Counted from the first letter of the stretch, positions 1 to 64,000 are shown. The stretch: DNA of 64,000 bases from Owenia fusiformis (GCA_903813345.2 CAIIXF020000001.1:7750001-7814000), one strand, 5' to 3'. The notes: generated by a model from the sequence alone, not told the origin. Numbers and translations: made by a program.

Positions 1-1594
1 CGCCATCGGGTCATTACAATAACTTACACGTAAATGTGGTGTTTGGTTTGTTATATTGATGTTGAAATGGGCACAAGATTTCGTCAATATTTTTATCAGT
101 TCTCTGCATCGAATAAAGTCACGTGATGTGACGTAACATAAGTGAGACGCGATGATTTTTTAACTTTCATGGAACGAAAATACATTTCCCGGGAACCAAT
201 ACATCCCAAATATTACGATTTCTTCAGCAGATTTATTATCAAAATGTAGATTACTTTATAAAACAGACGTATCTGTGTCTGCCCTGTCAACCCTCACGCA
301 TTAGGCGTGATTGTCACACATTTGCCGGAAAAATAGAAATCACGCATCAGTTTAGCGTGACATTTAATATGATCAAATATCACGCAAATCACGCATTTTG
401 TTGATATCTTTAAAAACCGTTTTTTGTAAAATGCCAATACGGTAAAATACCGAACGGCGAAAAACAGCGAACGCATTCCGTGTATATATCACGCATTTGT
501 TTCGAAAATATTTACACCTATTTTATGCAGCCGAGACTTCTCGATATTCTACGAGATCACGAACAGATTGCAGAAGAATTTTTCTTTTTGCTGCGTTTAA
601 TTGTTTCGTTCTTATTTATTAGCCGTCATCCAGCGATGGAAACCTAATATAAAAACAAAGTTTGATACAAGGAACAAACACGTGAGGGTTTTTTATGATG
701 TTTATTCATTTATCAGCACGTATTGTACATTGAAAAACCAGTGTGTTTTTCCGGAGTAAATCCCCCCTTTTTTGCATTGGATCTCATCTGGCCCAGATCT
801 ACGAGTTCAGGAGTAGATAACTGGGCCAGACGGGTTTGGTTATCAGTATGGGTTGAGTGTCATATTTGGCACAATTAAGCCTGCCTTGTGCACTGTTCTT
901 TCATTCTGTTAGTATGAATAGTATATTTCCAATGGTCATCTTCATTCTTATCTCTTGTTTCATTGTTTTAAAGGTTGTTACAGTGTACATGTCCCGGGCA
1001 TGTACATGTAGTGTAGACATAAGGCCCACAGATAAGATTCTGGTGGGATTTATGTCCAGTAGGTGTGGCACATTCTGGCTTTTGGAGCATGTTAATGGCC
1101 ATAAAATGGTGACTATTAGATATAGACCAATGAAATTTAGTAGAAGGAAACAAAAATGAGCAAGGCTAATTGTGCCAAATATGATTTTAATCCCATGCTG
1201 AATAACTGAGTTATTAACATAGATTTGTTTGGGTTACACTCTTTTGTCTCACCCTGTATACTAACTCTTGTCTTGTCTATATCTAATCATGGGCTTTCTC
1301 CTGGAGGTCCAATGCTCTTATGTAGTTGTGTATTGGATGCAAATTAATGACACCACCACAATCACAATCATGATACCATCCATTTTTTATTATGTTGCAT
1401 TGTTTTTGGTCATATGTAACTACCTGTACTGTATTTAGCAGTGATTCTAATAGTGTGGACATAATCGACCCTGACTCAAATGTCTTATTCACAATTTCAT
1501 CTTCAACGTTGTCCCTGAGCTGAAAAGTAAGATATTTTTATGATATTCACAGATCCACCATGTGTCTACTTACCAGTATGCAATAGTTCCTTGG

Positions 1595-2705
1595 GGTTAC
1601 CTGTATTTTACAGGCGACCAGGCGACCCAGGTGGGCGCTTTTATCTTTTTCATAGGGGTGGTAGGATCAAAAACACATTCCAAAATTATTTTATTGCATG
1701 ATTATCTCTGAGATTCTGTCGTCGTGTAACTATATATGGTGGTTGGTACTTGGTGGTATACGCAATATTGTAGCAGCAAATTGGAATCTGTTCAAATAAA
1801 ACGAGAGCGATAGCGATGTATGGGTCTGGTCTACTGCGCGCTGATTGGTCAACATCAGAGACATCAGGGTCAAGTGAGGTCACCTGCTTGACCACTGAGA
1901 ACATTAAGTTTAGAGAAGATCGGGACAAACTGAGCATGGCATAAGTAAACTGAACAATATTGCAAAATATTGCACAGGATTTAAAAGGCCGAAACTGTTT
2001 GGAAAGTTCCTAAATTTAGTGTAATTAAAATCTTGACCGGAAGTCAGGAGGAGTGAGTAGCTCCCATAACTCTTTCATATTCTATCGTATTCGGGGATTC
2101 CCCATTACATCATCTCTTGCATCATCTCCAATCAAATTGCAGGATTCAATCATATGAACAATCATGAGCACGTGCTCTCTCAGTGCTGCGCATGTGCAGA
2201 GTTAAATTTGGAATCGTGGGAATGGCGTTAACATCAGTTCAACATCATCATTTCAAACCTACGGTAATACTATTGAAGTTACTCGATCCATACTTGTAGA
2301 GAATACTCATAAAACTACAGTGAACATTTGGAGATCCATTTCAACAGCAAATTGAGGCCTGTTTATAAAATTTGTTTTCGAACGTGCTAATATGATAGGT
2401 CATCTTTGGGAAATCTCCCCCCCCCCCTGACGGAAGTTAAAAATCCAGTGTCCTTGACCTGACCGGAAGACGACAACAACAAGATAATGCAGCAAACTCT
2501 TTGTCAAGATCTGCTTGGAGAAAAAAGTTGCCTAGCCCTGATACCCAGGCCTGATACGTAATGTTAGCTTTTTTTGTTATGACAACATAATCTCAAAGAT
2601 AGTCCATGAATTAATTTCGGAATGTGTTTTTGATCCTACCACCCCTATGAAAAAAATAAAAGTGCCCGCCTGTGTCTCCTGGTCGCTTGTAAAATACAGG
2701 TAACT
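1595..2705. mobile_element. Non-autonomous MULE/Mutator-like MITE
   Basis: ~95-bp imperfect TIRs (ggttacctgtattttacaggcgacc...cacattcc / ggaatgtg...tgtaaaatacaggtaact). Perfect 9-bp TSD gttccttgg at 1586-1594 and 2706-2714. Confidence 0.8.
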
Positions 2706-2840
2706 GTTCCTTGGACACCCAACATTGTGAGACTCCTTCCAACTTTTTCTAAGTTACCATTTTACCACAATTTCAGTCTAGTACAATATAGGATAGATGG
2801 TGCTGACTGTAATAACTCTGTTTGCACTTCTTGTTACCAG

Positions 2841-2992
2841 GTGGGCATACAACAGAGATGTTGAGGTTACTAAGTGGCATGGGAGACAAGTACTACCCAA
2901 GATACTACATCATAGCAGACTCCGATAGAATAAGTCAAGAAAAAGCTATTGCTTTTGAAGAAAAACAACAGATTAACAAAGAATCTCAAAAT
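2841..2992 (+). CDS. ALG14: Internal exon of UDP-GlcNAc transferase subunit ALG14
   Basis: Translates GGHTTEMLRLLSGMGDKYYPRYYIIADSDRISQEKA, matching the ALG14 (S)GGHTTE...PRxYxxAxxD motif. Acceptor ttaccag|, donor |gtagg. No other exon seen in this contig. Confidence 0.85.
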
Positions 2993-3097
2993 GTAGGTTG
3001 CTGCGTCATTGAACAGCAATAGTCTTGCTTCAAGACCCCCCTCTTTCTCTCTTATCCACTTTACTACAACTGTTTTAATAGATAAGGGATTAGAGAG

Positions 3098-3597
3098 NNN
3101 NNNNNNNNNNNNNNNNNNNNNNNNNNNNNNNNNNNNNNNNNNNNNNNNNNNNNNNNNNNNNNNNNNNNNNNNNNNNNNNNNNNNNNNNNNNNNNNNNNNN
3201 NNNNNNNNNNNNNNNNNNNNNNNNNNNNNNNNNNNNNNNNNNNNNNNNNNNNNNNNNNNNNNNNNNNNNNNNNNNNNNNNNNNNNNNNNNNNNNNNNNNN
3301 NNNNNNNNNNNNNNNNNNNNNNNNNNNNNNNNNNNNNNNNNNNNNNNNNNNNNNNNNNNNNNNNNNNNNNNNNNNNNNNNNNNNNNNNNNNNNNNNNNNN
3401 NNNNNNNNNNNNNNNNNNNNNNNNNNNNNNNNNNNNNNNNNNNNNNNNNNNNNNNNNNNNNNNNNNNNNNNNNNNNNNNNNNNNNNNNNNNNNNNNNNNN
3501 NNNNNNNNNNNNNNNNNNNNNNNNNNNNNNNNNNNNNNNNNNNNNNNNNNNNNNNNNNNNNNNNNNNNNNNNNNNNNNNNNNNNNNNNNNNNNNNNN
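3098..3597. other. Assembly gap (500 N)
   Basis: Run of exactly 500 N. Confidence 0.99.
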
Positions 3598-3959
3598 TTT
3601 CGGCCTAACCTTCAAAATTATAACATGGGAATAAAGACCTCTCACCAAATTCTAAAATTAAGAGTTAGTTATTAATAAACAAGAGAAAACAATGAACAAA
3701 ATAAATATACAGAACACATATAAAAATGCCCCGTCATAACTGTCCAAAACAATATCTAGATGGTATGATTTCGTTCATGTCATGTGCCTTGTTGTTTTAG
3801 TAACTCTGAAGTTTCCCTTAATGAATTCACTGATTGGTGTGTTGCGTTAAATTGGTTCATGTCATGGATATGAACTGGTAGCCATCTTGACTAGTTGGTG
3901 TGATTGAGTATAAAAAGGGATGGCAACAACTCAGAAAGGGTATCTTTGTATAGGCTGAT

Positions 3960-4095
3960 GCTGCTCCCATCTCCGTGTGCATTCTACCAAGCATCCTTAT
4001 CAGCTTCATTTTTTCTCCATCTCCTCTGGCCATGTCCACTATTACTGCTTGGACAGTGCAAAGAGGGGCTGTGCAGGTGTTTGGTCTGGGTTGAT
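3960..4095 (-). pseudogene. Degenerate fragment of an Academ-like transposase region
   Basis: Minus strand reads NPDQTPAQPLFALSKQ**WTWPEE, then a frameshift, then KLIRMLGRMHTEMGA. This resembles the DQPLxxxAKQIQW...MxGGLHIEM motif of large invertebrate Academ-type proteins. Contains stops and a frameshift. Confidence 0.55.
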
Positions 4096-4389
4096 ATACA
4101 TACACATCAACATGAGAGGCCTGCTCCTTCAGGGTACAATGAATATTAGACTATAAACTGACTTGGAGAAAATTGTAATACAGTTCTGTTATAGTTCAGA
4201 GTGCAGAGACACTCAGGAAATCAAGATGGGTGACATGCCTCAATATACATGTATATACCCACAAACCTTATCCCCACTTACATACCCCCTCCCCCTCATA
4301 TAACTCTCATTTCTACTTTCTACAACTTACATGTTGTTGAATCTAGAAACACTAACATTTTCATTCCAGATAACAGTTTCTTAAGAATC

Positions 4390-6174
4390 AGCAAATTGGG
4401 TCAACATGAATAAAATAATAATTATTAATTTATGTTTCAGAGCAGTTCAATGCATATACCTATAGGTGGGGCTGCACAACACTCATCTTTATTGGTTATA
4501 ATGAAATATTTTGACAAATATATGTTGAATGTTATCACTAAGCATTGATAAAATATAAGCTTGTCAAATTTTATTGAAAAGAATTTGTGAATAGGGGAAT
4601 TGTTTATTATGTTGACGTTAATTTTGGTATAATTTTATCAAAAGGTGGCGCTATAAAAGCAATTTCTTATGTTTATACTTAATAAAAAACTATTTGGTGG
4701 GAATGTTATTAAATGATATCTGAAGATACTAATTTATCACATTTTATTGAAATAAAGGCAGTAAAAAATGATCAAAAAAGTATTCATACTTGACGATTAT
4801 TTTGGCAGCCATCTTGAATTTTCTCCATGAAGGCGTGTGAATTGCGCTTGGCAATGCCGATCAAAATCTTTAAAATGTCAATATTAGTCTGTGTGCCGAA
4901 AATCTGACATTTTCATTACAGATAACACTTATTTAAGATTAAATCCCACTTGGGTAGCAACACAATAGAATTTGCTGTGGTTTATTTTTAAGAATGTATG
5001 GTTTTATCAAAAGGAAAGTGCATTATTTTTCTATTGTTTTTAAAGAATGTACACTTGGCAAGCTATCAAAAACAAGTGAGACATAAATGACCATTGACAG
5101 TTTTTGATAGTTTTCATTCCCTAAAAACAATATACAAAAATACATGTACCCTTCTCTTGTTACTGTGCATTCTTTAGAATAAAACAATTTATCAATTTTT
5201 GTTGCTATCTACATCATTGATCTTATCTTACTTACAAATATTCTGCTGTATTCAAATGCAATGTTCTGGACTGGACAGTCACCTGTAGTGCACTGAAGCT
5301 AGACTAATTATAGCCCACTCAGTCACTTACATCAACTCACACTCATGAGGTCAATGCAACCAACTCTTTTTGTTGTTACAATTAATTGGCTATATAACTA
5401 CATGAACAGTCAACTCAAAAGAACTCACTCACTTACATGTATCAAACCACTTACCCCTACATGAACAGTCAACACAAAAGAAATAAAATTTTCCAGATTA
5501 GATCATTGACCATTTACCTGCAATATACCATTTACCTGTAATAAGAATGTGTGTGATTTAAGTAAGATAAAGCATTCGAATTCGATTTGATAAGAAATAA
5601 TAACCTCAGGCCTTCGGTGTATTATTTCTTATAAAATCTCATTCTTATGCTTTATCCAGTACATAAGCAAATTGGGTCAGCATGAATAAAATAATAATCA
5701 TTAATTTATGTTACAGTGCAGTTCAATGCATATACCTATAGGTTGGGCTGTACAACACTCTTCTTTTTTGGTTATAATGAAATATTTTATATTATTTATG
5801 TTGAATATTATCAGTAAGCATCGATAAAATATAAACTTGTCAAATTTTATTGAAAAGAAGTAGTGAATAAGGAAATGTTTGTTATTTTGACTTCAATTTT
5901 GGTATAATTTTATCAAAAGGTGGCGCTATTAAAGCAATTTCTTATGTTTATACTTCATAAAAAATGTACTTGGTATTACTAAATAATATCTGAAGACACT
6001 AATTTATCACATTTTATTGAAATAAAGGCAGTAAAAAAAATAACAAAAATATACATATTAGACGATAATTTTGGCGGCCATCTTGAATTTTCACCATGAA
6101 GGAGTGCAATTCGCGCTCGGCAATGCGGATCAAAATTTTTAGAATGTCCATATTAGTCTGTGTGCTGAAAATCT
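4390..6174 (+). repeat. Direct repeat pair of ~510 bp (4390-4906 and 5666-6174)
   Basis: Both copies run agcaaattgggtca.catgaataaaataat...tattagtctgtgtgc.gaaaatct. Probably the subterminal region of a DNA transposon. Confidence 0.85.
5566..5656. repeat. ~90-bp imperfect palindrome (hairpin element)
   Basis: gataaagcat...ataagaaataataac pairs with gttattatttcttat...atgctttatc around a ctcaggccttcggt loop. Confidence 0.7.
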
Positions 6175-6250
6175 AAGAATATATATGATCGTGAACTATC
6201 ACCATGTTAGAAACCCATTAGTGATTTGACTATAAAAAAAGTATTCAAAA

Positions 6251-6484
6251 AATTAAAACAAAATCCCCCAAAATAGATAAAAATCAAGATAAACCTTTTA
6301 TTTCATTAACAAGATACTTTTTTAAAATCAACCAAAATTTCCCTTATACAATTACAATATTGAGAGACCTAAACATGTTGTGTTTAAATGTCGTTTTGTC
6401 CAATGAGGTTCGGAAAGATGTTTCATTTCACTCTGGAAACATGATACCAAGAACAAAACAAGAGTTTGATGTGTTTTCTAAAAC
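6251..6484. repeat. Dispersed repeat with an inverted copy at ~28074-28303
   Basis: aaaatagataaaaatcaagataaaccttttatttcattaacaagatac...gatgtgttttctaaaa is the diverged reverse complement of 28074-28303. Confidence 0.75.
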
Positions 6485-7493
6485 AAAATAGATGAAAGTA
6501 CATATATATGTTTCAAATTATATTGTTACCATTCAAAGGATGACCATTAAATTGACGATGTGTAAAATTTTTAGAATTTTTTCATGACTGGTTTAAGAGA
6601 AACGTGTGTTCAAAAAGTTCTCCATATCGATACCACTCCTTTCTCCCACCAATTTAAAGTGTTTTACAGTATTGCATGGAAACGGCGCATGGACTTTGCA
6701 TGCATGCGGTTTTGCTAAGGGTATACTTCAATTTTTTTTCAGAAGTTCAAAGCTATTTTAAGGTTTAAGATTTGACCTTCAATGACCTGTAGAAGGTCAA
6801 AAATTTATAAAAAGGTGAAAAACGTCTTTTTTTCAACTTGCTTTTAATTGATTAATTTTTTTTTCATAATCATCTATGAGTTCTCAGAAGTTCAAATCTG
6901 ACTATAGATTTGAGACTTGACCTTCAATGACCTTCTCATGGTCAAATTGACCAAATTGTTTTATAAATCACATACAACTTCTCAGACATTCATAATATGG
7001 GGGGAATTTTTTTGTATAACCCTACTCCTATGAATTAAACATAATTAGTAGACTGTTCTTAAATTTTAGATTTTTATGCATTGCTACATATCAAATTAGT
7101 TTGTATAAATGACTGTAGCCTAAAGAATTGAAGGATTTTCACAAATAAATGGTTTATCGAGTACAGACATTTACCATACATTCACAATTACAGACTATTA
7201 CAGCGACATCAGGACAACTAAAAGCAAATTCAATTATTCATTAAATTTTGGTTGAGGTTAAAAACATTAATACAGTCCATCGATGTATTCTATGCATTAT
7301 TGAGTATGAATATGAAATATGTGGTTTTCCGTGACTCTTCAGTAAGGAGGAATGAAATACCAAGCAGGAAGGTGATGTGAAATTTGAGTAAAATTTGCAA
7401 AATTTAATCTAACAAAAATCTACCATTATTTGTAGAATTTTGATTAGATGTAAAATATTAATTCATCCCATAAATATATCTTATGCATTCTTT

Positions 7494-8883
7494 CACGGTG
7501 TCCAACCCAAACGCTCTTACATGCACAACGGAATGTTTCATCATGGGCTTTCAATTAGAAGGGTATGCAACTCTGTGTAATAAGCATGAGACCTTCAAAA
7601 TGAGCAATGCCATGCTTGCATTTTATGGAAATATTTCATAAAGTATTAGATATTAATGTATATGTTTTAGTATTATTTTGAATAGAAATCAATTTTCAAT
7701 ATGATTAAAGCATAAGATATATTCAATCTCATGTAAAAGTAAACAAAAAAGACCAGAAAGAATAAGAGGTATCAAGATGTTCTCTTCGAGTATTGCATTG
7801 TGGGTAATTATTCAAGAACACATTCCAATAAAAACATAATTTGTGGGAGAATGTTCACTTTGTGTATTGTCATAATTATGATGAATTTCATTTTTTATTA
7901 GATTATCAACATGTATGGAGATAATCATGTTTTTATTTATGAGTTATTTCTTCAAATCATCCATAAAATGTAAAAATAAGATTTTCTTGGAATGTGCTAA
8001 GATTCTCCAATTTTGAAAACCCAAAGGCAATGTTTATGTATGAAATATTGGGAGTTGCCTACCCGTCTAGTTGAAAGCCCATGGTTTCATCCACGCGGAA
8101 ACGGGGCTAATGAAGATCCCACTTTGACTGTAAGTATTGTTTCATTAGTTTCTCTTACATATCACATGTTATGGTGACATATTATGTACCATTCGATGAA
8201 CAATACCCTGATCAAAGCTCCATAGTGTAGATCAAACAAATCTGAAGTTGACGAATTGACCACAAATTACGAATTAAATTAGTATTTATATGAAATTTGC
8301 TCTAAAACATAAAACTATTGACAAATAAACAAAAAGTTTATATGTGAATTAATCTTTCTCTTTTGATGCCAAGGGATACAATAGATCTCCTTGAAAAGGA
8401 AAGTTGAGCCTATTCCGCAGTGTTTCCAGTTCACTGTGTTCACCAGATCGCAGCATTTCTTGAATATGACTTTTAAGACTTGATTTTTTGTTATCAAATC
8501 ACGATTACGATAATGTATGGTGTGATCAAGGTTTGTAATTTGACCAAAATATACTCTGATGCTCAACTCGACTAGTCGCATGTCTCGACAAACAGGGTTT
8601 TGACCGGAAGAATGACAAATACGTTTATGAATTTTGATAACTATACTGCTTAAGACAGCTCTTCCTAATTGCTTCAAACGTCGACAGCCATCCAAGTACA
8701 ATATATCACACCTATCAAATGGTATACTTGAAATAAGTAACACATACTTCTTATTCCCATCATTGGGGAAATTGTCAGATGACTCATCATTTCCATTCGC
8801 CATACTCCAGAGCGTTTCTTTGTTTAGTTTCAGTAATGAAACGCTCAATCTTGCATGTAAGAGCGTTTGGGTTGGACACCGTG
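7494..8883. mobile_element. Non-autonomous element with CACGGTG termini (Transib/Chapaev-like)
   Basis: Perfect 32-bp TIR cacggtgtccaacccaaacgctcttacatgca. The flanks tcttt / tcctt fit a 5-bp TSD with one mismatch. Confidence 0.7.
7542..8083. mobile_element. P-element-like MITE nested in the CACGGTG element
   Basis: ~31-bp TIR catgggctttcaa.taga.gggta.gcaactc with CAT...ATG ends. 7-bp TSD gtttcat at 7535-7541 and 8084-8090. A solo TIR copy lies at ~39012. Confidence 0.75.
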
Positions 8884-9224
8884 TCCTTTAATTGTGAAAA
8901 TCAAATATGTGGGATGTCATGACTCCTCAGTAAAGAGGAAGGAAACGACTGGAGGGAAGATAATTTAAAATTTGGGTAGGAATTTGCTAATGAGAAATTA
9001 AATCTTCCAAAATTCTACAATTATTTTGAATTATTAAATTATCACAATTTCTAAATAATATTTAATGAACAGTTAATTTTGTAATGTGTGGGGCTAAGGC
9101 CGTGGATGTTTTTTTAAGAATAAACAAAAATGAATATAAAATATGGTAAAAAATCTATTCTAACATTTTGCAAACATGACATATCTGCAACAACTACATG
9201 TACTAGGGCAACAGCCCAACTCAT

Positions 9225-11503
9225 ATGTGGGTGTTTTCCATGTACAGAACAAGTGAAACAATTGATATAAATACACCCAGAAAGTGCTTATTTTGCAAAA
9301 AAAGAAAGACCAATCAAGATTTCCACCTACTCACATGCCTTGGAATAGCACATTAAAGGAACAGCTTACCAGGCTGGTGTAGTTTGGGGACAAATGCTAA
9401 ATGCTTCACCAACTGGCCTTTACAACTACATCAACTGGGGATGGGACAATAATGAAACTGTTACCCCACTGTGGACAACCCAGACACAGTCCTCCAAAGC
9501 CTGCCAAGCTCTTGTACAATGTTCATATAAAAAGCTATGTTCTGTATGCACTTGTAAAAACCCAGGACTTACATTTTGTGACAGTATTTATGAAATTGAA
9601 ATTATAACAGAGTAAAAAAGATCCATGTGGAACTCCTTCAAAGGCTATTTTGTATTTGGAAGACAATAATTTAATTTGAACCTGAAATATAAGATAAAAT
9701 GATGTTTGAAATATTATCTTTATTCAAGAAAACAGGTTCATTTACTTAAAGGAATATTCCTTGCCAGACCCTTTCTCTCTTGATATGGTAGCTATAATCA
9801 TATATATAGTTTCCATATTTAGCAAAACATGGGAAAATGTTTTAATATGGTCAATATTGATAATTTAAAAATCTCGTGCTTATTTCCAGTGAGCTGCCAT
9901 CTTTTAAGATTTCTTGCAGGAAGTGATGTCATCAACTCTCAACTTCTATAACCCTGCCCATAACAGTATAAGAAAGTAGCACAAAATCACTTCTAGACAA
10001 ATGATCATTACTTTCTGTGCAAAAATATTTTCAGGGCTTGTCAACTTAAAAATAAAAGAAGAGATTTTCAGAAGGATTAAATAAGATACAAAGTTGAAAA
10101 AGAATATTTAGCTGGTTTTGTAATTCTTAATAGTCACTCACCTAATGCTATATGCAAAGTTGAGAGTCGATGACATCACTTCCTGTGTGAAATTTTAAAA
10201 GATGGCAGCTTACTGGAATTGAGCATCACATTTCTAAGTGATCAAATTTGACCATATCAAAACATTTTTGCGTGTTTTGCTAAACATGGCAAGCATATAT
10301 ATGGTTATGGCTACCATATGAGGAGAGAGATGGTTTGGCAAGGAATATTCCTTTAAGTTGTTGCAAAATAAGAGCCCTCTCAAAATACTAGATGTAAACA
10401 ACATGCTTTACTGCTGAAACAGTATTATTTTTAACCACATTTATCTCTATATATGAATCTACAGTGTTATTTGTACCAAATTATGCGTATATGGTGGCCA
10501 TTTTGAATTTTTTTGGAAATACTGTTCGGTTTTATCGATCACAGGGATGGAATTTTTCCTAATAGCATAATAACAGATGTAAAAGTCAGGACTTACATGT
10601 ACAGACTTGTGCAATTGCACATGCAATTCTGTATAAGTCATTAACATTTTATGACAGTATATATGAGATTGTGATTATAACAGAGTAAAAAGGAACCATG
10701 TGGAACTCCTTTAAAGGCTATTTTATACTTGTAAGACAATGATTTAACTTGAACTTGAAATATTAGATTGAAAAGATGTGTGAAATATTATCTTATTCAA
10801 GAAAACAGGTTCATTCACTTTAATTGTTGCAAAATAAGAGCCCTCCCAATATAGAACCTTGTAGAATCCCTATATAAAGTCATTTTGTCCAAATTCAAAT
10901 CATTAATGAATGTGACTGTATTTGTAGATGTAAACAACATGCTTTACTACTGAAATAGTATTATTTTTAAACCACATTTATCTCTATATATGAATCTATA
11001 GTGTTATTTGTACCAAATTATGCATATATGGCGGCCATTTTGGATTTATTTTGAAATGGTGTTCGGTTTTATCGATCACAGGGATGGAATTTTTCCTAAT
11101 AGCATAATAAGAGATGTTAAAAGTCAGGACTTACAAATACAGACTTCAGTTGTTGCAAAATAAGAGCCCTCCCAAAATAGAACCTTGTAGAATTCCTATA
11201 TAAAATCATTTTGTCCAAATTCAAATCATTAATGAATGCGACTGTATTTCTAGATGTAAACAACATGCTTTACTCCTGTTCCAATATTATTTTTAAACCA
11301 TATTTATCTCTATATATGAATCTAGAGTGTTGTTTGTACCAAATTATGCCTATATGGCGGCCATCTTGAATTTTTCTTGAAATAGTGATCGGTTTTATTG
11401 ATCACAGGGATGGAATCTTTCCTAATAACATAAATAACAGATTAAGCCATTAAATTTGCTTGTATCACCAATTGAAATATTTTCCAGCAAATTCCCCCCA
11501 CTA
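9225..11503 (+). mobile_element. 3' portion of a degenerate Academ-like transposon with tandemly duplicated subterminal region
   Basis: 9225-9590 encodes (frameshifted) INTPRKCLFCKK..PPT..ALE*HIKGTAYQAGVVWGQ..WGW..PLWTT..SKACQALVQCSYKKLCSVCTC, a Cys-rich C-terminus. Three related repeat blocks follow, and the region ends ...aattccccccacta (TAG-type terminus). Confidence 0.55.
9750..10352. mobile_element. Kolobok-type palindromic MITE
   Basis: Long TIRs (aggaatattccttgcca...), AG...CT ends and TTAA on both sides (9746-9749, 10353-10356). The paralogous empty site with a single TTAA is at ~10804-10843. Confidence 0.85.
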
Positions 11504-11596
11504 TAACAAAAATGAAGAAATAATGTATTGACTCTTGGCCGACTGTTTATTCCACTCTTTTTACTCAATTGTTAAGCCATATTCTTGTCATTTCAG

Positions 11597-11743
11597 GCTA
11601 ACTGGACTCCACTGATGATTGCATCTTCTGCAGGAGGCTTGAACATTGTGAAGATGCTTGTACAAAGAGGAGCACAGGTGAATGCTGTTAACAGTACAGG
11701 TCAGACTTCGCTCCACTATGCTGCATCAAAAGATAGATATGAG
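11597..11743 (+). CDS. PSMD10: 26S proteasome non-ATPase regulatory subunit 10 (gankyrin), internal exon
   Basis: tttcag|...gag|gtagg, 147 nt. Translates ANWTPLMIASSAGGLNIVKMLVQRGAQVNAVNSTGQTSLHYAASKDRYE, gankyrin-like ankyrin repeats. Absent from the ORF track. Confidence 0.85.
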
Positions 11744-12351
11744 GTAGGTGAGGCCTATTAAAGTGCTGATACAAAATAAATGGTGCGTTTTCAAATTAAA
11801 CAGAGTGCTCCTACCAAAATGAATTTGCCTACATACCCCAGAGACTCTTATCCGATAGATAGAATGCACAAATAAAACAAAAGTTTTGCTATTATGGGTA
11901 AAAAGTTCTCTTAAAATTTTGAAGTGATTTTACCTGTTAATTCTGTCCTTGGTCCGCCATTTTTGCGGAAGTTACACTGAAACGCAAACTCTGTGAAACA
12001 AAACGAAATCACTAGAAAAAACCATGGCACACATCATGCGCATGCGCACGAAAGTTTAAACCAATCAGATTATTTGATTATTTTTCGCACATGAATTATT
12101 TGCTTCTAAGCACTAACCATGAAAGCTAACCACAATAAACAAACCTGGTGGAGATTACCCTTACTTCAATTTAGCGAAATTTCAGCTCAAACTCGTGACA
12201 AATGCATTATGCATACGCTGGTATGAAGCCTTGGAGACACTCATTTTGGTAAATATGATTTACGGTGTATACTTTTCTGCAGTTTGTGGGAGTTTGGGAC
12301 ATTAAAAGTTAAATTCAAGAAAATATGCCAACTATAAGACTTATCAATTAA

Positions 12352-14847
12352 TTATCCCATCGAACGAAGTTCGGCGGGATATTCACCTTTCCCCAAAGTC
12401 AGCTCATGAATATTATAATTAGCAAATCTGAAATCTCTGACATCAGAGTAGGGCAGATTTTCGCGGGAAAATCTGAACACATTAGGAGTCAATGTGAATC
12501 GTGACGGAAACGGGTTAATTCTATTGTCAAATTATGTTGAGTAGTAATAATATTTATGATAAATGTCATGGAATTGAATTAATTATACTCACGTCTATAT
12601 TCCCCCTTCTTTATATTGTTCTGGGGAATCAAATAAATAGAGAAATATTAATGTGAAGAGTCCAATGTTTCCTGTACATTTTCAAATTACGTCGATTGTA
12701 CAAAACCCCATGTTTAGTTCTCGTCTATCAAAATGTCAACATCTCATGGTAATCTTAAGTTCGTGTAATATTTTCTCATGGGGTGAAAAGGGGGATACGG
12801 CTTAACCTTGAAGAAAAAGTATTCGACTCTCAAATCTGGGCCAACGGTGCGTTATTTTCACTTACGTTCAGCCAACTATTATACCACATGACAATGTTAC
12901 TTTTATGTCTGCCAAAGAATTTGACAATGGTTACATGAGTGATGACTAATTTCATTGAACAATGTTAAAGCCGTTCATGTATGCTTTGAGACAATGTACC
13001 AGAGTTGCTTGTTTTACCCACGATTGTCTATTTGAAGAGATTTATCTCTTGAAAAGCCCATGGGCGTTCTTATAAATATCGATCTTTTTAGAGAACTATC
13101 AGGATATTTTTGGACGTAGACCTACAAGAGAGAAACTCTGGCAATTCACTTAGCCCGTAGTCAGGATTTACCTGGGGGAGCGGTTTTACTAAGGGGGAGC
13201 TTTTTGACAGTTTGGGCAAAAAAATCATACGAAAAGTGTTCAGAATGATAAAAAACTGCGTGATTTTTAAAGAATTTCTGGGAGGGGGAGCGGTCGCTCC
13301 TTCCGCCTCCCCCCCCCCCCTCCTTGACTACGGGCCTGTAATTAAGCTTTGAATTGCAGTTAAAATGCAAACAAGTACAGTATATGATGAATATTATTTA
13401 CTTCAATATATAATTTGACCATGAGCAATCGCAAATTATTTGGGCAACCCGATGAGAAAAATGCAAGTGGACTCTGACATTTAAAACTGTTCTTCATATA
13501 CTTTTTATTAGAAACATAATGAACTATTTAATTGAATAATCATGATAAATGTATATTCCTAATCCATACAGGCTTATTGTTTGAATGACTGTCAATCTTT
13601 GGTTTGCGTAGTTGGATTCACTTTGTTCAAAGATGAGCACTCGTATTACAATTATTTCTATGGTTTGATTTACCTGATGGTGTATTTAAGACACAGCTTC
13701 AGACAAAATAGTCAGAAAAATATATTTCACTTAGTTTTGTTATAATTTTATAATGAGATCTATTTTACTCAATCGGCGATCTAATACTAATTGAAGTTTT
13801 GGCGCGAAATGTGCCCTGCTTTGACATCATTGATTTTCATCGTCCAATCAGCGCAGCTGTCAAATGAGTACACTTTGGACTTTGGAGAAAGGTGAATAGG
13901 GAACGCCTCCGTCCGTCCGTACATACGTCCGTCCGTCCGTACGTCCGTCCGTCCGTCTGGGCAATAACTCAAATACTGTTCGCCCGATTTTGTTCATATT
14001 TTGTACACATATACCCTATGGAAGTAGAAAATCTGCTCGAAAGCTGATTTTCAAAATGGCCGCTCATTTTAAAATGGCGGCCATTTTAGTGACGATTTTA
14101 CAGTAATTTAGGTGCAATATGTAAAACTGCAATAGCAATATGTTTTAAATGTGAAAAAATTATAAAGGACATTAATAATGCTATAAATGTGGATATTAAA
14201 GAAGCACATGGCAGCCATCTTGAAAAATGGCGGCCTTTACTTGCATTTTACGATTTTTGCTGTAACTCAAAAAATAGTGGAGCGATTTTGTTCATATTTG
14301 GTATGTGAATACTATAAGCATTGCACACTGTCTAAAGACACTTTTGGTAGAAGGCGGCCATTTTAAAAAATGGCCTCCATTTTAATGTATTTTACAATAA
14401 CTCGAAAAGTAGTGGAGCGATTTTGTTCATATTTGGTATGTGAATATTATAAGCATGGCACACTGTCCTATGGTCCTATGACACTTTTGGTAGAAGGCGG
14501 CCATTTTGAAATAAATTTGAAAAATGGCCGCCATTTTAACATATTTTACTCTAACTCGAAAAGTAGTGGAGCGATTTTGTTCATTTTTGGTATGTGAATA
14601 CTTTAAGCATGGCATACTGTCCTATGAAACTTTTGGTAGAAGGCGGCCATTTTGAAAACAATTTTGAAAAATGGCCGCCATTTTAATATTATTTCTTCTG
14701 ATGACAACTTGGCTAGTGAGCAACCATTTTGAAAATGGTGGCCTTTCTGGTGTGTTGTTTTATGATATTTGCGCTTCGTTTATAAAAATGCCAGCCATTT
14801 CTGTTCGATGGGATTCGCTACGCTTTGGCGTTGCCGTTGTTCTGGTT
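12352..14847 (+). mobile_element. HINE/DINE-1-like (Helentron-associated) element, family A, interrupted copy
   Basis: 12-bp subterminal inverted repeats atcccatcgaac / gttcgatgggat, (TCCG)n microsatellite, ~125-bp internal tandem repeats and a 3' imperfect stem-loop. Matches the uninterrupted copy at 31950-32987. Confidence 0.75.
12383..13895. mobile_element. TIR element inserted into the family-A HINE
   Basis: TIR tcacctttccccaaagtc / gactttggagaaaggtga. Comparison with the empty site gggatatagggaac (~31974) implies a 2-bp AT TSD or none. Carries a nested small MITE at ~13151-13338. Confidence 0.75.
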
Positions 14848-17800
14848 TGTATCAGCATTGTTAGCATCTTTAAAGATAACCCCCCCCCTTTAACTCGCGG
14901 TTCAAAAGCTTGCCAATTTTCAAAATGGCCGCATTTTTTCTCATAAAATTCACCTTTGAACCATTTGGTAGCTTTATAAATAATTTCAGGTGTTCTGCAT
15001 TGATAAAAGCCATGTCATTGCAAATAGAGAAGTTATATGAAATAATTTTGTTACAAAAAATTAGCAAAAGTTAACATTGATTTGTTCATCTGTCTCTCAG
15101 TTAGTCCACAATAGTGGCACATCTGAAACCTCTGTTGATAGGATTCCCATTTTAAGTTATTTTTGTTCAACATTGATAAAGAAAACCTGTCTATGACTCC
15201 TGGTTCAAAAGCTGAACTATTTTCAAAATGGCTGCCATTTTTGTCTCGCGAAATCCATTTTTGGACGGCTTTGTATTGAAAACCTTGTACCTCGTCTTAC
15301 ATACCCACGTATGTGGGTTATGATACAGTCTTTGAAAAGTTCAATTTTTAAAGTTTTAAAAGATTTTTCAATCTTATAGCAAATGCTTACTTAGATGTAT
15401 TAATGCACTAATTCTATTTATTTATTTATTAGACTCCAGATGTAAATCTGGAGTCTATTGTTTTCGTCAGTATTCTTTATTATTCTTTATTAGACTCCAG
15501 ATGAAATCTGGAGTCTATTGTTTTCGTCAGTTTTCTTATTCTTATTATTAGACTCCAGATGAAATCTGGAGTCTATTGTTTTCGTCAGTTTTCTTATTCT
15601 TATTCTTATTCTAAACCAGTTTTCTCAATAACCATAAGGTTTTCAGTAAAGTCAGTCATTTGGTCAATTAAGGTCCAGAATCTAGTTCCTCGGAAATTGG
15701 GTCAAATTTTAATCTAGGTCAAACGTCAAGAACTAGGTCAAATCCAGTACTTTGTCACTTTTTTCGATTTTCTCGGTCGTCCTTTCACAAGACAAAATCG
15801 TGTTTAATAACTAGCAATACCAATGGTACACCCATCTTACCCGGTGCTTAGTAGTAGCAATCCTTGATTATTGATACACTTATTTGGAAGGTTATTTGAG
15901 CTTACCCTTTGGTATTGATACACTTATCTGTGGTTTTTAGGCCCGAATACTGAGGTTTATTTTTTTAATTATTGAGTCTTATTTTATTTCATTAATATGT
16001 AGTTGACTGTGTAACTACGGGCGTGATATGATAGGTCTATTACATAATATGTATATATAAATATCGCGATGATTAATGAATCTAGAAGAAGACTAATCAT
16101 TAAAACAAACTTAGACGACATTTAATATTTAAAGAAAAATATTTGATAGATAAATTATAGTCTCCTAGTAAAAAAAATTAAGGGAAACGGGTTTCGTGAT
16201 TTAACAGAGGACAGCAAGGTGTTTACGATTCCAGGTTTACGATATTTATTTAGTTTGTAGATTAAAGATTCTTATTTAAAGACAACGTCGACTTTAGGAA
16301 TTATTTAAGACATCAGTATTCTCAGAAATTGATTATCCGAAACGGATACCAAGTTCTGACCAGCAGACAAACAATTGCAGACATGGGCTAAGTTTGTTTA
16401 TTTAACAGTTAGATTTGTTAATGACTTACTGATCCGTATTGTAATCTCTCGGAAGACGTTATTTTTATTTATTCTATACTTTGTATTTGCGTGCATTGTA
16501 GTAAAGTTGATACTTTTATGAACAAGAATGTCCTTTTAATGTTCATTTTGTATGCCTTTTATTTCCACACTATGTTTTGATTTTGCCTCGATGTTATTGT
16601 GTCATAGTGTTTTTGCTTTAAAAAGTCGAGAAATGTCAACTTTTTAATCAAGGAATGTTGGTTAATCTCTTGTGGTAAATCACATTGTTGATGATGTCAA
16701 CGGACCATGAGATAACACATTCTCCGGGGAAAGATATCAATATCAGATGTATATCAGATAGAAAAATAAATATTATAGCAGATGCTAATTGTTTGCTCTG
16801 AAATAATGTGACTAATGACTATTCCAGCGAATCAGGTAGATACATGTATTTCTCCGGATTCCCGTAATGAAAGTATTTATTTTTCGTTTCTATTAATTTG
16901 ACAAGTAGGGTCGTTGATAAACACATTAACTGTAAAAGTATTTATTGGAAGTACTTGTTTTAACAGTCTTTTCGCTTCTCTTTTTGTCTCTCAAATAGCA
17001 TAGGCGTAACCAGGGGGAGGGGTGCGGTGCCCCAGGTGCGGTGCATAACCAATAAAATAGAACCATGAAATAGAAGAAGAGGCAGAAGCTTCTAGCTCAA
17101 TTTTGAAGGAAGTTGCATCATTTGGCTTGCTTTTGCCACGATCGCATCCCCCTCCCCCCGACTGAAAACCGATATTGTTTTTTTGCCGATCGCACCCCCA
17201 CACTGAAAGTTGGCTACGCCCCTGAACATGGATAATATAGGGGCACTATTACGCTGCGTGCAGAGTCTAGTTATAAACTACAAGAAGACGAAACTCTCTT
17301 TTAAGAAGTGAAGTCGAACGAATGCAAAGGGTAGGGGACTATAGAAGGGGATCATATAAAAGCACAATCTATTTCACAATGCCTTTAACTTTTTTTCTTC
17401 AACTGTTGCCCTTTGTGCATTTAAAAAAATAAAATATCTTAATCTGATTTGTTCCACCTTTCTTGACGCTCAGTTCTGTTATATTATGTCCACATGTTGT
17501 TAATAGGATTATGTCATTTGCGAAATAGCTGTAAGACATTATGAGAATGAATATGGGAGTTTCCACGATAATGTTGTTCACATGATTTTATACACATACC
17601 TGCATAACAATCGGAGACAGAAGCGGGGACAGAAGTCTTAATATTGTCCAATAAAAAAATAAGAATCTAACATTTAACAAAAGGATTAATTGCTTAGTTC
17701 TCTTTGTCTTAGTCTTTGTTTTCTTAAATGAGAAGTGTACCAACATCACCTAGATTACATAAGAGATCATCTAACAGTCTAAAATTGCTTTTAATTGCAA

Positions 17801-18806
17801 GTTTAAGCATTCCGACCAAAATTTGTATACCTGTAATTTGGGGGGGGGGGGGGGCGATGTTACATCACATAATTACAACGTTCATATAGAAATATACAAT
17901 AAGCATGTCCGTATAAAAGCTTAAATTATAAAAACTCATTTCAAAGCCATTCTGTTCATGGAAGCGTCAAGTTATGAAAAACAATGCTAAACTTTCAAAC
18001 AAATCGACTTGATTACCTTTGAAAACTTCTTGAGAGGAAATGGACAAATGTATTTTTCTAACTCATTAGAACGTCTGTCTGATTGAAATACTATTTTTTA
18101 AATACAAACATAAATGAATTAATCTTGGTCAGAAGTCTGAACATTGTCCAACAAAATAATAAGAATCCAACATTCAATGATTACAAAAGGATTAATTGAT
18201 ATATAGTCTTTGTCTTAGTCTTTGTTTTTCTAACGGCGGAAGTGTACCAACATCACCTTGATTACAGAAGAGATCATCCAACAGTCTTAAATTGCTTTTA
18301 ATTCCCGGGTTTTAATAACATTTTATGAATAGAGTTTTTTGCCTCTATTCTCATTTTTAAACCTGTCTCTGTTTGCGTATTTAACAATTGTGATAAATTA
18401 TTCAGTTAGTGTTCTACATTATAACCCCCTCCTCTTGCACTGACTAAATATTAAAATAAGCCAGTCTGATTGTGAATTTACAAATCCTGTAAAAGTAGCT
18501 TCAAGCCGCCTTTTAATCAGAGAAAACAATAAGTTAATTCATCTGATTGCGAAAATACGAATCAATCTGATTAGCTGATCTCCATGCTATTTGATTCGTG
18601 CATTATCTACAAGTCAGTCGGGCAAGGGTGAAATTATTTCATTTGAAAACAGAAATAAATATCAGAACCCCTCTAGCATAACTATTCGGAAGAAATTCAT
18701 ACAAAAATGCACGCACCCCTCTCCTCCTCCTCCGTGTTTGCCCACACACGACCGTATTTGACAATTTTTCAAAGGAAAAAGCGTTTTCCCCGGGAATATA
18801 GGTGTA

Positions 18807-19414
18807 GCAGTTGCCTGAAGTCGCACAGCTTGGGAGTCAGGGTATCCTGATCCATGCCTCAACGCCTGACGGGTCTGATATTTAGAGGGGGCGCAAAAAT
18901 TATTAGGGGGCGGGGTAAATGTGAAAGTTGCCAAAATATCCATAGGCGTAGCCAGGAGGGGGGGGGTTGCGATGGATGCGATCGCAACCCCATAACAATA
19001 AAAATAAAACCCTGAGAAAGAAGAAGAAAGGAGTTTTAAAATGCTGTTAAGGCCACAATCGTACCCTCCTGACTGACTGCAGTTGCCTGAAGTCGCACAG
19101 CTTGGGAGTCAAGGTATCCTGATCCATGCCTCAACGCCTGACGGGTCTGATATTTAGAGGGGGCGCAAAAATTATTAGGGGGCGGGGTAAATGTGAAAGT
19201 TGCCAAAATATCCATAGGCGTAGCCAGGAGGGGGGGGGGGGGTTGCGATGGATGCGATCGCAACCCCATAACAATAAAAATAAAACCCTGAGAAAGAAGA
19301 AGAAAGGAGTTTTAAAATGCTGTTAAGGCCACAATCGTACCCTCCTGACTGAAAACCGAAATCTTTTTGGTGATCGCAATCCTTCCCCCCTGACTGAAAG
19401 CTGGCTACGCCTTT
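18807..19414. mobile_element. Small hAT-like MITE with a ~270-bp local tandem duplication
   Basis: cataggcgtagccag...ctggctacgcctttg with 5-bp atatc flanks. 18807-19077 is repeated at 19078-19350. A related copy lies at 16999-17223. Confidence 0.65.
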
Positions 19415-20790
19415 GATATCTGTTTTTGGTCATCAATAAAACTATATTCATATGGTGAGGATTTATGGGTTTTGATAACAATAGGCTTCATATATGCTTT
19501 AATGTTGTATTTATCATGATGCTTTTATGTAGGCTATTAATTACAGTCTGTTCTTTTTGCAATATAAAACTGGTATGTTCATGCAAATTTCGATTGGACT
19601 AATATAAAGGGGTATTGTTTCATTATGTGGACTTGAGAAAGTCCGACATACTCATTGCTTCCAACCCAAAACTTAGAATAGGAAGTTATCAAGATCCCAA
19701 AGAACACGATCGCTACTTAAACAATACGTTTGTAAAATCCCGGCGGTCGAAATGCAATCAAACTTTCGCAATCAGGTGCCTAATTAGTCTTTTGATCTCT
19801 GAAGTTTTACGACTGAACTTTTCAATGAACTCGTGAGAAGCAAACGCAATCATCACAACATCATATAAACATTTTTCTGGTAAATCTAAAATAGAGTAAA
19901 ACCCAGGGAAAAAGATCGCGTGCTTATTTGACTATTTCATAGGAATTTGGCATATTTCAATTTTGAAATAACAAAAGTCAGTCCCGGAAGAATTTACCAA
20001 GCATTCCCTGCTTCGATGCGTTTTTATTGCAAGGGCCGTTTGCGCCGATTTGAATTCATTAGGGCATTAGGGTTGTGCTTTATTTGTTTTATTTATATCA
20101 ATGCTATGAAATGCGTACGACACTTTAATGAATTATTTTTAGGGTTACAATGCATATTTGACTTTTCCCTCTAAAAGTTTAAAATTCATCTTTATACTTT
20201 TCTTAGTTTGATTCAATAAAATTAACATTGGATTCCAGACAGTTATCAAATTCTCAGACATTTGATTAATATAGATATTTGTTTTGTACTTCCTTTGACC
20301 AGTGGCTGGTGTGACTGAGATTCGAAACTAATCTGTTTCATTTTTATGTATATTGAAAGGAACAAAGTTTTATTTTAAGCGTTTTAACAATCCTATCGTT
20401 TGGCGTGCAGCTCCACTTAATACACAATCAAAGGACAGAATACAGAAATAAGAACATGCCTTTTATTTGTTATTCAAGCTCGAGCAATATCCCCGTTATA
20501 AAACCAAAATACGCACCTTGGTCATCGCAGAAATGGTCTTACAACAAACCTATATGTGCCGCTTGTGTCTGTAACTTAATAAATGATAAAAAGTACTGAA
20601 TATAAAATACGATTCTGAATAAAAACTTTAAGAACGTGGTTTGCGTTATTCATTTATTTATTTATAAGAACGCGCTCGTCTTTTGAACTCTATAAATGAG
20701 AATGGAAGTGACCATTAGCTTAATTAGTAATAGTAATTGTTGTACATGTATTGCTTTCCTGGGTTCTCTAATAATAAAAAATATACGTTC

Positions 20791-20869
20791 CAGGCCCGTA
20801 GCCAGAATTTTCCAAGGGGGGGGGGTTCGCCCGAACCCCCCGAACCCCCCCCCCCCTGGCTACGGGCCT
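20791..20869. mobile_element. Miniature hAT-like MITE
   Basis: TIR caggcccgtagccag / ctggctacgggcctg, flanks cgttc / tgttc. Confidence 0.7.
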
Positions 20870-22588
20870 GTGTTCCCAGATAAAAATGAATAGAAGAAGA
20901 ATCTAGATAACAGTCTAATAAACAATATCAAGTTTAAAATCCGGCAATAAGCTTACGCGCCGGCCGTTAAAGTTTCTGAATTTAATAACAAAGTACATGT
21001 GACTGTAATTATATCCATGATGTTGTAAACTTTACTACATGTAGTTTAAACAGAGACGGAGTTATGTTTATGTCTTTTGAACGGTGGCTCTACCTCGATG
21101 CATCTGTTAATAAATGATACTATAAGCTTTATTGGATCGTGAATTCACCTTTTCAAATTCAAATCCCCAAAAAATAAAGCACACAATTTAAGCGTGACAA
21201 AAAAGAAAAAACTGAAAACCCGTTAACGTATAGTGCCCGACATTACGTTAATAAATAATTTCCACATGTTGAAATATATCGCTATTTGATTGAGTTCAAG
21301 ACAGTACTTTTTGGAATTGTTTCACATAATGTAATATTCCTCGGATTTGATGCATACACATGTTTCACAATCAGAGACAAGGGTCTTATGACGGAGTCTT
21401 ATATTTGGCAAACCAATCAACAGGTAGTATTATATTATCACAAAAGATAAATTACTTATCCCTTTTAAAACTGCGGTTAGGTACCATCTTGATTACAGTA
21501 AAGACAGGCCATCTAGGAATTATTTCTGCCTCTCATTCCTTAAACCGGCTTCGTTAAACAGTGCCAAAATATTTAAGTCGGAGCCAAAAACAAGACTATT
21601 TTTATATTTAAATCCCCTCACCCTGTCAATGTCTATGCCTGCATCTGGTTTTTCCCACCTTTGGGAGGGAGCTAGTATACACATAGATTACTTACTGGCC
21701 ATGGACGGGGGGCACAGAAATGAACATTTTGGGGTCATAAGGGATAATTGGGGAAGGGGGAAGGGTGGTGGTGAATAGTGAAGTCCGGGAGTGAAGTTAA
21801 GTGGTACTGAAATCTTTCTTTTGATATTTAGTGCTTGAATGGAGACTTGTTTCCACTCCCCGCATTCTAGTAGAATTTAAATATTTGATCCAAAGAGTTA
21901 TTTTAAATCAAACTTGCATTCCGATTAATTATCACTCCCATGATTGTACCGCTTCACTATTGTCTAAGATAATTATAATGAATTCACGGGACACTATAGT
22001 CTTCCTTTTAAACTTTAGTGGTTGGATGGAGACTTGTTTCCCCACCCCGTACACTAGTAAATTTGTAAATTTTAAATATTTGATTTAGGGAGGTATTTGC
22101 AATCCAACTCTGATGATGCAAGACTAGTCAGCCAAGACTAAATTATGAACGTATTATCATTTAGACTATTGAGTTCATTAAATTATAATTCCATAGATAT
22201 CATATTTAATCCTGTCAACACAATCATGGTATTAATTGGCATGATATGTAATCAGAGACGGTTTAAAAAGTTGTTTAGATTAATGATAGTATTAGGAAAA
22301 ATCCTAATTCAAAGTTTTTGTTCTCTCGCAATCCAGAGCAAACCACTCGCCGGGCAAGCATTCTTTAAAAACGTGAAGTTTTCACCATGTTGAGCAGTTT
22401 TGAAAATTGTCCATTTTGAACCATCGCCTTGTATATTTTTATAACTGCCCCCCCCCTTGACACTCGAGTGTAAGAATCCTTTCCACACTGTCAATGGTTT
22501 TACAAAATAGTTCATGTCAGGAAGGGGGAGGGGTGAGTGTGGAGAACAATCACTGACTGCGCATTTGTATGATTGAACATCATACACT

Positions 22589-22788
22589 CAGGCCCGTAGC
22601 CAGGGGGGGGGGGGTTCGGGGGGTTCGGACGAACCCCCCCCCTGGCCAAAATTTCTTTCAAAATCATTCAGTTTTTCACCATTCTGACTAATTTTTGAGT
22701 GATTTTTGGTCATATTTGCCAAAGTGAACCCCCCTAGAATTTTTTAGAAAAACGAACCCCCCCTTGGAAAATTCTGGCTACGGGCCTG
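22589..22788. mobile_element. hAT-like MITE, same TIR family as 20791
   Basis: TIR caggcccgtagccag / ctggctacgggcctg, 6-bp TSD tacact on both sides. Confidence 0.8.
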
Positions 22789-25700
22789 TACACTTATCAT
22801 GAATTCGTAAAGTTTAGTTTTAAAATAAACTATGAGTTACTTGTAATTATCAGACCAATCTTTTATGGACAATATTATATATCAGACTCTTTTATGGACA
22901 ATTTTATATATGCAAAAAATTATTAAACGCTTGCTGCATGCAAACATACAACACTTTTTAATTGGAATACTTTACTTAGTTAATTAACACAGTACTAGTC
23001 ATATGACACACGGATAAGACGTAACTGGTCCGAGGATAAGCTCTATCTATCTCAATAGTGTGAACTTTTTATTCCTGAGAATTAGTAGTTAGTCTTGCTT
23101 ATTACTTATGGATAACACATAACGTATTCTTTCTTAGTAGTGCTTACAAAATAGTGATTCCCGTTGTGTTTAATATTTTCGATCCGGTTTTTTTTCATTG
23201 TGTTCCTTATAAAAAAGTAGAAAACCTAGGGTCGATTTAGTTTTTTGATATCTCAAACCGATTTCGAGATATCAGTGTCCTAAAACGAGGTCCAAAAAAA
23301 AATTCTCCGAATCAAATGTCCATGATATTGGTCTTATAGGAAATTTTCTCAGGATTCCGAATCTGAAAACCAATTTCGAATCAGACTTCCGGTTCGGAAG
23401 TTATCGCGTTTTGAAAGCTCAAAAATCGCTAAATTTGGTGCCCATGTTAAGTCAATGGGAAAAAAGATTTTTTTGAAGTGAAAAATACGAAATATAGATT
23501 GAGTTCAGCTAAATATAATGGAAGCCCATAAAAGAATGGGACCTCAAAAGCCATCTAGCTTCAAAATTTGGACACCAAAATGCCTAGGTCAAAATCTAGG
23601 TCAAATTCAAAGTTTTTCCTTATTTTTGCTATTCTGACACTACACTTTAATTATATTCTTCGAAATTTTGTATGCATGTAGCCAAGAGTGTGCTAATAGT
23701 GTTAGCCTTTTGCCGTCAGAAAGTATTTTGCCCCACTTTTGAGATATGGTGTCCGAAAAGTAGGTCAAAATATTTTTTTTTCCAAATTTAACATTTGAGT
23801 TATGAAATAAGTATAGAATTTTCTGAGGTATCCGAATCTGCAAACCAAATTTCGATCTGACTTCTGGTGCGGAAGTTATTACATTTTGAAAGCTCAAAAA
23901 TCACTAAATTTGGTGCCCCATGTTATGTCAATGGGAAAAAATATTTTTTTGAAGTGTAAAATATGAGATATAGACTAAGTACAGCTTAAAATAATGAAAG
24001 CCTATGAAAGAAAGGGACCTCGAAGGCTACCTAACTTCAAAATTTGGACACCAAAATCCCTAGGTCAAAATCTAGGTCAAATTCATAGTTTATCCTTATT
24101 TTTGCGATTCTGACACTACACTTTAATTATATTCTTCGAAATTGTGTACATAAGAAACCAAGATTGTGCTAATAGTGTTAGCCTTTTGCCGTCAGAAAGT
24201 ATTTTGACCCACTTTTGAGATATGGTGTCCGAAAAGTAGGTCAAAATAAAAAGTTCTCCAAATTTAACGTATGAGTTATGAATTAGGGGTAGAATTTTGT
24301 CAGGAATCCGAATCTGCAAACTAAATTTCGATCCGACTTCCGGTTCGAAAGAAATGGCGTGTCCAAAAAGTAGGTCAAAATAAAAAGTTTCCAAATTTAA
24401 CGTATGAGTTATGAATTAGGGGTAGAATTTTGTCAGGAATCCAAATCTGCAAATCAAATTTTGATCCGACTTCCGGTCCGGAAGTTATGGCGTTTTGAAA
24501 TTTCGAGAAAAATCGATCTGATGGTATCCTGATAGAAAGTCAAGAGTAGAGAAGAAAATATTGAAAAATGCATCCATCCTTCCTTTCTGATTCTATCCTA
24601 TCCTTCCTATCTACCCTTGCTTCGTTTCCTCTCCTTCCTATTCTATCCCTTCTTCCTATTCTATTCTATCCTTCTTTCCTATTCTATCCTATCGTTCCTT
24701 CCTATTCTATCCTATCCTTCCTTCCTTTTTCATCCATCCATCCATCCATCCATCCATCCTTCTTTTTCTTGATGACTTAGTTCATTTTGGATGACTTGGC
24801 TTATTCTGGATGACTCGGCTAAAAAAAGTCTAGATCTGGAGTCTGAAATTGAACTCGTTCAATTTCCAAAATCTAGTTATTTTTCTTTCCCAGTTTTCTC
24901 GTTAACTAGAAGATATTGAGTCAAGTCTTATATATGGTCCATTTAGGTCCTAGATCTAGTTTCTTGGAAATTGGGTCAAATTTTTATCTAGGTCAAAGGT
25001 CAAAAACTAGGTCAACTCTTACATTATCAACATTCTGTCATTTATCTTCGTCGTTGTTTATCGTAACTCCTTAATCTTTTTCTCATTATGTAGCTTAGAA
25101 AAAGCCAAAGCAAAGATATGACATTAGATTTTTGATTACGCTTACCGATTTTGAAATATGGCGTCCAGAAAGTAGGTCAAAATAACGAGTTCTCCAAATT
25201 TAACATCTGAGTTATGAATTAAGGGTAGAATTTACTCAGGGATCCGAATCTGCAAACCAAATTTCGATCCGACTTCCGATTCGAAAGTTATGGCGTTTTG
25301 AAATTTCGAAAAAAATCGATCTGATGATATCCTTATAGAAAGTCAAGAGTAGCGAAGAAAATATAGAAAAAATCATCCATCCTTCCTTCCTATCCTGTCT
25401 GATCATATCCTTCCTATCTATCCTTCCTTCCTATCCTTTCCTTCCTATCCTATCCTTCCTTCCTATTCTATATCCTATCCTATCCTAGAACTGGGTCAAA
25501 TCTTACATTTTCAACCTTCTGTCTATTATCTTCGTTGTTATTTATCGAAACGTCTTCATCTTTTTTTCATCATGTAGCTTAGAAACAGCGCTTTCATATA
25601 TATGCCATCCGTTTTTTGATTACTCTTACCGATTTTGAAATATGGCGTCCAGAAAGTATGTCAAAATTAAAAGTTCTCCAAATTCAAGGTATGAGTTATC

Positions 25701-26722
25701 AATTAGGGGTAGAATTTTTTCAGGAATCTGAATCTGCAAATCAAATTTCGATCCGACTTCCGGTTCGGAAGTTATGGCGTTTTAAAAGCTCAAAAATCGC
25801 TAAATTTGGTGCCCTTGTTAAGTCAATGGGAAAAAAAGATTTTTTTGAAGTGAGAAATACGAAATATAGACTGAGTTCAGCTTAATTTAATGAAATCCTT
25901 CAAAAGAAGGGGACCTCAAAAGCCAGTTAGTTTCAAAATTTGGACATCAAAATGCCTAGGTCAAAATCTAGGTCAAATTCAAAGGTTTTCCTTATTTTTG
26001 CGTTTCTGACACTACACTTCAATTATATTCTTCGAAATTGTGTATACATGTAGCCAAGAGTGTTCTAATAGTGTTAGCCTTTTGCCGTCAGAAAGTATTT
26101 TGACCCACTTTTGAGATATGGTGTCCGAAAAGTAGGTCAAAATAAAAAAATCTCCAAATTTAACGTATGAGTTATGAATTTTGTCAGGAATCCAAATCTG
26201 CAATTCAAATTTCGATCCGACTTCCGGTTTGGAAGTTATGACGTGTCCAAAAAGTAGGTCAAAATAAAAAGTTTCCAAATTAACGTATGAGTTATGAATT
26301 AGAGGTAGAATTTTGTCAGGAATCCGAATCTGCAAACCAAATTTGGATCTGACTGCCGGTTTGAAATCGATCTGATGGTATCCTGATAGAAAGTCAAGAG
26401 TAGAGAAGAAAATATTGAAAAATTCATCCATCCTTCCTATCTGATCCTATCCTATCCTTCCTATCTATCCTTCCTTCGTATCTTTTCCTTCCTATCCTAT
26501 CCTATGATATCCTTTCTTCTTATTCTATCCTATCCTTCTTTCTTATTCTATCCTATCGTTCCTTCCTATTCTATCCTATCCTACCTTCCTATTTTATTCA
26601 TCCATCTTTTTTTGGATGACTCAGCTTATTCTGGATGACTCGGCTTATTCTGGATGACTCGGCTAAAAAAGGTCTTAATCTGGAGTCTGAAATTGAACTT
26701 GTTCAATTTCCAAAGTCTAGTT

Positions 26723-27130
26723 ATTTATTCAATCATTTATTTAAGTGTCACCTATCTAAAATAGCCAGCCCTACCTGGGCTTACAAGACTCATTTTACAT
26801 TAGTTGTTACATTTTATACAAATACAAATATAAAATTAGTGCAATTCAGTTCAACATCATTATTGATTTTGATTTTGAAATAAAACACTTTTCCTTATAT
26901 AGACTATTTTTTATAAATACTTTCCAAAACATTTAATATATTTTTTATTTTCAAAGATATTTTTAAAGGAAGTGCCTTTGATTTCCTGAAGAAAAGACTT
27001 TCTAGTTTCTGAATACCTTGAACATTTAAATACAAAATGGGATATATTTTCAATATCATTTGAGTTACAAAGTTGGCACTGTCTTTGGTTTACTGGGGTT
27101 TTCAGTTGGGAAAATCTATTTATAGATATG
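26723..27130 (-). mobile_element. 3' fragment of a non-LTR retrotransposon (RTEX/L2-like)
   Basis: Minus strand 27084-27001 reads RQCQLCNSNDIENISHFVFKCSRYSETR, the C-terminal CCHC finger of LINE ORF2. A TAAA-rich tail lies at ~26723-26743. Confidence 0.65.
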
Positions 27131-28557
27131 ACATTTTTCTAGTCAAAGATAGATAAATATAGAGTTATAAAAATAAGCTAGAATTGTTAAATTAAGTTAT
27201 CTATTGTTTGTCAAAATAGTGTAATTGTTTGTTTAAACTGTGGATTCGCTACCTGGTTCCAAATTAGTGATGGGGAGAGTAGTTCACCCATAAAGACAAG
27301 GTTGTAATACAATCGAAATATGGAAATAAAGTGACACCATTTCAAAAAGGAGTATTATCGACATGGTGAACTTTTTGAGCCCGTGTTTTTCTTAAACCAG
27401 TCATCAAAACATTCTGAAAATTTTACACATTGTCGGTTTAATGGTCACCTTTTGGATGGTAACATTATAATTCGAAATATATATATATATATATATTTAA
27501 TTTATTTATTTATTGTTCAAGTACATTCACACCCCTTGGGTTCAAGTACATGTACTAACAAAAAATATAACAATTATAAAGGAAGGAAAAAGAAGACATT
27601 TACATGTAAAAAAAAAAAATTCATTACTATTATTACTATTAATGATGATGATGCATTGGTGCACTAGAGATATAGCTATTGTACTGGATGTAAATATATA
27701 TTTTGCAACATTTATACAGTTTTGATCTTTACCAGACATCAGATATATAAATGGATTTTCTTGTACTGGCATTTTCATTTTAGACAACATTATACTTCTT
27801 TGTTTATTATATTTCGTACAGTGAAGGAGATAGTGTTCTTCATTTTCTATAATATTGCATGTTTCGCATTTTCTCTCCTTCAGAGGTGTCGGTTTTGGTC
27901 TTGTGTAGCGACCGAGTTCAATTTGGAGATTATGTGCACTTATTCTAAGTTTAGTAAACTCTCTACGCAGGTCAGAACGTTTTATATAATCTAAATAATT
28001 TTCATACTGATAGGCAAAGTTACTTTTGAATGTGTTGTAAGTTCTTATATTATATATACTTTTCTCTATACTATTTTAGAAAACACATCAAACACTTCTT
28101 TTGTTCTTGGTATCATATGATCGGAATGAAATTAAACATCTATCCGAACCTCATTGGAACAAAAAGACATAAACACAACGTGTTTAGATCTCTCAATATT
28201 TTAATTGTACAAAGGATAGTTTGGTTGATTTTAAAAAAGTATCTTGTTAATGAAATAAAAGGTTTATCTTAATTTTTATCTATTTTTGGGGTTTTGTTTT
28301 AAGTTTTTGCATTATTTTTGTTAAATCCTGTGAATAACTATAACATTGAGAGGTCTAAGAAAATGTTGTATATGCTATTTTGTTCCAACAAGGTTCGGAA
28401 AGACATTTTATTTCATTCTCAAGAATTGGTAGAAAGGAACAAAAAACAATTGCACTAAAAATCAAAAAATGTTAACAAAACAGTTATAAAAATTATATAT
28501 AAATAATTTTTGCATTAAATTGTTGCCAATCAGTCAACATTACATAAAGGACCATGT

Positions 28558-29214
28558 TTTTTAGCTCACATGGTGAGCTATTGCAATCACTCACTTGTCC
28601 GTCTGTCTGTCTGTCAGTCTGTCTGTCTGTCCGTCTGTCAACAATTGGTCAGTTTTAAAACCTCTGTCAATAGGATTCCCGTTTTAAGTTATTTTTGTTC
28701 AACATCAATATAGAAAATCCCCCTATGACTCCTGATTCAAAAGCTCGCCTATTTTCAAAATGGCCGCCATTTTTGTCAAAAAATCGGCAAAAAGTTATAT
28801 CTGTTTTTTTATTTTCAGCCATTTTAGTTAACATTGATTTGTCCATATGTCTCGCGAAGTCCACTTTATTGCCTTAAAACCTCTGTCGATAGGATTCCCG
28901 TTTTAAGTTATTTTGTTCAACATCAATACAGAAAACTCCCCTTTGACTCCTGGTTCAAAAGCTTGCCTATTTTCAAAATGGTTGCCATTTTTGTCTTTGC
29001 GAAATTCACTTGTGGTCCATTTCCTAACTTTAAAAATAATTTCAGGTGTCCTGCATTGTAAAAAGCCATGTCACTGTAAAGAGTAGTTGTATGAAATAAT
29101 TTTGTTACAAAAAATCGGCAAAAATTACACCCATTTTTTCATTTATTTTCTGCCATTTTAGCCATTGTTCACTTTTGAGCAACACTATGTGAGCCCAGTA
29201 CCCAAGGTACTATT
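28558..29214 (+). mobile_element. HINE-like element, family C
   Basis: subTIR gctcacat / atgtgagc, 5' hairpin tagctcac-atg-gtgagcta, (TCTG)n microsatellite, internal repeats and 3' stem-loop agtacc-caa-ggtact. Confidence 0.7.
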
Positions 29215-29842
29215 TTTTATTTACAAAATGTTTTCAATAATTGGTTTAAGAGAAAAACATTGTTGAAATCAGTTCACCATATCTATACCTATCCTTTCCT
29301 TGAACTCCCCAGCAAATAATAAACTGATCTTAGTGTAGATTATTTCTACAGTGAATGAGCATGTCAATTGTGCAATTGTGGGATGAAATAATAAAGATAA
29401 AAAATTTTGCAATTCTTGCCTTATTTTAATGCATCTACAATTCAGTACAGAGGATAATCTAAATATTTTAAAAATTGAACCCTTCGAAGACTGTATCATG
29501 CCCCATGTGGGTACGTAAGTACTGGTACAAGGTTCTTTATACAAAGCCTTTTTGGACCATTTGTTTTAAAACCTCCGTCGATAGGACCCTGTTTTAAGTT
29601 ATTTTTGTGCAACATCAATACCAAAAAAATATCTATGACTCCTGTTTCAAAAGCTTGCCTTTTGCCACCATTTTTGTCTTGGAGAATTCACTTTTGGACC
29701 ATTTGGTAGCTTTATAAATAATTTCAGGCATCTTGCGTAAAAAGCCATGTCACTGTAAACAGTAGTTTTATGAAATAATTTTGTTTTAAAAAATCGGCAA
29801 AAAATTATATCCGTTTTTTTTCATTTTCAGCCAATTTAGTTA

Positions 29843-30332
29843 CACCCCAGTCACATTTCAGACGGCCACCATGCGGTCTATCATTTCTGCGGTCAGTAGG
29901 TTTTCTACGCTCGCCGTAGAAATTCTGCGCTCTCATACTTTTGCAGTCACATTTCCCACGGCAGCCGAACGGCGAATTTTAAATTTCTGTTGATAAATAA
30001 TACTTATTTTCATTTTATTCACATCAGGATAATTTATAAAAGTTATTCATAGTGCTAGGATGTAATATCAAATTAAAAGTGTTCGTGAAACATTGACAAA
30101 TAATGATTTAATCTTGTTGAGCCAGTTGATTTCTACAGGCACCGCAGAAATGAACAAATATTATAACTCCGAGTTATAATTTCTACAGCGACCCTGTGGC
30201 CTGTAAAAATCTGCATACGCCGTACGGAGGCCACAAGGCGCCCGTATTTTTTTACGCTCGCCGCAGAAATTCACCGATTTAATTGATCTGCGGTCGACTT
30301 ACGGCCGCCGTGCAACAAATGTGACTGGTTTG
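29843..30332. mobile_element. PIF/Harbinger-like MITE
   Basis: TIR core ccagtcacattt / aaatgtgactgg and TTA TSD. The empty paralogous site ttagttaacattgattt is at ~28824. Confidence 0.75.
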
Positions 30333-30480
30333 TTAACATTGATTTGACCATTTGTCTCTCAGTCAGTCAACAATAGAGGCATGTTTCAAAACCTGGGTCA
30401 ACAAGATGCCTGTTTTGAAGTCCCTCCTGTGAGTCCAGGTTCAGAAGCTTGCCTATTTTCATAGTGACTGCCATTTTAGT

Positions 30481-30597
30481 TCAAGTCCATTTTTGTTCAA
30501 CACAATGTTAAATTGATTAACCTCTTGGAATTTTCATTGTATGATATTAAATGTAATAATATTATATGAACTTGAAATAAAAATGATTAATAAAAAA
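30481..30597 (+). mobile_element. Short 5'-truncated retro-insertion
   Basis: 14-bp TSD actgccattttagt (30467-30480, 30598-30611). AATAAA and an A-rich tail at the 3' end. Confidence 0.7.
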
Positions 30598-31949
30598 ACT
30601 GCCATTTTAGTCGTGGAAAGTTCACTTTTGACAATCAGTAGCTCTATAACTGATTTCAGGTGTGTCCTGCATTGTAAAAAAACATGTCATTGTTGTTAAC
30701 AGTAGTTTGATAAGTTAACTTTGTAAAAAAATTAGCAAAAATTTATATCTGCTTTTTCATTGTCTACCATTTTAGCCATCATGATTCTCTTTTCTCTTTT
30801 TGAGCAAGTCTAGTTTTGAAGATACAAATTTCAAACATCATCCACTTTTCAGGAATATCCTAGATGCAAGTAGAAATAATCTTGATTTATGTCATTAAAA
30901 ATTCAAAATTCAGTCAAACTGATGTCATATTTGGAATCTACATGTAAAATTACATCTATAATTATGGTTTTGACACAGGAAGTTGTATTAAGTCCTTTTT
31001 GGGCCCTAACGGCCTTCTGCCCTCCCCCAATCTCACACAACAGACGAATCTATAAGGATGCCAACAAACATCTAGACCTGAAAAAAAAATGAAATCAAAA
31101 CAAAGTTTTTTACAAGATCCTTGTTCAAAAAGCCTCCAAACTCGCTCAATTTGGAGTAAAAATACTTCTCAATTGAAAAGAAACAAAAAAAGCACGAGCT
31201 GACAGATGCTTAATGACGATATAAGCCCTGCAAAACATCTACCCATCAAAACTCGACGAAATGGAAGGAAATGAAAAATTCAAATATTTACCGACTCTGT
31301 AGCTCCCTTCCTGCTGTAATGTTGCTTTTCAAATTTCGTCTTCTTTTTCCTTTTACGTATTTGACTAGAAATACTGTTATGATTTACCAATATATATTGA
31401 AAATCATGCCGTATTGATAGTTATTTAAAATTTGAATTTTTTGAGAAACTTTTCTTTCAGCGCCCATGACACGTTTACGGATCTAATAATCTTTTGCGAT
31501 TGGATTGGCCAGCCTAAAAGTAGGTCATGATCATTTTTACAATTAAACCGTATTTGAGCATTGAATAACATAAATCAAACCAAGGTAATTCTTAAATGTA
31601 ATTTTAGGAGACAGAAATTATTATTTTATTAATACATTACTTGTTTAATTTGAGAAAAAAATTTTAAGATGGCGGCTGATCTTCAGAATGGCTGCCATTT
31701 TTCATTTTCATTTTCGTAATCTTTGGTAACTCAACTGCCGTTCGGTGGGATTTGCTACTCCGTGGAGTTGCTGTTTTTCTAGTTTAATTTGTATAACTAT
31801 CAGGTACATAAGGGTAATATGAAAAGTGAACCACTAAAACTGATAAATATTCAAGTTTAAGGGAATTTTGTAATACCCTGCCATGTTATTTCCCCCCGAA
31901 TCAGCCACCTGGTGGGGAAACTGGTAACTACCTACTCGCATCTGAGTAA

Positions 31950-32987
31950 TTATCCCATCGAACGAAGTTCGGAGGGATATAGGGAACGCCTCTGTCCGTC
32001 CATCCGTCCGTCCGTACGTCCGTCCGTCCGTCCGTCCGTCCGTCTGTCCGTCCGTCCGGGCAATAACTCAAATACCGTTGGACCGATTTTGTTCATATTT
32101 TTTACACATATACCCTATGGGGGTAGAAGTTCTGCGCGGAAATCGATTTTCAAAATGGCCACTCATTTCAAAATGGCGGCCATTTTAGTGACGATTTTAC
32201 AGTAATTTAGGTGCAATGTGTAAAACTGTAATAGCAATATGTTTTAAATGTAAAGAAATTATAAAGGACATTAATAATGCTACAAATGTAGATATTAAAG
32301 AAGCACATGGCAGCCATCTTGAAAAATGGCGGCCTTTACTCGTCATTTTACGATTTTGGCTGTAACTCAAAAAATAGTGGAGCGATTTTGTTCATATTTG
32401 GTATGTGAATACTATAAGCATTGCACACTGTCTAAAGACACTTTTGGTAGAAGGTGGCCATTTTGAAAAATGGCCGCCATTTTAACACATTTTACTATAA
32501 CTCGAAAAGTAGTAGAGCGATTTTGTTCATATTTGGTATGTGAATACTATAAGCATGGCTCACTGTCTATTTCTAATGATGCTTTTGGTAGAAGGTGGCC
32601 ATTTTGAAAAATGGCTGCCATTTTAACGTATTTTACTATAACTCGAAAAGTAGTGGAGCGATTTTGTTCATATTTGATATGTGAATACTTTAAGCATGGC
32701 ACATTGTCTAGTAAAACTTTGGGGAGTAGTCGGCCATTTTGAAAAATGGCCACCATTTTTATGTGTGTTATTTTACAAGTATGTGTGCGATTTTTCAAAA
32801 ATTTTAGAGGTGGCTACTTAAAACCATATTATTTCTTCTGATGACAACTTGGCTAGTGAGCAACCATTTTGAAAATGGTGGCCTTTCTGGTGTGTTGTTT
32901 TATGATATTTGCGCTTCATTTGTAAAAATGCCAGCCATTTCTGTTCGATGGGATTCGCTACGCTTTGGCGTTGCCGTTGTTCTGGTT
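31950..32987 (+). mobile_element. HINE-like element, family A, uninterrupted copy
   Basis: Same subTIRs, (TCCG)n, tandem units and 3' end as 12352-14847. Confidence 0.8.
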
Positions 32988-33070
32988 GTGAATATAGTCT
33001 AGAAGAAACTTTTGTTTTATGTTTAAATTGAGAAAAACAAGATCCTCTTTTTAGAAAATAAGCTTAACAA

Positions 33071-34519
33071 TTTTATGTCCCCACCACATAGTGTGGGGCC
33101 ATATTGTCTGCCTAGGCGCGTCCGTCTGTCTGTCCGTACGTTCGGTAGTTTTCTCCAAAACCGCTACAGATATCACCTTCAAATTTCCAGGGATAACTTA
33201 TGAGTGCATACAGATGTGGACGAAAGATTTTTAGATCGATACCTACTTCCTGTCGGCCATTTTGAAGTCAAATGCTAAAATCCTTGTCTGCAAACTTTAA
33301 CAAAAACGGCTTCACGGTTGCTTTTTAAACTTTAAAATCTTGTTCAGCTTACTTCATTCTACATCTGATTAGGTTTTGGACCTGTTAGCTCAGGCATGTC
33401 AGCCAATTTTAATGTCTTAAGAAAAGTTAACGCGCGATAATACTTTGTTTCATATTGAACGGTGTTTTTGAGTTTTCATACTTTAACTATTTGGTAACTT
33501 TATATATAATTTCAGGTGTACTTTGCTGTAAAAGCCTATGTTATTGTTAACAGTAGTTATATGTGATAATTTTGTAAAAAGAAATCAGCAAAAACTAATA
33601 ATCACTTTTTTATTGCCGGCCATTTTGAATTTTTCCATCCTAAAATCTTGTCTGTAAAGTCTTGTCTATGCATTTTCAAATTTTCAGGGATGATTCTTAG
33701 TATGAAAATCTAGATCTGATTAGTTTTTTGGCATTCTGGGTAAATGTCAAGGCAGCCATTTTGGATTTTCCGTCCTAAAATCTTGTCTGTAAAGTCTTGT
33801 CTACGCGTTTTCAGATGAACCATTTGGTAGATCAATTTCAAATTTTAGGGATGATTCTTAGTATGGAAATCTAGATCTGATTAGTTTTTTGGCATTCTGG
33901 GTAAATGTCAAGGCAGCCATTTTGGATTTTCCTTCCTAAAATCTTGCCTGTAAAGTCTTGTCTATGTGTTTTCAGGTGAACCGGTTGGTAGATCAATTTC
34001 AAATTTTCAGGGATGATTCCTTGTATTAAAATCTAGAACTGATTAGTTTTTTGGCATTCTGGATAAATGTCAAGGCAGCCATTTTGGATTTTCCGTCCTA
34101 AAATCTTCTGTAAAGTCTTGTCTACGCGTTTTCAGGTGAACCATTTGGTAGATCAATCTCAAATTTTCAGGGATGTTTCTTAGTATGAAAATCTAGAACT
34201 GATTAGTTTTTAGGCATTCTGGGCAAAGATCAAGGTAGCCATTTTGGATTTTTCCATCCTAAAATCTTGTCTGTAAAGTCTTGTTTAGGCGTTTTCTGGT
34301 TTACTGTTTGACGGATCAATTTCAAATTTTCAGGGATGGTTCTTGGAAATCTAGAGCTGACAAATTTTTTGGCATTCTGGGTAAATTTTAAGGTGGCCAT
34401 TTGCATTTTCCATCCCAAAATTGTAATGGTAAAGTCTTGTCTACTACTCATTTTCAGGATAACCATTTGACAGGATCACCCATTGGTGGGGACATATTTT
34501 ACACATTTGTGTACTTGTT
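33071..34519 (+). mobile_element. HINE-like element, family D, with ~165-bp tandem array
   Basis: subTIR atgtccccacca / tggtggggacat, GTCC/GTCT microsatellite, about five ~165-bp units (33620-34460) and 3' stem-loop tacaca-tt-tgtgta. Confidence 0.75.
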
Positions 34520-35130
34520 AAAACTTTGATATCTTGTTCAGCTTACTTCATTCTACATCTGATTAGGTTTCGGACCTGTTAGCTCAGTCATGTCAGCCAT
34601 TTTGAATGTCTTAAGAAAAGTTAGCGCACGATAATACTTTGTATCATATTGAATGGTGTTCTTCAGTTTTCATACTTTAACTATTTAGTAAAAAGTCTTG
34701 TCTACGCATTTTCAGGTGAACCGTTTGGTAGATCAATTTCAAATTTTCAGGGATGATTCTTAGTATGTAAATTTCTAGGTAAATGTCAAGGCAGCCATTT
34801 TGGATTTTCCACCCTAAAATCTTGTCTGTATTGATGATTTGCGATCACCGGATGGATTCTATCTTGTAGTAACGTCACAATTCAAAAATTGAGCAAATCT
34901 GCCAAATTAAGTAGCATCTAATTAAGTGTATCTACAGTACATTTACATGTATGGAAGTTATGTTGTCCTGATTCAATTTGAACTACAATTGTTAATTCAA
35001 CAATTATTATCATTATAGATAAGCAATTTCCATGCCTCAGAATCTTTTTCTCGAATGTTTCACCTACTGGGCATTTATTTGGAGGCCTTCTAAATACTTT
35101 TTCATGGGAAAATACTTTTTCAGACACCCC

Positions 35131-35906
35131 TTTTTGGCTCACACAGTGAGCCTATGAGATCGACCAGGCGTCCGTCCATCCTTTGGTCCGTCTGTCCGTT
35201 GGTCCGTCCATCCGTTGGTCCGTCCGTCCGTCCATCAACATTGGCCGCACAAATTAAAACTGCTATTCGGATTGAGTCATATCCATATTCATTTTATGCA
35301 TATCCATAATGCCTATTTGACCTATCATCGCCATTTCCCAAGTTCGCCCGGTTTCTGAAAAATTGCGGATTTTGACGTCAAAAAGTCAAATTTTCTGTAA
35401 ATACTAGACACTTTGTTGAAGTAGAACTTTCAAATAACTTTTAGTAGTTGCTGTATATGCAACTTATGTCCTCTGAAGATTTCAAAGCTCTTGGAATTAC
35501 AGTTTTTGGTTTTTACTTATAAAATTTGACAAAAAGTAGGACTTCGTCATTTTCAAGAAACTTTCTCATGTATAAAGTCAATGGCAGGTTTTGTGATTGA
35601 CAAGTTTCTCAAAGTTTGCCTAATACTACGTACGTCAAAAAACAGTAAAAATAAGTTATTTTCAACTTGCTTCAATTTGACCAAATTTTTTTGAAAAGGT
35701 CAAAGGTCATCAAACTGAGCTCTGAATTAGTAAAATGTTCAAGGTCAAAGGTCATCAAACTAGGTCACACAACTGTGCTATCTAAGTTTTTCAAAGTTCG
35801 AGACTACAAATCCAAATCAATATTTTTGTTTCAAAGTCAGTATATACCTGTACATTCCTCTGAAGGTTCCAAACTGTGTGAGCACAGGACCATGGGTCCT
35901 TCATTT
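35131..35906 (+). mobile_element. HINE-like element, family E
   Basis: subTIR gctcacacag / ctgtgtgagc, (GTCC)n microsatellite and 3' stem-loop aggacc-atg-ggtcct. Confidence 0.7.
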
Positions 35907-36049
35907 AAATAAATAAATGACCATGGGCCTATAAGCGCGAAACCCCAACACTATTCTGATATAGGGTTGCATAAATTGATACATGACTCATCACTCATTG
36001 GAGCGATTTTATATCATATCGTATATTTTAATTTTTTTGAAAATTGAAA

Positions 36050-37760
36050 GACAGTTTTTAATTGATCCACTCTTGTATATATTTAACTTATCTTTTAAAT
36101 CTGGTATTTTCCCAGACGCCCTCAAATTGGCCAAAGTAACACCTGTATTTAAAAAAGGTGTCACTACAAATCCTTCGAACTATAGACCAATTTCAGTTTT
36201 ATCTGTATTTTCTAAATTGTTAGAAAAGCTCATGTACGCCAAACTCACTGGTTTTTTAGAACGTTTTGAAATTATTTTTACTTATCAATTTGGATTTCAG
36301 AAATTCAACTCTACCTACATGGCCATTTTATATTTCATTGAACAAATTCGAAAATCAACTGATTTGGGGAAAACGAGCATTGGCATAACATTAGATTTTT
36401 CCAAGGCCTTTGACACAATTAATCATGACATTTTGATACAAAAACTTGAATATTATGGCATCAGAGGAATAGCTAAGTCCTGGTTTGAAAGTTATTTAAA
36501 AGACCGCAAACAATATGTCACCATTAACAATTATGAATCTAAACAATCATCTCTAAATTGTGGTGTTCCGCAGGGCTCGGTTCTTGGACCACTATTATTT
36601 ATTCTTTACATAAATGATCTGCCTTTTGTTGCCCCTAATCTAAAATTTATTATGTTTGCTGATGACACCAATCTTCTTGATAGTGATTATGATTTAAATG
36701 AACTTATGACTAGAACTTATGCAAACTTGAATTCAATAGATGACTGGATAAAAGCAAACAAACTTTCACTTAATATTGGCAAAACCAATGCTATTCTATT
36801 TGGACCCCAAAAAAATCAAACAAATCTGAATCTTAAAATACGCAATGAGAACATAAATTTCCGGGAAAAAATTGACTTTCTTGGAATTATTATTGATAAA
36901 AACTTGAAATTTAAAGAGCACATAAAATCTGTTGAAACAAAGATTTCTCGCGTCATTGGTTCTCTTTATCACATTAAACATCTACTTCAAATAGACAGTT
37001 TCAAAACAATTTACTACTCATTGATACACTCTCAATTAAATTATTGCAACATAATCTGGGGTAACACATTTAAATCATTTTATGATCGTCTACATAAACT
37101 GCAGAAACAATTCTTAAGGCTAGCTTTAAATAAGGATAGACTTTCTCACTCCGCTCCCCTATTTAAAGATCTTAGAATATTAAATATTTTTGATGTCAAC
37201 AGATATTGTACTGGTCAGTTCATGTACAAAATCTTTAATAAGCACCCCAGTCTTCCAAAAAATCTATTTCAAGACTTGTTTGATATCAACATTAATATTC
37301 ATCATCATTACACAAGACAATTACATTATTTTCATATCCCTAAATGCTCCAAACTTTCCCTTCGCTATCTGGGTCCTAATCTTTGGAATGCTCTACCACA
37401 TGATATTAAAAAATGCTCCACTCTAAATATTTTCAAATCTTCATATAAAAAACTACTCATCTATCGATAATGTATAATACCAATTTCATACTATACTGTT
37501 GATTTTATACTGGTACCTATTTTTGTAACATTTTTACATTGTACATCCTTAGATTAATTGTTAATACCATTTTTATATACCTACATGTAACATAATATAA
37601 GTGTTTTCTTTTATATGTAGTCTAGTTGTCATTTTAATGATTTCTGTTAAACCGCAACATATACCCACTAGGGTGTCTAGCGGCTTGTTTTTATAGTGTA
37701 TATTATATAAGAATTATGAAATAAATAATTGAATTGAATTGAATTGAAATTGAAAAATTG
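36050..37760 (+). mobile_element. 5'-truncated CR1/L2-group LINE with open reverse transcriptase frame
   Basis: The ORF to 37470 contains NYRPISVL, LDFSKAFDTINH, GVPQGSVLGPLLF and FADD. No endonuclease is present. The 3' UTR ends in AATAAA and an (ATTGA)n tail. aaaattgaaa occurs at both ends (36040-36049, 37754-37763). Confidence 0.92.
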
Positions 37761-38232
37761 AAAAAAAAAAAATTCAACTGATCTGCTCTGGTTACGTTCC
37801 CAGCTCCGGTTACGTTCCTAAGTAATATTTTTAAAACTTTTTTTTTAATTAAACAAATCAGAGTCGTGTGAATAAGAAATAACAGAATTATTCAAAAGTA
37901 TAAGGACTATTCTGTACTTTTTTCAAAAGTCTATACTTAAATGTTGTGAAAAGTAATAATCGAAAAACCATCTTTCGGAGTAAAGTCCGACTGCGCCGAT
38001 TTCAATAACTTCGTACTTGAACAGAACTGGGTTCCAACAGAATTCCTACAAACTCATGAATGAAATAGTTATTGCATGGAATACTTACTTTTGTCAAAAT
38101 CAAAATAGAACTCTAGTTAAAAAATATATTGTGCTAAATTATTGCCATTTCTTAGTAAAATGTCGTTCTCCGGTACGTTGCCAAAATTATTCGATGGTAC
38201 CCCGTGTGTACAGTATATGCATCCTGTTTCAG

Positions 38233-38399
38233 ATAGCAGAAGTCTTGCTTGAGCATGCTTGTGATGCAAATGTCGGTGACTGCTTTGGACACACACCCCT
38301 ACACAGAGTGTCATCTAAAGGTCATAGCAAGGTGTTGAAGTTGTTACTACGCTATAATACCAATGTTAACACAAGAGATAGCCGAGGAAACACACCTCT
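38233..38399 (+). CDS. PSMD10: Gankyrin, next internal exon
   Basis: tttcag|ATA...CCTCT|gtaagt. Translates IAEVLLEHACDANVGDCFGHTPLHRVSSKGHSKVLKLLLRYNTNVNTRDSRGNTPL, continuing the 11597-11743 exon in phase 0. Confidence 0.85.
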
Positions 38400-39597
38400 G
38401 TAAGTTCTATGATTGGACCCCCACATGTAAATTGTAAATACGATTTTCAAATACACGATTCTCATATTAAAATAAACAGGACAATTTTTCTTTGTTAAAG
38501 CTTGGATAACTAGATTGGTAGAATCGAATAAGTTCAATTCAAGACTCCAGATTAAGACATTTTATCATAAACAATCCCAGACTTTGTTGAAAAGACCGAA
38601 AAGAACCTATAGACATGATTTATTTATAAGAAAATAATTGAATTTAAAAGAGATAATTCTAAAAGTAATGAAATTGACCTAGCTTTTGATTTTTGGTACT
38701 CAAAAGGGTCATGTGCAGTATGGCAGGTGATTTTGGAAAGCTGTATTTTTGATCAAGGGTATATTTCGACCATACATAGAACATTATATATTAAAACAAT
38801 ATCTTAACTTCAACAAAACTGCATAAATAGAATATGTTGAAGACTAGTACTGCCACGGAGTCTCCTTCCGGCCTGTTTGATTATTTGGCGTCTGTACCTT
38901 ACGTTTTGTTAGTTACATTGATAGATAGATCTACTGATCTATACTAGCTTATTGGATATGACTTTTTAAAATCCAGTTTATGATATATCTGGAAAGTTTC
39001 AATAGTTCAATCATGGGCTTTCAACTAGATGGTTCAATCAAATTGAAGTAATTCTGTAATTGTTCTGTTTCAATGTTAAATGCATCTGACCCCCTGTCTG
39101 TTAGTGTTATGAAAAATATGTTGTCTGCATTATTAGGGTTATCTGTGAATTGAGTAAGTTCAATAGGACAACATACATTCGAGTTGACAACATACACTTA
39201 TGATTTTTTAAATTATAGCCAAAATTTGCTGTTTAAAGAAACATATTCTCATAAAAATCTTCGACACTCTTAGACGACTGGGGAGGAAATGATCAAAGAA
39301 AATGTGAAAAAACACAACATTTTCCAACCAACTAATTATATGGGTAGATTGACTACAAAAAAATCGAGCACTATTCGAAAATCTTTTAACTAAGTTAAAT
39401 GTCTTCCTAAACAAACACACAAAAAATCAAACATGAAATCCTTAATGCATTCCTCAGATTATTTCTTTAAAACCTACATCATTGCAAACCTACATCTTTG
39501 TCTTTGCTTCAAATCTGTTAAATAGTGACAGTGTACATCTAAAGTGTACTACGGTTTATTTTGTCACTGTACCTTGTTGATGGTTAGGCGTGATATA

Positions 39598-40097
39598 NNN
39601 NNNNNNNNNNNNNNNNNNNNNNNNNNNNNNNNNNNNNNNNNNNNNNNNNNNNNNNNNNNNNNNNNNNNNNNNNNNNNNNNNNNNNNNNNNNNNNNNNNNN
39701 NNNNNNNNNNNNNNNNNNNNNNNNNNNNNNNNNNNNNNNNNNNNNNNNNNNNNNNNNNNNNNNNNNNNNNNNNNNNNNNNNNNNNNNNNNNNNNNNNNNN
39801 NNNNNNNNNNNNNNNNNNNNNNNNNNNNNNNNNNNNNNNNNNNNNNNNNNNNNNNNNNNNNNNNNNNNNNNNNNNNNNNNNNNNNNNNNNNNNNNNNNNN
39901 NNNNNNNNNNNNNNNNNNNNNNNNNNNNNNNNNNNNNNNNNNNNNNNNNNNNNNNNNNNNNNNNNNNNNNNNNNNNNNNNNNNNNNNNNNNNNNNNNNNN
40001 NNNNNNNNNNNNNNNNNNNNNNNNNNNNNNNNNNNNNNNNNNNNNNNNNNNNNNNNNNNNNNNNNNNNNNNNNNNNNNNNNNNNNNNNNNNNNNNNN
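39598..40097. other. Assembly gap (500 N)
   Basis: Run of exactly 500 N. Confidence 0.99.
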
Positions 40098-42216
40098 TGG
40101 ATATTTAGCCATTTGGCCAGAGATGTTATTGGCGTCCAGGGAGAGCTGCTAGGGAGATTGCAGTCTAGAGGCGCTTAGAGGACGTTTGTCAGAGTTTGTG
40201 AGTGTTAATCTAGTTTTATAATTCCTTTTTTGTGATAGAATTGAAAGGTTTTAACTCGATTCTTTGTAATTCAGCGTTGATGTTGGCGGTTGCATCATAC
40301 AGTTCCCACAATCCCTTGAAAGCCCGCCATCTTGAATGACTTCCGGTCCACGTGTAATTCCGCCATCTTGGATGACTTCCGGTCCACGTGTAGTTCAAGT
40401 CTAATCTCAGGTTTACTCCTCGGTATCTACCAGTGAGCTCAGAGTACTTGTTACTCTAAGCAGAACTACCAGAGAGTAAGCCAAGAGTAATCTGTGAGTT
40501 CGGAGAGTAACCTGGACCAGAGGAGTAAATGGCAGTGGCTAGGAGTAAAGAAGAATAGTGGGAGTAAAACCTTAGCAGATGACAGACGACTAAATCACGT
40601 TTACTCATTGGCCTTACAGTATCTACCAGTGAGCTTAGAGTACTTGTTACTCTAGGCAGAACTACCAGAGAGTAAGCTAAGAGTAATCTGTGAGAACGAG
40701 GAGTAAAGAACCGTGGTCGGGAGTAAAGAAGAGTAACTCGGGCTGAAGAAGAGTAATCCTGAGTAACCAGAACAGAGGAGAGAGCACAGCAGAGCGGCGA
40801 AGAGTAACTCGGGCTGAAGAAGAGTAATCCTGAGTAACCAGAACAGAGGAGAGAACACAGCAGAGCGGCGAAGAGTAAAGAAGAGTAACTCGGGCTGAAG
40901 AAGAGTAATCCTGAGTAACCAGAACAGAGGAGAGAGCACAGCAGAGCGGCGAAGAGTAAAGAAGAGTAACTCGGGCTGAAGAAGAGTAATCCTGAGTAAC
41001 CAGAACCGAGGAGAGAGTAAAGTAGAGCAGAGTAAAGCAGAGCAGAGTAAAGCAGAGCAGAGTAAAGCAGAGCAGAGTAAAGAGTAGCAGAGCAGAACAG
41101 AGTAAAGAGTAGCAGAGCAGAACAGAGTAAAGAGTACAGCAGAGACGAGAACAGAGTAAAGAGTAAGCAGAGCAGAATAAAGAGTAACCAGAGCAGAAAA
41201 GAGTAAAGAGTAAGCAGATCAGAGCGGAATAAAGAGTAACCAGAGCAGAATAAAGCAGAGCAGAGCGGAGTAAAGAGTAAGCAGAGCAGTGCAGAGTAAA
41301 GAGTAAGCAGAGCAGAACAAAGTAAAGCAGAGTGGATAGCAGAGACGAGGGTAGAGCAAAGAGTATACCAGAGCAGAACAGAGTAAAGAGTAAGCAGAGC
41401 AGATTAAAGAGTAAGCAGAGCAGATTAAAGAGTAAGCAGAGCAGTACAGAGTAAAGGGAAGCAGAGCAGTGCAGAGTAGTGAGTAAGCAGAGCAGTGCAG
41501 AGCAAAGAGTAAACAGAGTTGAACAGAGTAAACAGAGTTGAACAGAGTAAAGCAGAGTGGATAACAGAGACGAAAGTAAAGCAGAGCAGAACAGAGTAAA
41601 GAGTAATCAGAGCAGAATAGAGTAAAGAGTAAGCAGAGCAGAGCAGAACAGAGTAAAGCACAGTGGAAAGCAGAGACGAGGGCAGAGTAAAGAGTAAGCA
41701 GAGCAGAACAAAGTAAAGCAGAGCAGAGTAAAGCAGAGCCGAGACCATAGCAGAGTAGAGAGTAAAGAAGAGCAGAATATTGAGAGACAAGACCAGGGCA
41801 TATTAGAGAGCAATTCAGAGCAGCGTAAGCAGATCAGAGTAGAACAGAGCAGAGTGAAAGTAAAGCAGAGTAAATCAAGGCAGAGAACAGAAGAGTAAAG
41901 CAGAGTAACCCCTGAGCAGAGTGAAGAAGAGTAAAGCAGAGCAGAGTACAAACGAGAGAAGGGCAACAAGACAACTCAGAGTTAATTATTACATGGACAT
42001 TTGTGTTTTATTTGTTTTCAAAATTATAGTGTTAATAAATTATAAAAACTGTATATCTGTATTTTGTATGCATATGTGTAACCACCTCCCCTTTCAGTGA
42101 AAGCAGTACCACCAAACCAGGTCTGCGCCCACATAAGACCAGTGAGAATCCCATAATAAATAAATTGTTCGTGACCCGACCACAACCACACTACCAGATT
42201 TTGGCCAGGTCCGACA
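40098..42216 (+). repeat. 5' LTR (first ~640 bp lost at the gap)
   Basis: Aligns with 46328-48430 and ends ...ggtccgaCA. Confidence 0.92.
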
Positions 42217-42217
42217 T

Positions 42218-42235
42218 TGGTGGCAGTGGTGGGAT
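42218..42235 (+). promoter_or_regulatory. Primer-binding site complementary to the tRNA-Leu 3' end
   Basis: tggtggcagtggtgggat lies one base after the LTR. Its reverse complement atcccaccactgccaCCA matches the tRNA-Leu(TAG/AAG)-type 3' end. Confidence 0.85.
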
Positions 42236-42272
42236 TATTTGCTGACGGGGAACAAAGACTTAAGAGAAGAAA

Positions 42273-45260
42273 ATGGCTTCTAAACAAGAAGAAGGGCCTG
42301 ATGGTATAGTCTCCAGGATGGAAGGAGGACAACAGGAAGAGGAGTCTGCAGACAACACTGTGTTCTTCAAGGGGGACTACACCCAAGTGGACATGGAGCT
42401 AGATGATACAGTGCCAGGGATGTGTGGAGTAGATTCCACAAGAGAAGTGGAAGAAAATCCTGAAGGAGCAAGGTCCAAGACGAGTTATATGGTACCGGGA
42501 GTAAGGTATGGGATGACGCCATCGAGAGGCTTTCCTTTAACTTCGACTGTGCTGGAGGGAAGATCTCCGGGGGCTACCATGCCAACGGAACAGGAGTTAC
42601 CGAGTCAGCAACTCCAGATGTCTGTGTTACGCAGCCAGATGAAGGCACAAGCACAGCAAAACAGAACTTTGTATGAAGACTTGAGAAGAGAAGTGTACTC
42701 AGGGCAGGAAGACCTTCGAAGAGAACTACATTTGAGTCAAGGAGAGATACAGAAACAGATAGAGAGGCTGAATACAATCCAACAAGAGGCGCAACAAGAA
42801 TTCAAGAGCTTCCTGTCTGAAATAGTACAGCGCCTCCCTGCTGCTAAAGTTGACAGTCGCTTGACTCCTGAGAACTTGGAGAAGAAGCAAATGATGAGTA
42901 GTAGAAATACGGTGACTGCAAACTTGGAGCCAGAGCAAAAGAGTAGAGTAAGTTCACCGGCCCATGGAGAAGTGTGCTCTGGAATTTATATGAAGAAACC
43001 CTCACTACAGAGACAAGATGGATACAGTGGGAAAGAGTTGGCATCACATCTCAAGAGGGCATGGGTACCAGATACCAAGATGGGGGGTAACAGAGGGTCG
43101 GTATCAAAGGAGCGCCGGACAGGTTCCCATGAGCCATTGAGAGAGCCGGGAAGGTCTACTCCATTACTCCCTGCAGAGAGACAGAAGAGTACAGAACACA
43201 TCTCTAGGGCGCAGATGTCCCAGGGAGGAGATGGGGAGTACTATGTTACTGGAGACGTTGACAAGGGTTGGCAAAGGAGTAGATGCCATCTGCAACAGCA
43301 CTCTGCAGAGTCATATCTTGGACAGCTGGATGAAAAAAAACAAGATGATCTCAGGGATCATGCACCTGGCCTAGATGTGGATGAAGATAATGGAATAAGG
43401 CATCAGTCCAGAGGACTTTTAGATGAAATTGGTCCAAGACAGCGTTCAATAATGCAGGAAGATTCCCAGCCGAGTGGAAAGGTAGAAGAGGAGTCAAGTA
43501 CAATGCTCATGGCCAAGATGGTGGAAATGTGTTCAAAGTTGATAGAGTCTACCAAGAATCCTAATTCTCGAACAAGAATAAAGCCCACACAGACCTTTGA
43601 TGGCAGTGTGTCATGGGAAGATTACAGGGCCTACTTTGCCACCTGTGTGGAAAACAATGGTTGGACTCAGCAAGAGAAGAGGCAATATTTGGCAACAAAC
43701 CTCAGAGGAGATGCACAGCAGTTGGTCCTGGAGCTTGATGAAGGATACTCCTATGAAGATTTACTCCTGGCATTGGAAAAGAGGTTTGGCCCTGGTGGGA
43801 AGGCGGATGTCTATGAGGCTGAGCTATGCAGTCGCACCAGGAAGCCAAAAGAATCTCTTCAGAGTCTGGGACAAAGCATTCGACGCTTGACTACACTAGC
43901 CTACCCAGAGATGAGCAAGAAGGCCCAAGACCGTCTGGCCAGAAGAAGCTTCGAACAAGCCATACCAGATGATGACCTACGACAGGCCATTCACAGAAAG
44001 GACCCAGAAACCCTTGACAAAGCTATTGAAGTAGCTATAAAAGAAGAAAGCTACCAAGAGTCTGAGAGGATCCGAAGAGGCCTCAGACAAAAGAGAGATC
44101 ACAAAATCTTGCGGGTTGATGAGGAAGCTGATAGAAGTACTACATTGGAGCAAACCCTAAAGCTAATGGAGCAGAAGCTTGAAGCAATGAGTAAAGAAAT
44201 AGATGGCATCACAAACAGAGGATCTTCAAAACGTGTATTCACCTGTAGAAAGTGCTGGGAGGAGGGACATATCATCAGATGGTGTCCTATGATAACCTGT
44301 TACAATTGTAACCAACCTGGACATTTGTCATATGACTGCTCATTACCAGAGAAACCAAGAAGAGAGATGCATCCAGCGGCCAGAGACAACATAAACTCTA
44401 TGAGTTCTGTGAGGTTCTTGGCTGATTTCAAGACCCGAGAGGAGAAGAATACAACACCTGATGAAGAGGAAATTATGCTGTGTTCCTCCAGCCAAACACA
44501 GAAGAGAAATTGTTTACTAAAGAGTAAGCATACTCAGAGCAGGGATTTGGAGCAGAGGAAGAAGGAGGTGTTGTCTACTCCAAGTAACCAGCTTCAAGAG
44601 AGTAATTTCAAAAGTTGTACTATTGGGAAGCCACCTCAAGTGAGAAATGTGAGGAGAGTTACTTATGAGGGTAGCAAGGAAAGAGGAGTGCCTAATCGGA
44701 GTAAGAGGTTGCAGAGGAGTAAAAGAACACAACCTCCTAGAAGTTATAACCCGAAGAGTGATATGAAGAAGGTTACTCCAGCTTCTGAGTCTGTAAGGAG
44801 TGATTATGATGATTCTACTCATAGAGGCCCCCAAAAGAGTAGAAGAGTGGAACCCTGTCAGAGATGGATGTTCAACAGGAGAAGAGCCAATGGTTGGATG
44901 AATAGAGAAGATGACTTGGGGAAGAGTAAAGATTCTAAGAGTAAGAAGATGCCATCCAATGGGGAAGAAGGGATATTTTCTGTCCATGGATCCTTGGTGA
45001 GTGATAGAATAGAGTCTGTTTTTAGGAGAGGTGTGGCGATGAGTAAGATGGAGATGCCAAGTTTGAAAAGTGAAGGGATTGGACTTACTCAGAAGAATAA
45101 GGAAGGAAGAGCAAGAGACTACCGAGATGGAAGGACAAGATCTCCAAGGTCCATCAAAAGAGCTAGGGGTCACTATGAGTACTCAGACCATAGGAACAGA
45201 AACTTCCGTCCCAGCCAGTTGTGTGTGCACATAGAGAGTGATAAGTTTATGAACTCTTAA
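42273..45260 (+). CDS. gag: 995-aa Gag-like protein: N-terminal coiled coil, capsid-like domain, two CCHC knuckles, basic low-complexity tail
   Basis: KPTQTFDGSVSWEDYRAYF...NGW...LATNLRGDA...LEKRFG is an invertebrate Gypsy capsid pattern. Zinc knuckles are CRKCWEEGHIIRWC and CYNCNQPGHLSYDC. No D(T/S)G protease or RT/IN motifs follow the knuckles. Confidence 0.88.
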   Translation: MASKQEEGPDGIVSRMEGGQQEEESADNTVFFKGDYTQVDMELDDTVPGMCGVDSTREVEENPEGARSKTSYMVPGVRYGMTPSRGFPLTSTVLEGRSPGATMPTEQELPSQQLQMSVLRSQMKAQAQQNRTLYEDLRREVYSGQEDLRRELHLSQGEIQKQIERLNTIQQEAQQEFKSFLSEIVQRLPAAKVDSRLTPENLEKKQMMSSRNTVTANLEPEQKSRVSSPAHGEVCSGIYMKKPSLQRQDGYSGKELASHLKRAWVPDTKMGGNRGSVSKERRTGSHEPLREPGRSTPLLPAERQKSTEHISRAQMSQGGDGEYYVTGDVDKGWQRSRCHLQQHSAESYLGQLDEKKQDDLRDHAPGLDVDEDNGIRHQSRGLLDEIGPRQRSIMQEDSQPSGKVEEESSTMLMAKMVEMCSKLIESTKNPNSRTRIKPTQTFDGSVSWEDYRAYFATCVENNGWTQQEKRQYLATNLRGDAQQLVLELDEGYSYEDLLLALEKRFGPGGKADVYEAELCSRTRKPKESLQSLGQSIRRLTTLAYPEMSKKAQDRLARRSFEQAIPDDDLRQAIHRKDPETLDKAIEVAIKEESYQESERIRRGLRQKRDHKILRVDEEADRSTTLEQTLKLMEQKLEAMSKEIDGITNRGSSKRVFTCRKCWEEGHIIRWCPMITCYNCNQPGHLSYDCSLPEKPRREMHPAARDNINSMSSVRFLADFKTREEKNTTPDEEEIMLCSSSQTQKRNCLLKSKHTQSRDLEQRKKEVLSTPSNQLQESNFKSCTIGKPPQVRNVRRVTYEGSKERGVPNRSKRLQRSKRTQPPRSYNPKSDMKKVTPASESVRSDYDDSTHRGPQKSRRVEPCQRWMFNRRRANGWMNREDDLGKSKDSKSKKMPSNGEEGIFSVHGSLVSDRIESVFRRGVAMSKMEMPSLKSEGIGLTQKNKEGRARDYRDGRTRSPRSIKRARGHYEYSDHRNRNFRPSQLCVHIESDKFMNS

Positions 45261-45673
45261 TTTAGTTGCACTGATAGATCGGTGTTTACAGATTGAGGAG
45301 TAAATGTTAAAATGGGTATATTTAAAGACATTTAGTGATGTAGTTGTATATGAACAGTGATAGACAGGAGTATATAAGTAATTTTAAGATGTTTGCTTGT
45401 ATCACATGTGCATTTGTACAAATATTAGTGGTAAAGGAGCAGTTTTATTTAGAAACCTGTAGTTTATTGTTATTTTAATATGTGATATTTATATGAAGAG
45501 ATATTTAAGCTTTTTGAGTTAATGTAAGGTGATGATGAGTAATTGTAACATCATACACTCCGAGATGTTAAATGTTTGAATATGTTGTTTTTGTAGTTCA
45601 TAGAATTGTGGATTAAGAAAGTTGGTTACTCATTAGTTGAGTTAAGAGTAGCAATGCGAGGGCGCATTGAGTT

Positions 45674-45684
45674 AAGATGGGGGG
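45674..45684 (+). promoter_or_regulatory. Polypurine tract
   Basis: aagatgggggg immediately before the TG start of the 3' LTR. Confidence 0.75.
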
Positions 45685-45686
45685 TG

Positions 45687-48430
45687 TGTGGGAAATTTAG
45701 AAATTCCCCACTTATTTTTTTTTTTTTAATTAAAATGTAATAATATTTGGTGAAGTAAGAAGTTTATATTTATGTCAGTAAAACTTCATGTACTGTGAGC
45801 GAGTTAAGGAGTAACCTAGGAGTAACCATAAACTCAGTGAGTAAGTTGGGAGTAGGAGTAAGAGTAACCTTACTCTTTGCTTGTGCAGGAACCCTTGTCC
45901 TAGAATTGGTCAACCCATAGGAGAAATATGCCACATGGTTATGAGTCACCAGGAATTAGAGGCTACTTGATTGACATTGCTATGGTGATTTCCCACAATG
46001 CATCACCAAATGGAGTAAACACACCAGCTCAGTCCAGCTGCAGCCAATCAGATAGCTTCCCTATGCATCTCATTAGTCAGGTGAGACAGGAGATAATCTG
46101 ATCACCTGATGTTAGTCTAGCTCAAGAAGTTGAAGTGTGAGGACCTGTAGTGTCATTTTACAGAAGCTGGCTCAAGAAGTTGATGGAAGATTGTGATTTT
46201 CCTGGTGGAATTGATGTCAATTCAAGGAGTGTTGAACTCTCAAAAGGAGGATAGAGTTTAACCAAGTGACGGACGAAGTTTATTGGATTATTTCACACTG
46301 TTTGTGGCTGAAACAGACAGTGACACGTGGATATTTAGCCATTTGGCCAGAGATGTTATTGGCGTCCAGGGAGAGCTGCTAGGGAGATTGCAGTCTAGAG
46401 GCGCTTAGAGGACGTTTGTCAGAGTTTGTGAGTGTTAATCTAGTTTTATAATTCCTTTTTGTGATAGAATTGAAAGGTTTTAACTCGATTCTTTGTAATT
46501 CAGCGTTGATGTTGGCGGTTGCATCATACAGTTCCCACAATCCCTTGAAAGCCCGCCATCTTGAATGACTTCCGGTCCACGTGTAATTCCGCCATCTTGG
46601 ATGACTTCCGGTCCACGTGTAGTTCAAGTCTAATCTCAGGTTTACTCCTCGGTATCTACCAGTGAGCTCAGAGTACTTGTTACTCTAAGCAGAACTACCA
46701 GAGAGTAAGCCAAGAGTAATCTGTGAGTTCGGAGAGTAACCTGGACCAGAGGAGTAAATGGCAGTGGCTAGGAGTAAAGAAGAATAGTGGGAGTAAAACC
46801 TTAGCAGATGACAGACGACTAAATCACGTTTACTCATTGGCCTTACAGTATCTACCAGTGAGCTTAGAGTACTTGTTACTCTAGGCAGAACTACCAGAGA
46901 GTAAGCTAAGAGTAATCTGTGAGAACGAGGAGTAAAGAACCGTGGTCGGGAGTAAAGAAGAGTAACTCGGGCTGAAGAAGAGTAATCCTGAGTAACCAGA
47001 ACAGAGGAGAGAGCACAGCAGAGCGGCGAAGAGTAACTCGGGCTGAAGAAGAGTAATCCTGAGTAACCAGAACAGATGAGAAAACACAGCAGAGCGGCGA
47101 AGAGTAAAGAAGAGTAACTCGGGCTGAAGAAGAGTAATCCTGAGTAACCAGAACAGAGGAGAGAGCACAGCAGAGCGGCGAAGAGTAAAGAAGAGTAACT
47201 CGGGCTGAAGAAGAGTAATCCTGAGTAACCAGAACCGATGAGAGAGTAAAGTAGAGCAGAGTAAAGCAGAGCAGAGTAAAGCAGAGCAGAGTAAAGAGTA
47301 GCAGAGCAGAACAGAGTAAAGAGTAGCAGAGCAGAACAGAGTAAAGAGTACAGCAGAGACGAGAACAGAGTAAAGAGTAAGCAGAGCAGAATAAAGAGTA
47401 ACCAGAGCAGAATAGAGTAAAGAGTAAGCAGATCAGAGCGGAATAAAGAGTAACCAGAGCAGAATAAAGCAGAGCAGAGCGGAGTAAAGAGTAAGCAGAG
47501 CAGTGCAGAGTAAAGAGTAAGCAGAGCTGAACAAAGTAAAGCAGAGTGGATAGCAGAGACGAGGGTAGAGCAAAGAGTATACCAGAGCAGAACAGAGTAA
47601 AGAGTAAGCAGAGCAGATTAAAGAGTAAGCAGAGCAGATTAAAGAGTAAGCAGAGCAGTACAGAGTAAAGGGAAGCAGAGCAGTGCAGAGTAGTGAGTAA
47701 GCAGAGCAGTGCAGGGCAAAGAGTAAACAGAGTTGAACAGAGTAAACAGAGTTGAACAGAGTAAAGCAGAGTGGATAACAGAGACGAAAGTAAAGCAGAG
47801 CAGAACAGAGTAAAGAGTAATCAGAGCAGAATAGAGTAAAGAGTAAGCAGAGCAGAGCAGAACAGAGTAAAGCACAGTGCAAAGCAGAGACGAGGGCAGA
47901 GTAAAGAGTAAGCAGAGCAGAACAAAGTAAAGCAGAGCAGAGTAAAGCAGAGCCGAGACCATAGCAGAGTAGAGAGTAAAGAAGAGCAGAATATTGAGAG
48001 ACAAGACCAGGGCATATTAGAGAGCAATTCAGAGCAGCGTAAGCAGATCAGAGTAGAACAGAGCAGAGTGAAAGTAAAGCAGAGTAAATCAGGGCAGAGA
48101 ACAGAAGAGTAAAGCAGAGTAACCCCTGAGCAGAGTGAAGAAGAGTAAAGCAGAGCAGAGTACAAACGAGAGAAGGGCAACAAGACAACTCAGAGTTAAT
48201 TATTACATGGACATTTGTGTTTTATTTGTTTTCAAAATTATAGTGTTAATAAATTATAAAAACTGTATATCTGTATTTTGTATGCATATGTGTAACCACC
48301 TCCCCTTTCAGTGAAAGCAGTACCACCAAACCAGGTCTGCGCCCACATAAGACCAGTGAGAATCCCATAATAAATAAATTGTTCGTGACCCGACCACAAC
48401 CACACTACCAGATTTTGGCCAGGTCCGACA
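45687..48430 (+). repeat. 3' LTR, ~2.74 kb, with internal purine-rich tandem repeats
   Basis: TGtggg...ccgaCA ends (the start could be 45685). Contains ~70-80-bp units and an AGAGT/AGAGC-based array (~46960-48170). Confidence 0.9.
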
Positions 48431-48873
48431 GTATGTATGAACACAAGATAGTCACTGCGATAAATTAACAACCAGTAACTACTACTTTCCCCATGTCACA
48501 TGTTGATCTTCCCAGTAGAATATATAAGTTCTAATTCGTTCTAGATAAGTTCCAATGAGTGACATCAAGTTAAATCTTAGTTTTGCTCTTACAACCCGTC
48601 ACAGAAATACCATTCTGGATGATCACAAAATGTAATGTTTGGCGATTTTAACATATTGTAGTAATTATTTAGGAACTAAATTAAATGGTAACCATCATCA
48701 GGCCTCGATATGCTATCAAATGGTGTCTTCTGATTGCTGAATGAATGATGGAAGTGTATTATTTAAGTCATTGGCAATTATAAAGGAATGGAAACAAAAC
48801 TTCCTTCAAAGCCAATTTTGGATATTTTCTATGAATTACTCTACGAGCTTATACGTAAACATCTCAATTTCAG

Positions 48874-49077
48874 CTGGAGGCACGATGTTCTTTGAAAGAA
48901 GACTCGGATGTTTACACGACAACAGAAACCCAGAAATAACAGAATTTATCAAAAGTATTCGTAATATCTTAACGGGTAGCGACGTGTTTTTCTTCCTTTC
49001 TCCTCAACTTGCGAAAACTCTGAGACTACCTGCGTGGAAACAATTGGAGCAAACCTTGGACACCATGTTCCGTATTT
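48874..49077 (+). CDS. Internal exon of a mitochondrial-clan cytochrome P450 (CYP27/CYP24-like)
   Basis: tttcag|...|gtaagt, phase 1-1, 204 nt. Translates GGTMFFERRLGCL...EFIKSI...PAWKQLEQTLDTMF, matching the FE(K/R)RLGCL E-F-G helix region of mitochondrial CYPs. Confidence 0.75.
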
Positions 49078-49343
49078 GTAAGTTGACCTTAGAACTCCAA
49101 AACATCGTTGACAAGTTGAACAAAGATGATACACAGTACACACCTATTTCTTCTCTGATCAAATGGTCTGCCACAAATGCTGGTTTAAACGGACAAAAAC
49201 CATGATAATATGATGTATCATTGTTTTATTTTATGTCACCCACATTTCTTAACATGAGAACGTATGTGTCTCTGCGTGCTCTATGTTGATGGTTTTAATT
49301 TCATTTTAATTTCATTAAGATACATAGATCCGGGAAACCCATT

Positions 49344-49964
49344 CTAATCCATACATCCACGGTTAATATTACACGTTGGACCGTCCGTGTAAGCTGAAAA
49401 CAGATTAGAGTTTCCACATTGAATATTGTTATTCCACCAAGCACCTCTTTCTCTCACGGGCCATCCAATTTGTACGAAAAGGTTGGTTATCGTTGCCAGA
49501 CACCGTTCCATCGTTGACAGTACTTGTCCCTGTAGAATTATAACCACTAAGAGCTAAATATGTATATTCTAGTATATTTTTTTTTATAATTTTTTTTATT
49601 TCAAAGAATAAGCATGTTAAAGCAATTGCAAAAAACAATTACAGTACAGTTACATGGTAAACCTACATTTAACAATTTTACAATACAGTACAGTGGTTAA
49701 ATATTTAGTATATTCACTTCCCTCGTCACCTATTCTGAAGGCAGCATACTCCGCAACTACTTGTTCATTGTCCCATCCACCAAGTTCAAATCGTACTTTG
49801 TTGTCTCCTCGCTTGAGAATAGTTAGTAGCCTCAAATGCAATGAAGTATGCCCCTTGTGGTAACCCAAATCAAATTTTTTAGACATCTCATGTTCGCTTA
49901 TGAAAGATCTCTCCGCCATTGAATCGGTGTGCAATAACCAACCATTCTCACAGTTCGCTATCAC
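49344..49964 (-). pseudogene. Disrupted fibrinogen-related domain (FReD) sequence
   Basis: VRFELGGWDNEQVVAEYAAFRIGDEGSEY, then LALSGY...PF.T and, after a frameshift, GAWW...C..SNL..Y. Interrupted by a ~130-bp A-tailed insertion. Confidence 0.65.
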
Positions 49965-50097
49965 AGGTTTTCCAGAAGCTGTGTCGTCATTTTGCTTGTT
50001 CTGGCCAGAGGACAGTCTTCATTGCGTGTTATTGACTTCGTCGATGATGATGATGGATACAAGTTAAGAAACCGCCCATAAAAAACACGAACATATA

Positions 50098-50597
50098 NNN
50101 NNNNNNNNNNNNNNNNNNNNNNNNNNNNNNNNNNNNNNNNNNNNNNNNNNNNNNNNNNNNNNNNNNNNNNNNNNNNNNNNNNNNNNNNNNNNNNNNNNNN
50201 NNNNNNNNNNNNNNNNNNNNNNNNNNNNNNNNNNNNNNNNNNNNNNNNNNNNNNNNNNNNNNNNNNNNNNNNNNNNNNNNNNNNNNNNNNNNNNNNNNNN
50301 NNNNNNNNNNNNNNNNNNNNNNNNNNNNNNNNNNNNNNNNNNNNNNNNNNNNNNNNNNNNNNNNNNNNNNNNNNNNNNNNNNNNNNNNNNNNNNNNNNNN
50401 NNNNNNNNNNNNNNNNNNNNNNNNNNNNNNNNNNNNNNNNNNNNNNNNNNNNNNNNNNNNNNNNNNNNNNNNNNNNNNNNNNNNNNNNNNNNNNNNNNNN
50501 NNNNNNNNNNNNNNNNNNNNNNNNNNNNNNNNNNNNNNNNNNNNNNNNNNNNNNNNNNNNNNNNNNNNNNNNNNNNNNNNNNNNNNNNNNNNNNNNN
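50098..50597. other. Assembly gap (500 N)
   Basis: Run of exactly 500 N. Confidence 0.99.
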
Positions 50598-50916
50598 GAA
50601 TGGATTTGTGTAGTCCAATTCAAAAACACTACTGAAAATAGCAAGTGTAATGATTTATAAATACAAATATGATGAACAAAACACACACATTCTTGATTTA
50701 CATTGTTCTCTATGTGGTATATAACTGGCAACTGAATGCTCACAGCACATGGTCAGGTGGTCATAATGTTTAACATACCAAATCCCTCTCATTTGGATAT
50801 TTCCTGAACTGTTCGAAACTTTTTTTTGTTCTGTGACACTGTTAAATATTTTCTACACTTTATAAAGGTAACAAAGTTATGAATTTAGTTAAAAATTGAT
50901 TGGAATATGAACTCAC

Positions 50917-50986
50917 CTCTGTGAAGTGGAAGCTGAGCTAGGCTTGTTGGGCACAGAAACATTGGATTGTTGAGTTGGGGCAGTTC
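50917..50986 (-). CDS. Multi-Tudor gene, predicted coding exon 4
   Basis: ttctag|GAACTGCC...CAGAG|gtgagt. Open in phase 1 (GTAPTQQSNVSVPNKPSSASTSQ), consistent with the preceding exon. Confidence 0.6.
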
Positions 50987-51148
50987 CTAGAATATACAAA
51001 TACTATCTTAAATTGTACTTAACCATGTATTACCAACATGTCAGTGAACATTTTGTGAGAATTGAACATTCAATAACAATCAAACACACGAGAAACATAA
51101 TAGAAATAGATGACAAAAATAATTATACTTCGTCTTCATTCCACTGTA

Positions 51149-52990
51149 CAGTGCGTATCAAAAAAAACGCAACAGATTTTTATCTCTGAAAAGCAGAAAA
51201 CCAGTGATAACAGCATTGATTTCACTCAATGCACCATAAAGCCATGTGTCTCCTCTTTACAATGATATATCATTCATTGATATTTGGTCATGGTTGGGCA
51301 AATAATCATTCCATTTGCCAAGTCGGCCAAAATTAGCTTTTGACCAAGTTATAAACATCGCAAAACTCAGTGTATGGATCCCGATGCAAAATTGGAAGAA
51401 AACATAAAACCAATGCTGACTAGGGGTCACACGGTTTGAGATTTCACGGTTCGGTTCGGTTATTGTATTTCACAGTTCGGTTCGGTTCTGATTGCGGTTC
51501 TCACGGGCCTCGTGAAATGAGCAAAAATATATGAAATTGATCCGAAAATCAGAAAACATACTAAGTGTGTCACAGTGTTTTATTGTATTCAGTATTGTAA
51601 GTATCCAGTTTCACACAATGTTTGTTTGTTTGTTCAGTCTTTTTTCCCTCCCTCCCTCCCAAAATATCTGTTTGTTCACTGTGTTGATCTTCTTGTTTGA
51701 TGTTCAAGTTTTTTCAACACATAAAATAACTTGTCAACTGTTGGCAAAATTAGCACAGTACTTCACTAAACTGAATAAATGTTTTCTTTAGAAATATAAC
51801 TTAAGTTCAACACTTTGTCAGGACTCAACATGGCTCAAAGGCGAACGTAATACACAGAACGTGACTCGTTCGCAAATTCAATGCATTCAGCGTTCGTTTT
51901 TTTACAGTATACTGTTCTATCAACCAATAGGATTGCGCGAAATGTTTAGCGTAGGTCACTTCCGGGTCAATATGCCGGTGAAATTTATCAACATTTTCCT
52001 TTTGTTTTTGTTATCTGCCGTCTATATCAGAAGATCGTCGTAAATATCAGGTATGGCTCGCATTATTGCATGATGATTAACGATTCCAGACGATGTTTAG
52101 TTAATTGGTATTATACGAAAGCTTGAAATGGAGTTTAATTCCGAGTTTACATTTTTATTTTTCTGAAGTGAAACTGAAAATGTCACGGTTCTTCAAGAAC
52201 CGCGGTTTTCAAGATTGTGTGCGAGCTAACCGTCGTGGAGGTATGAACCGCGGTAACCGCAAGCCACGGTTAACCGTGTGACCCCTAATGCTGACTGCAT
52301 CCTTTTCATTCAATGTACCAAAAAGCCAAATTACTCCTCTTTGCAATGGAATATCATTCTTTCACAGAGAGTCATGGCTGGCCGAATAATCATTAATTTT
52401 GCAAAGTGGGGCAAAATTCAGCTCGGACCCAAGTTTCAAACATTGCAAAAGTCAGTACAAGGGGCATATGGGGCTATTGGAAGAAGCTGTGACAGGTGTG
52501 ACATAGACAGTAAAGTGTTCATACTCATACTCTTGCAAGAATACATCCTATACCCCTCCAAATTGCCACCACTTCCTTGCATATAAAGATGCGCTTACCT
52601 GTCCACGTCATGCATGGTTCAGCCCTGAGTCATCTGTGGGTTAAAGCAGAGAAAAGCAGCCCATTGGCAATTCTTTCTCGAGGTTTTGCAATATCTGGTG
52701 GAGGAATTGTGAGCACAGATGCTCTTGAGATAGCTCCAAAAGAAACTTCCATTGGCACTTAGCCCTTGTACTGATTTTTGCAATATCTAAAACTTGGCCC
52801 AGAGTTGATTTTGATCCACTGTGCAAATGGAAGGATTTCTCACCCAACAATTACCACATGTGAATGAATGACATATCATTGCAAAGAGGAGAGACGTGGC
52901 TTTATGGTACATCAAATGAAATTCATGTAGTCATCACTAGTTTTGGAATTTTACGAGATAACTACTTGTTGCGTTTTTTTTTTTTTTTAG
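51149..52990. mobile_element. Old Tc1/mariner-like MITE
   Basis: Starts TA|CAGTG. ~220-bp diverged TIRs (51149-51370 vs ~52768-52990); the right tip is degraded. Confidence 0.6.
51421..52287. mobile_element. hAT MITE nested in the Tc1-like element
   Basis: TIR taggggtcacacggtt / aaccgtgtgaccccta, perfect 8-bp TSD atgctgac and CGGTT/AACCG subterminal repeats. Confidence 0.9.
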
Positions 52991-53075
52991 TATACATGTA
53001 GTATTATTCACAGGATATCAAAAATTTTCTCACAATTATCCTTCCTTTTTTAAAATGTAACTATATTCTAATCAC

Positions 53076-53223
53076 CTTTACTAGCACTAACTCCTTTCAC
53101 CCTGTGATGACCAAGTGCTGAAATGACTTCACTGTTATTTGCTGTGTCAGCAATAGACACCTTGAAACCTTCCTCTTCGGCAGGTGACAGTATATTGACA
53201 GTAATTGTATCCTCCAGCAGTAT
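53076..53223 (-). CDS. Multi-Tudor gene, predicted coding exon 3
   Basis: tttcag|ATA, phase 0. Translates ILLEDTITVNILSPAEEEGFKVSIAD...; the donor aag|gtgatt was chosen for phase compatibility and is less certain. Confidence 0.65.
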
Positions 53224-55221
53224 CTGAAACAATCAAGAAACTGTTATTTGGATGGTTTGTATGTTCCTAACTTCCTGCAGAAACTCTCATTGCATAAATA
53301 TTTATTTAATTCTGACTAAAGAGTTCTTGGTCACTCACCACTGTCAGTGCATCATGGCAATTTCCATTTTTCTACCCTTTCTCAAACAAACAAACCTTTA
53401 TTCCTTTTTAAACGTAGTATTTTGCCATAAATAACCAATATTGCAGCCATGACATTCTGTTATTTAGTCCAGTTTTAGGAAGAAAATCATGTATATATTT
53501 ACTTTTGAAAAAATCCTTGTAATTGAGACATCTCCAACAGGAGAATTTGGGAAAGCCATTGTACATGTATATTTATAAAAGAGAATATGGTAATTAATTA
53601 GATTTCCTCAAACTCTAAAGTAGGGCTATCACTCGCCTTGCCCAAGTCGGTCTCTTTTACTTATCTTGATTTCTATTATGACCGCCTTGTACCAATGAGA
53701 AACCCACGTGCTTAACAGACTCAATGTTTATGTCGGTAAATTTGACCAATCAATGATGACCCTGCAGTGTTAGCTCATTATTATGCACGGTCAAGACAAG
53801 TACACTTTTCACGAACAAATCCTCCGGCAAATCTTGCACAATTCATCATGAAAATTCAAATATTTTATCACATAAATATCAATCAGGGTTTAGTGGATGC
53901 CGGAGCATCAATCGGATACCCGGAGGTGAGAAGATTTCAACAAGAAAAGTTGAAAAGATCTCTGAAATTTTCGAACATATTAGCTAGATCTAGGCCGAGA
54001 TTCAGATCTATCACTGAATTAGATCGACAACTACATGGACGAAGTCTTCATGCATTTTCATCGCGAATTCAGTTTTAAATCAAAATTGGATGGCATGATT
54101 TAATTTATATTGATGACTGCTTACATTCCAATGTACATTTAATTACATAATATTCTGAAGAAATACTCGATCAGATCATTGAATTTCAAGTCATAGACGG
54201 GTAGTTTGCTTTGTTTATGCGGGTAAACCTGAAAACGTTTTGATTGGCCAATCAGCCTGAAGTCACACGTTGTGTCTAGGTGTTATGTCAATCAATATGG
54301 TTTCGCGTTACCCCTGACAGCGTAGGAATTATGGAAATCTCGTTGTTTTATATGTGAAAAATACCCCTAATAACTGTTTCATCTTTATCTTTATTATATA
54401 TGCTGTAGGGTGTTTCACTTTTCGACTTTTTTTCAAATCAAGATGGAGTTTTGTCCAGTTGGCCTCCTGATAAAGGAAAGCAAGCACAAAAAATTTCAAC
54501 CCAAATCCGTTGAAGTTTAGACCTCCCCCTACCACACTTTTTGATGCCCATTCGCTACCATGTTAATAATCGTCTTAAAATTGCAGCAAGGGTCATTTTG
54601 ATCATGTTTGAGACCCATGTTCTACCCATGAACCCTAATGCTGTACGCTAGCCTAGTTGCAGCTTACAGACAATTTGAAGAAACTTTGTCTTAGTAAGCC
54701 AATTAGGTCTGAAATTTCGAGTTCTGAAGGCAGTTTCCGAAATCCGTTCCATTCTGATTCCGTGACAGCTCTACTCAAAAGCAAGAGGACACCTGAAAAT
54801 TGGTCCAGTAGCTATTTTGACAGCAGGGGAAAAATGTGACTACAGAATGATTAATTCTCTTTCATATACCATTGACCTTCTCAGCAAAAGAACAACCACA
54901 TTCTGCACCATATCAAATATCATTAAAATTACACTGAAAATTGATTTGTCCCCTGCTAAAATGGTGACATATCTATTTAATAATTTGAGATATTTTAACC
55001 AACTAAGATTTTGGGACGATATTGATAATAAAAACAATACTGGGGGTCTTGGGGGAGATAACTGACACTGCTCTCCATCTAAAATTGTAAGACTTGCTGT
55101 GGTTGCTCACATGCCAATTAATAAGCTGTCTTATGCTTCATCCACACTGTGATATAATGAAGCATGAAGAATCAGAGTTCATCAAAAATGTTTTCAATAA
55201 AATGTAAGTACATGATCCTAC

Positions 55222-56240
55222 CTGTTCTTGCGTGTCTTGGGGTATCTGGGGTGATATGTCTACACATTCACACAGGATCCCTTGTTGGGGGTACGCACAG
55301 TAATCGGCTACCAGAGGCTTCAGTGAATCCTTAGATATCATCTCATGATTCCCGTAGTCCACGAAAACAACCCCAGCCTTAGGGCCCTGGATACTCTCAA
55401 CCCTAGCTCGATACCACATATTATCCTCAGAGAATTTGGCACAACAGAAATCACCAATGTTTGTGTACAAGCGGGGCAGCATGGCAACATTGGCCTCATA
55501 GTAGTCGTTCAGTTTTTCTTGGAGTTTTTCAAGTTGTTCAGCAGGAAAGCGTGTTAACTGACCAAAGAACTTAGGTGGAGCATGTGATGCAGTAACATAG
55601 AGTTCTTCAGATGTGCCTACAAACACGGGGGGTGCTTGGATCTTGGGCCTATTCACTGCAGAGGACTGAGGCTTGGAGGGTGGCGTTACAGGCGTGAGTG
55701 GGCGTCGCATAACCCTAGTAGCTTCCTCCCTGGGTCCATTTGATGTAACATCACTTGCAGATTGATTCTGCATGATTTCTTGGTTAAGATTGATATCTCT
55801 GCTACCATTGGTGTCATATAACATAACAGTATACACTCCTTCATAGGCGCTTTCTACATGTGCTACCAGAGGTACCTTGGAGGCATATCTATTCAGAACC
55901 TCCAGTTGGGAACTCGAAAACACCTGTATCCCTTTCAGCCTAAACTGAACTGCTTGCATTGGCAAATGTATATGTTCAACTCTGAGGGACCTCACATTGT
56001 GTTTCGGTACCATGGCAACATCGCCAAAGTCAACAAATCTGACAAATACATCAACATTTGTTACATCTGTGATCTCACCTCTGTAGTAACGTCCATCACG
56101 AGGACATTTAGCCACACATTGTAGTCCTTGACTAAGATGATCAGGTGGAGGACTGTTAGCGCTATATAGACTTGTTTGTAACTCTACCATGAGATTGTCC
56201 AGATCTGGAGCCGTCCTAATCAGTTGACCATAAACTGCAC
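55222..56240 (-). CDS. Multi-Tudor gene, coding exon 2 (two extended Tudor domains)
   Basis: ttgcag|GT...CAG|gtagga. Contains DGRYYRG..FVDFGD and DNMWYRA..FVDYGN aromatic-cage motifs. Confidence 0.88.
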
Positions 56241-56583
56241 CTGCAAAATGAAAAAAAAAATCTTTTTAGAGATTTCAACAATTAATCGACAGTAACTGAG
56301 TCGTTGGCGTTCAGGAGTTTTTAGGTAATAAACCCATTAAGTGACCCATAAAACACCCGACAACTGCAAGTGGCAAGTAGAGACAAGGAGTCAACATGCA
56401 AAATACACTACCTGCTATTTGTTGCCAACTCCCAAACAACAACTCCCGAACACCATTCATAAAACAGTTGGAGACCTTATTCTAGGACTAGGTACAAGCA
56501 CTTAGCATGGACATGAAATCCCAGTTAGATTCAATGTTAATGTGCATGATCACTGAACATTGTAATAACAAAATCAGCCATAC

Positions 56584-57895
56584 CTGTTTGTTCAACATTG
56601 GAGATACATATATCTTCATAGACCCCAACACGTAGGATTTGTGATGTGAACTGAGGAACAGAATCGTTTGCTACCACAGCAATCTGTTGTCTGGTTGGTA
56701 GAATACCTGGTGAAATTGCTCTCGGAACAAACTGAGGTGCCCCAGGATTCAGCTTGATGTCACCATACTTAACTCCTGTAGATACATCCTTTAACTCTAC
56801 TACACACTTTTTACCAGCTGAGATAATGGTGGCTTCAAGATCATTATTGTCTGTGAGATTTTCTAGTGTTTCGCATTTTGGATCAGGCACTGAGCACTCA
56901 ACAGCCATTGCGGGTAGCCTATAGAACTGGTATGATAACAATTTGATTTCATCAGCTGTCTTGACATCAGCATTTCCATAGTCAATGAATCGAACTACAT
57001 AGTTAACAGACTGGCTTGAGCCTTCAACATTGACTGCTGTAACTACTGCTCTGTGGTATGCATCGTTGTCTTTGAATTTGACAGCACAGAATGTTCCTTC
57101 ATCAATATAGTCAACAGCTGGTGGTTGTTGTTTTGCCATTGCAAAAATACCATCTAATTCAGACATCATTGTATCTAAAGCGTCTTCAAATGATTTCAGT
57201 TGCAGCCAGAATTTGGAATTGGAAACATAAAACATCATGTAAACTGGATATGTCTGATCTTGTTCTAAGGGTAGCGGTTGGATAATGTTTTCTCCCAAAT
57301 GTTTGTTGCTATATGGTATGCCGATATCTGATGTCACCAATTCATCGACAAGTATATTATTTGATCCAATTCCATCAAAAAGTCTCATGGTTAGTTTTCT
57401 GGGTGGGATGTTGTGCAAAACTTCACCAGTGAATTCACCGTACTCTAAACTCTGACACAAGGATGTCATTTCTTTCGCTGTCCAACATTTTTCATTTCTA
57501 GGAAGTAAACCGCCAAGTACACACTCTGTCGCTTGAGGAGGTATAGTAAAATGTTCTGGTGAGCCAGGCCGCATTTCTGTTTTAGCAACCGTGGCTTTGT
57601 TTCCATAGTCAATGAAGAAAACCCTTACGCTTCGGGATTCGATACTATCAACTCGTGCACGATACCATTTGTTGTCCTCATGAAATTTAGCCCAACACAG
57701 ATGACCAACCACAGGTTCATATTGAGCTTCAACACTATTTTGTACCTTAGCAGCGAACAAGTCTGTCATATGTCCAACCTTTTCAGCATTGTCTGAATCC
57801 AACTGTGCCCAAAAATGACAAAATTGTCCACGATTTTCCACTCCGGTGATAAACAAATCAACCTTTTCTCCTTTCTTCAGCTTTGTCGACGCCAT
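56584..57895 (-). CDS. Multi-Tudor protein (TDRD6/TDRD15/TDRD1-like), first coding exon
   Basis: Start gcaATGG. Tudor motifs DNKWYRA..FIDYGN and DAYHRA..FIDYGN. The donor cag|gtatgg in phase 1 joins exon 2 in frame. Confidence 0.88.
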
Positions 57896-58229
57896 TGCAC
57901 CTGTTTGGTTTTCTAAGTGATGCTTTTAAGTGTAATTGATATTGAAGTATCAAAAAACATTAATAATATCACCAGCACTAAAGAGTAAATTCGAAAAACG
58001 ACAGAAATATCTAGTATTTTAACTTTTCAAAGTCCGCCATAGTGGCACGTGTGATGTAGTCTTCCCATCATTCTTGATAGCGCGAAATTCAAATTCAGGG
58101 GATCGATCAATTTCAATAAAATGGAAATTACCCGATGGACCATTTGCTACATAGATGAAAAAATAGATGGCAACATATGTATTGGTAGGAGTCAGATTCA
58201 AGGATTTAGGACTGGAAAAATGAAGGTTA

Positions 58230-58667
58230 GGCCATAAGAAGTAGATTCTTTGTTTTGCGTCCTCCCAAAATCCAAATCATAATGGTAGACTACAAGGAAA
58301 ACAAGCACAAACTCAAGAAAAAACACACTTGTTTGCTGATGGGCATATAAAGGGATGACACGGGCCTCAAAATTTGCAGTGATTACAAACACATATCGAG
58401 ACTTTACATTTTATACAATATATTAAAACATAGCTATTATTCAAGGAAAAAAATAAGAAAATACACAATGTATGCCAAAGTAATCTATAACACTGTCAAT
58501 TTTGACACACGTCAAATTATTTGCCATTTCGTCTGTTTCTGATTGAATGAAATGCGATGATACTTTCAGATTCTTGTGATTGCTATTTGGATGTGTTCGT
58601 TTTTTCTGATTTACTCAAAATCATGCAAGCAAGGGGACGCAAAATAAAGAATCTACTTCTTATGGCC
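58230..58667. mobile_element. PIF/Harbinger-like MITE upstream of the Tudor gene
   Basis: 33-bp TIR ggccataagaagtagattcttt(g/a)ttttgcgtcc with TTA on both sides. Confidence 0.8.
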
Positions 58668-58952
58668 TTACTTAATTTCTAATATTAAAATCTATTGCCA
58701 AGACCATCTTCATGTTCTGCATAGAGATGATCTTGGAACTATACATATCTTGTTGATGCTTGGATTTCGATTTAGCCTAGTTTTGACAGTAGTTTGCATG
58801 GTATTCTAATATTATTAGAATCTAGTTCATTATTAAACTCAGTGGTCCTTAATTCCTGGGGCATAATAATTGAAAATGTGCGTGTCGCTGGCAAATTACT
58901 AAAAAACATGCATTTCGATTGATGCAGAACTTTTTTTTATATAAAGGGTGGT

Positions 58953-59195
58953 AAACTTGTGAGTAAGTGGAATAATAACATTTCGAAACTGTGTTTGTAT
59001 TGCAATGAAACTCATGACATCAAGCATATGATATTTGAGTGTCGATTACTAGGAAATCTTTGGGTCAATGTTGGGAAGATTCTAAAATGTAATATTCAAT
59101 GGAAAAATATAATATTAGGGTTTTATATGAATGAAGGAAATATTCAAGAATTTAGAAATATTGTCAATATGTTTTGATTTAAAAAAAAAAATATA
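58953..59195 (+). mobile_element. Short L1/Tx1-clade LINE fragment
   Basis: CLYCNETHDIKHMIFEC...W is the ORF2 zinc-binding region. Poly(A) at 59181-59191 and 15-bp TSD tatataaagggtggt (58938-58952, 59196-59210). Confidence 0.8.
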
Positions 59196-59983
59196 TATAT
59201 AAAGGGTGGTTTGGCACAGTGGAAATCCTTGAAACGGCCAGGAATGACCATAAACCAGTCGATCTGGAGACTGACATCAGTAAACTCACTTACATATAAC
59301 AGAACACCAGTAAGATTTTCATTTCTCGTGAATTACAATTAGCTTACCATTAATATACGTATAATGATATTTAACTATGAATATCACATTTTGATGTCAA
59401 TGTCAACAGAAGATGTTAGAAGGTATACATAACAAAACACAATTTTTTTCATTTTCATATTTATTTACAAACTGAATAGTTGTTCTATTGAATATGAAGT
59501 ATCTCATCTAGAACAGCTAAAATACTGAAAGGTAAATCATTTTGTTCATACACAAATATATGCACATATGACAACTTGACTCTTACACAATTCTGGTTTA
59601 CAGGTTAACACATATGACTATGATACATGGAGAGATTTTATGAACACTGTTTTCAAAACCTAAAATGACTGCCTAAAGTCAGTATTTACAGACTACTAGT
59701 TTAAGCATTTCTTGTTTTTAATGACCTTTATAAAGCATATTAAAGACACCTAATCTAAAAGCCAATACATGATATGTGTAGAATGCTAAAATAGGTGGAA
59801 TTTATAAATTTGAGGTATATGAAAAAATGGTGTCTTGATATTTTGAAATCAGTCAAAACTTTTGTTTAAGTTGAGCTACTTTCAATAATTGTAATAATCA
59901 GATATCAAATTATGTTATTTGATTCTAAATGCTAGCAAGGTATTTACCTGATAATACATATAAGTTGTATGCATTTTACTTAA

Positions 59984-60351
59984 AGGGCAAATAGCTGTAA
60001 ATCTGATCGAAAATAACTTTAAAATACATTGTATTTTAAATCATAATGGTGTATCTTACAAGATGAATGCCAATAGACTACTATAAACATTGTTTTTCTG
60101 TAATAACAGACACCTCTAGAGAGTGAATAAATTATTTTTCAAAATTGTTTTTTGATTTTGCCTATCAAAATTGTTTTCTTCAATTTTTAAAGTTCTCATA
60201 CTATCGGTACTTTTTAGGTAAGGAATCTTCTCATGTTTGATATTTTCTTTTCAGAAACAATGATCTGCACTGGATTTTGTAAATGGGGCAAGCCATGGAC
60301 TTTTCAAAACATTTAAGATCAATTTAGGATCAGAACTTTAGACACTGCCCT
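59984..60351. mobile_element. Old Kolobok-type MITE
   Basis: ttaa|agggca...tctgatc and gatcaga...tgccct|ttaa; diverged TIRs. Confidence 0.55.
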
Positions 60352-61382
60352 TTAAGTGAATAAACATATAGGTACCCCTGTATTTTGCTCAGCAAGATGC
60401 ATTATAATGAGAACTTAGGTTTTTATAGCACATGTATACATATCGATTAAATTAATGCTGTCTGTTACAATGCTCTAGTTGAATGTCAAACTCATATTTC
60501 TAAACGTTACCTATATATTTTGGTTTGAGTTAAATATCTTGTACTATAATTCATAAACATCTAGAAAAACACACAGTGAACGTGTGCATTCTCTATACTG
60601 TGCATTTAGTTGTAAATGTTTTGGATTTACAAATGTTAGAAATAAATATTCGGAGCTCGAGGTGATTTTTCTTGGTATTATTCTCAAGGTTAGTCAAGAA
60701 GAATCAAAATATGCACACACTTCTTGTTATTTGATGTCATAACATATATTTCTTAATGTTCTCCAATGTGACTCGTCCAAAAATATATGAACAAAATATA
60801 TTGGAACAACAAGAATTTTTAGGCAAATGAGACTCTGACTGGCAAAGTTAACATGACTGACAACCATCATTCACCAATAAAACCAAAAAGGCCATTCAAA
60901 GTTAAATGTATGTTTAATGCACCTCCCTTCTATGATTTAGACAATTTTCCAGAATTTCAAGTGCCCATGTACCCACATGTCAAGAATCCGAAAGACAAAT
61001 AAAACTTAAATTTCGATCTTAGATAAAGATCATTTTATAGTGAAAGGGGGTTTCCAGATTTAACGTACATGTACCGGTATATGTATTTCAGCAATCAGTA
61101 TTATCTTCGTTAAAAATGTTTACAAAATCTCAAAATCTGTCTCATTTCATCAGTCACTATCTTTTGATTTGATATAGTATTTCAACTAATAAATGATATA
61201 AAATCCATACAGAAATACAATAAGTTAAGATTTGATTAGGTCCCATGACAGGGGGTTAAACGTATAATTGATTTGAATGGCCTAATAGATACATGTTTAT
61301 GATAAATAATTGTGTTTATAAATATATAACAACTCACTTAACTGAATCAATACCTGAATGATAGTCATCTAATACAAGTACA

Positions 61383-61441
61383 TATATGATGTACAGTTAC
61401 AGTATATGATGTACAGTTACAGTATATGATGTACAGTTACA
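61383..61441. repeat. 20-bp tandem repeat, three copies
   Basis: (tatatgatgtacagttacag)x3. Confidence 0.9.
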
Positions 61442-63393
61442 ATTATACAGTAGTTACTAGAGTAGTTACATCGAAGGAACCTAAACTTTTTCAGAAAAAT
61501 CTATGAGCTAGAATTTTTAAAACAAAATATTTTTTAGATTTGGATCACACAAAAACAGAAATTTCTGCCTGTGTTCTACGATTGTTTATACTGAACTTCA
61601 AAACAGTGTAATTAAAAGTATATTTTAAGATTTGATGAGAGAACATCACTTATGAATCAAGTTGTTTCATGAAAAAATGGGCAAAGTTAAAAGAAATTAG
61701 GTCAGCTAAATGTAACAGGCTAATGGTCCACATTTATGGATCAACAGATATGTCATTCTTATAAACATGTGCGCACTTACAAGTTGTACAATAATTACAT
61801 TAGTTACTTAGCAACGATAACATGTATTATTTTCATATAAATAGAGACATATAAAATTGTACAAACTCAAAAAAATAAATATTTACTTGAACAACAAAAC
61901 TGTGCATCCTTATTTCTAAGCAAAATATATTCCTAGGAAACATTGCTGATGGACTAACACAGTCTCTCGATCTAATTTACAACCAATTTATCTGTAGAAG
62001 TGTAAAAATACACAACCACTGTTTATTTCATTCACTCAAATGATCAACTATACACTGTTTTTCTAAACAAAAAAATATGAAATAACATCAGCTGTGAAAT
62101 CCTGCTAAAGACTTTTCTAATACTAGTGGCTCAGTATAAATACTAAAACATGGCTATACATTTACAATATTTTCTATTCAATATGAATCCATCCAAAGTT
62201 TGTCTTTGAAGGATTAATGCTTACTCATGTTGATTAAATACAGTTGTAAATTCTTGATGTTTTATCTAATTAAATACAATATACTTTTATCAAATTATAC
62301 AGATCTTGCATGCCAAATAATTGATCAAGGGGCAGACTGATCACAGAAAACAAACCTGGACGATTTCCCTGTATAAGTGACTATTTCTTCATGCATGTCA
62401 TCAACTCAATTCTGAGGAAAACAAAATCCAAAATGATCAATTTCTAAGGGCTCCAGGCAGCAAAATGTTTATACTTTCAAAAATAATTGGTGATGGTGAT
62501 ATTTTTATAATAATAGTATTCAAAGAAAGAAACACATGCAATGAATTTTTTTTAAATCAATTATATCATTTCCCAAAGAGAATTGATGCATATCACACCT
62601 GTAATAATAAAAAAAACTAATCATTTCTAATTATGCAATGGAAAATCAGATCTATCAAGTGGAGAGTCCACCTATTTTTTCTTCTCATGCAACTGTACCT
62701 AATTTCTATTTGGTGGAGATAAATTACACAAAATAAAAAAAATAAATTCCAAAAAATAAATTTCTAGAGACAGACCCGCCTAAATGGAAGGTCATCTTTG
62801 TTTCTCTGGAGTCCTTTTTGGTTATATCATAACTTAAAATTCCTAGCAAGCAATTATCTACTGTAATTGACAGTGACTTGCAAACAAAAAGTTATGACAG
62901 TTCCAAAAATGGTTCTTTTTTTTATCATTTTTTTGGGTCTGAAATACCAAATTGTTTGTGACAATTGCCTATGCTTTAATACAATAATTGTTAATTCAAA
63001 CATAGCAGGAAAATAACAAAAAATATAAAATATATGTGCACCCTTTCTTAGTGTCTCTTTATTTGACACTTAAATTAATTGAACTGAGACAGACACCTTT
63101 ATTGACTTTGGAAAAATTGCATGAAAGAAAAAGCTATTTACACAAATTTCTAATAAAAAAAATACAAGAATCTTTTCAGATCAAGATGAAAGTAGGATCA
63201 GCTATGTTGTTCTGGTTTTTTAATAAATGGTTATTACATTGACAACACCATGGTAACAATGACAAGACAAGACATTGACATGACTTTGAGCAGTAGTAGC
63301 ACAAACAGCTATTTCAATAGAACGTAAATATGTAGCACACGATGATGGCACAAACACTCCAATTTGAGGAACATGGGAGACAGCTGCTGGCCG

Positions 63394-63615
63394 CTACACA
63401 CTGAATGTCTTCCTATGGTGATATACCCCTGGGCTAACTTCCGGGGTTTTTGGTTTTAGTTCTGTCACAAGACCTCCCCATTGCAACTTAAAGCGTCTAG
63501 ATCTCCACTCTATAGTGGGAGAGGCATGCGCCCTGATCATTAATGTTATTGATGTGAGTTCTCTAAATATCCAGCCTATTAAGAAGTCAAACTTTGTGAA
63601 TGTTATGGGGCCATT
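63394..63615 (-). CDS. UGCG: Ceramide glucosyltransferase, last coding exon
   Basis: ttccag|AAT. Translates NGPITFTKFDFLIGWIFRELTSITLMIRAHASPTIEWRSRRFKLQWGGLVTEL...FSV*, matching the UGCG C-terminus (F.K.D....W..RE...PTI.WR..R..L..GG). Absent from the ORF track. Confidence 0.88.
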   Translation of the reverse strand, partial: NGPITFTKFDFLIGWIFRELTSITLMIRAHASPTIEWRSRRFKLQWGGLVTELKPKTPEVSPGVYHHRKTFSV

Positions 63616-63913
63616 CTGGAAAAAACATTCTGAATATTTGAATTCTCATAAAAAGAAGATTTAGAATACTATTCTGTCAGTTTATATTTACATAAAATAG
63701 AGAAAATAGAGATTGCTTCAAGAAATGGATTAAATTATCTATTGTTTCACTTCCCCATAACCTAATTCTTTTCAAAATTCATTCATAAATATGGACAATA
63801 CTTAAACATGTTAATTTTAGAAAGTACTTTTCACAAACTACAACCACAGTCTCCATGAATAACCCTTATAACATAATTTAGCTTTAATATAGATATTATA
63901 TAATAACACTTAC

Positions 63914-64000
63914 ATTTACAACAAGAAGTAATATATAGTCCTGTAGGAACCATAGCAGGGTATGAACAAGGAAGAAACCAAGTGGGCTCCAGTCAAACAG
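63914..64000 (-). CDS. UGCG: Ceramide glucosyltransferase, penultimate exon (cut by window edge)
   Basis: Translates LFDWSPLGFFLVHTLLWFLQDYILLLVVN|gtaagt and joins the last exon in phase 0. Confidence 0.85.

Follow-up and report, generated by a model that had tools for sequence, protein, structure and literature searches.

A Gag-encoding LTR retrotransposon without detectable pol and with 2.7-kb terminal repeats in Owenia fusiformis

We analyzed a 64,000-nt stretch of the Owenia fusiformis genome (GCA_903813345.2, CAIIXF020000001.1:7750001-7814000; hereafter the window), in which an LTR element is visible from 40098 to 48430 (8,333 bp; positions are counted from the first letter of the window, and all features of the element described below are on the plus strand). 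Position 40098, which the initial annotation had taken as the end of the element, is instead an assembly boundary that immediately follows a scaffold gap of 500 N (39598-40097). Lost to this gap are ~641 bp of 5' LTR together with the entire 5' flank. The window contains three gaps, each of exactly 500 N, which delimit pieces of exactly 36,000 and 10,000 bp, and the element sits within the 10,000-bp piece, the left edge of which interrupts the 5' LTR. With two LTRs of ~2.74 kb and an interior of 3.47 kb, the full-length element is estimated at ~9.0 kb (~8.96 kb). The missing 5' flank leaves the target-site duplication, expected at 4-6 bp for a Ty3/Gypsy element, unreadable; the 3' flank starts with GTATG. 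As the scaffold is cut within the 5' LTR, the placement of the locus and the 5' end of the element are provisional. Apart from its start, every item on the parts list of the initial annotation (i.e., LTRs, tRNA-Leu primer-binding site, 995-aa ORF, spacer and polypurine tract) is present in the sequence.

The visible part of the 5' LTR (40098-42216; 2,119 bp), delimited by LTR alignment, read ends and depth, ends in CCGACA, and the complete 3' LTR (45687-48430; 2,744 bp; alternative start at 45685) runs from TGTGGG to CCGACA. The element has two direct LTRs with TG...CA termini, which identify it as an LTR retrotransposon. At 42216, heterogeneous loose ends in RNA reads and a fall in depth were found; loose ends also preceded 45687, where depth climbed from ~280 to 1,600-3,900. 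At both boundaries, which are thereby confirmed, the loose ends had differing flanks. Alignment of 40098-42216 with 46328-48430 yielded 99.62% identity over 2,103 aligned columns, with eight substitutions (three transitions and five transversions; K2P 0.0038) and two indels, of 1 bp and of 15 bp, the same counts that had been estimated by eye over 2.1 kb. The 15-bp indel is a single unit of the period-15 array AGAGTAAAGCAGAGC. Given that its LTRs are nearly identical, the element is young. Tandem repeats fill ~1.2 kb of the LTR (46950-48155), where 81-bp units repeated 3.9 times are followed by arrays that are rich in purines and whose periods range from 15 to 206 bp. Between 48255 and 48374, TATAAA at 48255 is a candidate TATA box and AATAAA at 48369 a candidate poly(A) signal, which, judged by motif position only, probably serve as LTR promoter and polyadenylation signal; their position near the LTR end would imply a long U3 and a short R-U5.

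One nucleotide past the end of the 5' LTR is a primer-binding site (PBS; 42218-42236) with complementarity to the tRNA-Leu 3' end. Once the complement of CCA is set aside, 16 nt remain, and these match in reverse complement, with no mismatch, the 3'-terminal 16 nt of a natural tRNA-Leu(CAG) gene (L007, 8240-8316); the gene used for this comparison came from viral contigs and is not the host's own tRNA-Leu. The 16-mer had 21 exact matches in viral contigs, only one of which was inside a tRNA. Upstream of the 3' LTR, a non-coding, AT-rich and C-poor spacer of 413 bp (45261-45673; 6.8% C) contains stops in all frames and shows no codon periodicity. It is followed by the polypurine tract (PPT) AAGATGGGGGG (45674-45684), directly 5' of the 3' LTR with its TG...CA ends. 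The tRNA-Leu PBS, the spacer of ~410 bp and the PPT are thus as the initial annotation had described them.

The interior contains a single uninterrupted gag ORF of 995 aa (42273-45260, stop included), intact as had been claimed, whose ATG is three codons past an in-frame stop. Coding periodicity was found in its N-terminal extension (p=1.7e-6), which includes a predicted helical hairpin or coiled coil at aa 111-187 (42603-42833; pLDDT 71-86). Structure modeling, proposed in the initial annotation as a check, returned a two-lobed capsid (CA) domain at aa ~440-607 (43590-44093), mostly at pLDDT of at least 90, with a mean pLDDT of 85.7 for the Gag core. Retroelement capsids were the top fold matches of this core, as the best match was PNMA2 (E 7.8e-5), followed by dArc1, MLV, Ty3, HIV and Copia capsids. 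Two zinc knuckles of the nucleocapsid motif CX2CX4HX4C follow at aa 658-671 and 676-689 (44244-44339). At E<=1e-3, the number of representative relatives of the core is 8,074, of which 140 reach E<=1e-30, the best with 45% identity. Based on the confidently modeled two-lobed fold, the two CCHC knuckles and these thousands of relatives, the ORF encodes a genuine Gag.

Downstream of the knuckles, where pol would begin, the ORF continues as a basic, serine-rich tail of 305 aa (44343-45257) without detectable relative. None of 20,000 shuffles left its frame open, and its codon periodicity was strong (p=1.2e-7). Long regions of the Gag were modeled without structure, including this tail (pLDDT <50). 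Word-based protein searches gave no match for the whole ORF among proteins of 547-1,742 aa or for the tail alone among proteins of 167-534 aa. The tail had no usable match in the Atlas and no BLASTP match among 150 Gag relatives, against which the N-terminal part had a single match (E=0.9). A single-protein scan of metagenome contigs produced 73 pattern matches, none of which was confirmed.

No Pfam family was found at E<=10 in the three forward frames of 44343-45682, and in a tblastn search with the 150 Gag relatives the best match wholly downstream of 44340 had an E of 0.011 and was a low-complexity match on the minus strand. The absence of protease, RT, RNase H and integrase that the initial annotation had reported is borne out by the Pfam and tblastn searches. 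Weak minus-strand matches of relatives at 45015-45257 were rejected as low-complexity noise, as the element's own Gag matches nothing there. An RT at 35980-37470, considered as a displaced pol, is a lone LINE-type RT that is followed by an ankyrin exon and lacks RNase H and integrase. Ten Gag relatives longer than 730 aa were also scanned, and a Gypsy-type aspartic protease followed the knuckle in six; two of these six also had an RT (one together with RNase H) and one had an integrase C-terminal domain. These domains are in the Ty3/Gypsy order (protease-RT-RNase H-integrase). As the pol that characterizes Ty3/Gypsy elements is absent here yet present in long Gag relatives, the Owenia element is a derivative of that lineage rather than an autonomous member of it.

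Contigs from two runs of different studies (X1 and X2) each covered 30 of 30 bins of 41950-46950, including the spacer, and perfect-match contigs spanned the end of the ORF (45116-45276). No single piece spanned more than 564 bp, which is the range over which these contigs support continuity. Of the 285 X1 pieces, 149 were at least 99% identical to the element and 136 were only 90-99% identical, which points to other copies; in the interval 42545-42932, for example, a contig with no difference and one with 34 differences occurred at equal depth. Recovery of the pol-less interior in two data sets together with diverged variants argues against misassembly and also against a strictly unique sequence. 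Word depth was 116-243 for perfect-match interior contigs vs. 896 for an LTR contig. Because interior depth, taken relative to LTR depth, is several-fold lower, Gag-bearing copies are probably few, possibly very few. In X1, the depth of the spacer was similar to that of gag, and thus more than one copy would have the same downstream layout.

Some variants carry tail deletions of 334 and 116 bp, which are not multiples of three, and the full ORF is therefore not kept in those copies; a 161-bp deletion in the spacer was also found among the variants. The 27 best-supported ORF variants comprised 7 synonymous and 20 non-synonymous changes (8, 9 and 10 at the three codon positions), or 26% synonymous vs. 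21% expected, which looks neutral in this small sample, outside of which are 175 further variants. The element was matched by 79 and 60 RNA reads from ~12.7 and 11.5 million sampled, respectively, with the first mate mostly on the minus strand. Given the usual stranded libraries, transcription is weak and mostly sense. Identity to this copy of at least 99% was found for only 10 of the 79 and 11 of the 60 reads, and most transcripts thus have another source, either other copies or relatives.

We favor, with confidence slightly better than even, the explanation that the element is a non-autonomous LTR retrotransposon of the Ty3/Gypsy (Metaviridae-type) lineage that has no pol, keeps its gag and receives Pol in trans. 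Judged by motifs, it retains the whole cis-acting set required for replication, namely TG...CA LTR ends, tRNA-Leu PBS, PPT and a probable LTR promoter and poly(A) signal. The LTR would drive a genomic RNA from which Gag is translated, and this RNA would be packaged and then reverse-transcribed from a tRNA-Leu primer. For reverse transcription and integration, the element would draw in trans on the Pol proteins of an autonomous relative able to recognize the same ends. We infer that such a helper exists, that the Gag is put to use by the element and that the last insertion was templated by the pol-less RNA itself. The initial annotation had described a recently mobile animal element that encodes its own capsid and borrows Pol from a Gypsy helper; its youth, capsid, Gypsy ancestry and animal host were borne out, while the borrowing of Pol is presumed. 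It had further described a stable satellite-like element rather than a broken copy. The interior found in two runs and the sense RNA are consistent with this description, while the broken-tail variants and the 27 ORF variants without constraint point the other way, and a stable satellite-like lineage may be suggested at most. A still broader reading, which we consider rather doubtful, places the element in a lineage of animal satellite retroelements that encode capsids. In this lineage the pol-less RNA would propagate as such, the Gag, enlarged by coiled coil and basic tail, would build or co-build the particles and a Gypsy helper would provide Pol. Such a parasite of a parasite may also depress its helper.

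The chief alternative, less probable in our judgment but to be taken seriously, is that internal deletion or recombination removed pol from an ordinary autonomous Gypsy copy, or from a small recent subfamily, which is now immobile. Its variants would then be decaying siblings or solo LTRs rather than members of a Gag-only lineage that propagates. LTR depth several-fold above that of the interior would be expected if most copies had collapsed to solo LTRs, and the frame-breaking tail deletions, the 161-bp spacer deletion and the neutral-looking ORF variants are also in line with decay. Incomplete Gypsy copies are moreover the norm in a survey of marine annelids, in the excerpt of which only 30 of 178 LTR-flanked elements had all domains (PMC8220671). 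With LTRs 99.6% identical, however, a deletion after insertion must have been very recent, and the 995-aa ORF is intact with a clean stop. On neither side of the putative breakpoint are there pol fragments, the coding-like tail is unrelated to pol, and the similar depths of spacer and gag in X1 suggest a layout common to more than one copy.

A chimeric or collapsed contig, in which gag and the 3' end stem from two different elements, would also produce a pol-less structure. The exactly 10,000-bp piece between 500-N gaps and its left cut within the 5' LTR show that assembly or scaffolding had difficulties here, and the LTR contains ~1.2 kb of tandem repeats. We nevertheless regard it as very improbable, given that contigs from two studies, in pieces of up to 564 bp, cover all 30 bins and with them the junctions between ORF end and spacer and between spacer and LTR, that 149 of 285 X1 pieces are at least 99% identical, that a perfect-match contig crosses the stop codon, and that tail and spacer have no common repeat able to cause a false join. 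Finally, gag may be maintained because its product acts on other elements or the host, as a dominant-negative or competing capsid against helper particles, and not simply for the element's own replication. The long intact ORF with its extra modules (i.e., the predicted coiled coil and the basic tail with coding periodicity) and the domesticated capsids PNMA2 and Arc among the nearest solved folds are compatible with such a role, and parasite-of-parasite dynamics are documented for cattle ERVK C and D elements in the excerpt of PMC10924933. This role appears unlikely, as the intact LTRs, PBS and PPT, the diverged broken-tail copies and the neutral-looking variants fit a mobile element better.

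If the Gag-only form truly propagates as a non-autonomous retrotransposon, the plant TR-GAG strategy of own capsid and stolen enzymes would exist in animals too, and in very different dimensions, with LTRs of 2.7 kb full of repeats and a Gag just short of 1,000 aa. The element would then offer a test case from nature for why elements without autonomy hold on to a capsid of their own, whether for preferential cis packaging of their own RNA or for competition with the helper. If it arose only by a recent deletion, it is a transposon copy in the ordinary course of decay. As a kind of genomic parasite it is fairly ordinary, and its size and host are what is unusual. Surveys that need RT similarity and limit LTR length have a blind spot for such elements. 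The survey of PMC6238403, for example, accepted LTRs of no more than 1,500 bp and used similarity to RT/RNase H as its screen, and an element of the Owenia type would therefore be missed.

The Owenia element shares with autonomous Ty3/Gypsy elements (Retrotrans_gag/Ty3-type capsid) a Gag core with up to 45% identity, the capsid fold, CCHC knuckles, TG...CA ends and tRNA priming. It differs from them in lacking pol and in a Gag two to three times the usual length, and its 2,744-bp LTR contrasts with the usual 100-500 bp given in the excerpt of PMC6238403. Membership in BEL/Pao, defined by a DUF1759-type Gag and a pol with A17 protease, was rejected, as DUF1759 scored E=0.034 and 14.6 bits vs. 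a cut-off of 25.4 and the domains found in relatives include proteases of Gypsy type as well as an integrase C-terminal domain. A domesticated gag gene of the PNMA, Arc or RTL type, which would be a fixed host locus without LTR, PBS or PPT, was likewise rejected in view of the near-identical LTRs, the PBS, the PPT and the multiple diverged copies; the likeness is in fold only. Among marine animals, the excerpt of PMC12440569 reports 70 non-autonomous Troyka elements, which are also LTR elements of marine invertebrates. The Troyka traits given there are CG...CG termini, a 3-bp target-site duplication, LTRs of 100-400 bp and CX2CX8-10HX4C fingers, and by these criteria the TG...CA termini and CX2CX4HX4C knuckles found here are not of Troyka type.

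Defective animal ERVs mobilized by competent relatives include cattle ERVK[2-1-LTR] D-type elements, mouse ETn (helper MusD) and koala RecKoRV (PMC10924933, excerpt). As described there, they resemble the Owenia element in lacking pol function while keeping LTRs and flanking cis regions, and their central segment is swapped for unrelated sequence. They are, however, vertebrate retroviruses, in contrast to a Gypsy-type retrotransposon, and in the same excerpt the D-type elements have no intact ORF, whereas a full-length Gag ORF is kept here. Among non-autonomous elements described in PMC4350172, LARDs are also large and dependent on a partner, but they have no coding capacity, whereas the 995-aa Gag ORF is intact here, and membership was rejected. 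BARE-2 is likewise non-autonomous and partner-dependent, yet it is the mirror image, with Gag missing and the remainder kept. The closest parallel in layout is TR-GAG, with LTRs, PBS, PPT and one ORF similar to Gag only, the arrangement also found here, together with presumed mobilization in trans; Coffea TR-GAG1 even shares the tRNA-Leu PBS (PMC4350172). By their titles, the TR-GAG papers listed concern plants, and no Gag-only LTR family in animals was found in the literature searched; Repbase, Dfam, Troyka Table S1 and the TR-GAG supplements may contain one. The definition of TR-GAG also asks for two or more copies per genome, to which the diverged interior variants in the two runs speak indirectly. 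By definition TR-GAGs of plants stay below 4 kb, their LTRs measure a few hundred bp and their Gag has ~430 aa (PMC4350172), whereas the Owenia element, of which 8,333 bp are visible, comes from an animal and has ~9 kb, 2.74-kb LTRs and a 995-aa Gag. By this comparison, it would fit the logic of TR-GAG as a non-autonomous, Gag-retaining element, but at a size well beyond the TR-GAG limit.

Repeat finding and global alignment gave direct repeats at 40098-42216 and 46328-48430, which are 99.62% identical (K2P 0.0038) over 2,103 aligned columns. Realignment returned exactly the differences counted in the initial annotation, i.e., 8 substitutions (3 transitions), one 1-bp indel and one 15-bp indel, the last being a single unit of a period-15 array. 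The annotated start of the element at 40098 is refuted, as this position is the first base past exactly 500 N (39598-40097). The 3' copy extends upstream to a polypurine tract (AAGATGGGGGG, 45674-45684) and begins with TGTGGG at 45687. Thus, the LTR is 2,744 bp long (45687-48430), with TG...CA termini, and the 5' LTR is short of about 641 bp. Because this part and the 5' flank are missing at the gap, no target-site duplication is readable. We noticed that each of the three gaps in the window (3098-3597, 39598-40097 and 50098-50597) comprised 500 N and that the pieces bounded by them were exactly 36,000 and 10,000 bp long, which looks like cutting by a scaffolder rather than natural contig ends. 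The order of the pieces would therefore depend on scaffolding alone, and the placement of the 10-kb piece with the element is only putative. No further pieces of the element were found elsewhere in the 64-kb window. Given that the LTRs are nearly identical, the latest reverse transcription was recent; if neutral sites are taken to change at 1e-9 to 1e-8 per site per year, a rate from which that of the host may differ, K/2r puts the age of the pair at 0.2-1.9 million years.

Tandem repeats fill about 1.2 kb of the LTR (81 bp x3.9, followed by purine-rich arrays). The window contains 180 copies of the hexamer GAGTAA vs. 34.6 expected, with roughly 70 per LTR; the copies at 40400-41940 and 45800-48150 lie nearly all on the sense strand of the element, within tandem arrays, and their runs resemble series of 5' splice-site-like GTAAG motifs. 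A 36-bp unit of the LTR is tandemly duplicated at 46553-46625, with one CACGTG palindrome per copy, and a third CACGTG is found at 46324; these palindromes are possible regulatory sites. Near the 3' end of the LTR, the positions of TATAAA (48255) and AATAAA (48369) suggest a very long U3 and a short R-U5.

The primer-binding site (TGGTGGCAGTGGTGGGATT) starts one base past the 5' LTR end and is complementary to a tRNA-Leu 3' end. When the CCA complement is left off, the remaining 16 bases had 21 exact matches in viral contigs, one of which fell within a tRNA gene. This gene was tRNA-Leu(CAG), and the 16-mer spans its last 16 nt. The tRNA-Leu site proposed initially is thus backed by a natural tRNA 3' end, which is that of a viral contig and not that of the host. 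In the source of this reference, the 298-kb IMG/VR contig L007, three tRNA-Leu genes are clustered with tRNA-Phe at 7528-8490. No tRNA genes were found in the window.

The open reading frame at 42273-45260 encodes 995 aa, in which Pfam identified two zinc knuckles and nothing else above threshold. HMMER, run exhaustively with the core region that includes the capsid (aa 400-720), retrieved 8,074 representatives at E ≤ 1e-3, including 140 at E ≤ 1e-30, with a top identity of 45%. The top 150 relatives were mostly 300-600 aa long. Ten of the 13 hits longer than 730 aa among these 150 were scanned: six contained a Gypsy-type aspartic protease 45-90 aa past the knuckle (two of the six also with RT, one of these with RNase H, and one with an integrase C-terminal domain), while four had the knuckle alone. 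This places the lineage in Ty3/Gypsy. Among Atlas clusters with a recorded taxon, the one nearest to Gag was mostly molluscan, which is a lead only. The core was modeled with a mean pLDDT of 85.7 from a 71-sequence alignment, and its best structural matches were all retroelement capsids (PNMA2 with E = 7.8e-5, then dArc1, MLV, Arc, Ty3, HIV and Copia), in agreement with the proposal that the element encodes its own capsid. The full-length model had a mean pLDDT of 55.7; in it, aa 111-187 form a helical hairpin (pLDDT 71-86). The pLDDT was <50 at aa 1-108, 190-411 and 704-995, where the alignment is shallow, and is weak evidence that these segments may be disordered.

The initial annotation reported no remnant of protease, RT, RNase H or integrase, and none was detected here: no Pfam family of any kind matched 3' of the knuckles in the three forward frames (E ≤ 10) or in the translated tail, and tblastn with all 150 relatives against this region gave a best E of 0.011, on the minus strand. 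These minus-strand matches were set aside as low-complexity noise, as the element's own Gag matches nothing there. The 305-aa C-terminal tail (44343-45257) had no detectable relatives. The two remaining forward frames contain 15 and 36 stops, that of the tail contains none, and none of 20,000 shuffles left it open. Base composition differs strongly among its codon positions (chi-square 42.9, p = 1.2e-7). Thus, the tail codes for protein, or did so until very recently, and has no relation to pol. Between the frame and the polypurine tract, the spacer (45261-45673) showed no codon-position signal (p = 0.99). The sense strand is strongly C-depleted (6.8% C, 37.6% T) from the spacer to the 3' LTR (45261-45686).

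Part of the stretch was contained in 20 of the 24 listed sequencing runs, all 24 of which bear a single organism label. For 41950-46950, we compared two contig runs from different studies (X1 and X2) and two raw RNA runs. All 30 bins were covered by each contig run, and the stop codon lies within a contig that matches perfectly; as all pieces were ≤564 bp, this coverage speaks for local and not long-range continuity. A misassembly is very unlikely. The 285 pieces of X1 included 149 that were ≥99% alike, 78 at 95-99% and 58 at 90-95%, and the 257 pieces of X2 fell into these classes as 86, 102 and 69. At 42545-42932, a contig without differences had a depth of 199 vs. 193 for one with 34 differences, and nine contigs had an alternative letter at position 44955. 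Therefore, several diverged interior copies exist. Summed word depth rose from about 280 to 1,600-3,900 at 45687 and fell from 4,900 to 600 at 42216; six RNA reads continued past the LTR end at 42216 into differing sequences (agreement 0.59), and at 45687, where the LTR starts, three reads came in from other sequences. These results confirm the LTR boundaries and show other insertion sites. The perfect LTR contig had a depth of 896 vs. 116-243 for perfect interior contigs, which places the LTR:interior ratio above the 2:1 of intact elements; these depths are relative to one another and are not absolute copy numbers. One X1 DNA contig and three reads of the RNA run X22 match the LTR in its final 114 bp only (42103-42216) and have different sequence upstream. 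A related LTR family has its R-U5 end in common with the element and may be a lead to a helper.

RNA reads on 41950-46950 numbered 79 and 60, from about 12.7 and 11.5 million sampled, and only 10 and 11 of them, respectively, were ≥99% identical to this copy. First mates mapped mostly to the minus strand, so the RNA is sense if the libraries were stranded in the usual way. Some variants had lost 334 or 116 bp of the tail (neither a multiple of three), a stretch of about 158 bp around the start codon, or 161 bp of the spacer. From the 215 differences over the whole of 41950-46950, 27 variants of the frame were listed; these were distributed over codon positions as 8/9/10 and comprised 7 synonymous and 20 non-synonymous changes, with 21% synonymous expected by chance. 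Both the deletions and this small sample of variants count against a conserved family.

The feature first observed is real and has the anatomy of a non-autonomous Gypsy derivative with a retained Gag. The earlier interpretation is supported in part: it holds for such a pol-less derivative with recent LTRs, and the stable satellite-like element that it proposed is putative, with the frame variants and the frame-breaking deletions counting against a conserved family. No pol remnant is left, the frame ends at a clean stop, the tail looks coding and the spacer is present at gag-like depth; taken together, these features lead us to favor, with a modest degree of confidence, the copying of the pol-less RNA itself. 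Loss of pol by deletion after insertion is a less probable origin; incomplete copies are commonplace, given that 148 of 178 LTR-flanked Gypsy elements described in an annelid were short of at least one domain (PMC8220671). That Gag was kept for interference is possible and has a low probability.

In the neighborhood of the element, an RT situated 2.6 kb 5' of the gap was rejected as its pol: this is a lone LINE-type fragment (RVT_1, 35980-37470, E = 2e-33), after which an ankyrin-repeat exon (about 38230-38400) comes on the same strand, a stretch unrelated to the LTR element. Within the 10-kb piece of the element, 311 bp separate the 3' LTR from a cytochrome P450-like exon further downstream (48741-49205; weak Pfam match, E = 0.0025), and the element may sit inside or beside a P450 gene. 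Two long Tudor-domain exons on the minus strand (55138-57925) matched metazoan TDRD proteins only (TDRD1/4/6/7 of animals, 22-36% identity) and are about 7 kb from the element, provided that the scaffold order is right. The host is an animal. The TDRD family is part of the transposon-silencing piRNA pathway.

Non-autonomous LTR elements are well known in animals, such as cattle ERVK D-type, ETn/MusD and RecKoRV (PMC10924933), and 70 non-autonomous Troyka elements are reported (PMC12440569). Unlike the element studied here, cattle ERVK D-type is without intact ORFs as described (PMC10924933). Our literature searches, which did not extend to Repbase, Dfam or supplements, returned no description of a Gag-only LTR family in animals. 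A mollusc survey is described as calling elements by LTRs of 80-1,500 bp and similarity to RT/RNase H, so the element would escape it (PMC6238403). Plant TR-GAGs are defined as <4 kb and present in ≥2 copies (PMC4350172); the element exceeds this size, and its redundancy is only indirectly indicated, but it follows the same logic as the TR-GAGs, one of which even has a tRNA-Leu primer-binding site (PMC4350172).
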